A stretch of 64,000 nt of DNA, taken from assembly GCA_963843145.1 (NCBI GenBank), contig CAWJJC010000006.1, positions 91,998-155,997 on the forward strand. Reading direction: 5' to 3'. Positions 1-64,000 of the stretch are shown here, piece after piece. The DNA comes from an uncultured delta proteobacterium. GTDB lineage: Bacteria; Desulfobacterota; RBG-13-43-22. Position 1 is the first letter of the stretch. Each line of letters starts with the position of its first letter. The notes beneath the pieces are model-generated. The model saw nothing but the letters and a program-made list of their open reading frames with translations. It searched no databases and was not told where the DNA came from. The position numbers and the translations under genes are program-made.

Positions 1-2
1 AA

Positions 3-350
3 CTGGCCCAGTCGCTGGGGGCCGTGTTGTCCTGTTCCCGGCCGATTGTGGACAAGAAGTGGTTGCCCAAGTACCACCAGGTGGGCACCTCGGGCAAATC
101 GGTCAAGCCCAAGGTCTACCTGGCGTTGGGCATCAGCGGGGCCTTTCAGCACCTGGCCGGGATCGGCGGCGCCGGTACCGTAATTGCCGTCAACAAGGAC
201 CCCCGGGCCCCGATTTTTCGGGTGGCCCAGTACGGCGTGGCCCAGGATATTTTTAAGATCATCCCGGCATTGATGGAACAAATAAACAGGAAAGATTCTT
301 ACCTACATTGTTCTGAGAATTTGTCTTTAACAACGGATGTAAGAATCTAA
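3..350 (+). CDS. etfA: Electron transfer flavoprotein alpha subunit, C-terminal part (5' end outside the window)
   Basis: SRPIVD..W..HQVGTSGKSVKP..YLALGISGAFQHLAG and AVNKD..APIF motifs; lies upstream of an acyl-CoA dehydrogenase. Confidence 0.92.
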   Translation: MAQSLGAVLSCSRPIVDKKWLPKYHQVGTSGKSVKPKVYLALGISGAFQHLAGIGGAGTVIAVNKDPRAPIFRVAQYGVAQDIFKIIPALMEQINRKDSYLHCSENLSLTTDVRI

Positions 351-422
351 TATGAAAAACGGTTTTAAATCGGTATTTCAAAATATTTGGCAGTATTCAC
401 CGCCAAGACGCAAAGGAACCTC

Positions 423-1568
423 ATGGATTTTACTTTGAGCAAAGAACAACAGGATATCATCAAGGCCGCCCGGGAGTTCGCCCGCAAGGAGTTTCCGGAA
501 AGGGCCCTGGAGTTTGACCGCACTGAAACCTTTGATTTGACCCTTTGGAAAAAGGCCTGTGAACTGGGTTTCGTGGGCGTCTTCATCGACGAAAAGTATG
601 ACGGGGCCGGCTACGGCTTTCTGGAGCACTGCCTGATTACCGAGGAATTCTGGGCCGTGGACCCGGGGATCGGCCAGGCCATCCTATCCGCCACCTTCGG
701 GGCCGAACTGCTTCTATTGTTTGCCCAGGAGGACCAGAAGGAATGGATCCTTCCGGAACTGGTTTCCGGAGAGGCCCTGCTGGCCACGGCCATCACCGAA
801 CCGGATGCCGGATCGGACGTGACCGGGGCTTCCACCACCGCGGTGCAACAGGGGGACCAGTGGGTGATCAACGGCTCCAAAATGTTCATCACCAACGGAG
901 ACCTGGCCAAGTATGCGATCGTCTATGCCCTGACCAATCCGGACCATCCCTCCCGGCATTCCCGTCACAGTTTTATCATTGTGCCCACCGATCAGCCCGG
1001 TTTTCAGGCCAACAAAATCCACGGGAAGCTGGGCATCCGGGCCTCGGATACGGCGGAATTGGTTTTTTGTGACGTCAAGGCGCCCCTTTCCAATCTGATA
1101 GGGGAAGAGGGGGAGGGGTTTCATCAGTTGATGGCCTTCTTCAACCGGACCCGCCTGCACATCTGCGCTCAGGGTGTGGGGTTGGCCCGGGCGGCCCTGG
1201 AGGAGAGCATCCGCTATACCAAGAAGCGCCACCAGTACGGGGTTCCCCTGGCCTCCTTCCAGGCCACCCAATTCAAACTGGCCGAAATGGCCACCCGGAT
1301 CCGGGCCGCCCGAAATATGTATTACGAGGCCGCCTGGCTGATGGATAACGGGGTGGTAGATCACGCCCTGATCGCCATGGCTAAGTGGTTTTCCGGGGAG
1401 ATGGCCGTGCGTGCCGCCGACGAGGCCCTGCAGATGCACGGGGGCTATGGCTATATCGACGAATACAAAGTACAGCGCCTCTACCGGGATTGCAAAATCC
1501 TGGAGATCTACGAAGGCACCAAGGAGATTGAAAAATCAATCGTGGCCCAGTCCATTTTGGGAATGTAG
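423..1568 (+). CDS. Acyl-CoA dehydrogenase
   Basis: AITEPDAGSD, NGSKMFITNG, QMHGGYGY and IYEGTKEI motifs; ATG at 423 after AAGGA. Confidence 0.95.
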   Translation: MDFTLSKEQQDIIKAAREFARKEFPERALEFDRTETFDLTLWKKACELGFVGVFIDEKYDGAGYGFLEHCLITEEFWAVDPGIGQAILSATFGAELLLLFAQEDQKEWILPELVSGEALLATAITEPDAGSDVTGASTTAVQQGDQWVINGSKMFITNGDLAKYAIVYALTNPDHPSRHSRHSFIIVPTDQPGFQANKIHGKLGIRASDTAELVFCDVKAPLSNLIGEEGEGFHQLMAFFNRTRLHICAQGVGLARAALEESIRYTKKRHQYGVPLASFQATQFKLAEMATRIRAARNMYYEAAWLMDNGVVDHALIAMAKWFSGEMAVRAADEALQMHGGYGYIDEYKVQRLYRDCKILEIYEGTKEIEKSIVAQSILGM

Positions 1569-1717
1569 GCAATTGCTCGTCATCCCCGAAGGTCTGTGTT
1601 GAGACCATTTATGATTGGCTCGGCCGACGGACTTGGGCCTTATCGGTAAGCAGTCTCTCCTCCAAGCATTTTGCTTCCCCCAGGGAAGACCGGGAATATA
1701 ATCCGTAAAAAGAAGGA

Positions 1718-2152
1718 ATGAAACCTTATTCAGGAAATGATGGGCGACTGCGAATTCCCACCGTGGAATTGAGCTTCGAATTTTTCAGGGCCTCGGGACC
1801 GGGCGGCCAGAATGTCAACAAAGTGGCCACCGCCGTCCGATTGCGGTTTGATGTCCGACGGTCTCCCTCCCTGACCGAGCCCCAGCGAGCGCGGCTCATC
1901 CGGTTGGCCGGCCACAAGTTGACCGAGGGGGGAGAACTCCTGATTGAGTCTCGGCGCTTCCGCACCCAGGAGGCCAACCGGCAGGCGGCCATTGAACGGT
2001 TGGAGCAACTGGTTTCCCAGGCTTCGGTTGTACCCAGGGTCCGGCGGCCCACCCGACCTACCCTGGCCTCCAAGAAAAAACGCCTGGAGGGCAAACGCAC
2101 CCGTTCCGGGCTGAAAGACCGGCGTCGACCGGTTTCGGATACGGAGGAATAA
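1718..2152 (+). CDS. arfB: Alternative ribosome rescue peptidyl-tRNA hydrolase ArfB
   Basis: RASGPGGQNVNKVATAV GGQ motif, short length, basic C-terminal tail. Confidence 0.92.
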   Translation: MKPYSGNDGRLRIPTVELSFEFFRASGPGGQNVNKVATAVRLRFDVRRSPSLTEPQRARLIRLAGHKLTEGGELLIESRRFRTQEANRQAAIERLEQLVSQASVVPRVRRPTRPTLASKKKRLEGKRTRSGLKDRRRPVSDTEE

Positions 2153-2273
2153 GATTGGGAAACATTAGGGTTATTCGCCCTTTTGAATTGACTCGTTTTC
2201 TTCTTTAGCCTATAGTTTTATGTATTTATTTTAAGCTCTTAAACGCTAGAACCTTTATTCAAGGGAGGCACCC

Positions 2274-2873
2274 ATGGATCTGGTAAGCCGAGTCAAGGCC
2301 ATTCTACTCAAACCCAACGACACTTGGCCGGAGATCAAGAATGAACCGGCCACGGTGAAAGATCTTTTTACTTCCTACGCGGCCATTCTGGCCGCCATCC
2401 CGCCCATCGCCTTTTTTATCGGGGTTTCCCTGATCGGCATGTCCGTTTTAGGGTTTCATTATCGCATGCCTTTGGGATCAGGGCTCGGGCATTTGATTGT
2501 CTCTTATGTCTTTTCACTGGCGGGGATTTATTTAGTCGGAATGATCATTGATGCCTTGGCGCCCAGCTTCGGGTCCTCAAAAAATCAGCTCAATGCCATG
2601 AAGGTGGCGGTCTATTCCTGGACGCCGGGCTGGGTGGGCGGCGTCTTTCTGGCTATTCCTTCCCTTTCAGCCCTCAGTATGCTGGTATCCTTATATGGGT
2701 TATACCTGTTTTACCTGGGCTTGCCGGTCCTGATGGAGACTCCTCAGGACAAGGCGTTGGGGTATGTGATCGTCACGATCCTGGTGAGTATCGTGGTTTC
2801 CATTCTGGTGAGTACCCTCTCGGGCGCCCTGTTCGGTTACGGACGCGGGGGGATGATGGGCTGGCGTTTCTAA
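2274..2873 (+). CDS. Yip1-family membrane protein
   Basis: RVKAILLKP..W..I..E start, about 5 TM helices, YS.TP.W motif. Confidence 0.8.
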   Translation: MDLVSRVKAILLKPNDTWPEIKNEPATVKDLFTSYAAILAAIPPIAFFIGVSLIGMSVLGFHYRMPLGSGLGHLIVSYVFSLAGIYLVGMIIDALAPSFGSSKNQLNAMKVAVYSWTPGWVGGVFLAIPSLSALSMLVSLYGLYLFYLGLPVLMETPQDKALGYVIVTILVSIVVSILVSTLSGALFGYGRGGMMGWRF

Positions 2874-2900
2874 TTCCTAAAGGGATTCAGGAGGGAGCAA

Positions 2901-3285
2901 ATGAAGAGAAATAAGTTGGGATTCACGCTTTTTTTCATGGTGCTTATGGGTGGCCGCCTACAGCGGAGTCTGTTTCGCCAATAAAGCCGCGGTGACCATT
3001 GAGGCCCCGGACCAGGCGGCCAAGGGGGCGGAAGTCGTGGTCAAACTGCATGTCACCCACAGCGCCAACAATTTTTTCCATCACATCAATTGGGTGCAGG
3101 TCAAAGTGAATGGCAAAGACACGGCCCTTTGGGAATATTCCATGACCAATCTACCCGAGGCGGCTAACTTCACTAAAGAAGTAAAATTGATGGTCAACGA
3201 GCCTTTGGAGATCGTGGCCGAGGCCAACTGCAACTTGCACGGCAGCGCAGGTCCGGCAATAAAGAAGATCGGCCTGAGGGAATAA
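2901..3285 (+). CDS. Secreted desulfoferrodoxin/superoxide-reductase-like protein (1-nt indel in the signal-peptide region)
   Basis: H..H...HHINW and ANCNLHG metal ligands; RBS and ATG at 2901 give a signal peptide out of frame with ORF 2950-3285, next to a T run. Confidence 0.65.
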
Positions 3286-3412
3286 AGCTGTCTGTGCCCC
3301 GGCTGGAGTTTACCCCTCCTTTGAAGCGGGGTGGGGTGAAAAAGAGTGCGGCCTGTTTGCTTCGTCATCCCGGGCTTGACACGGAATCCGGTTGGGAAGA
3401 GTGGGGTAAATT

Positions 3413-3598
3413 ATGACCATCGGCGCCATTTCCATTATCTTAATTTTGGGCATCATCAATTTTCTGCTGTTGCTCTTCCAGCTTTCCACCGGGTTGCATT
3501 GGATCAAAGTCAAATTCGGCATTCACCGGAAAATCGGCATCCTGCTGGTCATCGTGGCCACGATTCACGGTCTACTGGCCCTGCTGGCCTCGGACTAA
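3413..3598 (+). CDS. Small two-TM membrane protein with His residues (possible heme ligands)
   Basis: 61 aa, hydrophobic, HRKIG...H pattern. Confidence 0.55.
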   Translation: MTIGAISIILILGIINFLLLLFQLSTGLHWIKVKFGIHRKIGILLVIVATIHGLLALLASD

Positions 3599-3599
3599 A

Positions 3600-3875
3600 A
3601 AGAGGGAAGATAGAAGAAGGAAGAGGGAAGCAAAAAGGGGATCATGGCCTCTGCTCAAACCCCCGTCCCTGAGGCGGGCGCCCGCGAAGAATGAAAAAAT
3701 AGGGGGAGACATAAGCCGAACTGTTTGACATTAGTAATTAATAATCAATTGTTAATTATTAATCATTGATGAAGTGCCTTGGTGGCACACCTTTGTATTT
3801 TCATATTCTATTTTGTGCCCTTCTCCCCTCTGTTTTTTCTTCCATCTTCCATCTCCCCTCTTCCCTCTGCTCCCT
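3600..3875. repeat. Intergenic heptamer repeats: inverted GAGGGAA/TTCCCTC arrays enclosing an AT-rich TAATCAA/TTATTAA array (3735-3770)
   Basis: GAGGGAA GATAGAA GAAGGAA GAGGGAA at about 3602-3629; TTCCATC TTCCATC TCCCCTC TTCCCTC at about 3840-3867. Confidence 0.7.
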
Positions 3876-3879
3876 GTCC

Positions 3880-4935
3880 TCAGCCCTTATCGCTAACCCC
3901 GGCGGAGGCGAAGGTGGCCATCTCATTGTAGATCCTGACTGACGCTTCGATCAGGATCATGGCCAGGGCCGCCCCGGTCCCTTCCCCCAGGCGCATTTTC
4001 ATATCCAGAATCGGTTCCACCTGGAAGAGACGCAGGAAGGTGGTATGCCCCGCTTCTTCCGATCGGTGGCTGAAGAAAAGATAATCGCGGACCGGGGGCG
4101 CCAGTCGGCAGGCCACCAGGGCACCGGCGGAAGAGATGAAGCCGTCCACCACCACCGGCCGGCTGAGGGCGGCCGCTCCCAGACAAAGCCCGGCAATGCC
4201 GGCGATCTCCAGCCCGCCGATGGCGGCCAAAGTATTGAGCGGGTCACCAAGCTGGTCGCGGTTGACCCACAGGACCTCCTTGATTACCCGGATTTTTCTG
4301 TTCAACCCGGCATCGTCGATGCCCGTTCCTCTCCCGGTGATGTCCTCCACCGGGCAGGGGAGCAGCGCGGCGAATAAGGCGGACGAGGGCGTGGTGTTGG
4401 CGATGCCCATATCCCCGGTGCCCAGCAGATCGAATCCCTGTCCGACCGCCTCCCGGGCCAGCTCGATGCCGGTTTCCAGTGCCTGAACAGCCTCTGCTAC
4501 GGACATGGCCGGCCCCTTGGCGATATTGCCGGTCCCGGGCCTCACCTTGCGCCGGACCAGGCCGGGAGCGTCTTCCAGCGGATCATTGACGCCCATGTCC
4601 ACCACTACTACTTCTGCCCCGGCCTGTTGAGAAAGCACATTGATGGCCGCCCCGCCGGCCAGCATGTTGCGGACCATCTGGGGGGTCACCTCCTGAGGAT
4701 AGGCCGAAACGCCTTCGGCGGCCACCCCGTGATCCCCGGCAAAAGTAAATATTTTTTTCCGGCCCAGGACCGGCCGGTCCGTCCCGGTGATCAGGCAGTA
4801 TTGTGCGGCCAGGTCTTCCAGCCGTCCCAAACTTTTCGGGGGTTTGGTCAACTGGTCGAGATGGTCCCGAACTGCGGGCTCCAGGGTCAAGTCAACCGGT
4901 TTGATTTCTTGAATGGTTTGCTGCAAGGCATTCAT
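3880..4935 (-). CDS. cobT: Nicotinate-nucleotide-dimethylbenzimidazole phosphoribosyltransferase
   Basis: [27 protein letters not shown] and MRLGEGTGA motifs. Confidence 0.96.
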
Positions 4936-5068
4936 GGGGTGCACTCCTTTTTTGAATGAATTTTTGAATGGATACCCCGGCCACCGCCACACCGGAGACT
5001 CGGGTAGACCTATACCGATTGCCTGAAATCAAAACCTGAAAGGTCGGCCCAGACGACCGGGGCACCCT

Positions 5069-5111
5069 AAAAAAAAGGGTTTCTTTCTTCAAAAGAAGAA
5101 AGAAACCCTTT
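5069..5111 (-). terminator. Intrinsic terminator in the cobT leader (riboswitch expression platform)
   Basis: Minus strand AAAGGGTTTCTTTCTTC-TTTT-GAAGAAAGAAACCCTTT followed by a T run. Confidence 0.8.
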
Positions 5112-5134
5112 ACCATCAGGTTCTTCAACAGGTT

Positions 5135-5308
5135 GGCCCGGCGGTCGTCTTCTGGCTCCCCCTCCCCTCCAACGATCTTCCCGCCCGTCTGAAGACGGGC
5201 CGTGATCCATACCCGGCTGGAAAGGTTTCTTTGCCCGAATGGGAAAAGACAGGGTTACAGCGGCGGGACCGCCGCGGATTTTCACCGCGTTCCGTACCCG
5301 CCCGGCCT
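5135..5308 (-). promoter_or_regulatory. Cobalamin riboswitch
   Basis: Minus strand GGAACGCGGTGAAAATCCGCGGCGGTCCCGCCGCTGTAAC ... GGGAAG ... GAGCCAGAAGAC (B12 box), upstream of cobT. Confidence 0.9.
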
Positions 5309-5497
5309 ACATCTTTTTTTAAACTACCTTAAATAAGGACCCTCCTGATTGTCAAGTCAAAAAATCCCTAAGTCTGAACGGCAGAAATGAGAAACAGGAG
5401 AGAACCCGGGGAAAGGATTTCTTCGTTCCGAACCCGGGCCACCCGGTGCTTCACGCCGTATTCGCGGGAAAGGATTGAGGCCACCAGGTTGACTTCG

Positions 5498-6904
5498 TCA
5501 GGCCTCGTGATAGAGCCGATATTGGTTCCGTCCGGCTTGCTTGGCCTGATACATGGCGCTGTCGGCGTTCTTCAGGATGGTGTCGATATCTGCGCCATGA
5601 TCGGGATAGAGGGAGATCCCCAGGCTGCTGGTGATGATTAATAGGTGTCCCTCAAGAACAACGGCGTTCCGGAAAGCACCGATAACCTTCCGGGCAATCC
5701 GCAGGGTAACCTGGGCGTCCCTTTGCTCGGGAAGCACGAGGACGAATTCATCGCCGCCGAAGCGGGCAACGGTGTCTCCTTTCCGGAGGATCCCCGTCAA
5801 CTTTTTCCCAACAGTCTGCAACAGCAGATCTCCGATATGGTGACCGAGGGTATCATTGACCTCTTTAAAGTTGTCAAGGTCGAGCATCATTAAGGCCACC
5901 TTCTTCTGCTTTCTATCCGCTTGGCTCATCGCCATGGTTAAACGGTCGCTGAGGAGCATTCGGTTCGGCAAGCCCGTCAGGGAATCATGATAGGCCATCT
6001 GCTGGATTTTCTCCTCCATTTCTTTGCGCGCGGAGATGTCGGTAAAGAAGCCCACGGCGCACTTTCGCCCGCGGAAGATGGTGCTGGTACCTGCGATCTC
6101 CGCATGGAAAACCGTGCCGTCTTTTCGTAGGCACGGAATCGTGCCGGATAGCGACCGACCCCCTCGTTCCTGGGACTTGAGCTCTGACATCACCCGGGTC
6201 AGCAAGTCCTTTGGATGAATGTCCGCTATCCCCAACTGCAGCAACTCTGCTTTTGGATAACCGAGCATCCGGCAGATGGCTAAATTGGCATCTACAAACC
6301 GTCCCGTTCCAGCATCGGTCAAGAGTATGCCGTGCGTGCTTTCATCGAAAAGCACCCGGTACCTTTCTTCCGACTCCCGCAGCGTCTCCTCTGTTTTCTG
6401 GCGCTCAGTGATGTCGCGAATGATCCCCAAGGCGTGCCAACCATCCTCAAAATGAATAGCGGAAAGAGACAGTTCGATGGGGAATTCTTCTCCATTCCTT
6501 CTGCAGGCCTGTAACCCGATGGTCTTGGTTACAACTGCGCCTTGACCGGTTTTTTTAAACTTGGGGAAGGCCGTGCGGTAGGCTTCCCGGTAACGCTTCG
6601 GGGCAAGAAATTGATGCAAATCCCGACCGATGGCCTCCTTACTCGTGTAGCCAAAGATACGTTCAGCCGCCGGATTCCAGAATAAGATGCACCCCGTGAT
6701 GCCCATCATTAATATGGCATCCTGGGCCGAATCCGTGAGCGCTCGTATCAATGATTCGCTCGGGCCCAGCGATTTAATCGAAACCTGACGTTGAGACTCC
6801 GCCCGTTTGCACTCAAGTGCGGATTGTTCCAGTTCCGTTATTCGCTCTCTCAGAGACGCCAGTTCCTGGATCAAGGCCTGCTTTGTCTTGGATTGATCTT
6901 GCAT
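5498..6904 (-). CDS. PAS-PAS-GGDEF diguanylate cyclase
   Basis: Two PAS/PAC domains; HDSLTGLPNR, RKGD I-site, RFGGDEF. Confidence 0.93.
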   Translation of the reverse strand: MQDQSKTKQALIQELASLRERITELEQSALECKRAESQRQVSIKSLGPSESLIRALTDSAQDAILMMGITGCILFWNPAAERIFGYTSKEAIGRDLHQFLAPKRYREAYRTAFPKFKKTGQGAVVTKTIGLQACRRNGEEFPIELSLSAIHFEDGWHALGIIRDITERQKTEETLRESEERYRVLFDESTHGILLTDAGTGRFVDANLAICRMLGYPKAELLQLGIADIHPKDLLTRVMSELKSQERGGRSLSGTIPCLRKDGTVFHAEIAGTSTIFRGRKCAVGFFTDISARKEMEEKIQQMAYHDSLTGLPNRMLLSDRLTMAMSQADRKQKKVALMMLDLDNFKEVNDTLGHHIGDLLLQTVGKKLTGILRKGDTVARFGGDEFVLVLPEQRDAQVTLRIARKVIGAFRNAVVLEGHLLIITSSLGISLYPDHGADIDTILKNADSAMYQAKQAGRNQYRLYHEA

Positions 6905-6947
6905 AGGGTTGCCCCTGCTGTGCAGAAATAAAACGGAACGCTAAATG

Positions 6948-7080
6948 AAAAAACCCCGCCTCTCTTTAGAGAAATGGGGTCTATTATTCCATCGAAACTC
7001 CTTTATGAAAGCCTTGCCCAAATAAAACTTAATTTATCCTAACTTTTGAAGTCTCTACCTTTTTATTACAAAAAAGTCAA
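6948..7080 (-). promoter_or_regulatory. Leader of the GGDEF gene: putative promoter, RBS + Met-Glu minigene, terminator hairpin
   Basis: TTGACT-17nt-TAGAGA; AAGGAG..ATG GAA TAA TAG; GACCCCATTTCTC..GAGAGGCGGGGTTTTTT; paralogous to 18428-18561. Confidence 0.6.
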
Positions 7081-7201
7081 TTAATTTCAATCATCTGACA
7101 TCATCGGTGGGCTCAGTTCCAATTAGGGATTCACCGCCTGTCAGGCCTTGTTGGATCGGTATATAAAACCGAAGGATTAAGGGCTAGGCTTTAAGTGTGG
7201 A

Positions 7202-7276
7202 TGGAGCCGGCGATGGGATTTGAACCCGCGACCTGCTGATTACGAATCAGCTGCTCTACCCCTGAGCTACGCCGGC
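7202..7276 (-). tRNA. tRNA-Thr(CGT)
   Basis: GCCGGCGTAGCTCAGGGGTAGAGCAGCTGATTCGTAATCAGCAGGTCGCGGGTTCAAATCCCATCGCCGGCTCCA; anticodon arm GCTGA-TTCGTAA-TCAGC; encoded CCA. Confidence 0.97.
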
Positions 7277-7677
7277 TTGATCCAACTATCCCACATTTTT
7301 TTTTCATTGTCAAACCCGGAAAAGTGACTTTTTAGCTGCTTCTTTCTCAGGCAGACATTAAACACCTGCCGGTTAATCCGTCCGACTGGACAACCAGGCC
7401 AAGAGTCAAAAAGCAGCTTTCTCCTCGGCAAGTGATCTCGCTGATGATGAGGCTCATTTGATATTTAAAGCAAATTCAATAAGTTTTACCTACGCTCCGC
7501 CCAAGGCGGGGGGCTTATTCATCCTCGGTCCGGTGATGGAACGGAGGCAGGTCGGTCATCCTTGATCGGGAGGAAAAAGATTCAGCGGCGCTGACTAATT
7601 TACTTGTTTACAAAATTAAATTATTATGTTAAAAAAATAAGTTTATTTAATAAATTCATCCTCCGGGGAGGGACCGC

Positions 7678-7917
7678 GTGGCCCGAATAACCATTGAAGA
7701 TTGTTTGGAAAAAGTAAATAACCGTTTTGCTTTGATTCAATTGGCCTTTCAACGGGTTAAACAGTTGAGAAATGGGGCTCCCCGACTAATCCAGACTAAA
7801 AACAAGGAAGTTGTGGGGGCCTTACGGGAAATCGCCGCCGGCCTGGTGACGCTGGAACAGGCTCAACCCGCCTTGCCGGAAGGACAGGACCATAAGCTCC
7901 TGAATAATGAAGGATAA
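7678..7917 (+). CDS. rpoZ: RNA polymerase omega subunit
   Basis: [19 protein letters not shown]...ALREIAAG. Confidence 0.95.
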
Positions 7918-8434
7918 TATCCAAAAAACGGCCTCAAAGACCGACTGGACCCATATTGATTCCGCGGGTCAGGCCCGGATGGTGGATGTGGGCTCGAAAA
8001 AAATTACCCGGCGTGAGGCCTGGGCCGGTGGGGCCGTTTATCTGCAGGTTGGGACTCTGGAAAAAATCCAGGCCAATACGATTCAAAAAGGGGATGTGTT
8101 GGGAGTGGCCAAGGTGGCTGGCATTTTAGCGGCCAAAAAGACGCCGGAGTTGATCCCCCTTTGCCACCCGCTCAGGCTGACCCAGGTGAATGTATTCCTT
8201 TCTCCGGAGCAGGCCCCCTCCCGTATTGAAATTACCGCCCAGGTGAAGGCCCAGGATCGGACTGGAGTGGAGATGGAGGCCTTGACCGCGGTGACCGCGG
8301 CCGCCTTAACCATCTATGACATGTGCAAGTCCATTGATCGGGATATGGTTTTGGGCCCCTTCGGGTTGCTGGAAAAAACCGGGGGGAAAAGCGGCCGGTT
8401 TAAACGAAAATCCCTGCCGGTTTTCGGTCAATGA
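7907..8434 (+). CDS. moaC: Cyclic pyranopterin monophosphate synthase
   Basis: [36 protein letters not shown]. Confidence 0.96.
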
Positions 8435-8459
8435 ATAGGAGCACCCAAGGAGGACTCCC

Positions 8460-8822
8460 ATGAATGCCAGGAAAATAAACAGCTTCAAAAAACTCTTGAA
8501 CGAGCAATTGAAAACGCTGATTCAGGAGGCCCAGAAAACGGTCAGCGGCATGACCGATTCCAAGGAAAATTTCCCCGACCCTACCGACCGGGCGACGCTG
8601 GAATCCGATCGCAATTTCATGCTGCGTATCCGAGGACGGGAGCGGAAACTAATATTGAAGATTGAAGAAGCGTTGGAACGGATCGAGAACGGTACTTTCG
8701 GGGTCTGTGACTCCTGTGGAGAGGAGATCGGAGAAGAACGTTTGAAGGCCCGCCCGGTAACCACCCATTGTATCGATTGTAAAAAAAAGGAAGAGGCCAT
8801 AGAAAAAGCGCGAGGGGAATAG
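8460..8822 (+). CDS. dksA: RNA polymerase-binding protein DksA
   Basis: FPDPTDRATLE coiled-coil tip; C4 zinc finger CDSC...CIDC. Confidence 0.95.
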   Translation: MNARKINSFKKLLNEQLKTLIQEAQKTVSGMTDSKENFPDPTDRATLESDRNFMLRIRGRERKLILKIEEALERIENGTFGVCDSCGEEIGEERLKARPVTTHCIDCKKKEEAIEKARGE

Positions 8823-8890
8823 CCGGTTTCCCCGGGCGGCCTTGGACCGGCCTTTCTTTATAATCCCGCTGTCGTGAGGCCTGCACCCTA

Positions 8891-10288
8891 ATGTTTAAAA
8901 AGCGTATCCAGGTCTTTCGGTCTTTTCTTTTGCTGAACGACCTCCTGGTTCTTACCGCTTGCTGGTTTGGCGCTTTTTACCTGCGTTTTTTCATCCCCCT
9001 CATCCCCGTCACCAAGGGTATTCCTCCCCTGCAGGATTATTTGTTCTTTTTCCCCTTTGTTTTGATGACCTGTGCGGTGACCTTTTATCTGACCGGGATC
9101 TATACCCGGTTTTTTAACCGGACTCAGGAATGGCTGGCCCTTTTTAAGGCTTCTTTTGTAGCCTTAATGATTTTGGTCTTTATTACCTTTTTTTTTAAAC
9201 GAACCGACTACTCTCGTTTAGTCTTTCTCTATTTCAGTTTGCTGGGTTATGCGGCCCTGATTTTAACCCGGCTGTTGTTAAAAAAATATTACATAACCCT
9301 GCAGCGTCGCTATTTTGACCTGGAGCAGGTTCTGATTGTCGGCGCCCGGGAGTTGGCCCAACGGGTAGCCCAGACCATCGTTAATCATCCGGAATTGGGA
9401 CTGGTGGTCTCCGGGTTTCTCAGCCGGATTTCCCAGAAGATCGGGACGCGGATCTTGGGCCTGGAAGTGCTGGGGTTATACGAGGATATCGACCGGGTGA
9501 TCCAGGAAAAACACATCAATCTGGTCATCTTCGCCATGCCCTTGACGGCCCAGCAGAAACTGGAATCTTTATTGAACCAGATCCGCGATGAACTGGTGGA
9601 TATTAAAATTGTGCCTGATTTGTATCGCTTGATCACCCTCCGAGGGGGGATGGAAGAATTTGAGGGACTGCCCTTTATTAATCTGCGGGAATCCCCCATG
9701 GTGGGCTGGAGTCGTTTTTTTAAAAGGGCCATGGATTTCAGTTTGGCCGCCCTGGTTTTAATTCTCCTGTCTCCCTGTCTGTTGCTCATCGGTCTGGCGA
9801 TTAAGGTTTCCTCCCCCGGTCCGGTCATCTACCGCCAGACCCGCATGGGTCTGGACGGCAAAGTTTTTGAAATGTGGAAATTCCGTTCTATGGTGACTGA
9901 TGCCGAAGGACAAACCGGGCCGGTTTGGGCCCGAAAAGGGGATCCTCGAAGGACTCCCGTGGGGCGCTTCCTCCGCCGCCTCAGCCTGGATGAACTGCCG
10001 CAGTTGGTCAATGTCCTGAAAGGGGAGATGAGTTTGGTCGGTCCGCGGCCGGAACGTCCGGAATTGATCAACAGTTTCAGGGACAAAATTCCCAACTACA
10101 TGCTTCGCCATAAAATGAAGGCCGGCATGACCGGCTGGGCTCAAATCAACGGCTGGCGCGGGAATACCTCCCTGCCCAAACGCATTGAACATGATCTGTA
10201 TTACATTGAAAACTGGTCCCTGGTCTTTGATTTGAAGATCCTGATCAAGACCCTCTGGAAAGGTTTTTTAAACCGGGAAGCCTATTGA
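8891..10288 (+). CDS. Undecaprenyl-phosphate sugar phosphotransferase (WcaJ-like priming glycosyltransferase)
   Basis: N-terminal TMs; KFRSM, SLDELPQL.NVLKGEMSLVGPRPE, GMTGWAQING. Confidence 0.92.
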   Translation: MFKKRIQVFRSFLLLNDLLVLTACWFGAFYLRFFIPLIPVTKGIPPLQDYLFFFPFVLMTCAVTFYLTGIYTRFFNRTQEWLALFKASFVALMILVFITFFFKRTDYSRLVFLYFSLLGYAALILTRLLLKKYYITLQRRYFDLEQVLIVGARELAQRVAQTIVNHPELGLVVSGFLSRISQKIGTRILGLEVLGLYEDIDRVIQEKHINLVIFAMPLTAQQKLESLLNQIRDELVDIKIVPDLYRLITLRGGMEEFEGLPFINLRESPMVGWSRFFKRAMDFSLAALVLILLSPCLLLIGLAIKVSSPGPVIYRQTRMGLDGKVFEMWKFRSMVTDAEGQTGPVWARKGDPRRTPVGRFLRRLSLDELPQLVNVLKGEMSLVGPRPERPELINSFRDKIPNYMLRHKMKAGMTGWAQINGWRGNTSLPKRIEHDLYYIENWSLVFDLKILIKTLWKGFLNREAY

Positions 10289-10292
10289 TTCC

Positions 10293-11081
10293 ATGTTTTT
10301 GTTCATCCGTCAGCACCTCCAGGAAGTATTCCGCTACCGCAGCCTGGTCAACAGCCTGATCCTCCGGGAACTAAAGGCCCGCTACCGGGGATCGATCCTG
10401 GGATTTCTCTGGACCTTCCTCAACCCCCTGCTGCTACTGGGGGTCTATGCCCTGGTTTTCAACGTCTACTTTCGTATCCAGATGGAGCACTACGCCGGTT
10501 TCATGTTTGCCGGCCTGCTTCCCTGGATCTGGTTTTCCTCCTCCCTGATCGAAGGTACCAACGCCATTACCTCCGGGGGCAGCCTGATCACCAAGGTGCT
10601 TTTTCCGGGGCAGCTCCTGCCCCTGGTCAAGGTCGGTTCCAATCTGATGAATTTCCTCCTGAGCCTGCCGATTCTCTTTATCTTTTTGGGCTTCATGGGC
10701 ATCTACCCGAGTTGGGCCCTCTGCTGGTTGCCTTTGGTTCTTCTAATTCATTTTGTTTTCATCGCCGGACTGGTGTTGGGCCTGGCTACATTAAATGTCT
10801 TTTTGCGGGACATCCAGCATATCCTGGCCAACCTCTTGACACTCTGGTTCTTCCTGACCCCGATCCTTTATCCGCTCACCCAGGTGCCGGGGCCTTTCAA
10901 AAAGATCGTGCTGCTTAACCCGGCCGCCCTCTTTACCCTGGCCTACCAGGATATTTTTTTTTACCGGCGCAATCCGGATCCCTGGCACCTGATTCCTTCC
11001 CTGATCCTGTCGGTCTTCATCTTGGGTTTGGGAATCGCTCTCTTTGAACACTACAAGGAGACCCTGGCGGAAAAGCTATAA
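10293..11081 (+). CDS. wzm: Polysaccharide ABC exporter permease (Wzm)
   Basis: RELKARYRGS.LG.LW..LNPL, ABC-2 TM pattern. Confidence 0.9.
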   Translation: MFLFIRQHLQEVFRYRSLVNSLILRELKARYRGSILGFLWTFLNPLLLLGVYALVFNVYFRIQMEHYAGFMFAGLLPWIWFSSSLIEGTNAITSGGSLITKVLFPGQLLPLVKVGSNLMNFLLSLPILFIFLGFMGIYPSWALCWLPLVLLIHFVFIAGLVLGLATLNVFLRDIQHILANLLTLWFFLTPILYPLTQVPGPFKKIVLLNPAALFTLAYQDIFFYRRNPDPWHLIPSLILSVFILGLGIALFEHYKETLAEKL

Positions 11082-11085
11082 TCTT

Positions 11086-12342
11086 ATGATGAACTCGGCC
11101 ATCACCATTCAAGGCGTTTCCAAGTCCTTCAAGAAAATCATCCTGCGCGGGAATCATACCACGCTGAAGACCTGGCTGCTCAAACCCTACTCGCTGTTGT
11201 CTAAATCCCACGGCGAACGGCTGGAAGTCTTTTCCGGCTTGGATCTGGAAATTCCTCAAGGGATCAGCCTGGGGGTCATCGGTCGCAACGGATCGGGGAA
11301 AAGCACCCTCTTGAAGCTGCTGGCCGGCATTTACAAGCCCGACGCCGGGACCATCCGGATCAACGGCCGGATCTCGTCGCTGATTGAACTAGGCGCCGGA
11401 TTCCACCCCGAGTTCACCGGCCGGGAAAATGTGTTCATCAACGGTGCGGTCTTAGGCTTAAGCCGCAAGGAAATCCAGGCCCGGTTTGAACAAATCGTTC
11501 GCTTCGCCGAACTCGAGTCTTTTATTGACGCCCCGGTCCGGACCTATTCTTCCGGGATGTATATCCGCCTCGGTTTTTCGGTGGCCGTCAATGTGGACCC
11601 GGACATCCTCCTGGTGGACGAGGTCCTGGCCGTGGGGGATGAATCCTTTTCCCATAAGTGTATCGATAAAATGAGCGCCTTTAAAAAGGCCGGGAAGACC
11701 ATTGTCCTGGTCACCCATGATCTGCCTACGGTGGAACGCTTCTGCGAGCTGGCCGTCTGGCTGGATGGGGGCTGCCTGCGGGCCCAGGGCGATCCCCGGC
11801 AGGTAATCGACGCCTACCGGCAGGAGGTGGCCCGCTGGGAAGAGAATCGCTTCCAGGAGGAACGTCCCGAAGAGGCGTGCCTCTCCCCGGCCGGCTTGCT
11901 GTCCAAGAACCGCTGGGGCAATGGAGACCTGGAAATTACCCGCGTCCGGACTTTGGATGACCAAGGGCAGGATCGCCATGTCTTTCAGGAGGGCGAGGAT
12001 ATCACCATTGAAATGGAATATCAGTTCCACCGGCCTACCCGCGATGTGGTCTTCGGAATCGGAATATTTAGTGGTGAGGGGACCTGCGGTTACGGTACCA
12101 ATACGGACTCGGATCAAATCGATTTGCCGGAACTGGGGTCCCGGGGGTGCATCGGATTCAAGCTGGAAAAACCCCAGCTCATCGAAGGGACCTACTTCCT
12201 GGATGTGGCCGCCCATGCCCGGGACGGACACGCTTATGATTATCAAAGTCGCTGTGTTTCCCTGGCCATTCGTTCGTCTTTTAAGGATACGGGGTTTTAC
12301 CGGATCCCCCATCGCTGGATCCTCCCCGGAGGGGATCCTTAG
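11086..12342 (+). CDS. wzt: Polysaccharide ABC exporter ATPase with C-terminal carbohydrate-binding domain (Wzt)
   Basis: GRNGSGKST, YSSGM, LLVDEVLAVGD; about 140-aa beta-rich C-terminal extension. Confidence 0.9.
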   Translation: MMNSAITIQGVSKSFKKIILRGNHTTLKTWLLKPYSLLSKSHGERLEVFSGLDLEIPQGISLGVIGRNGSGKSTLLKLLAGIYKPDAGTIRINGRISSLIELGAGFHPEFTGRENVFINGAVLGLSRKEIQARFEQIVRFAELESFIDAPVRTYSSGMYIRLGFSVAVNVDPDILLVDEVLAVGDESFSHKCIDKMSAFKKAGKTIVLVTHDLPTVERFCELAVWLDGGCLRAQGDPRQVIDAYRQEVARWEENRFQEERPEEACLSPAGLLSKNRWGNGDLEITRVRTLDDQGQDRHVFQEGEDITIEMEYQFHRPTRDVVFGIGIFSGEGTCGYGTNTDSDQIDLPELGSRGCIGFKLEKPQLIEGTYFLDVAAHARDGHAYDYQSRCVSLAIRSSFKDTGFYRIPHRWILPGGDP

Positions 12343-12478
12343 AGTACACCGAGCCCCAGCTTCTAAGGAGTGCCCGCGAAGGATGGTACGAATTGACCTG
12401 GCGGGGACTTTCGCAGGGCCGGGTTCAGACCTACGCTGACGAAAAGACCAGTTACTAAAATGCCTATTGACTTAGCTC

Positions 12479-12515
12479 GTCATTCCGGACAAGCGAAGCG
12501 CGATCCGGAATCCAG
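12479..12515. repeat. REP-like palindromic repeat (GTCATTCCGG...CCGGAATCCAG family)
   Basis: Related copies at about 3364-3390, 17803-17880, 41064-41190 and 48397-48504. Confidence 0.7.
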
Positions 12516-12664
12516 GGCTGTTGAAGCCCCCAAATGTTCTGGATAGTGAGTTGTGTCAAATAATGATAATCCTGATGACTAAGACGATATTTCCTAGGAT
12601 TCGGATGTCTCCGAAGAATTAAATCAATAAATATTTTAATTAGTAATCGGTAACAGGATAAACC

Positions 12665-13975
12665 ATGACCAGGGAACAGACCGCATCTCCAGCCCCAGCC
12701 GTGAATGTGCAGGAAATTATGGAAGGTATTCGCCAAAAGATCGACGAAAAGAAAAAGAGCGGCGAATACACCGCGGAGGAACTGGAACGGATCGATCGCT
12801 ATGTGCTGCAGATCGAGGCCGAGGGCTATAACACTCCGGAAGAGGACCTTCGCCATCACCTGTCCCTGTTCAATTATCTGTTCGACACCCTCCAGGCACC
12901 GGAGTTGAGCTTCCCACCGAAAACGGCTCGGGTGGGATGGTCACCGGTCTGAAAAAGACCTTCCTTCGGATCACGTGAGCCCTACAGGCAGATGATTGCT
13001 CAAGCGGCAGGTGGATTTCAACGCCGAAATAGTGCGGCTGCTGAACCAACTGGTGGGTGATTATCGTTATCGGGTCAACACCTTGGAACAGCAACTTATA
13101 AAAATGACGGAGGAGCAGCAGGCCCAGCAGAAAGGTGCGGAGGCCTTAAGCCGCCGGCTGGCCGACTTAGTCCAGGAAATTCGGGCCCAAAAAATATCCG
13201 TCGAGGATCTCCTGGCTGGGTTGCGCTCCGGGAAAGGGGCCGGGGGGACGGGCCCGGCCGCACCGGAAGAGGGTGCCGAACGCCTTCGGGCTTTTGAGTA
13301 TCTGCTGTTTGAAAACCGACACCGGGGTTCAGAGGCGGAGATCAAGGGCAGACAGCAGCGTCTACCTGCCGTACTTCAAGAATTCCGGGTCGGTACTGGA
13401 TATCGGCTGCGGCCGGGGGGAATTCCTGGAGCTGTTAAAAGGGGCGGGTATCCCGGCCCAGGGGGTGGAATTAAACCCCGAAATGGTTCAGGTGGCGCAA
13501 CAGAAAGGGGTAGCGGTCATCCAGGGGGACGGTTTGGAACACTTGCAGACTCTTCCCGAACAGAAATTGGGTGGGATTTTTCTTATCCCAGGTCATAGAA
13601 CATCTGGGGCCTGAAAATTTAAGGGAACTGGTCCGGACGGCCTTCCTCAAATTGGAGTCCGGAGGGGTCCTTCTGGCCGAGACCGTCAATCCCCAATGTC
13701 TGACGACCTTCAGCGGCGCTTTTTATGTGGACCTTTCCCATCACAATCCCATTCACCCGGAAGCGGCCCGCTTTTTATGGGAATCCGTAGGATTCCGTCA
13801 GGTGAAGATCCTTTATGTCTCTCCTTATCCCCCGGAGATGCGGCTGAAGGAAATGGTCCGCCGGGATGACGAGTCCTATGAAGACGAAACCGCCCGGGTG
13901 CTAAATGAAAACGTTCGGCGGCTGAACGACCTGCTATACGGATACCAGGACTATGCCGTCATCGGAATCAAGTAG
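12665..13975 (+). CDS. Coiled-coil + class I SAM methyltransferase (glycan capping type), split by several indels
   Basis: Fragments RQVDFNAEIVRLLNQ (coiled coil), FENRHRGS..EIK, VLDIGCGRGEFL, QVIEHL, ETVNP, YGYQDYAVIG lie in successive frames. Confidence 0.75.
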
Positions 13976-13990
13976 AAAAAGGTTTCCCTG

Positions 13991-16309
13991 ATGAAAATCG
14001 CCTTCATTTGTCCCTGGTACGGCAAAGATATCGCCGGCGGGGCGGAGGCCGAATGCCGCCGGACCGTGGAGAACCTGCATCAGCGGGGCGTCGCCGTCGA
14101 AGTCTGGACCACCTGCCTGCGCGATTTCGAGGGCGACTGGTCCCTGAACCACTACCGGGTCGGCGATTATCAGGTGGAGGGGATCCCGGTTAAACGATTC
14201 GCCGTCAGCCGCCGGAACGGTGAATTATTCGGCCGCCTGAATCAGCAGATCATGAATGGGGAATCGGTCACCAGGGAAGAGGAAAACCTTTTTTTCGAAA
14301 ACATGATCAACAGTCCGGGACTCTGTCAACACATCCAGCGGCACGGTTCGGAGGCCCTGCTGGTCTTTATTCCCTACCTCTTCAGCACCACCTTTTTCGG
14401 GTCCCGGATCCATCCGGACCGGACCTTTATCATCCCCTGCCTGCACGACGAGGGGTATTCCCGGTTGCCCCTGTTGCAAGAATGTTATCACCAGGCCCGG
14501 GGGTTGATATTCCATACCCGGGCCGAAATGGAACTGGGCATCGACCGGTTTCGGTTGCGGGCGGACCAGTGCCATTTATTCGGGGAGGGGATCGATACGG
14601 ACATCACTCCGGAAGCCGAACGCTTCCGGCAGAAATACGCCCTGAAGGACCCTTATGTCCTGTATGCCGGTCGACGAGATTCCGGTAAGAACACCCCGCT
14701 GTTGATGAATTTTTTCGCCCTGTACAAGAAACGATTCCCCTCTCCGCTCCGGCTGGTCCTGATCGGCAATATCCCGGTCCGGATCCCTCTGGAGCGGCGG
14801 GAGGATATCCTGGATTTCGGCTTTGTCCCCCGCCAGGACAAGATCGACGCCTACGGGGGGGCGGCCCTGTTTTGCCAGCCTTCGGTGATGGAGAGTTTCT
14901 CCATCGTGATTATGGAGGCTTGGCTGTGCGGCACGCCCGTTCTGGTCAACGCCCGCTGCCCGGTCACGGTGGAGCATTGCCTGCAAAGCCAGGGCGGACT
15001 GTTTTTTGAAGACTATCTGGAGTTTGAAGGCTGTCTGCAGGTGATCTGGGAACAGCCGGAACTTACCCAAAACTTAGCCGAGAACGGACGGCGATATGTG
15101 TTGGATCAGTTCCACTGGGATCGGGTATGCGAAAAATTCATCTACCTTTTCCGGCGAACCTGGGAGGAAATCGGAACCTCCCGATCCTTCGCCGCGCAGG
15201 AGACTTCCATGGCCTTACCGCCCAAATCGAACCCCTCCCGGTGCATTCATCAGCTTCTTCCCGATTTCAGTTACGGAGATGCTATCGGAAACGATGTCCT
15301 TGGCATCCAGAAGGTGCTCCGGTCCTGGGGCTTGGATTCGGAGGTCTATGCGCAACATGTGCATCCCAAACTGGCCGGGGTGGCGCGCCCGGTCTGGGAA
15401 TACCGGGAAGTGAGCGGCTTCAACCGGGTGCTCCTCTTCCATTTCTCCATCGGGTCGGAGGTGTCGGAATTCGTCCGGAGGCTGCCGGACCGCAAGATTC
15501 TCATCTACCACAACATCACCCCGCCCCATTTTTTTCGGGGCATCAACCCGGAAGTGGAGCGGCGCTGCGCTTTGGGGATCGAGGAGTTGAAGCTCCTGGC
15601 CCCTTATTTTGATTTAGGGTTGGGGGTCTCCGAATATAACCGGCAGGAACTGGAAAAGGCGGGATTCAAGAAAACAGGCGTTTTGCCCATTTTTTTGGAC
15701 TTTCAAGACTATTATCTGGCTCCGGACGAAGCGTTAAAAAAAGACCTGACCGATGGCCGGATTAACATTCTCCACGTGGGACGCATCGCCCCGCAGAAAA
15801 AAATCGAAGACCTGATTCGGGTCTTTTACCTGTTTCAAGCCCGCCACCGGCCGGACAGCCGCCTGATTCTGGTCGGCACCGACAACGGCATGCGCAACTA
15901 TGGGCGGGCGCTCAGAAAGATGGCCGAGGAGTTGGGTCTCAAGGAAAAGGTAACCTTCGCCGGGTTCGCCACCTTCCGGGAATTGGTCACCTATTATTCC
16001 CAGGCCCAGGCCTATCTTTGTTTGAGTGAGCACGAGGGCTTCTGCGTCCCCTTGATGGAAAGCATGTTTTTCGGTCTACCGGTGATCGCCTATTTAACCG
16101 GCGGCATCTCCGAGACCCTGGGTGGGGCCGGCATTGGTCTGAAGGAAAAAAACTGGGAAGAGATCGCTGAAACCCTGGCCCTGGTCATCGAGGACCCTGT
16201 TTTCCGGGAAGGAATCATCGCCGGTCAGAAAGAACGTTTGAAGGACCTCAGTCTGGAGGCGAATAGTGCCCGTCTGCGGGTTCTGCTGGAGCCCTTTCTG
16301 GGGAAATAG
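13991..16309 (+). CDS. Glycosyltransferase with two GT4 domains
   Basis: Two E-x7-E motifs (ESFSIVIME, EGFCVPLME) in two GT-B modules. Confidence 0.9.
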   Translation: MKIAFICPWYGKDIAGGAEAECRRTVENLHQRGVAVEVWTTCLRDFEGDWSLNHYRVGDYQVEGIPVKRFAVSRRNGELFGRLNQQIMNGESVTREEENLFFENMINSPGLCQHIQRHGSEALLVFIPYLFSTTFFGSRIHPDRTFIIPCLHDEGYSRLPLLQECYHQARGLIFHTRAEMELGIDRFRLRADQCHLFGEGIDTDITPEAERFRQKYALKDPYVLYAGRRDSGKNTPLLMNFFALYKKRFPSPLRLVLIGNIPVRIPLERREDILDFGFVPRQDKIDAYGGAALFCQPSVMESFSIVIMEAWLCGTPVLVNARCPVTVEHCLQSQGGLFFEDYLEFEGCLQVIWEQPELTQNLAENGRRYVLDQFHWDRVCEKFIYLFRRTWEEIGTSRSFAAQETSMALPPKSNPSRCIHQLLPDFSYGDAIGNDVLGIQKVLRSWGLDSEVYAQHVHPKLAGVARPVWEYREVSGFNRVLLFHFSIGSEVSEFVRRLPDRKILIYHNITPPHFFRGINPEVERRCALGIEELKLLAPYFDLGLGVSEYNRQELEKAGFKKTGVLPIFLDFQDYYLAPDEALKKDLTDGRINILHVGRIAPQKKIEDLIRVFYLFQARHRPDSRLILVGTDNGMRNYGRALRKMAEELGLKEKVTFAGFATFRELVTYYSQAQAYLCLSEHEGFCVPLMESMFFGLPVIAYLTGGISETLGGAGIGLKEKNWEEIAETLALVIEDPVFREGIIAGQKERLKDLSLEANSARLRVLLEPFLGK

Positions 16310-16381
16310 GGGGGGGCGAGATCTATGAATTCGAAGCACGACATTCGAAAAGGTTTTGTTTTGAACATTTGACTATTTCAC

Positions 16382-16846
16382 ATGAAAAAACTTAAGGAAC
16401 GCTATTCCCATCTCGATCTGGCTTATCTCAAGGAAAGCCTGATCACCACCGGGCGCACCGGCAACCAGTTTCTCCGCTTTTCCCTGGTGGGCGCCAGCGG
16501 AGTGGTGGTCAACCTGGCCGTGTACACCCTGGCCATTTATGTTTTCAACCTCCATTACCTCCTGGCCGCGACCCTTTCTTTTTTGGTGGCCATGACCAAT
16601 AATTTTCTCCTGAACCGCTATTGGACCTTTAAGACCCACCAATCGACCACCCAGGGGTTCGGGGGCCAGTACTTCAAATATTTCCTGGTCACCTTATTCG
16701 GGTATACGGTGAACATGGTCCTCTTATGGGTCTTTATTGACGGTTTTCACTGGGACAAGATTTTTTCTCAATTGGTGGCTATTCTGGTAACTACCCTGAG
16801 TAATTTTATCGGCAGCAAGATGTGGGCCTTCAAGGCCGGTAATTAA
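16382..16846 (+). CDS. GtrA-family flippase-like membrane protein
   Basis: QFLRFSLVG, NFLLNRYWTF, 4 TMs. Confidence 0.88.
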   Translation: MKKLKERYSHLDLAYLKESLITTGRTGNQFLRFSLVGASGVVVNLAVYTLAIYVFNLHYLLAATLSFLVAMTNNFLLNRYWTFKTHQSTTQGFGGQYFKYFLVTLFGYTVNMVLLWVFIDGFHWDKIFSQLVAILVTTLSNFIGSKMWAFKAGN

Positions 16847-16888
16847 TAATTAATAATCAATAATCAATTGTTAATTATTAATTGTTAA
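16840..16888. repeat. AT-rich heptamer palindromic array
   Basis: TAATTAA TAATTAA TAATCAA TAATCAA TTGTTAA TTATTAA TTGTTAA between convergent genes. Confidence 0.85.
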
Positions 16889-16890
16889 CC

Positions 16891-17217
16891 CTATCGCCAG
16901 TGGCCCGGCCTCCAGCCCCAACCCCGAGGACCGGTATGATGCCAGTAGCCCGGCGCCCAGACTGCGCCATATCGGGGGGGCCGTTCCCAGTACCCTCGGT
17001 TCCAGGCCCAGCCGCGGCCGCTATAACCCCAATAACCTCCAAGCCAGACCGCTCCGGGATAGGGAATCGCCGGAACGACTTCCACCATGGGTTCCGGCGG
17101 GGGACCCGGGGCGTAGATCCCGTCCATGGGTGGCGGTCCGGGTACGTAAGCCAGGCAGCCGGCCAGGGCTACGGCGGCGAATAGCGAGAACATCAAAAAC
17201 AAAAGATCCTTTTTCAT
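16891..17217 (-). CDS. WXXGXW-repeat lipoprotein
   Basis: Lipobox LAGC, Pro-rich segment, repeated W..G.W motifs. Confidence 0.85.
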   Translation of the reverse strand: MKKDLLFLMFSLFAAVALAGCLAYVPGPPPMDGIYAPGPPPEPMVEVVPAIPYPGAVWLGGYWGYSGRGWAWNRGYWERPPRYGAVWAPGYWHHTGPRGWGWRPGHWR

Positions 17218-17928
17218 ATTAATCCTCCTTTTTTTGTTAGACCACCCTAAGCCTGGATAAGTTAAAAAACAGAATATTACGACTTCCTGCCGTCATATTT
17301 TTTCCCCATTTGACCGACGGCTTTTTTAATTATCTCGACCTACCGATCCGGTTCAATCAACTCTTAGCGATCTACCGACCTGGTCTCCAGGCCCTTTGGG
17401 CTGAATGCCGGGCTGCCCAGTCCATCAACTCAACCACCACTTCAGAGACCTCATCCTTGATGACCCGAACCATCGGTTGAAGGTTTTTTTCAAAATCATA
17501 ATCCGTTCAAAAATAAGCCCTAGCAAATGGAATTTGGGGCCAGAAAAGAATTGATCCCGGGTTTGAGTTTTAAGATGACAAACTAATCTGATCCCTTCTT
17601 TTTTCGACTTTCCACCATTCATACCGCTACCTTTTTACTCGCCACACCGTGTTATCGGATTCCCTAATAATTAGGTATGGCCCGCCCATCATTACTGGAA
17701 TAACTTCCATAGATACTCTTCCATAAACAGCGGCGAAAAAGAGAAGGCCCCCCCTGCTTTAAATATTGACCCCTTTCTAAAAGATTGGAGAATCCCTTTT
17801 CCGTTATTCCCGTGCGAAGAGGAATCCAGGTTTTTCAGGCAGTTCCAACTTCTCAGGGTCGCATTCGCGAGGGAAGGACGTCTTCTGTTGAACTGGATCT
17901 GGCAGGCCAGATCCAGTTCTCAGGGCAC

Positions 17929-17944
17929 TGGCATGCGTCTTGCT
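17929..17944 (+). promoter_or_regulatory. Sigma54 (-24/-12) promoter
   Basis: TGGCATGCGTCTTGCT has the GG-N10-GC spacing; preceded by a perfect 13-bp inverted repeat (17890-17919). Confidence 0.65.
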
Positions 17945-18024
17945 GTATTAATTAGGTGCGGGTTCCCGAGTTAGTCCATTAAGCTGAAAGAAATTTAAAT
18001 CTTCCCGCTTGTAGGAGGTGAGAA

Positions 18025-18189
18025 ATGGTTTCATTTTTTCTGGGAATGTTTTTCGGCGTATTTTTCGGAGTATTCTTTTTCGCTTTATTGCAGGCGTCAA
18101 GGATAAAGGGGGCGGTACCAAGGGTAACCGGAAGCACTATGCCTCCCGACCAAGGCTTCGAGAGGGTGTCAAGTAAACTCGCTTTTTAA
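18025..18189 (+). CDS. 54-aa small membrane protein (absent from the ORF track)
   Basis: AGGAGG RBS; MVSFFLGMFFGVFFGVFFFALLQASR, single TM with GxxxG repeats. Confidence 0.6.
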   Translation: MVSFFLGMFFGVFFGVFFFALLQASRIKGAVPRVTGSTMPPDQGFERVSSKLAF

Positions 18190-18427
18190 AGCAAGTCGGG
18201 TTCAACCTCAACCCAAATCCTCCCCGCATTTTTAGAAGGGTCCTTTTCGTAATAGTTTAATCTTCAAGACTTTGGTACTGCGTAGTAGTAGGTGAACGTA
18301 GATCGTCGGGGGTGAAGAGGCCTTTTCCCCAAGGATATCATCAACTTCTTCCTGAAGTCCTCAATTTGTCATCTTGAATAAAACGGAAGAGTGCAAACGC
18401 TATTCAATGAAAATAATTTAAGAAGTT

Positions 18428-18561
18428 TTGTTTTTATGGTAATAAAGAGATAGAAGCTCTTAAAAAATTAACCAGGTTTTCATCTTAGCAACCTTACTAT
18501 CAAGGGAGTGTAGATGGCAGAAAATTAGACCCCATTTCTCAGGAGAGAGATGGGGTTTTTT
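18428..18561 (+). promoter_or_regulatory. Leader of the HD-GYP gene: putative promoter, RBS + MAEN minigene, terminator hairpin
   Basis: AAGGGAG..ATG GCA GAA AAT TAG (18514-18528) then GACCCCATTTCTC-AGGA-GAGAGATGGGGTTTTTT. Confidence 0.6.
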
Positions 18562-18592
18562 ATTGTGAATGCCTCAACCGGAGATTTCTATA

Positions 18593-20452
18593 ATGAATGA
18601 TAACAGGAAGACCAAAAAACTACTGATCCTGGAATTGGAAGATCTTCGCCGGAGGACTGCTGAACTGGAACAATCTGAATCAAGACGCAAGCGGGCGGAG
18701 TCCAAACGGCAGGTTTCGTTCGAGACGCCGGGCAAGAGACATTCATTGATTCGTTCTATTACTGATTCGGCCCAGGATGCCATATTGATGATGGGCCCCA
18801 CGGGTTGCATCTCATTCTGGAATCCAGCGGCTGAACGTATCTTTGGCTACACGAGTAAGGAGGCCATCGGTCAGGATTTGCATCAATTCCTTGCCCCAAA
18901 GCGTTACTGGGAAGAATGCCATGCTGCATTTTCCAAGTTTAAAAAAACCGGTCAAGGCGAGGCTTTGGACAAGACCATCGAACTACAGGCGTGCAGAAAG
19001 AATGGTGGCGAACTCCCCATCGAACTGTCTCTTGCCGCTATTCATCGTGAGGATGGTTGGTATGCATTGGGGATCATACGCGACATCACCAAAAGCAAGC
19101 AGGCGGAGGCAGTGCTGCGGGAGTCGGAAGAAAGGTACCGGATGCTTTTTGAGGGGAGCATGCACGGTATACTTATAACCGATATTGGAACGGGGCGGTT
19201 TGTAGATGCTAATTTATCTATCTGCCGGATGCTCGGATATTCAAAAGCAGAGTTGCTGCAGTTAGGTGTAGCGGACATTCACCCAAAGGACTTGCGGGAC
19301 CATGTTATGTCAGAGATCGAGTCTCAAGTACGAGGTGGTCAGTCGGTATCTGGCACGATTCCGTGCCTGCGGAAAGACAGCACAGTTTTTTATGCTGAGA
19401 TCGCTGGCACTAGCACCATCTTTCATGGGCGGGAGTGCGCCGTGGGCTTCTTTATGGATATCACTGACCGCAGGCTGACGGAGGAGGCGCTGTACAACAG
19501 TGAACAACGCCTACGCACGCTGGTGCAGGCTATCCCTGACCTGATCTGGCTGAAAGACAAAGATGGTGTCTATCTCTCATGCAATACAATGTTCGAGCGG
19601 TTTTTCGGTGCCAGGGAAGCGGACATCGCCGGAAAAACCGATTACGACTTTATAGACCGGGAACTTGCCGACGCCTTCCGCGAGCATGACAATAAGGCCA
19701 TGGCGGCGGGGAAGACCACCAGCAACGAAGAATGGATCACCTTCGCAGACGATGGCCATCGTGTCTTTCTGGATACAATCAAGACGCCGATGTACAATGC
19801 TCAGGGAACGCTCATCGGCGTGCTGGGTATCGGGCGCGATATCACCGACCGCAGGTCGGTCGAGCGGATTAGAAAGGCTTTGGGAGGGACCGTCCAGGCC
19901 ATTTCTGTGACCGTTGAGGCGAGGGATCCCTACACGGCTGGCCATCAACGGAGGGTGGCTGATCTGGCTCGTGCGATTGCCACGGAGATGAACCTTCCTC
20001 TCGATATAATCGATGGGGTCCGCATGGCCGCTTCCATCCATGATCTCGGCAAGATATCCCTTCCTGCTGAAATCCTTAGTAAACCGACAAAATTAAGAAA
20101 ATCGGAGTTTGATCTGATCAAAGAGCATTCACAATCCGGTTACGATATATTGAAGGACATTGACTTCCCCTGGCCCGTTGCCAGGATAGTTCTGGAGCAT
20201 CATGAAAGGGTGAATGGTTCCGGATATCCGAATGGTTTAATGGGAGACAATATTCTTCTGGAGTCACGGATCCTGGCCGTGGCCGATGTGGTGGAATCTA
20301 TGGGCTCCCACCGTCCCTATCGTCCCTCCCGGGGTATTGAGGCAGCCCTTGAGGAAATCGAGAAGAATAAAGGAACCTTTTACGACAACACTGTCGCGGA
20401 TGCCTGTATGAGATTATTTCGGGAAAAAGGTTATCAACTGCAACAAACCTGA
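18593..20452 (+). CDS. PAS-PAS-PAS-HD-GYP c-di-GMP phosphodiesterase
   Basis: RDPYTAGHQRRV, HDLGK, HHERVNGSGYP; start chosen by alignment with the GGDEF paralog. Confidence 0.92.
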   Translation: MNDNRKTKKLLILELEDLRRRTAELEQSESRRKRAESKRQVSFETPGKRHSLIRSITDSAQDAILMMGPTGCISFWNPAAERIFGYTSKEAIGQDLHQFLAPKRYWEECHAAFSKFKKTGQGEALDKTIELQACRKNGGELPIELSLAAIHREDGWYALGIIRDITKSKQAEAVLRESEERYRMLFEGSMHGILITDIGTGRFVDANLSICRMLGYSKAELLQLGVADIHPKDLRDHVMSEIESQVRGGQSVSGTIPCLRKDSTVFYAEIAGTSTIFHGRECAVGFFMDITDRRLTEEALYNSEQRLRTLVQAIPDLIWLKDKDGVYLSCNTMFERFFGAREADIAGKTDYDFIDRELADAFREHDNKAMAAGKTTSNEEWITFADDGHRVFLDTIKTPMYNAQGTLIGVLGIGRDITDRRSVERIRKALGGTVQAISVTVEARDPYTAGHQRRVADLARAIATEMNLPLDIIDGVRMAASIHDLGKISLPAEILSKPTKLRKSEFDLIKEHSQSGYDILKDIDFPWPVARIVLEHHERVNGSGYPNGLMGDNILLESRILAVADVVESMGSHRPYRPSRGIEAALEEIEKNKGTFYDNTVADACMRLFREKGYQLQQT

Positions 20453-20865
20453 TTTTAAATGGTAATCTTTCGCCACAATTCAGTAACGTCTCCCGGGGGC
20501 TTCATTCCTTTACCACCCATGGAAATACTCTACGAGCCACCTCATCTGACCGTGAGCGGCCCGAAGAGTTCGAATGGAAATCGCTAAATCAAGCATAGGA
20601 CAAAGGAAAACATTAGTAGGTGATATACGCTTCGAAGGTCATTTGAGGGGCCATTTATTAATCTCGATGCTCTATTCCAAAACCACCGCCACCCGTTCTA
20701 CCATCTCATCCGTTCCCCGGCCGAAGAGTTTCCGAATCGCCAAAAAAATCTCCTCTAAGTGACAATTTCTTTTTTAAGCTATTTGACTCGCCGGGTCAAT
20801 CCGAGTGAGTATTCTTGTTCAACTGATCAAAATTATTAATCATGTTTTATGGCCACCCCCCCCCA

Positions 20866-21069
20866 TCAGGAAGCGCTCAACTCGCTCTTGATTTTCTCGG
20901 ATAACCAATGGCGGATCAGGGTCCGGTAGGGCAGGGATTTGGTGGTCGCTAATTTCCGGATCATCTGAATTTGAATCGGATCCATCGTAAAGGATTTTTT
21001 GCCCCACGAATGCAACCTCCGGCCGAACTCGAACCGAAAAAAAATTTGGTTCCAACAGCCCTCAATCAT
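20866..21069 (-). pseudogene. Orphan CopG/BrnA-like antitoxin remnant
   Basis: IRKLA..KSLPYRTLIRHWL.EKI ribbon-helix-helix pattern; no partner toxin seen. Confidence 0.45.
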
Positions 21070-21129
21070 GGTATAAATAACTCGAATCCGAATGATGGCT
21101 TGATTTCCTCAGGCAGGTAAAGGAGCGTT

Positions 21130-22371
21130 ATGTCTCACTCCAAAATCCATTACGGCTGGGTCGTGGTCTTCACCGGCCTGCTGGTGACCATCGGCGCCCA
21201 TGGGTTCGGGCGCATGTCCTATACCTTGATCCTGCCGGCCATGAAGGACGGGCTTCAGCTCAACTACACCCAATTGGGCCTGATCGGGACCGGCAATTTT
21301 ATCGGCTACCTGATCATGGCCATTATCGGCGGGGCCTTGGCCGCCCGTCTGGGTTCCCGGCTGGTTATCTGCCTGGCCTTGACCCTGATGGGGGTCACCA
21401 TGATCCTGACCGGATGGGCTCAGAATTTTCAAACCGCGTTCCTCCTTCGCTTGCTGACCGGACTGGGGCACGGGTCCTCTTATGTGCCGGCTATGGCCTT
21501 GGGATCGGCCTGGTTCGTAATGAAGCGCCGGGGTTTTGCCACCGGGATCGTTTCCGCCGGTATCGGGGGCGGGACGATGATCGCCAGCTTTATTGTTCCC
21601 CTGGCCTTAAAGGCTTACGGCATCGAAGGCTGGCGCTACGCCTGGTACTTTCTGGGAGCGGCCGTCCTGGTGATTGCGGCCGTGGCCGGCCTTTTGATTC
21701 GCAGCCGTCCGGATGAACTGGGATTACACCCGGTGGGGGCCGAAGCGGATCCCACGGCCGGATCACTCCCCAAGCCGGCCTCCACCTCCCTGGACTGGGG
21801 CCTGGTTTACCGCAAAGGGCGAATCTGGTATCTGGGGCTGGTTTACTCTTTATACGGTTTTTCCTATATCATCTACATGACCTTTTTTGCCGCCTACCTG
21901 GTGAAGGAAATCGGTTGGACTCCGGCGGCCGCCAGCGGGCTCTGGGCTCTGGTGGGGGGCATCAGCATTTTTTGCGGAGTGATTTGGGGCGGCATTTCCG
22001 ACCGCCTGGGAAGGGCCCAGGGGATGGCCCTGGCCTACGGCTTACTGGCTGCCAGTTACCTGATTTTCGCCCTGATGAAATCCGGCACCGGGTTTTATTT
22101 CTCGGCCGTCCTTTTCGGATTATGCGCCTGGAGCATTCCGACTATTATGGCCGCCACCGCCGGGGATTTTGTCGGCCCTCAGATGGCCCCGGCCGGCCTG
22201 GGTTTTATCACCCTCTTTTTCGGCCTGGGGCAGGCCCTGGGTCCTTCCCTCGGCGGCTACCTGGCCGACTTGTCCCGATCCTTTACCGGGCCGTTCCTGC
22301 TGGCCGCCGTCGTCTCCCTGGCCGGCGGCCTGCTGTCCCTGGGCCTCAGGCCTCCCGCCCGGGAGGGTTGA
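21130..22371 (+). CDS. MFS transporter
   Basis: 12-TM pattern, GFGR..YTLILP.M, G.ISDRLGR. Confidence 0.9.
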   Translation: MSHSKIHYGWVVVFTGLLVTIGAHGFGRMSYTLILPAMKDGLQLNYTQLGLIGTGNFIGYLIMAIIGGALAARLGSRLVICLALTLMGVTMILTGWAQNFQTAFLLRLLTGLGHGSSYVPAMALGSAWFVMKRRGFATGIVSAGIGGGTMIASFIVPLALKAYGIEGWRYAWYFLGAAVLVIAAVAGLLIRSRPDELGLHPVGAEADPTAGSLPKPASTSLDWGLVYRKGRIWYLGLVYSLYGFSYIIYMTFFAAYLVKEIGWTPAAASGLWALVGGISIFCGVIWGGISDRLGRAQGMALAYGLLAASYLIFALMKSGTGFYFSAVLFGLCAWSIPTIMAATAGDFVGPQMAPAGLGFITLFFGLGQALGPSLGGYLADLSRSFTGPFLLAAVVSLAGGLLSLGLRPPAREG

Positions 22372-22408
22372 GTTTATAAATCAAAACCAAGAGGGGGAGA
22401 TCCCGCCG

Positions 22409-22450
22409 TAATAATCAACAATCAACAATTAATTATTGATTATTAATTAA
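22409..22450. repeat. AT-rich heptamer palindromic array
   Basis: TAATCAA CAATCAA CAATTAA TTATTGA TTATTAA. Confidence 0.8.
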
Positions 22451-22501
22451 AAAACTGACAGCAGAAAAGCCCGATGATAGAAAGCAAAAAATAGGATTTT
22501 T

Positions 22502-23650
22502 ATGAAACGATACCCAGTGATTCTTATTTTCATGGTATTTCTGACGGGGGGCAGCCTTTTAGTCAACGGTTGCGGCGCTGATAAAAAAACCGATGCCGCC
22601 AAAGGGCGGCGTGACCGGCCGGTGCCGGTCTCCGTCAGTCCCGCACTCCAGGAGACCATCCCGGTGGAGATTTCCGGCATCGGGAACGCCGAAGCCCATT
22701 CCACCGTTTCCGTTAAATCGCGTATCGGCGGTGAACTGAAAAAAATCCACTTTCGGGAAGGCCAGGAAGTCCGTCAGGGAGACCTGATTTTTACCATCGA
22801 CCCCCAACCCTACGAAGCCGCTCTGAAACAAGCCCAGGCCAATCTGGCCCGGACGGCGGCCCTGGCCAAAAAAGCGGAAGAGGACCTGCGGCGGTATCAG
22901 GACCTGATCCGGAAGGAATACATCAGCCAGGAACAGTTTGACCAGGCGAAGGCCAATGCCGACGTCCAGACGGCGGCCCTCAAAGCCGATCAGGCGGCGG
23001 TGGAGAATGCCCGCCTGAATCTGAGTTATTGTTTTATCCACGCCCCTTTGACTGGGGTGACCGGCAGCCTGTTGTTCAATCAGGGGGCCCAAATTAAGGC
23101 CAATGACGACAAGGCCATGGTCACCATCAATCGGGTTCAACCCATCTACGTCAGTTTCTCCGTACCCGAGCAATACCTCCCCGAGATAAAAAAATATTCG
23201 GCCCGGGGACCGTTGAAGGTCAGGGCCTCCGCGGACAACGGCGACAAAATTACGGAGGAGGGTTTGCTGACCTTTATCGACAATGCCGTGGACCAGACCA
23301 CAGGAACGATCCGTCTCAAGGCCACCTTCGACAATCCGAATAGAAAGCTCTGGCCGGGTCAATTCCTGCGGGTCTCCCTGGCCTTGAGTGCGCAGGCCGA
23401 CGCCATCGTCGTACCTTCTCAGGCCATCCAGACCGGCGTTCAGGGACAGTACGTTTTTGTGGCCACTGCTGAGGAGAAAGCCGAAACCCGGACGGTGGTG
23501 ACGGGGAGGAATTTTGACGGACAAACGGTTATCGAAAAAGGCCTGAAAGCCGGGGAACGGGTGGTCACCGACGGGCAGTTTCAGCTCGTTCCCGGGAGCA
23601 GGTTGCAGATCAAGCAGGCGGTGACGGCTCCCGGAGTACAGCGCCCATGA
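22502..23650 (+). CDS. RND efflux periplasmic adaptor (MdtA-like lipoprotein)
   Basis: Lipoyl-like halves, alpha hairpin, IDNAVDQTTGTI, LWPGQF. Confidence 0.92.
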   Translation: MKRYPVILIFMVFLTGGSLLVNGCGADKKTDAAKGRRDRPVPVSVSPALQETIPVEISGIGNAEAHSTVSVKSRIGGELKKIHFREGQEVRQGDLIFTIDPQPYEAALKQAQANLARTAALAKKAEEDLRRYQDLIRKEYISQEQFDQAKANADVQTAALKADQAAVENARLNLSYCFIHAPLTGVTGSLLFNQGAQIKANDDKAMVTINRVQPIYVSFSVPEQYLPEIKKYSARGPLKVRASADNGDKITEEGLLTFIDNAVDQTTGTIRLKATFDNPNRKLWPGQFLRVSLALSAQADAIVVPSQAIQTGVQGQYVFVATAEEKAETRTVVTGRNFDGQTVIEKGLKAGERVVTDGQFQLVPGSRLQIKQAVTAPGVQRP

Positions 23651-26600
23651 ACATCTCCGCCGGGTTTATCCGCCGCCCGGTCATGACCACCTTGGTGATG
23701 GCCGGCATCCTGATTTTCGGGATCTTGGGCTACCGTTCCCTGCCGGTCAGTGACTTGCCTAACGTGGATTTCCCGACCATCCTGGTATCGGCCGAATTAC
23801 CCGGGGCTTCTCCGGAGACCATGGCCTCGGCCGTGGCCACCCCCCTGGAAAAGGAATTTTCCACCATCGCCGGGCTGGATTCCATGAACTCCACCAGTGC
23901 CCTGGGGATTACCCAGATCACCCTCCAGTTCAATCTGGATCGGAGCCTCGATGCCGCCGCCCAGGATATTCAATCGTCCATATCCAAGGCCGCCCGGCTG
24001 CTGCCTCCCACCCTGCCCACCCCCCCGTCCTTTCGCAAAGTGAACCCGGCCGATCAACCGGTCCTTTACCTGGCCCTGCAATCGGATCTCCTGCCCCTGT
24101 CCGTAGTGGACGAATACGCCCAGACCACCATCGCCCAGCGGATCTCCATGATCAGCGGGGTGGCCCAGGTGCTGGTCTACGGCTCCCAGAAATTCGCGGT
24201 CCGGGTGCAACTCAACCCGCAGGCCCTGGCCTCCCGGGGGATCGGGATCGATGAGATCGCCGCCGCCGTGGACAAAGGCAACGTCAATCTGCCCACCGGT
24301 ACACTCTACGGTCGCCATCAGGCCTTCAACCTCCAGGCCAGCGGGCAGCTCATGAAGGCCGAAGATTACAAGTCATTGATCGTGGCCTATAAAGGCGGCG
24401 CCCCGATCCGGCTGCAGGAGCTCGGTCGGGCCTTCTCCAGCGTCGAGAACGACAAAATTGCCAGTTGGTACAATAACCAGCGGGCCATTGTTCTGGCCAT
24501 CCAGCGGCAACCGGGGACCAATACCATCGAAGTGGTGGATTCCATCAAAAAGCTGTTGCCGCAATTCCAGGCGCAACTTCCGGCCTCCCTGGAATTCGCG
24601 GTCCTGTACGACCGCTCCCAGTCTATCCGGGAGTCGGTGAACGATGTCAAATTCACCCTGATCCTGACCATCTCCCTGGTGATCCTGGTCATCTTTCTGT
24701 TTCTGCGTAATTTTTCCGCCACCGTCATCCCCAGTCTGGCCCTGCCCATGTCCATTGTGGGCACTTTTGCCGCCATGCAGCTCCTGGGATTCAACCTGGA
24801 CAATCTATCCCTCATGGCCCTGATCCTCTCGGTGGGTTTCGTGGTGGACGACGCCATCGTCATGCTGGAGAATATCGTCCGCCACCTGGAAAAGGGCGAG
24901 GCCCCCATGGAGGCCGCCCTGAACGGCTCCAGGGAAATCAGCTTTACCATTCTCTCCATGACCGTTTCCCTGGCGGCGGTTTTTATTCCGGTTTTGTTTA
25001 TGGGGGGGATTCTGGGACGACTGCTTCACGAATTTGCCGTGGTCATTGCCGTGGCCATATTGATCTCCGGGTTTGTCTCCTTAAGCCTGACCCCCATGCT
25101 CTGCAGCCGCTTCCTGCGCCCGATGCGGGAGCAGGCCCATGGCCGACTCTATATGTTCATGGAACGATTTTTCGACGGGATGCTGCGGGTCTACGACTGG
25201 AGCCTGAAGAAGGTTTTAATTTATCGCCGGACCACCATGGCCGTAACCGCCCTGACCCTGGCCGCCACCGTGTACCTGTTTATCATCAGTCCTAAAGGCT
25301 TTATTCCTAGTGAAGACACGGGCCAAATCTTCTGCATCACCGAGGCCGCCCAGGGGATCTCATTTGAAAACATGGTCCGCCACCAGCAGGCCCTGGCCGC
25401 CATCGTTCAGAAAGACCCCAATGTCAGCAATTTCATGTCCGCGGTCGGTGCCGGGGGATCCAGTGTTTCCGGGAACGCCGGTCGAATGTTTATCCGGCTG
25501 AAGCCGAGGGGCGACCGGAAACTGAGCGCCGATGAACTCATCCAATCGCTGCGGGTCAAACTGGCCACGGTGCCGGGCATCCGCATCTTTCTGCAGAATC
25601 CCCCCATGATCCGCATCGGAGGCCAGTTCACCAAGAGCCTCTATCAGTTCACGCTGCAGAGCCCCAATACCAATGAACTCTATTATTACGCCCCCCTGTT
25701 GGAGGCCCGGCTGAAGACCTTGCCGGACCTGCAGGATGTGACCAGCGACCTGCAGAACCAGAATCCGGAGATCGACATCGAAATCAATCGCGACAAGGCC
25801 ACCGCGCTGGGGGTGACGGCCGAGCAGATTGAAAATGCCCTGTACACCGCTTATGGGTCCCGCCAGGTGTCCACTATCTACACGGCCAACAATGCCTATA
25901 AGGTAATCATGGAAGTAGAACCCCAATACCAGATGGATCCCGAAGTCCTGGCCATGCTCTATATCCACTCGGCCCAAGGCCCATTGGTTCCCCTGAAGGC
26001 GGTGGCCAACCTGAGCGCCGGGGTCGGCCCGCTGCTGGTCAATCACGCCGGGCAACTCCCCTCCGTGACGATCTCCTTCAACCTCCGGCCGGGCGTATCC
26101 CTGAGCGAGGCGGTGAAGCAGGTGGAAAAGATCTCCCGCAACCTGCTGCCATCCACCATCAGCCCCAATTTCCAGGGAACGGCCCAGGCCTTCCAGGCCT
26201 CACAGCAAGGTTTGTTGGTGCTGCTGATCCTGGCCATCGTGGTGATCTATATCATCCTGGGAATATTATATGAAAGTTTCATCCATCCCCTGACGATTCT
26301 TTCCGGCCTCCCGGCAGCCGCTTTCGGCGCCCTCCTGACCCTGAGGGTTTTCGGGGTCGAATTGAGCATCTATGCCTTCGTGGGCATCATCATGCTGGTG
26401 GGCATCGTCAAAAAGAACGCCATCATGATGATCGACTTTGCCCTGGAGGCCCAGCGCCACGACGGAAAATCTTCCCTGGAAGCCATCTACCAGGGTTGCC
26501 TGGTCCGCTTCCGGCCCATCATGATGACCACCATGGCCGCCTTCATGGGCACCCTGCCCATCGCCCTGGGTCTCGGGGCCGGCGCCGAATCCCGCCGACC

Positions 26601-26736
26601 GTTGGGTCTGGCGGTGGTTGGCGGTCTGGTTTTTTCCCAGTTGCTCACCCTGTACATTACCCCGGTCTTTTTTACCTACATGGAAGCCTTTAAGAAGAAA
26701 TTCGGCGGTTCTTCCCGGGCCCAATCTAAGGATTAA
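23647..26736 (+). CDS. RND efflux permease (MdtB/MdtC-like)
   Basis: FIRRPV, GFVVDDAIV, GIVKKNAIMMIDFA, RFRPIMMTT. Confidence 0.95.
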   Translation: MNISAGFIRRPVMTTLVMAGILIFGILGYRSLPVSDLPNVDFPTILVSAELPGASPETMASAVATPLEKEFSTIAGLDSMNSTSALGITQITLQFNLDRSLDAAAQDIQSSISKAARLLPPTLPTPPSFRKVNPADQPVLYLALQSDLLPLSVVDEYAQTTIAQRISMISGVAQVLVYGSQKFAVRVQLNPQALASRGIGIDEIAAAVDKGNVNLPTGTLYGRHQAFNLQASGQLMKAEDYKSLIVAYKGGAPIRLQELGRAFSSVENDKIASWYNNQRAIVLAIQRQPGTNTIEVVDSIKKLLPQFQAQLPASLEFAVLYDRSQSIRESVNDVKFTLILTISLVILVIFLFLRNFSATVIPSLALPMSIVGTFAAMQLLGFNLDNLSLMALILSVGFVVDDAIVMLENIVRHLEKGEAPMEAALNGSREISFTILSMTVSLAAVFIPVLFMGGILGRLLHEFAVVIAVAILISGFVSLSLTPMLCSRFLRPMREQAHGRLYMFMERFFDGMLRVYDWSLKKVLIYRRTTMAVTALTLAATVYLFIISPKGFIPSEDTGQIFCITEAAQGISFENMVRHQQALAAIVQKDPNVSNFMSAVGAGGSSVSGNAGRMFIRLKPRGDRKLSADELIQSLRVKLATVPGIRIFLQNPPMIRIGGQFTKSLYQFTLQSPNTNELYYYAPLLEARLKTLPDLQDVTSDLQNQNPEIDIEINRDKATALGVTAEQIENALYTAYGSRQVSTIYTANNAYKVIMEVEPQYQMDPEVLAMLYIHSAQGPLVPLKAVANLSAGVGPLLVNHAGQLPSVTISFNLRPGVSLSEAVKQVEKISRNLLPSTISPNFQGTAQAFQASQQGLLVLLILAIVVIYIILGILYESFIHPLTILSGLPAAAFGALLTLRVFGVELSIYAFVGIIMLVGIVKKNAIMMIDFALEAQRHDGKSSLEAIYQGCLVRFRPIMMTTMAAFMGTLPIALGLGAGAESRRPLGLAVVGGLVFSQLLTLYITPVFFTYMEAFKKKFGGSSRAQSKD

Positions 26737-26792
26737 AACGGGTCGATTTCTGGGGTCTAATTCAAAAACCTAAGTACTCCTTCCTTCACACC

Positions 26793-26808
26793 AGGCACAT
26801 ATATTGCA
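26793..26808 (+). promoter_or_regulatory. Putative sigma54 promoter upstream of the four-helix-bundle gene and comM
   Basis: AGGCACATATATTGCA, GG-N10-GC spacing. Confidence 0.5.
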
Positions 26809-26877
26809 AAAATGATGAGCTGTTGGCGATCTTTTTTAAGGCGTTTCCGGAAATTCAGGTATGAGAGGTCTGAGTTG

Positions 26878-26922
26878 TAATTAACAATTAACAATTGCCA
26901 ATTGATTATTGATTATTAATTA
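26878..26922. repeat. Heptamer array on the left flank of the four-helix-bundle gene
   Basis: TAATTAA CAATTAA CAATTGC CAATTGA TTATTGA TTATTAA. Confidence 0.85.
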
Positions 26923-26928
26923 CTATTT

Positions 26929-27306
26929 ATGGCCAAAGGCGACGATATCCAGGAACGGCTTATCGATTTTGCGGTTCAAATCATAAGGCTTTCAGCTCAA
27001 CTACCCAAAACGCCCGCCGGAAAACATGTTGCCGGTCAAATTTTAAAAAGTGGGACATCCCCGGCACCCAATTACGGCGAAGCGCGTTCTGCGGAAAGCT
27101 CGAATGATTTTATTCATAAACTGAGGGTTGCTCTCAAGGAATTAAATGAAACCAAAGTGTGGCTACATATAATCCGGAAAAGCGGGATGATCTCTTTTGA
27201 GGAAATTTTGGAATTATACCAATCTTGTGATGAACTTTGTAGAATCATTTGTGCCAGCGTAATGACCTCCACCAGAAGAATAAAACCGGGGGTAAATAAT
27301 CAATAA
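26929..27306 (+). CDS. Four-helix-bundle protein (23S rRNA IVP / Avd-like family)
   Basis: QILKSGTSPAPNYGEA..AES..DFIHKL..ALKEL.ET..WL. Confidence 0.9.
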   Translation: MAKGDDIQERLIDFAVQIIRLSAQLPKTPAGKHVAGQILKSGTSPAPNYGEARSAESSNDFIHKLRVALKELNETKVWLHIIRKSGMISFEEILELYQSCDELCRIICASVMTSTRRIKPGVNNQ

Positions 27307-27337
27307 TCAATTGTTAATATTCAATTATTAATTATTG
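27295..27337. repeat. Heptamer array on the right flank of the four-helix-bundle gene
   Basis: TAATCAA TAATCAA TTGTTAA TATTCAA TTATTAA. Confidence 0.85.
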
Positions 27338-27361
27338 CGCTAAAGACTCCATATTTTTCCC

Positions 27362-28891
27362 ATGATCTCCAAAATCTTCAGCAGCGCCATTTTGGGCATC
27401 GACGCCTACATCGTCCAGGTGGAAGTAGACATCGCCCGGGGGTTGCCCTCCTTTTCCACGGTCGGTCTACCGGAAGGGGCGGTGCGGGAAAGCAAGGACC
27501 GGGTCAAATCGGCCATCAAAAATTCCGGGTTTGAGTTTCCCAGCCACCGGATCACCGTCAACCTGGCCCCGGCCGACATCAAAAAGGAAGGTTCGGCTTT
27601 TGACCTGCCGATCGCCGTGGGGATCCTGGCGGCCACGGAGCTGGTCCCCCCCGATCTGCTGGGTCAATTTCTTCTATTGGGGGAATTGTCCTTAAACGGT
27701 GAGGTCAAGCCCGTCCGGGGGGGGTTGCCCACGGCCCTGTCGTTGAAAAAGAACGGCTACCGGGGCCTGCTGCTGCCCGAGGCCAATGCCTATGAGGCCG
27801 CGGTAGTGGAGGGCATTGATGTTGTCCCGGTGAAGACCCTGGGTGAAGTGGTGGAATTTCTAAATGGTGTCACCACACTTCCCACCTTTACCATCGATCA
27901 TGAGCACCTCTTTCCCAGCCGGCCGGTCTTTCCCTTGGACTTCAACGAAGTGAAGGGCCAGGAACAGGTCAAACGGGCACTGGAAATCGCCGCGGCCGGC
28001 GGCCACAATATCATCATGATCGGGCCTCCGGGCTCAGGCAAAACCATGCTGGCCCAACGGCTTCCGTCCATACTGCCCCAACTGACCTTTGAGGAGGCCC
28101 TGGAGACGTCCAAGGTATACAGCGTCATGGGTCTGATGCCCGGAGACCGGGCCTTGATTACCACCAGGCCCTTTCGGTCCCCCCACCACACGGTGTCCGA
28201 CGCCGGACTGATCGGCGGCGGGCAGATCCCTCGGCCGGGCGAAGTCAGTCTGGCTCACAACGGCGTCCTTTTCCTGGATGAGCTGCCGGAATTCAAAAAA
28301 AATGTTCTGGAAGTGCTGCGTCAGCCGCTGGAAGACGGTCAGGTGACGATTTCCAGGGCCATCACCTCCCTGACCTATCCGGCCCGTTTCATGCTGGTGG
28401 CGGCCATGAATCCCTGCCCCTGCGGATTTCTTTCCGATCCCCAGCGGGAATGCCAGTGCACCTATCCTCAGATCCAGCGCTACAAGTCCAAGATCTCCGG
28501 CCCCCTCCTGGACCGCATCGATCTCCATATCGAAGTGCCCGCCGTGAAATTCAAGGACTTGACCGAACCGGCGGGAGGGGAACCTTCGGAAGTCGTCCGG
28601 GCCAGGGTCCAGGCCGCCCGGGAGAGGCAAAAAGAACGCTTCCTGGCCAAAAATGTTTACTGCAACGCCCAGATGGGCCCGCGATTGATTAAGAAATTCT
28701 GCCCCCTGGATGCGGAGGCCCATCGCCTCTTGGAGCAGGCCATGGAATACCTGGGCTTCAGCGCCCGGGCCTACCACCGCATCCTCAAGATCTCCCGGAC
28801 CATCGCTGATTTGGAAGCCTGTTCGGCCATCCAATCGCGCCACGTCTCCGAGGCCATTCAGTACCGCAGTTTGGACCGGAGAGTCCTGTAG
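27362..28891 (+). CDS. comM: ComM/YifB Mg-chelatase-like AAA+ ATPase
   Basis: [54 protein letters not shown]. Confidence 0.93.
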
Positions 28892-29052
28892 AAACAGTTT
28901 GGCATAGATTAATAACGGAGATTATGCTGACACTGTCGACATAAATGACCGGGAAATGATTGAAACACTGTAACGATATTTACATCAGGAAATTTATTTG
29001 GTAGGATTGTACTACAACGGTTTTAGTTGGTAATGGATTTTCCCGTCCCAAT

Positions 29053-29253
29053 TTGTTTCGAATGATTCGTTTTGTTGAGGTTTTCACAGTTGAAAAAATT
29101 GTCTCGACACTGTCGAGACAATTGAGCTGGAGTCATTTTGTGGAAATCATACCCCTAAAAGATCCCCTTCAAAAAAAGAAGTTGCATGAAGCGATTATCC
29201 TTGCCCGGAGCCGATTGGCCGGAGGTCAGGATTTATCCCTCCAGGAGAGATAA
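29053..29253 (+). pseudogene. Internally deleted YhcG/DUF1016 remnant
   Basis: IVSTLSRQLSWSHFVEIIPLKDPL joined directly to the C-terminal-like KKLHEAI..AR.RL. Confidence 0.6.
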
Positions 29254-29292
29254 ATCGGTGCCGAGACCCGTACTCCCTACGGCTGATGCTTC

Positions 29293-29742
29293 ATGCCTGA
29301 CTTGAAAACCGACGAAATCATTCCAGCCGATAAAGGGCTGCGAAAAAGGACGATCATCCTAATCATCGGGGTCGTTCTGGCCGCTATGATTTTGGGGCCC
29401 TATTTGAACGGCTACCTGGCCGATCTGAGGCAGGAAGGGCAGCTCAGGCCGGAGTCGGCCTACCCCAAATTGATCACCCTGATGAAATGGGTTTTGGGGT
29501 CGGCGGCTCTCGGGATCACCCTGACCGGAGTTTACCTGTTGGTAATCGCCTTCCGGGCCCTGAAGGCCGGCCGCTACCCGCCGCCGGGCATGAAGGTGAT
29601 TAAGGATACCCGGGTCAAAACCGGACGGCAGGCCAAAATAATGGCCTACCTGTTGATTTTTAATTCCGGGGCTCTCATCTTGTTGATTGGCCTGGTCCTT
29701 TTTCTTTTTATGACGATGGCGGAGAAATTGAAAATACCGTGA
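29293..29742 (+). CDS. Hypothetical 3-TM membrane protein
   Basis: 149-aa ORF, G.YPPPG.KVI.DT....G..A motif between TMs. Confidence 0.6.
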   Translation: MPDLKTDEIIPADKGLRKRTIILIIGVVLAAMILGPYLNGYLADLRQEGQLRPESAYPKLITLMKWVLGSAALGITLTGVYLLVIAFRALKAGRYPPPGMKVIKDTRVKTGRQAKIMAYLLIFNSGALILLIGLVLFLFMTMAEKLKIP

Positions 29743-29759
29743 GGTGTTCCCTGTCTGAA

Positions 29760-29952
29760 AAAAACCGGCCGCGCCGGGTGGCCATCCTGATTTTTGACGA
29801 AACGGTTTATCGACAACGGGAAGGTGATCGTCGCCGCCGGAATCTCGGCCGGAATCGACATGTCCCTTTCCGTGGTTGCCAGGCTTCTGGGAGAAGCCGA
29901 AGCCCTGAAGACCGCCCGGTACATGGAATATGATTGGAAAAGAAAAATTTAG
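29760..29952 (+). pseudogene. DJ-1/PfpI-family remnant
   Basis: RVAILIFDE fused to FIDNGKVIVAAGISAGIDMSL...TARYMEYDW. Confidence 0.7.
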
Positions 29953-29976
29953 GAGGGTGAAAAAGGGAGAGTTACC

Positions 29977-31424
29977 ATGGCCGACTATGATTTTGATATG
30001 GGGATAATTGGAGGAGGGGCCGCGGGTCTGACCGTAGCCTCGGGAGCCGCCCAGTTAGGGGCCAAAACGCTGCTGGTGGAGAAGGAAAAGCATCTGGGCG
30101 GAGATTGCCTGTACTTTGGCTGCGTGCCCAGTAAGACCTTGATCCGCAGCGCCCAGGTCTATCATTTCCTGAAAAATGCGCAAGCCTACGGACTTCCTCC
30201 GGTGGAGGCGCCGGCCGTGGATTACGGCGAGATCAGGAAAAGGATCCAGTCGGTGATCGGCACCATCCAGAAACACGATTCGGAGGAGCGCTTCTGCGGT
30301 CTCGGCGTCCAGGTGGAATTTGGAAAACCCGCTTTTATAGATGAACATTCCATCCGCTTGAACGGCGTTACCTATTCAGCCAAAATTGGGTCATTGCCAG
30401 CGGCTCTTCGCCGGGGATCCCCCGCCTGGAGGGCCTGGACCATACTCCCCACATCACCAACAAGGAGATTTTTTCTTTGGATCGTCTCCCGAAGTCCATG
30501 ATCATTTTAGGCGCCGGCCCCATCGCGATCGAAATGGCCCAGGCCTTCTGCCGCCTGGGGACAAACGTTTCCGTGATCCAGCGGAGCGGACAGATCCTCA
30601 CCAAAGAGGATAAAGATTTGGCGGATGAGGTGATGCAGGTCCTGGGTTCCGAAGGAGTCACTTTCTATCTGAACACCTCGGTGGTCTCCACCAGGGACCT
30701 CGGAAATGAACGGGAAGTGGTAATCAAGGATGGAAACAAGCGGGAAATTCGACTGACCTCGGAGCAGATCCTGGTGGCCATGGGAAGGGACCCCAACCTC
30801 CAGGGGCTCGGTCTGGATCAAATCGGAGTGGTCTTTGATCGTAAAGGATTGCAGGTGGACGAGCGGTTACGAACCACCCAGAAACACATTTATGCGGCCG
30901 GCGATGTGACCGGGGCCTTTCAGTTCACCCATGCGGCGGGCTATGAGGGCGGGATCGTTATCAGCAACGCTATTTTCCATCTGCCCCGAAAGGCCGATTA
31001 CACCTTCATGCCCTGGTGCACCTTCACCGATCCGGAACTGGCCAGCATCGGAATGAACGAGAAGAGCGCCAAAGAAGCCGGCCTGGAGTATAGCGTCTGG
31101 ACGGAAACCTTTCTGGCCAATGATCGCAGCCTGGCGGAAGGGGAGCAGGTAGGCCGGATCAAGATGCTTCTGGACAAACACGAGAAACCCCTGGGGGTTC
31201 AGATTCTCGGTCCCCAGGCCGGGGAGTTGCTGAGCGAATGGGTGGCCGTTTTAAACGGCAAGGTCAAGCTTTCCACTCTGGCCTCGGCGGTGCACCCTTA
31301 CCCCACCCTGGGCGAGATCAACAAACGGGTGGCCGGGACCTTTTTCTCGCCGAAGATATTCTCGGACCGGATAAAGAAAGGACTCAAGTTCTTCTTTCAT
31401 TTGAAAGGGAGGGCTTGCGGATAA
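29977..31424 (+). CDS. Pyridine nucleotide-disulfide oxidoreductase (MerA/LpdA-like), 1-nt indel near 30385
   Basis: GGGAAG, GGDCLYFGCVPSK, GAGPIAIE, YAAGDV, HPYPT. Confidence 0.88.
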
Positions 31425-31553
31425 TGGAAAGCCGGGAAGCGAAGGAAACCGGCGGAAGGGCTGAAAAGGAAAAATTCAAAATCAGGGAGGACGTCGGCCA
31501 ATAAAATTTGAAACCCAGTATTGCCCAATTATTTTCAAAAGGAGAAACCCGTG

Positions 31554-32249
31554 ATGGACGGACCATCCCCTCTTCCGCAAGGCCGTAATAAAGCCTTGCT
31601 CAAGGCGGTCATTTTTTTGGCCTTTATTCTTTTTTCCATTTATCTGGTCCGCTTCACCCCGCTAAAGAATGTCCTCTCCCTAAAGGTGCTGGGAGCCTAT
31701 TTCGACCGGGCCGGGTTTTGGGCCCCGGTGTTCTTTATCCTTTTCTATGCCGCCGGGATTTGTCTTTTTGTACCCGGAACCTTACTGACCGGGCTGGGCG
31801 CGGCGATCTTCGGGCCATACTGGGGATTCGCCTATGTCTGGATCGGCGCGATGATCGGGGCCGGCGCGGCCTTCTTTATCGGTCGGACGCTGGGTAGAGA
31901 TTTTGCCGCTTCGCTGATTGGCGATAAACTCAAGAAGTATGACGAGTCTATCGAACGCCATGGGTTTGCCACCGTGCTGTACCTGCGACTGGTCTATTTC
32001 CCGTTCACGGCCATGAATTTCGGCATGGGCTTAACCAAAGTCCACTTTGGGGATTATTGGTTGGGTACGGGTTTGGGCATTCTTGTCGGGACCTTCGTGT
32101 TTACTTTTTTTATCGGCACCTTGAAAGAAGTCTGGTCTTCGGGAAATTGGGCTGAGCTGATTTCTTTTAAGGTATTTTTTTCAATCGGACTGTTTATCTT
32201 TTCATTTTTCATACCCAAGTTCATCAAGAAACTGCGGCAAGAACCTTGA
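31554..32249 (+). CDS. TVP38/TMEM64 (VTT/DedA-like) membrane protein
   Basis: PGTLLT..GAAIFG, LRLVYFPF...NF..GLT. Confidence 0.85.
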   Translation: MDGPSPLPQGRNKALLKAVIFLAFILFSIYLVRFTPLKNVLSLKVLGAYFDRAGFWAPVFFILFYAAGICLFVPGTLLTGLGAAIFGPYWGFAYVWIGAMIGAGAAFFIGRTLGRDFAASLIGDKLKKYDESIERHGFATVLYLRLVYFPFTAMNFGMGLTKVHFGDYWLGTGLGILVGTFVFTFFIGTLKEVWSSGNWAELISFKVFFSIGLFIFSFFIPKFIKKLRQEP

Positions 32250-32332
32250 TCCACAAGCCCTTCTTAAAAGCCATCAAGCGTTTTTAATCCCCTACGAACG
32301 ATGTTCTCTGTGGCCACGTTGCCGGGGTACCC

Positions 32333-33022
32333 ATGTTTTTTCGAAGACCGTTTAAGATTACTCTGTTCGCTGGAATCATAGCCGCCGTCCTAGCCGGTCT
32401 ATTTCTACTGAGCGCCGTTTTATTCTGCGGCTTGATCCAGGGGCTCTCCTGGTGCCGATGGTGGCCCCATTTTTCCATCACCGAACTCATTGCGTTGATC
32501 AAATCCTCTGGGTTTTGGGGAGTAGGCGCCGCTATCGGTCTCATGGTGATTCATTCTTTTGTGCCCTTTCCGGCCGAATTCGTGGCCATAGCCAATGGGA
32601 TGGTCTACGGCCCGCTGTGGGGAACGGTGGTCACCTGGGTCGGGGCCATGACCGGCGCATTTTCAGCTTTCGGACTGGTGCGACTGTTGGGGCGCCCATT
32701 TGTCGACCGGATGCTGACGAAAAGGAAGATTCAGAAAGTTGACGAATGGACGGCTCGATACGGGGGAGGGATGATTTTAGTTAGCCGGTTCATCCCGGTC
32801 ATCTCCTTTAACCTGATCAACTACGTGGCGGGTCTTACCCGCATTTCCTGGTGGACTTTCGCCTGGACAACCGGCCTGGGAATTCTGCCCATGACCTTGC
32901 TGATGGTGGTCATGGGGGAGCAGATAAACAATTTGCCCTGGTGGGTCTGGCTGCTTTTACTGGCTGCCGGATTGGGAATATTGTTGCTGGTGCAACGAAG
33001 GTTTCATTCCACCGGTACTTAA
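32333..33022 (+). CDS. Second TVP38/TMEM64 membrane protein
   Basis: PFPAE.VAIANG.VYG, SRFIPVISFNLINY.AGLT. Confidence 0.85.
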   Translation: MFFRRPFKITLFAGIIAAVLAGLFLLSAVLFCGLIQGLSWCRWWPHFSITELIALIKSSGFWGVGAAIGLMVIHSFVPFPAEFVAIANGMVYGPLWGTVVTWVGAMTGAFSAFGLVRLLGRPFVDRMLTKRKIQKVDEWTARYGGGMILVSRFIPVISFNLINYVAGLTRISWWTFAWTTGLGILPMTLLMVVMGEQINNLPWWVWLLLLAAGLGILLLVQRRFHSTGT

Positions 33023-33125
33023 TGTATAGTGAGAATGTCACGGGGAAGATAGGGCGACGTCTCCTCTATTCTTTTTGGTTTCAAGCTCAAACTTGGCTTT
33101 CCGCCGCCGATTCAGGATAACCGCT

Positions 33126-34358
33126 ATGGCTCAAATTCGACAATGGCTTTCGCTTCTTTTGGATATCGGACTCTCGGGGCTTTTGGATATCCTCATCGTG
33201 ACCTTAGTGATCTACACCTTCCTGGTAGTCCTCAAGCGAACTCGTCGTTCGGGTTTGATTTTTACCGGGATCGTTATCGTTGGGGCCATATACCTGCTGG
33301 CCCGGAAACTCAATCTCTTGCTGACGGTGGACTTGTTGCAGGGCTTTTTTGCCGTAATTCTGGTGGCCCTGATCGTCATTTTTCAGGAAGATCTACGCTT
33401 TTTTTTCGAACGGATGGCGGCCTTATGGCTGCAAAGGGGTATGCCCGGTTATAAACGGCGCCGGACCCGTCTCCCTCGCCGGGAAGTGGAAATATTGGCC
33501 CGGACGCTGGGAGATCTGGCCCGGGGGAAAATCGGCGCGCTAATCGTCATTCGGGGAAAGGACTCGATCGCCCGGCACCTGGAAGGGGGGGAGGAAGTCG
33601 ACGGGCTGATCAGCGAATCCCTGTTGAAAAGTATTTTCGACCCCCACTCACTCGGGCACGACGGCGCCGTCGTCATCGGCGGCGGCCGTATCGAGAAATT
33701 GGGTTGTCACCTGCCCCTGTCCAACAATTTCGACCGATTGCCCCGCAGCGGAACTCGTCACGCGGCCGCCCTGGGAATATCGGAACGAAGCGACGCCTTA
33801 TGTATCGTTGTTTCCGAAGAACAGGGGACCATCTCCCTTGCCAGACAGGGTGAACTTAAATCTGTTTCCACGGCCTCGGAACTGGCATCTGCTCTCGATG
33901 CCTTTTACGAAGAAATTGATCCTTCCCCAAAAACCAGGTCCTGGACGGAAACACTTCGAAAAAATCATCGGGAGAAAGCCCTGTCTTTTGGTTTGGCGGC
34001 GGTCCTCTGGATTGTCGTGGGGTATGGATCCCAAACGGTCCAACGGACTTTTGAAGTCCCGGTCCATTACGGGGCCCTCCCCGGGAACCTGCTGGTGGCC
34101 GATATTGATCCCGGCAAGGTCGAGGTCACCTTTTCCGGCCATCGTCGGGCCTTCGCCTTTATCCGTCCCGACGACCTTAAACTCGAACTGAACCTCTGGG
34201 ATTTAGCCAAAGGGGAACACCATATTTCCATCAGCGCCCACGCCCTGTCTTTTCCTCCGGGGATGGATGTGGAGGATATTGAACCGCGCCGGGTGCGGCT
34301 GCTGATTGAGAGCAAGCCGCCGAAAAAATCACCAACCGAAAAAGAAACTAAGAATTGA
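33126..34358 (+). CDS. Membrane diadenylate cyclase (CdaA-like) fused to a YbbR-like domain
   Basis: 3 N-terminal TMs, IVIFQE.LR, GALIVI, HDGAVVI, GTRHAAALGISERSD, VVSEE.GTIS; extra TM plus beta-rich C-terminus. Confidence 0.85.
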   Translation: MAQIRQWLSLLLDIGLSGLLDILIVTLVIYTFLVVLKRTRRSGLIFTGIVIVGAIYLLARKLNLLLTVDLLQGFFAVILVALIVIFQEDLRFFFERMAALWLQRGMPGYKRRRTRLPRREVEILARTLGDLARGKIGALIVIRGKDSIARHLEGGEEVDGLISESLLKSIFDPHSLGHDGAVVIGGGRIEKLGCHLPLSNNFDRLPRSGTRHAAALGISERSDALCIVVSEEQGTISLARQGELKSVSTASELASALDAFYEEIDPSPKTRSWTETLRKNHREKALSFGLAAVLWIVVGYGSQTVQRTFEVPVHYGALPGNLLVADIDPGKVEVTFSGHRRAFAFIRPDDLKLELNLWDLAKGEHHISISAHALSFPPGMDVEDIEPRRVRLLIESKPPKKSPTEKETKN

Positions 34359-34427
34359 TCTTTTTGCCTGTGCAAAAGGGATTTTTTTTTTGAAGAAATT
34401 CTTTTGGGGCACGCAGGCCTACTTGCC

Positions 34428-35275
34428 TTAGGCCCTGGCCCGGCTGGAAAACGTAGGTAGACCCGATCGCGGGACGCCAAAAAGGAAGTCCGTGTTCTCG
34501 ATCTTCGGGAGGTTGATCGGGGAGGAGTAGAGGAACGGGCCTTTGGGATCCGAAGGGTTGGAGGCGCGCATCCCGGCCAGCTTTTCCTTCTGTGGAGCAG
34601 TCAGCGTCTCGCCAACTTCCGCGAAGGCGGTAGCATAGAAATACAACATCTCGCCATCCAACTCGCCGTAGCGTTTCGACAAAGACAGCACCCTGTCCTT
34701 GTTGACGCCGGTGAGTGAAGTACTGATGGAGTAGTCCTGTTTGCCCATGGCCGGGGCGGTCTTCAGGCCGAACCCACCGAAGTACATCCCGTGTCGCTCG
34801 GGGCAGAAGTAGACATCCGCCTCCACCGAACCGGCATTCCAACTGAACAGGTCGCCGGCATAGGTTATTACGGCCACGGCCGTGCCTTGAGGCAGCCCTG
34901 GCATCTTGCTCTTGATCTGGTCGTTCGTGATGTCAGGCCAGGAACTCCAGCCCTTCCCCTTCATGGCCTCCAGGTAGGCCTTCTGGGTGGAATCCAGGGA
35001 ATTAAGGATTTTGGCATAGAGCAGGGCGCGGTTGAAGCTGATTTGGCCGTTCAGGAGGTAGATGACATTGTTGGCGATCCGGGTCAGGAAGCTGGTATTG
35101 TGGCCATGTTGTCGGGGTCGTTGTCCCGCAGGTACTGGAAGCCGGTATAGTCGGCCACCTTGCCCGGGGGGAAGAAGGACTGGGCCTCCAGGTTTCCGGT
35201 CATCATGGCCAGGCCGGAAAAGGCCAAGGTGGTGCGCTGGGCCCCGTCGGAGAGGGTCTGGGCCAGGGTAAAGGC
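34428..35275 (-). pseudogene. Fragmented hypothetical protein
   Basis: Protein-like reading LAQTLSDGAQRTTLAF...YLRDNDPDNM...FLTRIANNV continues across frames into ORF 34428-34964; no clear start. Confidence 0.45.
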
Positions 35276-35359
35276 CGGCTGGTCCTCCGGAGCGATGATT
35301 TAATTGACTGTAGATTCAAACAGATATAGAGTTTTGATGACCTTCAAAGAAGAAGTAGT

Positions 35360-35824
35360 CAACGGCTACCTGGCCGACCTGAGGCAGGAGGGGGAAGAAA
35401 GGCTGGAGTTGGCCTACACCAAAGTGATCGCCTGCTCATCTTTAATTCCGGGGCCATCATCCTCTTGATCGGCCTGGGCATCCGCCGGGAGATGTATAAT
35501 ATGGCCTTGACGGCCTGGATCCGTAGCCAGGCCGAAAGAGCGGAACTGGTCCTGTCGATTTGCACTAGGGCGCTGCTGCTGGCCAAGGCCAGCCTGCTGG
35601 ACGGACTGGAGGCCACCACCCACTTCGGGGCGATCGACCTGCTCCGAGAAGTGGCTCCCCACACCCAGGTCAGTCCGGAAAAACGATTTACCGACAACGG
35701 GAAGGTCATCGTCTCGGTCGGAATCGATATGTCTCTTTATGTGGTCGTCAGGCTCCTGGGGGAAGCCGAAGCCCTGAAGACCGCCCGGTACATGGAATAT
35801 GATTGGAAGGGAATTGGTGGGTAA
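35360..35824 (+). pseudogene. Degenerate second copy of the membrane-protein + DJ-1/PfpI segment
   Basis: AACGGCTACCTGGCCGA..TGAGGCAGGA and ...GAAGCCCTGAAGACCGCCCGGTACATGGAATATGATTGGAA are shared with 29407-29940; SICT motif retained here. Confidence 0.7.
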
Positions 35825-36071
35825 AGTGTCCTTGCCCCTGACCAAACCCACTACCAGTCCTCCGTCGCCCGGACCGGCCTTATGAGGAGGGCGTCAGGGA
35901 CCCGCGAGGGCAGGACCCTTGCCCGCCCAAAATGCAAGGGGCATGACCGAGCACTTTTTTAAGCCCTTCCTGCCAAGCGGAGAATTCCACGTTCACTGCG
36001 GGCAATCCCTAAAAATTTGCCAATTTCCAGGCTTTAAATTACACCCGATGTATTGTATATTTCTGGTTCAT

Positions 36072-37520
36072 ATGGACATTATTGAAAAATTCAAAAAATT
36101 AATGGGGATACAACCGGTCAACATCGGGGAGCTCAATAAGAAGGCAACCCGGGAAAGTTCCTCTAAAGTCCAAATCCCGTCCGGAGATCCTTTGGAAGGG
36201 ATAGAAATCTCCGAGGAATATAAAAATGTCCAATCCCTGATAGAGGCCGGCTTTCCGGCCATTTTTGTTACTGGAAATGCGGGTACGGGCAAATCAACCC
36301 TAATCCAATACCTGAGAACCGTTTTGAAGATAAGATCGGTAGTCGTAGCGCCAACCGGGGTGGCCGCTTTAAATGTCGGGGGCGTTACCATTCACTCATT
36401 TTTCCGATTTCCTCCTAAAATTCTTGAAGACGACGATATAAAAATGGTTTTTGATAGAAAGCTATACCAAAAACTCGATTTGCTCATCATCGATGAAATA
36501 TCTATGGTCCGCTGTGATTTGATGGACAGCGTCGACAAATTCCTCAGAAAGAACCGTTCAAACAATCTGCCCTTCGGTGGAGTCCAATTACTACTTATTG
36601 GGGATTTGTTTCAATTGCCACCCGTTGTCCCCAGGTCGGAAGATAGTGTGCTTAAGGCCAAAGGCTATCCAAATTCTTATTTTTTCAGTTCCTTCAGCCT
36701 GCAAAAATGTTCAATGTTCCCAATTGAACTAAAATCTATGTACAGGCAATCGGACAACACCTTTGTAACCCTCTTAAACAGTATGCGGGTTGGTGAAAAT
36801 ATCGATTCGGTCACTCAGGAGATCAATTCCCGTTGCCATCGATCAGGAAATAAATCAGCCGATATTACTCTGTGCTGCACGAATAAAAAAGCCGACCAGG
36901 TAAACATGAGGGAGTTACAAACGATCACCGACAAAGAATATGTTTTTCAGGGGGAGATCAAAGGCCAGTTCTCCCTTGAAGAGGATAAGCTTCCTTCGCC
37001 AATGAATTTAAAGCTTAAAATCGGTGCTCGAGTGATGTTCACCAAGAACGACGAGAACCGGAGATGGGTCAACGGATCTCTCGGCATCGTCCGACATATT
37101 GATAGAGAATCGATTGAAGTTGAACTCGTTACCGACCACAAGGGTTCAATCTATGACGTGAAACGAGTAACCTGGGAGACATTCAAGTATTCTTATGATA
37201 CCGAAAGAGACCAGATCGTTGCCCATAAAGTCGGGGCATACGTCCAATATCCTTTGATGCTCGCCTGGGCCGTTACCATCCATAAAAGCCAGGGGAAAAC
37301 CCTCGAGAACGTCCTGATTGATTTAGGCAGCGGGGCGTTTGCCTCCGGGCAGGTCTACGTGGCGCTTAGCCGCTGTCGATCGATCGACGGGATCACCCTT
37401 GAACGACCGATACGGAACACAGACGTAAAATGCGATCCCATGATAAAAAGATTTTATTTTGCTATGGATGAAATGAAGCGGGCGGCGTCTGCGGATAAAG
37501 GGGGGAATACATTAGAATAG
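36072..37520 (+). CDS. PIF1-family (SF1B) DNA helicase
   Basis: GNAGTGKST, APTGVAA, IIDEISM, GDLFQLPP, AWAVTIHKSQGKT, YVALSR. Confidence 0.92.
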   Translation: MDIIEKFKKLMGIQPVNIGELNKKATRESSSKVQIPSGDPLEGIEISEEYKNVQSLIEAGFPAIFVTGNAGTGKSTLIQYLRTVLKIRSVVVAPTGVAALNVGGVTIHSFFRFPPKILEDDDIKMVFDRKLYQKLDLLIIDEISMVRCDLMDSVDKFLRKNRSNNLPFGGVQLLLIGDLFQLPPVVPRSEDSVLKAKGYPNSYFFSSFSLQKCSMFPIELKSMYRQSDNTFVTLLNSMRVGENIDSVTQEINSRCHRSGNKSADITLCCTNKKADQVNMRELQTITDKEYVFQGEIKGQFSLEEDKLPSPMNLKLKIGARVMFTKNDENRRWVNGSLGIVRHIDRESIEVELVTDHKGSIYDVKRVTWETFKYSYDTERDQIVAHKVGAYVQYPLMLAWAVTIHKSQGKTLENVLIDLGSGAFASGQVYVALSRCRSIDGITLERPIRNTDVKCDPMIKRFYFAMDEMKRAASADKGGNTLE

Positions 37521-37544
37521 AAATCCACTTTTTGTGGGCGGCGG

Positions 37545-37739
37545 TCATATCCTCGAAGCCTGCTTGAAATAAAGTTTGTGCAAGGCCGTTCCACCCCGAA
37601 AGGCCAGACTGGAGGCCAGATCTGAATTTTCGAAGATGGCCACCAAGGCCCGGCTCATGATCAGATCCTGTTCCACCTGGGCATCGGACACCCAGGGCGC
37701 CACCTGCCGCCAGGCCACGATATGGGCTTTAGGGATCAC
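37545..37739 (-). pseudogene. Truncated AbiEii nucleotidyltransferase toxin
   Basis: QVEQDLI.SRAL...LAFRGGTALHKLY, then stop after about 64 aa; GTGA overlap with abiEi. Confidence 0.8.
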
Positions 37740-38547
37740 AGGTCCCCCTCCACCGTCGTGTTGATCACGATACTCCAACGATTATCCCTGGGAGGTTCAT
37801 TAATGGTGGTTATACCGGGATCCAGCTTCACCAGAACCAGATGTTTTTTTACCAGCCAGCCGGCCAATTTTTCAACTACCTTCGAAAAGCCAGCCTTTTC
37901 CAGTAACCATCCGGCCCGTTGGGCATAGGACAGATTTCCATCCGCTTTGGCCGCCGCTAAAAGCTTGGAAGGGCCCACTTTCTCTCCCAACTCCTGGAGC
38001 ACGGTATAAACCCGGTCAAGTCCGCCGATCGACCTGGAGTAGCGTAACAGATCAAAAACAGTAGCCTCCGGTGTAGAAACCGGAGTAAACCAGTCTGGAC
38101 CTTGAATTGAGTTCTTGGGGTTTCCTCGAATCCGGTCTTGACAAAAAAGCGAATGGACTGGTTTTTTATCCGGATTTCCCGCAAGGGTTTAGTGGTGACC
38201 ACCTGAAACTGCTGCGGCCGTTGGTGGGCCGCCCCGTGGAAGACCGCGGCGCTAAGCAACCCCACATAAAAAGGTTGCCCGATATATTCCATCAGATCGC
38301 CAATAAACCATTCCGGGGGGATCAGTCCAGTGGCGGCATATTCCAGGGGAATGATAACGAAAAAGCCTCCATGGACCCGGCCGATTCTAGTTTTCTTGAC
38401 CAAACGGGCCGCCGCATGTTTAAAAGCGTCCTCGCTAAAATTTATGGTCTCCAGGGCTTCATCTCTGCTAAAAAAATAAAATCCCTGAGCCTGCCTGGAG
38501 TCCACCCAGCTTGACAAATCAGTATATTTTGTTTGTTCCCTATCCAT
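37736..38547 (-). CDS. AbiEi type IV TA antitoxin (indel near 38085)
   Basis: GFFVIIPLEY, YVGLLSAA.FHGAAHQRPQ.FQV, QRAGWLL, W.IVIN..VE.DL. Confidence 0.82.
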
Positions 38548-38711
38548 AATCCAAATTCCCGCCTGAAATAATCTTTGCAAATAGGATCACATATTAACCC
38601 AATTTGCAAATAATATTTATTAGATCAATGACCGGAAAAGAAGTGCAGAAACAAAAAAATCAATGCGTAGGCACGAAAAGGGAAGCAAGGCTGTTCAGTC
38701 TTGGCAGCCGT

Positions 38712-39071
38712 TCAGGTCCGGGTAACCACCGTCGAGACGACGGACGCGGCCCCCCAGAATTCCGCGCTGAACCGTTTAGCGTCCTCGATCTCGAACTCCC
38801 GGCAGGAAAAGATGTTCAGATAAACCGCCTGAAGCAAGGGCAGGGCGTGGCAGACCACATTGCTGGTCTCGATGAACTGGACGGCGGATATACCCTGGAG
38901 GTGGGGCAGGCCGCTATGGTCCTCCCAGAACAGCGGCTCGCCGTGCCGCGTCATTTGAATCAGCTCGCAGAGACGGACGAAGTAGTCCGTCAGCCTCTCC
39001 CGCGACAGGTCGGAGAGGTCACAGCCCTTCAGGTCCAGCAGGAGTTCAAGGCCATAGATTTTTGCATCCAT
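38712..39071 (-). CDS. S-adenosylmethionine decarboxylase-family protein
   Basis: G.ELLLDL.GC, GISAVQFIETS...H, NIFSCREF. Confidence 0.75.
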   Translation of the reverse strand: MDAKIYGLELLLDLKGCDLSDLSRERLTDYFVRLCELIQMTRHGEPLFWEDHSGLPHLQGISAVQFIETSNVVCHALPLLQAVYLNIFSCREFEIEDAKRFSAEFWGAASVVSTVVTRT

Positions 39072-39107
39072 TGTTTTCAAATATTTTTAGCTAGGGTTTA
39101 TGATTCA

Positions 39108-40109
39108 TCACGGATTATAGATCTCAGGGTTCAGGCAGTTCGGTGGTATCTTTCCCTGGAAGGCGGCGATCAGATTTTCGGCGGCCATCAGGCCCATTTT
39201 CGTCCGGGTTTCCACCGAGCCGCTGCCGATGTGGGGCAGGAGGATCACGTTGTCCAGGGAAAGTAGGGCGGGGTGAATGGCCGGCTCGTGTTCAAAAACA
39301 TCCAGGCCGGCTCCGGCGATCTGCCCGTTTATTAGGGCCTCCACCAAAGCCCCCTCATCGATCACCTCGCCCCGAGAGGTATTGACCAGAAAGGCCGTGG
39401 GCTTCATTTGGGAAAATTCCGCCGCGCCCATAAAATGTACCGTCTGCGGGGTGAGCGGCACATGGAGAGATACAAAATCCGACTCCCGCAGCAGGGTTTC
39501 TTTGTCCACCAGCCGGGCGCCTACCCGTTTTTCCAGTTCCGGATCCGCCCGCCGGTTATTATGGTAGAGGATGGTCAGGTCAAAACCCCGGGCCCGCCGG
39601 GCCACGGCCGAGCCGATCCGTCCGAACCCCATGATCCCCAAGGTCTTATGATGTACGTCCGCTCCCAGAAAGAGCAAGGGCGCCCAGGCTTGGAATTTCC
39701 CGGCCCGGGTATATTTATCGGCCTCCACCAGCCGCCGGGCGACGCCTAGAACCAGGGCCATGGTCAGATCGGCGGTAGTATCGGTCAGGACCCCCGGGGT
39801 GTTGGTGACGGCTATGTTACGTGCCGTGGCGGCCGGCAGGTCGATATTGTTGAAGCCCACGGCGTAGTTGGCGATCACCCGGAGCTGTGCCCCGGCGGCC
39901 TCCAGCACCTCGCGGTCGATCCGGTCGGTCAACAGCGGCAGCAACCCGTCCCGGCCTTTCACCTGCCGCAGAAGTTCTTCCCGGGAAAGACCCCGGTCCC
40001 CTGGGGGGCAATCCACCTCGAAGTATTTCTCCAGCAGTTCCATGACAGCCGTCGGAAGCTGCCGGGAAACCCAGATGTTCTTTTTCCCGAAACCGGTCTC
40101 CATCATCAC
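39108..40109 (-). CDS. D-glycerate dehydrogenase / glyoxylate reductase
   Basis: AVGFNNID, TNTPGVLT, GFGRIG, NTSRG, GLDVFEHEP, PHIGS. Confidence 0.92.
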   Translation of the reverse strand: MMMETGFGKKNIWVSRQLPTAVMELLEKYFEVDCPPGDRGLSREELLRQVKGRDGLLPLLTDRIDREVLEAAGAQLRVIANYAVGFNNIDLPAATARNIAVTNTPGVLTDTTADLTMALVLGVARRLVEADKYTRAGKFQAWAPLLFLGADVHHKTLGIMGFGRIGSAVARRARGFDLTILYHNNRRADPELEKRVGARLVDKETLLRESDFVSLHVPLTPQTVHFMGAAEFSQMKPTAFLVNTSRGEVIDEGALVEALINGQIAGAGLDVFEHEPAIHPALLSLDNVILLPHIGSGSVETRTKMGLMAAENLIAAFQGKIPPNCLNPEIYNP

Positions 40110-40124
40110 CTTTTAATCCCCCTA

Positions 40125-41000
40125 TTAATAATAGCCGACATTGATCAGGACAATCCCTAATATAATGATCAGCGACCCGATCACGTTTCGTCCCTCAATT
40201 TTCTCTTTTAGAAAGAGCACCCCTAAAAGGATGGCAAAAATAATGGCGACCTGGCGCACCGGAACGGCCAGGCTGACAAAAACTTCTTTCAAGGCCACGC
40301 GAAAGAAGAGGAACGAAAAGTAAAGCGTTATTCCCCCGCCTATACCCGCCTTCCAATAGGAAAGAATCTCCGGGATGATGGTTCGCTTTTTCCAGAAATG
40401 CCAATAGACCATCATATTGACCGTCATGAAACCGATGATAAAAAATAGATAGGTGGCGAGTGAAAACGAGGCAATCCGTGATTTGTCGAAGATGGCGCCG
40501 AAAGAATAGACAAAGGAAGCCCCCAGCGCAAAGCGCGCCCCGGCATATTCCTTGTGGAAACGGAGGATTTTTTTGAACTCTTTCAGGGTAACGGCGTGGA
40601 TTTTAACCAGGATCGCTCCTACGACCGTCAGCACGATGCCGGTCCCGGTCAGGAAGGAGATCGTCTCGGAAAGAAAGAAAAAGGCCCAGATCGGTATAAA
40701 GATAGGACTCAAAACCGTGAGTGGGTAAAGCGCTGAAATATTGCCTGATTCGTAGGATTTAGAAACCAGGATTTGATACTGGATATAGAAAAATGAAGCC
40801 CCGTAGACATAAGGGAGTTGGCGCCAGGGGACGGCGGCCAACCCGTCCGATGAAATAGCGATGGCCCCCGAAATCCCGGAGGCCACCACAAACATGGTAA
40901 GCAGGAACCCCTCGTCTCCGCCGGCCTTTCTCATCAGAAAGTTATAGAAAGCATGTAAAAAAGCGGAGAGGACGATAAACACAATGAATTGGAGCGCCAA
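40125..41000 (-). CDS. EamA/DMT transporter
   Basis: SAFLHA.YN, S.LYPL, 10-TM pattern. Confidence 0.8.
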   Translation of the reverse strand: MALQFIVFIVLSAFLHAFYNFLMRKAGGDEGFLLTMFVVASGISGAIAISSDGLAAVPWRQLPYVYGASFFYIQYQILVSKSYESGNISALYPLTVLSPIFIPIWAFFFLSETISFLTGTGIVLTVVGAILVKIHAVTLKEFKKILRFHKEYAGARFALGASFVYSFGAIFDKSRIASFSLATYLFFIIGFMTVNMMVYWHFWKKRTIIPEILSYWKAGIGGGITLYFSFLFFRVALKEVFVSLAVPVRQVAIIFAILLGVLFLKEKIEGRNVIGSLIIILGIVLINVGYY

Positions 41001-41063
41001 GAATGTCTTTCCTTAGTACGAAAATAAAATTTAAGGCCGCTATTTGGCCCTTTGTCCTAAGTG

Positions 41064-41191
41064 GTCATACCGGACCCCAGCTTACCACCTGCCGGGGCAG
41101 GCTTTGATCCGGTATCCAGGACCTCCGAAACTTATCCGAGGCTGGATTCCGGATCGCGTCACGCCGGCGGCGTGACTTGTCCGGAATGACG
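41064..41191. repeat. REP doublet (GTCAT.CCGG...ATCCAG / CTGGATTCCGG...CCGGAATGAC)
   Basis: Inverted pair of the same family as 12479. Confidence 0.7.
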
Positions 41192-41304
41192 AATCTTGGC
41201 CAATCGCTATTTTCACCCTTCCCGGGGGCTTAATATGGTTGCATCCCTTTTCGAAAAAAGATATAAAATTTTAAGGAAAATTATAAAGGTCGGGGAGGGC
41301 GCCC

Positions 41305-42037
41305 ATGAAACTCAGCGGAAAAATAATCGATCTTAGCCAAGAGATCTATCAGGGTATGCCGGTTTATCCCGGCCACCTGAAGACCGTGATTTGGACCCAT
41401 GCCTCCCATGAGGAGGTGGGCCGTCAGTTAGGCACCGGGTTTTCCTATGAGACCCGGGGCATCATGCTCTGCGACCACGGCCCGACCCACATCGACTCGG
41501 TCAGCCATCTCTGCACCGATCCGGATGCCCCCCCGGTGGACAAAATCCCCCTGGAGTATTGCATTACCTCCGCGGTCTGTCTGGACGTCAGCGATGTTCC
41601 CCGCAAGACCCAGTTCGGGCGGGAGAAGATCGAGGCCGAGCTGAAAAGGTGGAACCTGGAGATTCGGAAAGGGGATACGGTTCTTTTTTACACCGCGCAT
41701 TACGATCGTTATCTATGGAAAACCCGAATACATGACCGACTATCCGGGTTTGAACCGGGAGGCCACGGAATTCATTATTGACCAGGGATGCATCAATTTC
41801 GGCGTGGATTCCTCCAGTCCGGACATGTGGTACGACAAGACGTATCCTTGTCACACCGTCTGTTCCGAGCGACGGATTACCCACATCGAAAACCTGTGCA
41901 ACCTGGATCAGATCGTCGGGAAACGGTTTACCTTTGTCGCCCTGCCGCTCAAAATCCGGGGCGGGACCGGGTCCCCTCTCCGAGTGGCCGCCATCGTGTA
42001 CGAGGGGGAAGACGTTGCCTGGGATCTCCACTCCTAA
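41305..42037 (+). CDS. Cyclase / kynurenine formamidase-like metal hydrolase (indel near 41710)
   Basis: DLSQ.I..GMPVYPG, HGPTHIDS..H, GVDSSSPD, IENL.NL, LPLKI.GGTGSP.R. Confidence 0.85.
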
Positions 42038-42067
42038 CCCCCTTCTTTCGGTTTTTCCTTCCCGACC

Positions 42068-43294
42068 TTGAACCGACACATCCTCATGGCCTTCGCGGCC
42101 AGCCTGGGGATGGGTGTGGCCTTTATGAACCTGACCCCCGTTCTTCCCGTGTTGCAGGCCTTTTATGGAGTAAGCAACGCCCGCATGGGGATGCTGATCA
42201 CGGCGCTGCTCCTCACCCACTCGCTGGTGCAGGTGCCCTCCGGTCTGGTGGTGGATAAACTGGGGGTCAGGATGGGGCTTCTGCTGGCTCTGGGGCTGGG
42301 GTTCCTGGGTTGCTTTCTTTCCGTCTTTTCCCGGAATTACGGTTTTATCCTGATCCTGCGCCTGGTAACCGGTCTGGGCACCGGGCTCTCTTTTGTCGCC
42401 GGTCTTCATTACGCCACTTCCCATGCCTCGGAAGATAAAAAGCGGCAGGTTCAGGCTATCTTCGGCGGCCTGATCAATATCGGCAGCGTGATACCTTTCT
42501 TTACCAGTGCGGTGTTAATAAAAGTTGACGGAAGACTGATCCACCTCCTGACGGCCCTCTTTTTCCTTTTGCCCCTGCTGGCCGTGCTGCTTTGGGGCGA
42601 GAATCCGAGAGGGAAGGTCGGCTTTTCAAAAATCAGGCTAAGCCAAATCCTCCGCCCCGGACCGGCCTGGACGATCGGCTTCAGTCACGCCGTCTTTTTC
42701 GGCGGGATGATGACCATCGGGACCTGGATCACTTCTTATCTTCTGAAAACCATGACCGGCTCCTTCTGGCTTTCCTGGATAGGGTTGGTTGGCGGACTGG
42801 TGATCGGCGTCAGTGCCGGCGGCAGGTTTTTGGGCGCCTGGCTGCCTCCCTGGATCAGCCCCAGGAACCTCATCCTGGGCGCTTTAGCTTTGTTGTTCCT
42901 CGCCTACGTAGGATTGGGTGTCAACCGAACGCTCTGGCCCGGCCTGGCCCTATTGGGAATAGCCGCTTTGATGAATTCCGTTACCTTTGGATCGGTTTTT
43001 TACCTGGCCTATCACTATTCTTCGCCTCAGATGGCGGGAACGACTATCGGGCTGGTTAATTTTATCGCCAGCATCGGGGCTTTTCTTTTCCCGATATTTT
43101 TTGGATACCTCCTCGATCTGACCGGAACGTTCGCCCTGCCCTTTCTCTTCCTCTCCGCCCTGGCTGTGCTCTCATTGCTGCGGGTCTTTACCCTGCCGGC
43201 CCAACCCGGGAAGCCGGGCACGGCCGGATACCAGCATCCAAGCTCGATGCCCAGCGCCGCGGACTCTCCGGCGTCAACCGGAAGCGCTCGTTAA
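42068..43294 (+). CDS. MFS transporter
   Basis: QVPSGLVVDKLG motif A, 12 TMs. Confidence 0.85.
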   Translation: MNRHILMAFAASLGMGVAFMNLTPVLPVLQAFYGVSNARMGMLITALLLTHSLVQVPSGLVVDKLGVRMGLLLALGLGFLGCFLSVFSRNYGFILILRLVTGLGTGLSFVAGLHYATSHASEDKKRQVQAIFGGLINIGSVIPFFTSAVLIKVDGRLIHLLTALFFLLPLLAVLLWGENPRGKVGFSKIRLSQILRPGPAWTIGFSHAVFFGGMMTIGTWITSYLLKTMTGSFWLSWIGLVGGLVIGVSAGGRFLGAWLPPWISPRNLILGALALLFLAYVGLGVNRTLWPGLALLGIAALMNSVTFGSVFYLAYHYSSPQMAGTTIGLVNFIASIGAFLFPIFFGYLLDLTGTFALPFLFLSALAVLSLLRVFTLPAQPGKPGTAGYQHPSSMPSAADSPASTGSAR

Positions 43295-43719
43295 GAATTC
43301 TTTTTCTCTAATTTTTCCTTCATCTTGGCGTCGAATTTCGCCTTGTCGATGATGAACCGCTCGTGTTTCCCTCGAGAGATCAGATCCAGGTCGTCATGAA
43401 CTTCCACTTCAAACAACAACCGCCGCCGGTCAACTTCCAATAGCCTTACCCTGGCAACCATATCCAATCCCGGTGGAGTGGCCGCGACGTGGCTGACATC
43501 AATATGAGTACCGACCGTCTGCTCTTCCGGCCAGTTTAAATGAGGGTTGATCGCCTGGATGCAAGCCCACTCGATAAACCCGATCATATATCCAGTCGCC
43601 AGGACTTCGGGCATGGCCTGAAATTCTTTGGATTCCGGGTACAAAGCCGGAACCGTCTTCGAATCGGTTACCGGAAATCGAAATTCATGTTCAATCCCCG
43701 GTTTCAGTGTGTCTTTCAT
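43291..43719 (-). CDS. Fluoroacetyl-CoA thioesterase (FlK)-like hotdog protein
   Basis: VLATG.MIGFIE, TVGTHIDVSH.AATPPG, G.HERFII. Confidence 0.85.
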   Translation of the reverse strand: MKDTLKPGIEHEFRFPVTDSKTVPALYPESKEFQAMPEVLATGYMIGFIEWACIQAINPHLNWPEEQTVGTHIDVSHVAATPPGLDMVARVRLLEVDRRRLLFEVEVHDDLDLISRGKHERFIIDKAKFDAKMKEKLEKKNS

Positions 43720-43845
43720 GATGTTCCCTTATCCCCCATCCCCCCTAACCCCTATTCTTATATACCCCGACCCCCCAAACCCCTTGGCAGGGGCAACTAT
43801 TTCACGTGGAGCGCCACCCGTTTCTCAAAAGAATAAGCTGCCCCC

Positions 43846-44319
43846 CTAGACCTCTTCCATTTCCGCGGACCAGGAGCAGTCGATACACCCCTTGATGGAT
43901 TGATAGGCCGGGCAGTTCTTGGCATAGACGGCCAGGGCCTTTTCCGCGTCCTCCCGCTTGCCTTTCGGAATTTTCATCCGGTAGCGGAGCCGGATTTTCG
44001 TGATCCTCAAAACCCCCTCCACGTCTTCGATGTCCCCCTCCACCTGGGCGACCAGGTTTTCTTCGGTCTTTATGCCCCGCACCTCCAGTGCGGCCGCCAG
44101 GGTGCCGGTCAGTCACCCCCCGACGCCGGCGATCATATAGTCCAGGGTGGCCGGATATTCCGGACCTTCGATCGTCCGTCCGTACTTGTTCTGGTAAAAA
44201 TCCTTGATACCCCCGTGCATCCCGAAATGGACCGGCTCCGCGAAATCCCCGAAGTGGGCCGTCCGATGGGGCCCCTTATGCTTCTCGATGCGCATACGAC
44301 TGGTGTGAGCGACTGACAT
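43846..44319 (-). CDS. OsmC-family protein with in-frame UGA (probable selenocysteine), 157 aa
   Basis: ORFs 44113-44319 and 43846-44082 are in frame: AGVGG-UGA-LTGTLAAALE...NCPAYQSI; hairpin CCGCAC-TGGAG-GTGCGG starts 19 nt after the UGA. Confidence 0.82.
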
Positions 44320-44412
44320 GGGTTGACCTCCTTCAATTACTATAAAATAGATTTGTGGCTTAGAGACCTGACCACTGCCCGCGAATCCTTTCCGGCCTGG
44401 GGCGGCCCCCGT

Positions 44413-45045
44413 TCAAATGAAACTTCGCCCGGCCCGACGCCCCTTTATCTTTCCCCGGGGGCCGCGCAACGGGATGCTCTTCCAGGGCAGCCTTTGGTCG
44501 ACCGCCTCCTGCAGTTCGTTCCTGAAGGCAACGCCGAAAACCCTTTCGATGTTTTCGGCGATCGAGGGGCACAAGGAGAATTTTCCTTTGGCGTTGCGTG
44601 TATTGCAACTGAATTCGAAGGCGTAGTCATCAATGGATAGTATTCTTTTATCCCCTTCATAAACGGCCAGAGGCCAAAGGAGACAGGACTCCGGTTTGGC
44701 GTTTCGGAAAGGGATTCCCATTTGTTCGGCCGCCGTATGCAGGGAACAGACGAGTTTGTTGCCCTTGAGGTAGGCAAACACGCAGGCGCCGTCTTCCTTC
44801 GTGTCCAGGCAATACAGGCCGCGTGAGATTTCTTCGAAGACATTTTCGTATGAATGGTTTGATTTCAGGTGCGGGCAAAAGCGGGCGGCCAACGGCAGGC
44901 ATCCGCTTATATTCCGCAGTTCCTGGCTGTTGATCGTTACTTCGTAGCTCGAACAGCAACAAGGGGTCCCGCTCGAACAACCGGTGCAGTTGTGCTTGAC
45001 CGAGCAAATCCCGGCGACATCGATCTCAAGTCTCTGTGGGTTCAT
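44413..45045 (-). CDS. Cys-rich DUF3109/YkgJ-like protein
   Basis: C..C....CC, GACVF, CSLH, KPESCLLWPL. Confidence 0.7.
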   Translation of the reverse strand: MNPQRLEIDVAGICSVKHNCTGCSSGTPCCCSSYEVTINSQELRNISGCLPLAARFCPHLKSNHSYENVFEEISRGLYCLDTKEDGACVFAYLKGNKLVCSLHTAAEQMGIPFRNAKPESCLLWPLAVYEGDKRILSIDDYAFEFSCNTRNAKGKFSLCPSIAENIERVFGVAFRNELQEAVDQRLPWKSIPLRGPRGKIKGRRAGRSFI

Positions 45046-45124
45046 CTGTTGCCCATAAAGCTGTTGAGCACCTTTGGTCCATACGTTGGTAGGGGAAAAT
45101 TATTTATGGTCGCCCCTGAGGCCC

Positions 45125-45826
45125 TCATTGGGCTGCGGCAGTGGAAACATCAAAAAACTCGACCTGGCCGGTCTCCAGGCTGTAGACTCCCCCCGCTATT
45201 TTGACCTTCTTTTCATCTGCCAGGTGTTTGATGAGGGGGCTTTCTCTCCTGAGCGCCGCCGCGGTATTTATCACATTCAGTCGGATGGCTGTATTAAGGA
45301 CCGCGCGCTCGTCCTTACTCTCTTTCTCGGCCTTCTTCACGGCAGGTTGTATTTTTTTAACCACCAAGCCTATGTGGCCCTCCGGCTTGCCGCCTTCCAT
45401 GGCCGCCTTGACCGCACCGCAGCTCTGATGCCCCAGGACGAGCACGAGGGGGACCTTCAGATGTTCCACCGCGTACTCCACGCTCCCCAGATCAACAGAG
45501 CCCACCACATTGCCCGCCGTTCTCACCACAAAAAGATCTCCCAGACCCTGGTCGAAAACGTGTTCGGGGGGCACCCGGGAGTCGGAGCAGCTCACAATGA
45601 CTGCCAAGGGATGTTGCCCTTTCGTCAGTTCCGTCCTTCTCGCCGAACCAAGATCCTTCTGTGTCGGATCGTTACCCGCAAAGCGGGCATTGCCCTCCAC
45701 CAGTTTCTTAAGTGCCCCATCCGCGGTGAGCCCCGCTCCTTCGCCGAATCCAAACCCGGTCGCCGCCAGCAGGGAGAGCACCGCAACGATAGCCGCCAGG
45801 CCGATAAAAATCGAATTCCTTTTCAT
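45125..45826 (-). CDS. Secreted beta-carbonic anhydrase
   Basis: CSDSRVPPE, GDLFVVRTAGN, GHQSCGAV; signal peptide from ATG 45826 after AGGAGG. Confidence 0.93.
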   Translation of the reverse strand: MKRNSIFIGLAAIVAVLSLLAATGFGFGEGAGLTADGALKKLVEGNARFAGNDPTQKDLGSARRTELTKGQHPLAVIVSCSDSRVPPEHVFDQGLGDLFVVRTAGNVVGSVDLGSVEYAVEHLKVPLVLVLGHQSCGAVKAAMEGGKPEGHIGLVVKKIQPAVKKAEKESKDERAVLNTAIRLNVINTAAALRRESPLIKHLADEKKVKIAGGVYSLETGQVEFFDVSTAAAQ

Positions 45827-45918
45827 GACGCTACCTCCTGGTAAAGGATATATTAACAGTTTCATAATTGTATTTACACGAAGTGTTCTGTTTATCTCTC
45901 GCCCGCTTCGCTCGAATT

Positions 45919-46101
45919 CGCCGAGGGCACAGAGAAAGACGAATCTATTTTTTGAAAAATCGCTGAGACGCCGATTTTTCAAAACAGCTCACGCCTCCGG
46001 CGGGGTCTTATTCGCGGAGCGGGAGATTTTTTCTGATTGCCGGCCTCTCAGCGGCAATCAGAAATTAACCATTCTCTGTGATCTCTGTGTGCTCTGCGAG
46101 A
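45919..46101. repeat. MITE-like element bounded by CACAGAG/CTCTGTG repeats
   Basis: CGCCGAGGGCACAGAGAA ... TTCTCTGTGATCTCTGTGTGCTCTGCG, with internal hairpins. Confidence 0.45.
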
Positions 46102-46177
46102 GATCGTCTCTTGTCTCTGGTTGTGACTGGGCGGCGTTACGGAATCCTATCAATATTATTTTGAGACCGTTAATAAA

Positions 46178-46473
46178 TCACCGCTTCACGTAATCAAGTC
46201 TTTTCTTTGATTTGACCAATTGACCGTACTGCCTGATCCAGTTCATTTCATCCGGCTCCAGCGGCCCTTGTTTTATTGCCTCAAGATTCCGACTGAGCTG
46301 CTCCCGGTTCTGCGGCCCGGTCAACACAACATGTACCTTGGGATTCGTCAGAACGAACCGGTGGAATCAAGGCCATAGGAACCAGCGATACCCATACGAA
46401 AGACGGTTTTCCCCACGACCGGAAGCATTATGTGAGAAAACTCGGCAGGAGAAGTCGGTATTTGCTCTGTCAT
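46178..46473 (-). pseudogene. Internally deleted aldo/keto-reductase-like cassette remnant
   Basis: N-terminal VFRMGIAGSYG joined to C-terminal RFVLTNPKVHVVLTGP.N.EQL..NL. Confidence 0.55.
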
Positions 46474-46536
46474 CTGCCACACCCTGCTGTGAAATGGTAA
46501 CGGTGCTGTTTCTTTGGGGGTCAACGGGAGCACCCC

Positions 46537-46603
46537 GCCGAACGGTCCCGGAGCTATCCGGCCGCCTGCTTTTTGACGGTCCGAGTTGAGCGACTGGTTC
46601 GCC
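46537..46603 (-). other. Integron attC site of the HigBA-like cassette
   Basis: GGCGAAC CAGTCGCTCAACTCGGACCG...CGGCCGGATAGCTCCGGGACC GTTCGGC; overlaps the antitoxin stop. Confidence 0.7.
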
Positions 46604-46898
46604 CTTCATTTTGAGATTCCGTAACAAGACGCAACTCAAGACGACAACCAAGTGCGTGAGCGTACTTCTGCAATGTGGCCAATGATGGAGAGTGTTTTCC
46701 CCTGCCAGATTCAAGACGGGCTACCGCGGACTGAGTTGTGCCGATACGCTCAGCAACTTCAGCCTGAGTGACGCCTGCTGCGGCACGGGCCTTGAGAAAT
46801 TCGTCAAGAAATTGGAACTCCTCGTCCAGTCGATCGTATTCAGCTTTCACGTCTGTGCGCTCAAGGGCGCGGGTTTTAAGTTCTTTGTGAGTGAGCAT
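46554..46898 (-). CDS. HigA-like XRE HTH antitoxin
   Basis: AR..AGVTQAEVAERIGTTQSAVARLESG...PSLATL. Confidence 0.9.
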   Translation of the reverse strand: MLTHKELKTRALERTDVKAEYDRLDEEFQFLDEFLKARAAAGVTQAEVAERIGTTQSAVARLESGRGKHSPSLATLQKYAHALGCRLELRLVTESQNEGRTSRSTRTVKKQAAG

Positions 46899-47217
46899 TT
46901 TTGAACTCCTTCATCCTCCGCCGCGCTGTTTCAAGTTCTCTTAGCGGAGTCTTGTCTGTTTTCTTGACAATCTGGTGCAACATCACTATTTTTCGGCCAA
47001 CTAGAGTACAGTAAAACACTCGTGCGCTTCCCTCGGTAGCCTTCAATCGTAATTCAAATAGTCCGTCACCCATTGCGCGAGTGTGCGGCATGCCGAGATC
47101 AGGGCCGTAGACCTCCATCTTGTCAGCATATCTGAGGTAACGACCGAGAAAGCCTGCCGGCATTGCAAGGATCTCTTCTTGTACTGAATCGCTGTAATAG
47201 GTGATTGTCCAGTTCAT
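46876..47217 (-). CDS. RelE/HigB-like (Gp49-type) toxin
   Basis: GMPHTRAMGDGLFELR...ARVFYC...LH..VKKTDKTP; toxin-first order. Confidence 0.88.
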   Translation of the reverse strand: MNWTITYYSDSVQEEILAMPAGFLGRYLRYADKMEVYGPDLGMPHTRAMGDGLFELRLKATEGSARVFYCTLVGRKIVMLHQIVKKTDKTPLRELETARRRMKEFKNAHSQRT

Positions 47218-47542
47218 GGGTGCAGTATAGCGTATTTGCTATAAAAGATCTATATGAATATTTATGACTTTATTGTGGTCGAGTGCCCCGCGGATGAGCG
47301 GTGGACCCGGAGGACAAGCTCGCTTGGAGATCACCGGTTTATCCGGTGCATCATATTGTTGAAAATAAGTATCGTGTCCTCGGAGTTTCCTCTTCCTTGT
47401 CAAGAATAAAGATTTGACCCTTTCTCTCTTTCTCTTTGTGAGAAAACTTGGCAGGAGAAGTCGGTATTTGCTCTGTCATCTGCCACACCCTGCTGTGAAA
47501 TGGTAACGATGCTGTTTATTTGGGGGTCAACGGGAGCACCCC

Positions 47543-47598
47543 GCCGAACGATGAGTTGAGCCGAAGCGCTAGCGATCGGCTCAAGCGCCTGGTTGGCC
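47543..47598 (-). other. Integron attC site of the VapBC cassette
   Basis: GGCCAAC CAGGCGCTTGAGCCGATCGCTAGCGCTTCGGCTCAACTCATC GTTCGGC, 56 bp, palindromic. Confidence 0.82.
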
Positions 47599-48009
47599 AA
47601 TATATTCAGAATGAAGACCTGAATCTTTAGCCGCCATAAATTGCCTTTTGTCAGCGGTTACAAACAGGTCAGCCCCCCACTCAAGAGCACAGGCAACATG
47701 AAGGGAATCCAGTGCACGTAAGGCATTGTTCTCTAATAGCCTTACCGAACGTGAGACTACCGAAGGTGTGATTTGTAAAACAGTGGCATCTCGTACATCA
47801 TCCATCAACTGTCTTTTTACAGCCCGATAGTCGACGATAGTTAAAATGTGTTCTCTCAGCCGGCGGTTGAGACCGGAAATGATTTCAGGTACCAAAATAA
47901 CAGAAAAAGCTAACTCCGAAGCACCCTCCAAATAATGATCCAGTCTTTCGCTGCCAATTTCCTGCACATATCTCTTGGCAAATGACGATGAATCAACTGC
48001 CAGCTTCAT
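47581..48009 (-). CDS. vapC: VapC PIN-domain toxin
   Basis: DSSSFAKRY..E, LRALDSLHVACA, FVTAD. Confidence 0.9.
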   Translation of the reverse strand: MKLAVDSSSFAKRYVQEIGSERLDHYLEGASELAFSVILVPEIISGLNRRLREHILTIVDYRAVKRQLMDDVRDATVLQITPSVVSRSVRLLENNALRALDSLHVACALEWGADLFVTADKRQFMAAKDSGLHSEYIGQPGA

Positions 48010-48239
48010 GAAGTCAGCTCACGTTCTTCTAATATAGCAGAAGACAGATCGCTTCCTTTGATACGTAAACGGATTCCTGATTCCTTCCAGGCCGGCGGCC
48101 TTGGTACGTTGTCGGAAAATGGGATTATTTCAGCTACCGGCTTCCCACGCCTGAGAAGAACAAGTGTTTCCCCATGCTCCACCTCAGTGATAAAATCCGA
48201 AGCCCTTTTTCGGAAATCAGTAAAAGCAATACTTTTCAT
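48006..48239 (-). CDS. Phd/YefM-family antitoxin
   Basis: FR..AS..I..VE.GE.....RRGKPVAEI.P; ATGA overlap with vapC. Confidence 0.88.
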   Translation of the reverse strand: MKSIAFTDFRKRASDFITEVEHGETLVLLRRGKPVAEIIPFSDNVPRPPAWKESGIRLRIKGSDLSSAILEERELTS

Positions 48240-48347
48240 TTATGCCGCCTCATAAAGTGTACATCCAACTGTACATTTTAGGTAATATTTTGTCAAGATT
48301 CATTTTTCAAGGCGAAGGCGGCCTCGACTCGTGGCCAGCGTAATTGA

Positions 48348-48560
48348 GGGTCGGACCCAATGCCGTTAACTTAAGGGTATTTCCCCTGCCAACAGCGTCA
48401 CCCCGGCGAAAGCCGGGGTCCAGAAAACCTGAAAAATCTGGATTCCGGCCATTCGACTAAGCTCATGGCCCTGAGTAAGCCGAAGGGCTTTCGCCGGAAT
48501 GACGGCAACGACTTAATTTTTGGACTAAATTAGTTAAGTTAACGGCATTGGGTCCGACCC
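48348..48560. mobile_element. 213-bp MITE-like element with perfect 27-bp terminal inverted repeats and nested REPs
   Basis: GGGTCGGACCCAATGCCGTTAACTTAA ... TTAAGTTAACGGCATTGGGTCCGACCC; solo ends at 49097-49117 and 55453-55480. Confidence 0.75.
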
Positions 48561-48691
48561 CGAATTTTACCCAAAAACGATGCGGCCATGGTAGCGGATT
48601 CTATTCGATCCGACTGGTCGTGCAATTTTCCCCTCTCTATTATTTCTTCCTCGAAATGAGTCTCGATTCTTTTACCCCCCCCGTCCCATTA

Positions 48692-49081
48692 TTAAAACCG
48701 GGGGGAGCGGTCTCCTCGCAAGTAACGCATCAGGTCGAAGATATCGAGCAACAGAGACACTGTATCCATAACCATCAAGGTTAAAATCCAGCTTTGAAAA
48801 AGCTTGCCATCATGAATGTTCTCCAGTCTGAAACCCAGCCATATGAGCATAGGGATCCATACAAAATGGCCTATGCCCACGAGCCGGACATAACCCAGTT
48901 TGGCATGCAGGACCGTCATAATCGTAGCTGCCAGGAGCCCGGTTCCCAGTACCACCCAGGCCTCAGTCCTCGGCAGAAAGAGGATGGAAGACAGATTGAT
49001 CAATGGCAGACCAGCCATCCAGGGCCACCAGATCATGGGCATTTTGAACATATTTTTGAGAAATTCGACTAAGGCTTTCAT
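48692..49081 (-). CDS. Hypothetical 4-TM membrane protein
   Basis: 129-aa hydrophobic ORF, RLVGIGH..WIP motif. Confidence 0.6.
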   Translation of the reverse strand: MKALVEFLKNMFKMPMIWWPWMAGLPLINLSSILFLPRTEAWVVLGTGLLAATIMTVLHAKLGYVRLVGIGHFVWIPMLIWLGFRLENIHDGKLFQSWILTLMVMDTVSLLLDIFDLMRYLRGDRSPRF

Positions 49082-49129
49082 AATATTGGCTTAATTGGGG
49101 TCGGACCCAATGCCGTTCGTTGTTAGCCT

Positions 49130-51684
49130 CTATTGGGTCTGCTTCGTGCCTTGGTACGCTTCAGCCGGCTCATTGACGAAAGTCGCTTGGTAATCGGCAC
49201 GGCTCAAAACGGTATCGTACAATCCGATGTCCTCACTTTCGTGCTTGTTGATCCCGGTGTAGCTCAGGCTGGCATCCTCGTAGCGCTTGAACTTGTAAAC
49301 TGCGTCGTTCATCAGGGCGCTGTTGAAGACTCCCAGGCTGACCAGCAACTCGAAGTCCTTCACGTTCAGGCCCGTGACCTTTTTGAACAGGCCGGGTTCC
49401 AGTTGCCTAATCACATCCTTCAGCGTCCGCTCGCGGTAGTCGGTCAGGTACATAAAGATGGGAACCCGCGTGGCGAACTTGATGAGCTTCTCCTGAATCT
49501 CCTTGCGCTTGCTCTTGAACTCCTTTTCCTCCTCGGAAAGCTCCCCCTTCTCTTTCGCGGACAGTTCCTTGTCGTTCGCCTCCTTGCGAGCCTTCTTCAC
49601 GGCTTCCGACTTGTTGATGATTGTCTCGATGTCCTGATTCAGATTGCGAAAACCCTCGATGCTCATGAGGGCTTCCATCGCCTTCTTGTTGTTCATTAAG
49701 CGGCGCAAGGTGTCGTTGTCAACATTCACCAGCAAGGCACTTTCCCAGCGCCGCGCCAGTAGGGTTGCCGTCGTGCCGCTCATGGCCATGTCGAGGATCC
49801 CGGCGGCGTCAATTTGCTTCATGGAACTGCCGTCGTAAGCCAGAACCGGCAGGAAGCTGATGAACTCTTCCACCTTCTTTTCCGGGGTCGCCTCGTTGAC
49901 GTTCAACCGGCAACTGTAGTCGGCAATCTGTCGCAACGCTCGGTCGGGGGCGAAGTCGAAAACGTAGCACTCTTCCTTGATGATCTGTTCTTCGTTCGGG
50001 GAAGCGCCGTCGGGGTTGCGCACTGTCCAAGGCGATTGCACTCGGAAGGCCGCCTGAAAATACGTTTCCGGGCTGGAAGAGTTGCGCAGCATGAGAATCC
50101 CCGTCCACGGCTTCACCGTCACTCCCGTTGTCAGCTTCCCGCAAGACAGGGTGATGGTCTTGGTGGTGAGGGGATCGTCCATAGCCTCCTGGACCGGAGG
50201 CAGGGCCGCCACGCCGATTCCGGCGGCGCTACCCGCTGCCACGATGACCTTGTAGTCGTGGTAGAAGCGGTTCTGTTTCTTCGCCAGCAGGTTTCGCATG
50301 GCGTGACAGGCCGCCACGCTAGGGAGGAACCAGAAGGAATGCGAAAGCACGCCCAGCAGTCGCGCATCCGAAAATGGCATCGGCGGCTTCTGCGCACCGA
50401 GTTTCAGGTTGTCAACGCTGGTCGGCATAAACGCGCCACGGATCAGGTCCAGCCATTTCTGGACCTCATCCTTGTATTTGAACTTCGCCTGGTCGCCGAG
50501 GCCTTCGGCCGAAAAGAAAACGTTCAAGTCGAACTCGTTGAACTCCCCTTGCATGGCGATTTCCCGGATCGCGTCCGGCAGTTGGTAGGTCAGCAGCACC
50601 ATCCGGGGCAACGCGGCGTAGGGGTTGCCGGTCCCCTTCCAGTCTCGTTTGGCACGCTGTTCGTCGGAATAGGTCCAGTTGAAGATTTGCTCCTCGATGA
50701 ACTCGCCGGAAGCAATGGCTCGGAACGGTGTGCCGGACAGGTAAAGATAACCGTCCGTAGTGATTGGCATAATGTCTTCGTCGAAGTCTTCGATGCCTTC
50801 TCCCACAGCGAACTTGCGTTCCTTCTCATCTTCCGACTCAAAAAGTTCCTTCGCGTTCTCCCGCCATGCGCCGTAATGGTACTCGTCCAGAATCACGCAA
50901 TCCCAGTTTGTCGAATGGACCCATTCATTCTTGGTCTTGATGCCGCCGGTGCTGGGGTTCCGGCCCAAATAGTCCTGAAACGAACCAAAGCAGACGAACG
51001 GCCGTTTCTTGTCCGCCTGTTCGTAAGTCAGACCGCCGGGTTTGATGAATTGCCAGCCCTTGAAGTCCACGTGACACTTCAAGTCCTCTTCCCAAGCGCT
51101 TTGTACTGCCGGTTTGAAGGTCAGAACCAGCACCTTCCGCCAGCCCATCTTCTTCGCCAACTGATAGGCGGCAAACGTCTTCCCGAAACGCATCTTGGCG
51201 TTCCAAAGGAAATGCGGCGGCTTATTCCGGTTGCCCCGCTCCTTTCGCCAACTGGCGAAGTAGGCCGCCGTCATCTCGACCGCCGCTTCCTGTTCGGGGC
51301 GCATCTTGAAATCCAGCGACCGGTTCTCTTCATTCAATTGGCCGGTCCGCACGGCGATGATGGCCCCCTTGACCTGGGCAACCTTGCAACGGAACCACTC
51401 GCCTTCCGGGTTCTTAACGCCGTTGATCCGCAGCATCCGGTGAACGTCGTGGTCGGTGAACACCGTTCCGTCATTGCGCATGGCGGATTCTTCAAGACGA
51501 ATCCGGAACGGGCGGCTTGCCAGGTGCCTTCGTCGGGATACTGTTGCGTCGACGACGGCTCCTGTGCAGTCCACGTTGTGTACCCGACCTTGAGCAGACC
51601 CGCATATTGCGGGTTCGTATCCTCGTAGGCGTAAATCGTGGGCCGTGATTCCGGGCGCGGAGGGAAGAAATCCTTACTCATCAT
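49130..51684 (-). CDS. Restriction-type SF2 helicase with N-terminal GIY-YIG-like domain (indels near 51510-51575)
   Basis: IYAY...LKVGYT, GEWF, NAKMRFGKT, DEYH, YLSGTP, YFQAAFRVQ. Confidence 0.82.
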
Positions 51685-52531
51685 CCGGCCCCTTAAGTTT
51701 CTTCCTCGACGCGGCTGGCGGCAGAAAGTTTTCGCCGGTCACCACGTTTTTGCCTGTTTTCTGCTCTAATTCCCTGCGCGCTTTTTTCGCGATTCCGCCG
51801 CCTTTCTTTCCTGCTTCGGCATTTTCGTCCATGCCCGTTGCCTCGACGCTCTCGGCGATCTGCCGGGTGGACAATTCCGCCAGCGCGGTAAAGATCAACT
51901 CCGCCTCGCTCATGTGGTCGCGCAGGTTCTGAGTCTTGAGCCCCTTGATCTCCTTATGCTTTTTGACCGAAACCCCGGTCCATTCCTGATGGATGATATT
52001 GGTAAGAATGGCGTATTCCTCTTCGCCTTTGATCTCGTGATCCTTCCAGTAATCGGTGAGTTTGTTCCGGGTCTCCTGCCCCATCATCCGCTGTTGAATC
52101 CATTTTTCGCTCCGGCCGTGCTGTTGCCAGTATTCGCGGGCCCGATCCAGCGATCTGGCCGGATCGCTCATATCCTGAATGCGCTCATAACCAACCTTGG
52201 CCAGCCAGAGTTTGATCGGCTCAGCCCTGGGGCTGGGAACCGACTGGATAATCCGCAGAAGTGTTTCCGGATCAGCCACATCGGTAAGACGCATCTTGCC
52301 GTCGCCGGCTGCCATTTTCAACTGGTGACAATTTGTCACCGATTGACTTCCCTCCTTTTTCAGCCGTTCCTTGAGTTTGTTCCAGTACTTCCGCGCCGTT
52401 TGATAATCAGGTTGTTGAATCAAAGCCGCGACGATATCCACCACCGAGAAATACCAGATTTCGGACTTCTCATCATAAACCCGGCGAATCTTGAAATTCT
52501 CAAAAACTGCCAGCGCCTGATCACTCGTCAC
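51674..52531 (-). CDS. Bro-N domain DNA-binding protein
   Basis: WYFSVVDIV..L, YWNKLKERL..EG, IIQSVPSP.AEP.KLWLA, NLRDHM. Confidence 0.85.
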   Translation of the reverse strand: MTSDQALAVFENFKIRRVYDEKSEIWYFSVVDIVAALIQQPDYQTARKYWNKLKERLKKEGSQSVTNCHQLKMAAGDGKMRLTDVADPETLLRIIQSVPSPRAEPIKLWLAKVGYERIQDMSDPARSLDRAREYWQQHGRSEKWIQQRMMGQETRNKLTDYWKDHEIKGEEEYAILTNIIHQEWTGVSVKKHKEIKGLKTQNLRDHMSEAELIFTALAELSTRQIAESVEATGMDENAEAGKKGGGIAKKARRELEQKTGKNVVTGENFLPPAASRKKLKGPDDE

Positions 52532-52640
52532 TGTTCACCTCCGATGCTTGACCGCAATCCCAAACATCGACAATCTGTCGACAGTTCCCCGCCCGAAAAC
52601 CCGGACGAAATCATATGTACCCATCTGCGGAATCATTCGC

Positions 52641-54220
52641 TTACTCATTTTTCGCCTCCCCGTCTGCGTCATCCGCGCTGGCAGGCATCGGGCGGACTAT
52701 CGACTCGATGAAGGTGATCTCACTCGCGGAGAGCGCATACTTGGCATAGAGGTCTTTGTCTGTCCACTGTCGGGTCCATTTCTGGATTGGCACGAAAGAG
52801 TACACCTTTCGCGTGACGTGTTGGGATGGCTTGTGCAGGAGAATCAAGAGACGAGTCAGCCGACAGGAAAGGTATGATAAAACGCTTTCAGCCTGACGCT
52901 TTGAGTCGAACGGGCCAATGCACAGATACGTTTCCGAAGAGATGCTCCCCGGCTCCCCGACGAATGGCGTGCTGATGATTCTGTGAGGGTAGGTATCTCT
53001 GTTGCCGGTCCCCGGCGCAGCATAGCTTGCGAAAAGCTTCCACTTGTCGATGAGTTCAGTGCCAATCGTGATCGAGTTTCTCGGTGTATATCCTGTACCA
53101 CCATTTTGATAAACCATCACGTCACCGGCACGTTTAGCTGCCTTGCCCTTAAACGTTGTCTCTAACCCGAACGGCTTCCTGGAACTTACCAGTCGGTCGA
53201 AACGCTTAATGTCAGGTAGGGTCAGCGATTGCGACTTCCGACTCTCGACAGCTATGACCTTCTTTAGGATCGACAGCCCTTCGTTAAAGCGGATGAACAC
53301 GTCCACCCCCTCTTCGAGCAGTGGACGACTGACTGTCGAAACTGGCCAGTCCTTGAAATGGGTGGTGACTCGGCAGGGCCCCGGATTGTCCCTGTCCCAC
53401 AGGAAGTAACAAACTCCGCCCTTGAGGCCCACCCCTGGGAAGACGTCCGATGCGCGGAGATAGTCGTCAATTGAGCGCAAACGATTGTCGGTAAGCATCG
53501 ACTCTCTGAACTCATCCAGCCCCTTACCTCCTGCGAACCATCGCGAAGGAATGATCATGGTCAAGATATCGCGGCTTCAGTTTCTTCGCCTGTTCAACAA
53601 ACTGGTGGTAGATCGGCGATGCGCTTCTGCCGAAACCCCCATCGCTCAACTGGTACGGGCGGATTTCCTATGATCACGTCAAATTTCATGTTGAATATAT
53701 CCTCCGGCTTGTCGGTGTGAATAAAGGCGTAGGCGTGGCTTTCGAGTTCGCCGCCCCGTTCGTAGTTCTCCTTGTTGGCTCCGCAGTACACACAACGGCC
53801 ATTTTTCCAGGAGTGTTCCACGCGCCCGAAACGGATGTTGCCTTCCGGGCTGTCGAAGGCTTCGCAGACGGAATACTTGCCGTTGGCCGTCTTGGAGCAG
53901 TACACGGACCGGCGCGAAAGCAGCGAGGTCAATTCCGTGATGGCGAGTCCGTAAAGCTGGTTCTTGAAAATGTGGTTCATCCGCTTCTGGCGGTCACGGA
54001 TTTGCGCTTCCAGCCCCTTGTCCAGCCGCTTGGCGATTTCGCGCAGGAATACGCCCGACTTACAGCCGGGATCGAAAAACGTGGATTTCTTGTCGCTCCA
54101 GAGTTCTTCCGGCAGCAGGTCAAGAATCTGGTTCACCAGTTGCGGCGGGGTGAAGACTTCATCGCTGCTGAGGTTGGCGATACAGGAAAGCACGTCGGGG
54201 TTGTAGTTACTGCTGAACAT
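52641..54220 (-). CDS. Eco57I-type adenine DNA methyltransferase with target-recognition region (indels near 53580-53655)
   Basis: [26 protein letters not shown](Y), [12 protein letters not shown]. Confidence 0.85.
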
Positions 54221-54881
54221 GGGCGATCTCCATGAAGTGAACCGGGGGATATTCCTTCTCCGGCGTGGGAATGAACACGTCCTCGCCTAGATCGGAGAAG
54301 AGCGGCAGTTCCTTCATGCCTTCGTGGTCCAGCAATCCGTGAAAGGTGAAGTCCCGCCGTTTGAGCATGCTCCCGTTGACCGGCGACCATTCGGAAAAGA
54401 CGATGTAGCCGGGAGGATCGCCAACCGTCTTGAGGGTGAGTGCGTCGCCCCAGATGATGTTTCGGTCGAGAATGAACCGGACGGCCTCGCGGCATTTGTT
54501 CTTGGTGCGGTTCTTGAACAGCCGGGAATAATAATCGCAGTCGAACACGCCATAGAGCCGGTGCCGACACTGCCGGACATTGTCCTCCAGGATGTCAATG
54601 CCATAGATCGAGGAAATGGCAAGGACGGCGTAGCGCTCAAAATCCAGTTGCGACTTCCCGTACCGCTTCTCGACCACCGCCAGCTTCCGTTCCAGAATCG
54701 CGGCCAGGAAGTTCCCGTTGCCGCAAGCCGGTTCAAGGAAACGGGAGTCAATCCGCTCCGTTTCCTGCTTCACCAGGTCGAGCATAGCGTTCACCTCGCG
54801 CTTCCCGGTCAACACCTCGCCATGATCGGCCACTCGTTTTTTTGATATGATCTGTTTGTCCATTGGTTCTCTGTCTGTCAT
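54207..54881 (-). CDS. Short SAM-binding methyltransferase-like RM subunit
   Basis: [45 protein letters not shown]. Confidence 0.82.
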
Positions 54882-54890
54882 CTCCGAGTG

Positions 54891-55190
54891 CTAACGCGGC
54901 GTCGATCCGTGGCCCGCGGCCTGAAGGGCCGGGGCCGGGAAGAACTCGTGCCATAGGTGATACGGGGGATTGAATGCTTGGTAGACGACGCTGGCTCCGG
55001 TGGCCACCGTAGCCGCCTGAGTTGGGTCTGCGACGTCCGCCTTGGCCATCTCGACGTCGGCCGGCATCAAACCTGGACGCACTCCGCTTCGATTCACCGC
55101 GCGGACAGCGCGTTCTTGGCTCCGCAGTGCCCGCGCCGTCCAACACCCCACCGGGCCGGTTCCGAAGATCACGTGTAACTCCGCAGGCAT
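54891..55190 (-). pseudogene. NAD-dependent epimerase N-terminal fragment ending in an attC right half
   Basis: HVIFGTGPVG Rossmann motif, VRAVNRSG; ends at GTTAGCA (54889-54895). Confidence 0.65.
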
Positions 55191-55531
55191 TAGTCCTTCC
55201 TCTCAGGTGTGGGTTCCAGGCTAATTCTTTTAATTGGGTCCGATCCCGCATTAAAAGTCTTCATAAAATCCCGTGCCCGGCACCGCGTGTCTATAAAACC
55301 GGGCCGTCAGTTCACTCGGGATAAACAGGAATATCGCCGAAAAAGTCGGGGTTTGGAAAAACGTCGTCGGGGACGCCTCGCAAATACCCCGTTCCCCAGC
55401 CCTGGCCCTTGGCTCCGAAACCATTAAAGATAGCAAAAACAGGCTCTTTCTGTTAAGTTAACGGCGTTGGGTCCGACCCCGCTTTCCCACTCACATGCTA
55501 CTGTTAGGCAGCTTCATTCCGCCGTACTCAA

Positions 55532-57638
55532 TCACGGCATGAGCACCACCAAGTCGAGATAGGCGGTTCGTAGCTTGGCCACGAACTGGTTTCTCTCCTG
55601 GGCCTTGAGGTGCCGTGACTGCGCCGCCGTCTTCTTGTCGTAGGGGTGCGACACCGGAAGTTGGTTGCGGCGCGTGTTCATGTCCCGAAAGGAGTTGCCG
55701 ATGGTCGGACAGTTCTTCGAGAACGGTCCGTTCGTGTCCAGCGTGACCCCGAAGTCTACAAGCTGCCCCTTCTTGTCGATGATCGTGCAAGCCGCCGCGT
55801 GGCCCGTCGCCGCGAGGTGCCGCTACAGGGCCAGGAATACGGTCTGGTTGAACGAGTTCTGGCAGGCAAGCCAGAAAGAGAGGCCCCCCGGCGAACGCGG
55901 CTTCGGCCTGCTTCAGAAGACCCAGCGCGTGCACGTACTCGGCGCCAAGCAAGTGATGCCAGGACTTGCCGCGGGGCACCGCGTATCGCGCTGTGGAGAA
56001 TCTCGGCGATGGGATCGACCTTCGGGCCCGGGCGCGAGATGACGCCCAGCTCCCGCAGCGTGTTGGCGACCTGCGAGGGCAGCTGGCGATGGTCAGCCCG
56101 AAGGTCGATGGCGTCAAGCCACGCTCGTGCAGCGCTGAGCAGACCGACAACCCTGGCTCCGGCGTCGTTCGCCCAAGGAAGGTCTCAACGACTTCTCCCT
56201 TTGCGAACGCGGTCAGGAAGCACCGGGGCCAGCAGCGACTGGAGCAGCGGTGCCTGGTACTTCAGCCAACCTGCTGTGTCGAGTGACCGGAGGCCCCTCC
56301 GAGACGCAGAGGAAGTGGCAGGCGCCCCACCGCTCGACGAAGTTCTCCTGGGATCTCTGCTTCGCGATGTTGATGGCCCGGTCGTCGTGAGCGGTGTCGG
56401 ATCGCCGGCCGTCATGGACCGTGACTCCCGGACTGATACTTGGCCAGAACGTGCCATGCCTCGCCTCGAACGTATGGGTATGGATTCTGCTGCACCAGGC
56501 TGAGGCAGAGCCGCTCGATCGGCTTCCGGTAGTCGAAGCGGCCAAGGTACGCGAAGAACGCGTCGGCATGCTCCGGGTGGTGTGGAATCAGCCGTAGCAC
56601 CAGCTTCAGAAGGTCGCTGTCGGGCTCTGCTCGATAGAGGACGAACCGGAGCCGCGTTTTGTCTGTGACTCGGTATGGCTTCCCGCCAATCGCCGAGCGA
56701 AACGCCCGCCGAGCCTGCTTCCTGTCGATCGTCTCGGTGCCGCCCGCCCCGTGCTGCGGGTCCGAAATGCTGGGGAGCATCCCCATTGCCTCTTGGACAC
56801 TCTGGGCGCGCTTGATGGCGAACTTACCCGTCTGCGGGATGAGGCCTCGCTCGCGGCAGTGGCGTTCGATCTCGATCAGGTCCGCTCGAACCTCATTCTC
56901 GGTGGCGCCGAAGAGCCGCACGTCGTCGACGTACCGCGTGTACCCTCGCCGCTTCTGGAGCGCGAGGTCGATGGGGAGCAAGAAGCACTCGGCGAGAAAA
57001 TCGGACGCCAAGGGTCCTTGCGGCAGGCCGTGGCCGTGCCCCGAAACTGCTCGGTCGGAGCTCCAGGTCCGCAAACACTTCCCGATCCAATCGAGGTCAG
57101 CGTTGGTTATACGCGGGTAGATGGTCCGCAGCAGGAGTTCGTGCGAGATCGTGTCGTAGAAGGCTGCCAGGTCGAAATCGCCGACCCATCGCATGCCCGC
57201 TGGGTAGTGCTTTCGGATACGCCCTTGGAAGGCCCTGTAAGTGTTCTGCCAGCGGCGGAAGAAGAAGATGCTGTCGGGCTTCTCCAAGGATGTTGCTGAA
57301 GACGACCTTGAACTGAAGCTGGGCGCGCGCTGCTGCTGCATTCGATTCGCGGCGAGATTTGCAAATGCCTGCAGAACGACCTGGTCCTCGATGCTCAGCA
57401 GCGCTAACGGGCGATGGAGGCCCGAAGCCTTCGGAACGTAGATTCGCTCCGGGATGACGGGCCTCAAAGGCGCCACCCAGCAGCCGTTGACGGAGGTCCC
57501 GCAAGTTGGCGTCGAGCGCGACCTCATAGGCGTAGTAGACGCGCGGTAGAGCCGCTTGTACTGGTAGTTGCCGCCAGTGGTAATCCGTCTCCACGCCAGC
57601 TCAAGGTTCTGTTTGCTTGCAAGCTGGCTGATCCTCAT
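55532..57638 (-). CDS. Defence-type (UG/Abi-like) reverse transcriptase with helical region and C-terminal HEPN-like motif; about 700 aa, interrupted by indels and one TAG
   Basis: PK.SGL.RP, DLAAFYDTI.H, GLPQGPLAS, YTRYVDD; reconstructed C-terminus contains RRNQLPVSHPY (55646-55669) and stops at TGA 55532-55534. Confidence 0.8.
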
Positions 57639-57690
57639 CCGATCGTCACATTCGGTTGTTCTTAGACGTACACTGCGCAGGCCTTCGGGT

Positions 57691-57746
57691 GCCCAATCGC
57701 CGCGAATCAGCCGAACGGCTTTTTGTGTGACTTGAATCAGCCTTGT
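57691..57746 (-). other. attC site split by a group II intron (remaining left end at 58092-58097)
   Basis: Removing the intron gives TTCTAACAAGGCTGATTCAAGTCACACAAAAAGCCGTTCGGCTGATTCGCGGCGATTGGGC. Confidence 0.65.
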
Positions 57747-58091
57747 GTACGCTCGACACGGGCGTGATCTTATGGGGTGACCTTCGACCCTGCTCAGATC
57801 AAGGAAGTCCCCTATATGTAAATCCGTTACTGTCATAAGACAGGAACATAAATACTAGCCGAAAGCAAGGGCGATCTCGCGAGGGATCGTCCGTAGGAAG
57901 CTGGAGCGCAAAGCTATGAGCCAAGCCTGCCCCGGAGCTGATCCGGGGTACAGAAGCGGGTAAGTATCAATTGCCCGGCTACGGCTAGGTGGCCTCTGGG
58001 AACCGCCTAGTGCGGATGTCTTGAGCTTGTCGAAGGGGACCCGCATGCTAGGTGGTGGGGAGGGGGAGGGAAAAACTCTCCCTTACCCGAT
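57747..58091 (+). mobile_element. ORF-less group IIC(-attC) intron
   Basis: 5' GTACGCTCGACACGGGCG; DI-like GCAAGGG...GAAGCTGGAGCGCAAAG; DV GAACCGCCTAGTGCGG..CCGCATGCTAGGTGGT with CGC triad; DVI ending CTTACCCGAT; flanks TTGT and TAG. Confidence 0.85.
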
Positions 58092-58169
58092 TAGAAAAAA
58101 TTTGCGAAATAATAGCTTACTCCGTCTACCCTCAGAGCAATTTGTCAAAAGTGTAGACCTGACCCCGGT

Positions 58170-61100
58170 GTCCTCTGCTCCAATTCGTAACATACGAGGA
58201 AAAGTTTCACGCAGGAAGATACCGCCGACCGTGTCGCTCCCCGGCTCGCTTCAAGACGATACCAAGATTTATGCGCAGCGGCTTCCCAGCGCTCTCCAAC
58301 ATAGGCAGCAGTCGCTCGTTAACGAACGGCTCGGTTGCCGTCCGACCCAGCAGCAAGCCGTCGAATGCATTCCGTTTAAAATCAGAAAGGTCCCTCAAAA
58401 GGAATGCCACAGCGTCTTCGCTAAAGTCGTCAGTTGTAAGATCACTTCGGGCATTCAGAACCGTGAGTGCCAGGATTCCCCGATACTTTGAATCCGTTCT
58501 GTAAATTCTGCCAAAAACGCCTTCTGCGTCGCTTCTGCAAGCTTCATGGCAAAGAGTTTTGAGAGCCGGTCCCTAAACCACCATTGGGTTCTCACGGGAT
58601 CCTCGGCCTGCGAAAGCCAGTCCAGCCACCATGAGATATCACCGATGTCTAAAATGCCGATCTTGGGTTCCGCTGGCCCCATTGCCATTTTTTCTAAAAG
58701 GCACCAAGCAAGGTGAGCGTTGCGAAGTCTCAGCAGCCGCAGAAAAAGATCCTCGTGCCCAACCCAATTTAAATCCATCTGGGTGAAGATACTCCGGTTC
58801 AAGCTTCCGTTCCGTTGCGCTCATGGCCAAGAAACTCTCTAGTGCCCCAAAAACAGAATCTTCTGGCCGCCACGAAGAGTAAAAACAGAGCTGCCTGGCG
58901 AAGCCCCCTTGCGTCCGGGGCGTGTGTTTCCACCTCAGAGAAGCATATCTTGGACGCCCCTTGCAAAGAGTCTTAAGTGCATGCACCTCCCCAAGGTTCC
59001 TCTGCCATGTCACCAAGCAATTCTACCAGCCGCGAGACATGCTGCTCGTTGAAAGCATTCCAGGACAATTCGCGCTCCTCGCGACCGTGTTCGGCGATGA
59101 AGTAAATCGTGACGGCAGCTTCCTTGAAACCCGGAGCAATAATTCAGCGGCCGTTTCGAGTGCCTCCGTAGAATGCCTGTCTCGAATGCACTCCAAAACG
59201 ACCCGAGTCCGGGCTTTTATACAGCACTCGGCGTTCCCTTTTGGAAGAAGCGCCGCTGTAATTGCAGCAAGCTCTAACTCACCCATTGCCTCACTTATGC
59301 CGCACACGAAACCATGCGTGGCGGAGTCCGATTCATTGTCAGTCATTTCGTGCTCGATTGAATCGGCCATCTCGGCGATGCGAGTGAGGTCTTCCTTCAC
59401 AACGAATGGTCGTAAGGCCCTGCCAAGACCGCTACAGTAATTGTAATCTCCTCGTCTTTCGAGCAACGAGGCGAACATCTCGCTCTTCAATGCTAGCCCA
59501 TTGCAGTGCAGAAGTTTGGCCGCGGCACATCCGCCCACCATGTTCCCGCATTCCATTATGGCGCGAAGCTGCACTTCATGGGCCCCAGTCACGGGAACGT
59601 GCAGATCGAGAGCCAATTCAATCTGAAGGTCAAAGCCCTGCCGTTGCTCTATGCGAGCGGGGATTTCGGCGAGCAAACTTGCAACAACTACTTCACGATT
59701 GACTTCGAGATATTTCGCGGCCCGCAATGCGAGAGCAAAATCTGCGTTCATAACCGCCTCAAGGAATGGATTCGCTTCACTCTCGGGGAGAATGCTCAAA
59801 GTCAGGAGGATGGCTTGGTCCCATCGGTTCATAGTCAACTTCTCCTTGAGAATCGACGGGGTGGTTCGAAAACGGAGCGCCAGTTCATTCGCAGCCAAGA
59901 ACTCGGTCACTGATTGATGGAAAAAGGCAACTCGTTCGCCTGAGTATGGAAGAAGCACCGACTGGCTGACTAACCAACGCCCAAGCGTCTCGGGCGTGGG
60001 TTGCAGTAGTCCAAGCGCCTGCATCTCCTTGGTGAGCGATTGAAGGAGAGCCTGAACCGGCAATGCCTCTTCGCCTCTGCTGATTGCCTCGTATGCCAAC
60101 GGCGCCAAGACTTTGGCGAGGTTGAGGTGGCTACCAAAGCGTTCGGCGAATGCTGTCGATAGGTTGGAGAAAAAGGCGTGATAGAGGTTTCGTGGATCAG
60201 GCTGTTCCGGAAGTTTCACCCCTCCGCTAGTGACAAGTTGGAAATAGAATGGCTTTCTCAGCAGATCTCTGAGTTCATGCTTAAACGATCCGGAGAGTGT
60301 GATTCCCTTCTCTTTTAGTTGTTGCTCCAAAAAATCAGAATCAATCTCATCCAACCAGTAGCTGGGGAACCCGAACTTTGCTAGACCATCCTCGGTGCGA
60401 GAGCTGATGATTATCTCGACGGTTTGGTGATGCTTGACAAAAGCTGTAATATCAATCTCTTGCACGCCTCGTTCCCACTGGTCACGCGGCATTTCGTTGA
60501 ATGAATCTAAGAACACCCTCACTCGGAATCGGTTCGCCAACTCTTGAAGTGTAATTCCTGGTGGGAGTGTCATTTCCAGCATAGCACTCAGGTCACCTTT
60601 GTAGAGCTTCATGTCGGCATACATGGGAATGACGAGATCTTCGAGGACTGCCGGCTGTGCCAAACAAGAGTCATGGAGGCTCTGCGCCAACTGGGACACA
60701 GCTTTCTTGAGGCCATACGTTTTTCCGGCGCCAGGCAGACCAAGTAAGACGGCGCGTTGTGGACCATCTTTTAAAAATTCGTTGCATTCCGCGTGGTCCC
60801 AGCGGTCATGCGATGGATTTCCTGTGCGAGCATACCTCCAACCCTTGCTTGAATGGACTCGTAGTGGGAGTTCGGGGTTTGCTGATTCGAAACGCATTAA
60901 CCCACTTGCGTAGCGCAGGACGGAAAGGATCAATTCAGTGGCAACGTGGGGAATCGCGCCAGCAGCGTCCGCAGGGCTCAGTGGTTGGAGGCATTCGTCC
61001 AGCAACTCAAGGAGCTTGCCGTGGTCAGTTTTTCCGGTAGGCAATTCGCTTGTAGCATAACCGACCAGATGAATCCCGTAGTTCTTTCGCCAGTAATTGA

Positions 61101-61812
61101 CTTCGCCGCTACCCACGTCTGCCATGATCGCGTAGTGGTCTCGCGTTCCCCCTTTCCATGTGTTCGCGAGAACATCCCGGAGCAAAAGGAAGTCCGGATC
61201 ACGTAAACCAAAACCAAAATAAACCACACGCCGCGTTGCAAGCATGGTTTTGAGCGACTCCAGGGTATGTCTCCATTCCCCACCTTCTAGAAGCTTACGA
61301 TACTGCTCTCGGGTTAGAACAATGCTCTCGACGTCGCCCACATCACCGTGAGGCTTGAAGATGAAATCTACAGCTCTAGCCTGAATGATGTCGGCTTCCT
61401 CGAAGGGTTGCTTGTTTGTCACGACTCGAAACGATCGCCCGTGCTTCCATTTTCGCAGGCTTTCCTCAAGAAGTTGATCGTAGTTTGTCGTGATGAAGCA
61501 GCGCGGCCCAAGCGACACGATCTTGCGGTGGATTTCGTGAGGCGCAGCCGTTCCGAATTTGCAGGCGCTTCTGATGAAACCGCCAATTTCCCAAGGGTGT
61601 AAGTTGATCAAATCCGTAGCTCGCCGCTTGCAGGAGGTCTTGTTTAATTTCCTTTCTGACAAGTTCAGCATCTCGCCCAAAAAGTTGAGGAGGTCGGCTA
61701 ATTGATTGAGGAGTTCTGTCCAAGACGGGAGTTCTGACCAACAAGAAGTTCCGGAGCCGATGAACAGAACGGTGTCTTCCTGTTTGAGAGCTTGTTTGAG
61801 TTGTTCGATCAT
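58170..61812 (-). CDS. SIR2-NACHT (STAND) NLR-like defence protein; C-terminus fragmented or truncated
   Basis: VLFIGSG.S....PSW, ITTNYD.LLE, FKPHGD, YFGFGLRDP (SIR2); LLGLPGAGKT, VFLDSFNE, KPFY, FFHQSVTEFLAA (NACHT); downstream fragments 58639-59016, 58455-58802, 58207-58410. Confidence 0.82.
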
Positions 61813-61844
61813 GGATGTTGGCCTCCCTGGAAAGTTACGCGGCT

Positions 61845-62184
61845 CTAGTTGGTACCAAAGGAGCCTTTGATGGGGGCGTCGTCGAGCCGCAGGGGAATGA
61901 AGCGGCGCTCCTTGTTCAGCGGGTCGCGAAAGCGGAACGTGCCGGACTCCAACTGCGCCCAGTCCGAGCCGAACGCATTGGCCGACATGCAGAGCACCAG
62001 CACGCGCGAGTGCTCCAGCCCTTCCTCGATCTTTGCCGGGATGCTGTCGCCGGGCTTGAGCACCCATTCATCGAACCACACCTTCAGCCCGTCCTTCCGC
62101 AACCGCTCCGCCAGCGGGCGCACCACCGCCTTGTCCTTCGCGCTGTGGCTCAGGAAGACGTCGTAGGGGAAGTCCTCATTTACG
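61845..62184 (-). CDS. TIR domain (TIR_2-like); start codon uncertain
   Basis: YDVFLSHSAKDK, VWFDEW.L.PGDSI, S..AFGSDWAQLE (catalytic Glu position); GGAGGAG RBS precedes GTA at 62182-62184. Confidence 0.85.
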
Positions 62185-62201
62185 TGGCGGATCTCCTCCG
62201 C

Positions 62202-62240
62202 GTCTAACAATATATTGAATAGTTTCTTTTCAAAATCACG
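62202..62240 (-). other. Putative integron attI site
   Basis: AT-rich GAAACTATTCAATATATT followed by GTTAGAC, at an abrupt AT-to-GC switch just before the first cassette RBS. Confidence 0.55.
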
Positions 62241-62591
62241 AAGTTCTTGGATTCTCCGTATCAAATATTAAATTGTGTTTACATATCTATTTGATACTAT
62301 TTATTTAATTAACTTGTTCAATATTACATTCATACATTTAGTAGGATAACTGTTCAGTCCCGAAGCGGTCTGTTCCTGTTCCCATTCTGACGAGGTTTGA
62401 CGCCATTCCTGAAAAACGAGCCGTTGGGACGATTGGTAGATTGGAGCGGCCCTGGAGGCCGAGGGTTGGAAACGAACGCCGGCATTCGTAACTCCCATGT
62501 GCGCCGCTAAAACGGCGGCTTTATTGATATTGAAGGGATCGGATTACAAACAGGGTAATAAATTTTGATTGATTTTAGTCCAAAAAATGCC

Positions 62592-62690
62592 GTTGTCAAG
62601 GATTTTGCAGTAAATCCGGTTGGGTATATCGATTGCGGGGCGGGCAGGTCGACCAGCGGCAGGGCCTCGACCCGGTATAGAATGGATAGT
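62592..62690. repeat. About 100-bp degenerate direct repeat of 63327-63425 (3' end of the ATPase gene)
   Basis: GTTGTCAAGGATTTTGCAGTAAATCC...GGGCAGGTCGAC.AGCGGCAGGGCCTCGACCCGGT in both copies. Confidence 0.85.
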
Positions 62691-62970
62691 TTGTATGGCG
62701 GACCTTAAAAATTATAGGGAAGCCCTTCTTTTTAGGCGGTCCGTCCGTTCGACCGCTTCGGCCTGTCGATTTTTGTGCGATATGGATTAGAGACCGCAGC
62801 GCTTCATTAACCGCTTCCTCGGTCGGGAACACCTTGGCCACATCGGGGCTGAGCAGCACAAGGTTTGTGCCTTCGCGGTACGATTCCAAGTATTTGCCAC
62901 GTACTCCTGTCCCAAGGTCTTCCCGCTTATACTCCGAGCGGAGTTCGTTTAATTCCTTAGCGTTCTTCAT
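62596..62970 (-). CDS. BrnA-like antitoxin (C-terminus reads through into the duplicated segment)
   Basis: LRSEY....GVRGKY...Y..GTNLVLL.PDVAKVFPT.EAVNEALRSL. Confidence 0.75.
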   Translation of the reverse strand: MKNAKELNELRSEYKREDLGTGVRGKYLESYREGTNLVLLSPDVAKVFPTEEAVNEALRSLIHIAQKSTGRSGRTDGPPKKKGFPIIFKVRHTNYPFYTGSRPCRWSTCPPRNRYTQPDLLQNP

Positions 62971-63229
62971 AAATCACCTTTTCATGACGTTCCATTAGGC
63001 GCGCACTAATAATTCTGGTTCGGGTCCTACGTTTTGTGTGGGAGACCACAATAAGACGCCTTTGGAGAGATTCCCTAAAAGTCAGTTTCCGTTCTTCTTC
63101 TTTCGAATGGTCCGGGTCTGGAAACGAAATAGCCAGAGGATCGCCAAAAACTGTTGCAGCTTCTTGAAACGTGACTCCATGTTTTTTGAGGTTTTTCTCA
63201 GTCTTCTTGGGATCCCACTCAAATCTCAT
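62957..63229 (-). CDS. brnT: BrnT-family toxin
   Basis: MRFEWDPKK...NLKKHGVTF.EA..VF.DP, RIISAR. Confidence 0.9.
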   Translation of the reverse strand: MRFEWDPKKTEKNLKKHGVTFQEAATVFGDPLAISFPDPDHSKEEERKLTFRESLQRRLIVVSHTKRRTRTRIISARLMERHEKVIYEER

Positions 63230-63330
63230 AGTAATAACTAAAATAACAGAACTGGCAGATTTCGTAGTAATTCAGAAGGTTAAAATTAGAGTAAGAATTT
63301 CGTTCGATTTTATTTCAAAAACCGGGGTTG

Positions 63331-64000
63331 TCAAGGATTTTGCAGTAAATCCATTTGGGTATTCGATTGCAGGCCGGGCAGGTCGACGAGCGGCAGGGCC
63401 TCGACCCGGTCTAGAAGAGGATAGCGTTCCGTGCCCGGATAGACCACGTATAATTTTTTGACTGCACGTCTTCCAGAGCCACGTGTATCGACCTGGTCAG
63501 GGTCGGGGCGTCCGTGCATTTGAATTCGAATCCAACCCTGCGTCCCTTCCGCAGGAGCAGCAGGTCCAACTCCGCTCCTCGCTGGGTGCTCCAGAAATAG
63601 GCATCCCGCTCGCCCCACATCTGGAGGACCTGTTCCAGGGCAAACCCCTCCCAGGAGGCCCCGTAGCGGGGATGGGACGCAGTTCTTTCAGAGAACCAAT
63701 GCCCAGCAGGTAATGAAGGAGCCCACTGTCCCGGACGTAAATCTTGGGGGCCTTGACCTGCCTTTTTTTCAGGTTCTCAAACCAGGGCGGCAAGACTCGC
63801 AGGATATAAGCCCCCTGAAGTATATCGAGGTAATGACGGGTCGTTTTCGGGGTTACGGCTAGGGATCGGGCCAGCTCGGAGCCCGTCCCAAATCTGCCCA
63901 TGATAATGAGCGTTCATTGTCCAGAACCGGCGCAGGGCTTCAGCGGGGATGCGCAGACCCAGTTGAGGAATATCCCGTTCCAGGAAGGTGGCGGCACGCA
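63331..64000 (-). CDS. AAA+ ATPase with DUF4143 domain, 3' part (indels; 5' end outside the window)
   Basis: [44 protein letters not shown]. Confidence 0.82.

Follow-up and report, generated by a model that had tools for sequence, protein, structure and literature searches.

Decayed integrons with defence cargo are already a known kind of locus. The 2016 survey of CALINs, defined by two or more attC sites no further than 4 kb apart and no integrase, used a 4-kb clustering distance, put the largest known cassettes at about 2 kb and, having searched for the IntI C-terminal domain, reported pseudogenes near 15 of 279 CALINs (PMC4889954). A RefSeq survey by Darracq et al. found cassette-borne defence systems to be streamlined, never with more than two components (10.1101/2024.07.02.601686); these anti-phage biobanks of sedentary integrons and the BRiCs of mobile integrons (Kieffer et al., 10.1101/2024.07.02.601719) are, like the array described here, rich in toxin-antitoxin and defence genes. 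In Xanthomonas, integrons carrying RM and Abi cassettes have been frozen by repeated, lineage-specific deletion or truncation of intI at one ancestral ilvD locus (10.1101/2025.06.18.660453). Group IIC-attC introns target TTGT|T in R'' on the bottom strand of attC and are oriented against the cassettes (PMC7923331). Two further known systems, the three-gene DrdVI restriction-modification (RM) system (pDrdVI, NZ_CP031164; PMC6430315) and the UG19 reverse transcriptases (PMC9226505, in whose main text the word integron does not occur), differ from the units described here, which are packaged between integron core sites.

Within the window, the 64,000-nucleotide stretch of DNA that we analysed, positions 46178..62430 (~16 kb) very probably represent a decayed chromosomal integron, a CALIN, holding defence modules and stripped of its integrase (Table 1). 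The sequence-only reading had proposed an integron array, and its proposal stands on the two points where it was most exposed: two array sites are scored by an attC covariance model, and homologous modules elsewhere are flanked by attC or core sites. The core sites that it listed were all found where it had put them, and all genes matched by Pfam or PADLOC between 46.2 and 62.2 kb lie on the minus strand, as it had claimed; strand alone is not diagnostic, because the genes of both flanks (43.3-46 kb and 62.6-64 kb) are also on the minus strand. Two attC sites, at 47543-47598 and 46537-46603 and scored with our home-built model, lie on one strand within 4 kb of each other with no integrase, and decayed, heterogeneous attC sites are likewise typical of the published CALINs; unlike those, this array retains attI, with its G|TT crossover and upstream of a divergent intI, of which a 23-codon 5' relic survives in place of an intact gene. 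Such a relic would escape the 2016 count, because that survey sought the C-terminal domain of IntI. Defence or toxin-antitoxin genes, assigned by profiles, fill about 82% of the array length. The description of the cargo as nearly all defence or addiction is mostly right, but the array also contains stubs of an NAD-binding enzyme and of two aldo/keto reductases, a Bro-N gene and a 129-aa protein. That the array acts as a defence island, on the other hand, was overstated: truncation or frameshifts affect several cargo genes, and anti-phage activity of the modules is a prediction from profiles.

Table 1. Features of the array, from attI to the distal end (positions in the window).
Feature	Position	Strand	Evidence or remark
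intI 5' relic, ~23 alignable codons, start codon lost	62351..62433	+	Nucleotide and protein alignment
attI platform	62202..62350	-	28-mer across the family; homology stops at the crossover
TIR-domain gene stub, cut at ~61860	61845..62190	-	Pfam TIR_2; homologues extend beyond the break
SIR2-NACHT-helical repeat gene, ~1200 aa, 6 frameshifts	58207..61812	-	Pfam SIR2_2; full-length alignment
Short palindrome between SIR2 gene and attC 1, presumably REP-like	58150..58170		Seen in sequence
attC 1, two pieces (57691-57746, 58092-58097), stem partly decayed	57691..58097	-	Alignment
ORF-less intron, probably a group IIC-attC derivative, 345 nt	57747..58091	+	Junctions and sister copies
UG19 reverse transcriptase cassette, presumably UG19-large, ~2.2 kb	55532..57638	-	PADLOC RT_UG19, 388 bits
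attC of the RT cassette, only its left half (R'' GCCTAAC) remaining	55493..55509	-	Equals start of post-RT attC in L090, L091
Gene-less multi-copy element bounded by palindromic repeats	55233..55481		Copies on C27, C28, C11, C21
Stub of an NAD(P)-binding enzyme, joined to the right end of an attC	54891..55190	-	Pfam NAD_binding_10, E 0.005
DrdVI-type RM cassette, 5774 nt	49122..54895	-	Profiles; end pair shared with other genomes
Palindromic repeat truncating the RM cassette's attC	49097..49117		Identical break in G003
129-aa protein of unknown function, cassette ends gone	48692..49081	-	No Pfam, PADLOC or NCBIfam match
Miniature inverted-repeat element	48348..48562		Repeat comparison
Phd/YefM-PIN (VapBC-type) toxin-antitoxin pair	47581..48239	-	Pfam
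Intact attC	47543..47598	-	35.8 bits, E 1.5e-7; fold z -2.4
Aldo/keto-reductase-like cassette copy 1, first 114 nt	47437..47549	-	97% repeat of 46431-46544
Degenerate attC, R' missing	47312..47364	-	7.8 bits, not significant
RelE-like (Gp49)-HTH (HigBA-type) toxin-antitoxin pair	46554..47217	-	Pfam
attC, whole but bulged	46537..46603	-	23.8 bits, E 2.4e-4
Aldo/keto-reductase-like cassette copy 2, internally deleted; distal end of array	46178..46543	-	Pfam Aldo_ket_red, E 8e-4

The attI-like site is genuine. It is composed of an L-box, a 5-nt spacer and the R-box GTTAGAC, with the crossover at 62208/62207, and its 28-mer occurs in 14 of 20 genomes of the same family and in none of 20 outside it; in two relatives (G011 and G002) it lies ~150 nt before a real intI. 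The relic itself, fused here to an unrelated conserved leader element, had been a weak inference at ~62360-62430 and is now confirmed by the attI-intI junctions of these relatives, to which the region is 77% identical over 229 nt (G011) and 72% identical (G002), and by a protein alignment score of 65, compared with a maximum of 40 among 2000 shuffles. The absence of an intact intI also holds for the whole genome, where no protein exceeds the curated TIGR02249 cut-off; searches of the 97.9% complete assembly by HMM, tblastn and a family DNA profile returned only fragments.

Across the family, most attI sites have lost their intI. At one orthologous locus, G002 presents both intI and attI, while contig C12 of G000 presents attI only and is ~1.6 kb shorter. 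As in Xanthomonas, intI has been lost repeatedly; unlike the single ilvD locus of that genus, the platforms here number several per genome, occupy unrelated loci and belong to two attI/IntI types. The family integrases are long (~390-520 aa), and no shared sequence past the intI stop codon was found that could explain the movement of platforms. Upstream of the array, a -35-like hexamer present in relatives is altered, and a scan for Pc gave one sigma-70-like site (62599-62572) where 1.2 are expected by chance.

To score attC sites we trained a covariance model on sites of relatives only, seeded from a hand-written heuristic that by itself picked one site in the window and many palindromic false positives. 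Significant scores were obtained for only two of the ~7 sites, the others remaining below 10 bits. These two are the sites that had been called full attCs and are the only whole ones; one more is split by an intron, and the remainder are half-sites. The degenerate attC proposed near 47317-47364 could be located, but it falls below significance, and its alignment score was reached by 3 of 200 shuffles. At the half-sites 55503, 54889 and 49122 the model reported nothing significant, nor did any of them alone beat its shuffles against the attC library. R' and R'' agree at six of seven positions in cassette 1 and in the RT and RM units (in the RT unit only with one extra base ignored), and R'' follows the stop codons by 4-30 nt, as in cassettes.

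The putative cassette 1 (~4.1 kb, R' GTTAGAC and R'' TTCTAAC) comprises the TIR and SIR2-NACHT genes. The former has the TIR domain attributed to it but is a truncated stub, not a whole gene, and because this stub is fused to the SIR2 gene inside the cassette, the unit may be two joined by deletion. The NACHT assignment draws on look-alikes at 0.96; a single-sequence model of a homologue was discarded (pLDDT 38). Homologues of the SIR2-NACHT gene are adjacent to attC in 3 of 43 loci and have none in the other 40; identity with the homologues is no higher than 35-62%, and in no case were both cassette ends observed. The intron-free form of attC 1 aligns to a relative's attC with a score of 63, compared with a null maximum of 28, and folds weakly (-3.2 kcal/mol). 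The intron-split attC stands as proposed, although the span 57691-58097 first given is that of the attC, wider than the intron. The intron sits at TTGT|T in the bottom-strand R'' and runs antisense to the cassettes, as group IIC-attC introns do; unlike these (PMC7923331), the copy lacks an ORF for an intron-encoded RT/maturase as well as the full ribozyme fold, and has an extra palindromic insert near its 3' end. No intron passed the gathering level of Rfam, where group-II-D1D4-3 scored 25.6 bits under a cut-off of 32.

The reverse transcriptase is covered over its whole length by the UG19 profile, the next profile scoring 142 bits. Compared with an intact homologue it carries 11 frameshifts and one stop; an origin of its indels in homopolymer errors is unsupported, since a run of three or more contains just one of the 17. 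Its sequence is 96.8% identical in nucleotides to a copy sited in an attC array (L090), and the two closest of 17 homologous loci are attC-adjacent, the other 15 having no attC. For the intact homologue, the structure model resembles AbiA/AbiK/DRT4 across residues 2-524. Of the proposed RT-HEPN protein, then, the RT part stands, but the HEPN domain is only a lead, suggested by invariant R653, R654 and H661 in the C-terminal part and by HEPN look-alikes at 0.82.

The RM unit reads, in order, R' GTTAGCA, small MTase, Eco57I MTase, Bro-N (PDC-S13), T5orf172 nuclease-helicase and R'' GGCTAAC. Its two predicted MTases and nuclease-helicase make up the DrdVI-type gene set, with the three-gene layout of pDrdVI and a helicase 55.9% identical by way of the G157 homologue. 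Here the core pair agrees at six of seven positions and the stem is lost; it is present in G157, G223 and G502. Three genomes of other families (G223, G157 and G155) have the same end pair around units of 4.7-7.0 kb, that of G157 being 4.7 kb, and the pair occurs in 4 of the 10 loci at which both ends are visible, beside different neighbours each time. Downstream of the helicase, G502 has an attC of 50.7 bits; the sites flanking the G157 and G223 units score weakly, at 18-20 bits, and most of the 19 homologous loci have no attC. No IntI was found beside the RM cassettes of G157, G223, G054 or G155. In a mostly open-access literature search, this RM family was nowhere described as a cassette.

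Taken together, we propose the following history. In a sedentary chromosomal integron, an active IntI would have inserted circular cassettes, the 4-6 kb units among them, at attI by attC x attI recombination: probably first the aldo/keto reductase (twice, around HigBA), then VapBC, the RM operon, the NAD-binding enzyme and the UG19 RT, with TIR/SIR2-NACHT arriving after all the others; these may also have been expressed. The integrase would then have been deleted down to ~23 codons. Later, the group IIC-attC intron, palindromic mini-elements and deletions would have ruined most attC sites, fixing the large defence modules as an island that could no longer be shuffled.

An IntI outside the assembly, or in a co-occurring strain, might still serve the array partly in trans, with attI accepting cassettes. 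This is unlikely, but it is compatible with a dead integron. The sequence around attI drifts without any change in the attI core, contig C15 holds a second version of the right flank (95.7% identical) that ends exactly inside attI, the near-identical RT copy comes from a gammaproteobacterial MAG, and the intact intI genes of relatives often lie at contig ends; against these observations stand the fragments-only result of the integrase searches and the destruction of most attC sites. A generic defence island inside a small dead integron appears improbable. Here only the toxin-antitoxin and aldo/keto-reductase units would be true cassettes, and the big modules would have come by illegitimate recombination, palindromic mini-elements and cassette-fusing deletions. 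Palindromic repeats do lie at several junctions, the TIR and NAD-enzyme genes were truncated by non-attC events, and recovery of a 4-kb cassette reportedly failed in V. cholerae capture experiments (10.64898/2026.03.17.712381); moreover, attC is lacking from most homologues of each of the three large modules, so such modules usually travel by other routes. However, one and the same pair of complementary 7-mers bounds the RM operon in four families whose flanks differ, the nearest RT homologues are textbook cassettes, and the R'' spacing is that of cassettes. It is very improbable that the array is in part a chimera, put together from strain-variable pieces during assembly of this long-read MAG (indel-rich, also in the cargo, and 6.9% contaminated): the end of C6 and the start of C15 overlap at 95.7% and G003 has the same RM tail on a different head flank, but G003 independently shows the same junction of RM and broken attC, an aldo/keto-reductase stub after the last attC and the left-flank genes, and contigs from two other runs place intron sequence beside the RM start. 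No public sequencing run matched the locus, none sharing more than 0.07 of its words, and no RNA run was listed.

Integron insertion followed by integrase loss thus remains our preferred explanation, and since most attC sites are broken, the array is largely a frozen remnant. In an uncultured organism, such a remnant has limited practical weight; its interest lies in cassette size and in the origin of CALINs. The SIR2-NACHT (4.1 kb) and RM (5.8 kb) units are two to three times the usual cassette size and exceed the 4-kb clustering distance. In contrast to the limits published so far (~2 kb, at most two defence components and, in the capture study, no 4-kb recovery), and to the streamlined systems of Darracq et al., we find a cassette-bounded three-gene RM system with a passenger and an apparently cassette-bounded 1200-aa SIR2-NACHT protein, albeit in a short, dead array whose defence role is read from sequence. 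The RM operon, with one core-site pair in four families, is a concrete substrate on which the size limit can be examined. Regarding origin, the family-specific attI reveals intI relics that standard searches miss, and the pair formed by G002 and C12 of G000 shows deletion directly. We tentatively suggest, at a little short of even chances, that the integrons of this family routinely move entire defence operons, several genes and 4-7 kb long, each as one cassette, a class under-counted by 4-kb clustering and Vibrio-heavy surveys, and that platforms at many loci repeatedly lose intI, so that many CALINs would derive from integrase deletion leaving relics too short for profile searches.

The attI site of the array carries a 28-mer, ending at 62203, that recurs with at most 3 mismatches in 14/20 family genomes and 0/20 others, and homology between the attI copies breaks off at G|TT. 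In two relatives, G011 and G002, the same 28-mer lies ~150 nt ahead of a divergent intI, and the window aligns with both junctions (see table). A relic of intI had been proposed here from the sequence alone; its peptide scores 65 against the N-terminus of G002 IntI, the shuffle maximum being 40 (n=2000). As the sequence-only reading held, the integrase is missing: genome-wide searches of the source assembly (G000) by HMM, by tblastn and with a DNA profile of the family detected no intact intI; all that turned up were Xer-like recombinases and, on several contigs, short fragments of intI. Of the 20 family genomes, 10 match TIGR02249 with an E-value of 1e-30 or lower. The conserved leader found in place of intI is a possible source of a promoter for the array; two of its copies on other contigs precede genes that resemble, by eye, TIR or type I restriction genes. 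On contig C15, the fusion of an intI 3' tail with attC-like sequence looks as though a cassette had entered intI itself.

Positions of the features discussed (window coordinates unless a contig or locus is named)
Feature	Position	Observation
Cobalamin riboswitch and tRNA gene	5123-5320 and 7205-7276	
Multi-copy element	45851-46179	~330 nt, distal end of array
attC	46537-46603	23.8 bits
attC	47543-47598	35.8 bits
Palindromic repeat family	48348-48562, 49097-49117, 55233-55481	26 copies in G000
RM operon (-)	49122..54895	DrdVI type
Intron in third attC	57747-58091	345 nt, no ORF
attI-intI junction	62205-62433	77% identity to G011, 72% to G002
Conserved leader	62434-62640	sigma-70-like site; copies on C10, C12, C20
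BrnT toxin-antitoxin pair	62561-63416	between direct repeats of ~125 nt, into which the 3' end of the adjacent DUF4143 ATPase gene falls
Version of window 62210-64000	G000:C15:1-1780	95.7% identical; ends inside attI
intI 3' tail and attC-like sequence	G000:C15:69921-69978	G|T junction
Gene beside C12 attI	G000:C12:92600-93510, L046	
Second-type integron, orthologous	G000:C16:5834-6230, L048 (G003:C53)	decayed differently
First cassette, 2.1 kb	L059:16691-18777 (G010)	type II methyltransferase and small partner gene

All core sites named in the earlier reading were located in the array. A covariance model built from relatives' arrays only (17 sites from a heuristic scan, 35 after one search) scores two attC sites, and each remaining site in 45.5-64 kb falls below 10 bits. 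The third attC, which had been described as intron-split, is indeed interrupted on its bottom strand at TTGT|T, the insertion consensus that PMC7923331 gives for group IIC-attC introns. Freed of the intron, it aligns with a relative's attC at a score of 63 (null maximum 28, 200 shuffles), despite a decayed stem. The half-sites after the RT and on either side of the RM block are not significant alone against shuffles. Palindromic repeats fall in attC/attI regions, picked after the fact, six times against 0.6 expected, with four in the window array; one copy on C27 adjoins the start of a gene that is presumably Y1-transposase-like.

Elsewhere, homologues of the large modules are bounded by core sites or adjoin attC at some loci, in line with their proposed nature as cassettes. 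The RM homologues comprise 19 loci, 12 from 400 phylum genomes and 7 from 400 genomes of another class. An attC directly follows the helicase in G157 (20.3 bits), G223 (18.6), G502 (50.7) and, weakly, G054 (12.9), with half-sites instead in G155 and G003. Where both ends are in view (10 loci, including the window and pDrdVI), 4 units carry the complementary pair GTTAGC(C/A) / GG(C/T)TAAC; they measure 5774 nt (window), 4810, 4729 and 7046 nt, and their neighbours are unrelated. Homologues of the RT are attC-adjacent at 2/17 loci, both being the closest homologues; the RT of L090 (labelled Gammaproteobacteria) is 96.8% identical to ours over 2114 nt, and that of L091 (Nitrospinota) sits between attC sites. 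SIR2-NACHT homologues are attC-adjacent at 3/43 loci, and in the window unit R' and R'' agree at 6/7. Against the cassette reading, most homologues of each large module lack attC and two of the RM-flanking attCs are weak. For comparison, the median interval between attI and attC, or between attCs, is 0.94 kb in relatives, and the longest spans 3.3 kb (n=41, 19 arrays; L050, L064, L065 and L194 left out, L065 for an inserted element).

From attI outward, the cargo consists of a TIR stub, the SIR2-NACHT gene (~1200 aa), the UG19-large RT, an NAD-enzyme stub and the RM operon with a Bro-N passenger, followed by a 129-aa protein of unknown function, a VapBC-type pair, an AKR stub, a HigBA-type pair and another AKR stub. 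Defence and toxin-antitoxin genes account for ~13.1/16.0 kb of it (82%, in summed gene lengths); its description as nearly all defence or addiction passes over the two AKR stubs, the NAD-enzyme stub, Bro-N and the 129-aa protein. The RT has an invariant R-x6-H motif, which we take to be the HEPN signature, and a HEPN look-alike at 0.82. Together with the 'very distant homology' stated in PMC9226505, these make a putative HEPN a lead. The RM operon matches DrdVI, sharing the three-gene layout of pDrdVI (PMC6430315), with a helicase identity of 55.9% through the G157 homologue. This defence-heavy load is atypical for the family. Among 57 hand-picked ORFs of other arrays 10 match PADLOC at 1e-8, of which 5 were judged specific defence or toxin matches and 5 generic methyltransferase, ATPase or protease. 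PD-T7-4-like cassettes were found in three arrays.

Loss of intI extends through the family. Among 33 type-A attI sites (28 in relatives, 5 in G000 with the C15 end included; two G012 sites pooled under one label, one site with only 149 nt upstream), one, in G011, has an intI running to the contig end, and the others keep ~25 to 440 nt of platform, with intI at most ~100 codons. This count is biased against intact integrons, because the contigs of these often stop at attI. In 22 of the 27 loci that were searched, attI is followed by an attC on the correct strand; the model training set includes many of these loci. In G000, type A is represented by four distinct platforms and by the C15 copy, and a second type by two or three platforms. 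Both intI and attI are present in G002 at one orthologous locus, where C12 of G000 passes from the same gene straight into attI, ~1.6 kb shorter. The gene beside the C12 attI has motifs that we take to be like those of a class D beta-lactamase family protein. In the orthologous second-type integron, the parts of intI that survive in G003 are from the middle and the C-terminus, and G000 retains the N-terminus and attI.

G003, of the same genus, shares the RM tail (at 91%), an identical repeat-broken attC, the AKR stub at the last attC and the left-flank genes; the distal array is therefore older than the split of the two species, with erosion already under way. At L163 (G003:C12) this RM tail has ahead of it a transposase-like gene and the flank that precedes the C27 attI in G000, by either rearrangement or misassembly. 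In contigs of 2/4 sequencing runs (two studies), 54875 is joined to 57817; this loss of 2.9 kb takes out the RT and leaves intron sequence beside the RM start. Precise cassette excision was rejected for this junction, which has a 3-nt microhomology.

The assembly (5.35 Mb, 32 contigs; completeness 97.9%, contamination 6.9%) is indel-rich, with frameshifts in 21/99 control genes (0.54 per kb) outside C6, the contig whose right end forms the window, and in 0/4 C6 genes outside the array. Relative to intact homologues, the RT has 11 apparent frameshifts (plus one stop), SIR2 6, the large methyltransferase 2 and the helicase 2. The C15 version of the right end, either a strain haplotype or a duplication, differs mostly at the intI relic.

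A CALIN survey (PMC4889954) clusters at 4 kb, speaks of 'largest known cassettes (~2 kb)' and reports pseudogenes near 15/279 CALINs; 10.1101/2024.07.02.601686 describes cassette defence systems as streamlined, never >2 components; and in 10.64898/2026.03.17.712381 a cassette whose attC sites lay 4 kb apart went unrecovered. Repeated intI loss and RM cassettes (10.1101/2025.06.18.660453), RM enrichment in cassettes (PMC10661359) and an attG route to isolated cassettes (10.1101/2022.09.11.507474) are described; 10.1101/2024.07.02.601719 and PMC9024848 were also compared. Our literature search returned no report of the DrdVI-type RM family or UG19 as cassettes, and supplementary cassette size tables may already hold larger units. 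Taken together, the region is a genuine integron array in decay, with a defence-rich cargo, which is a known kind; new relative to known decayed arrays are its putative oversized multi-gene cassettes and the family-wide pattern of orphan attI sites.
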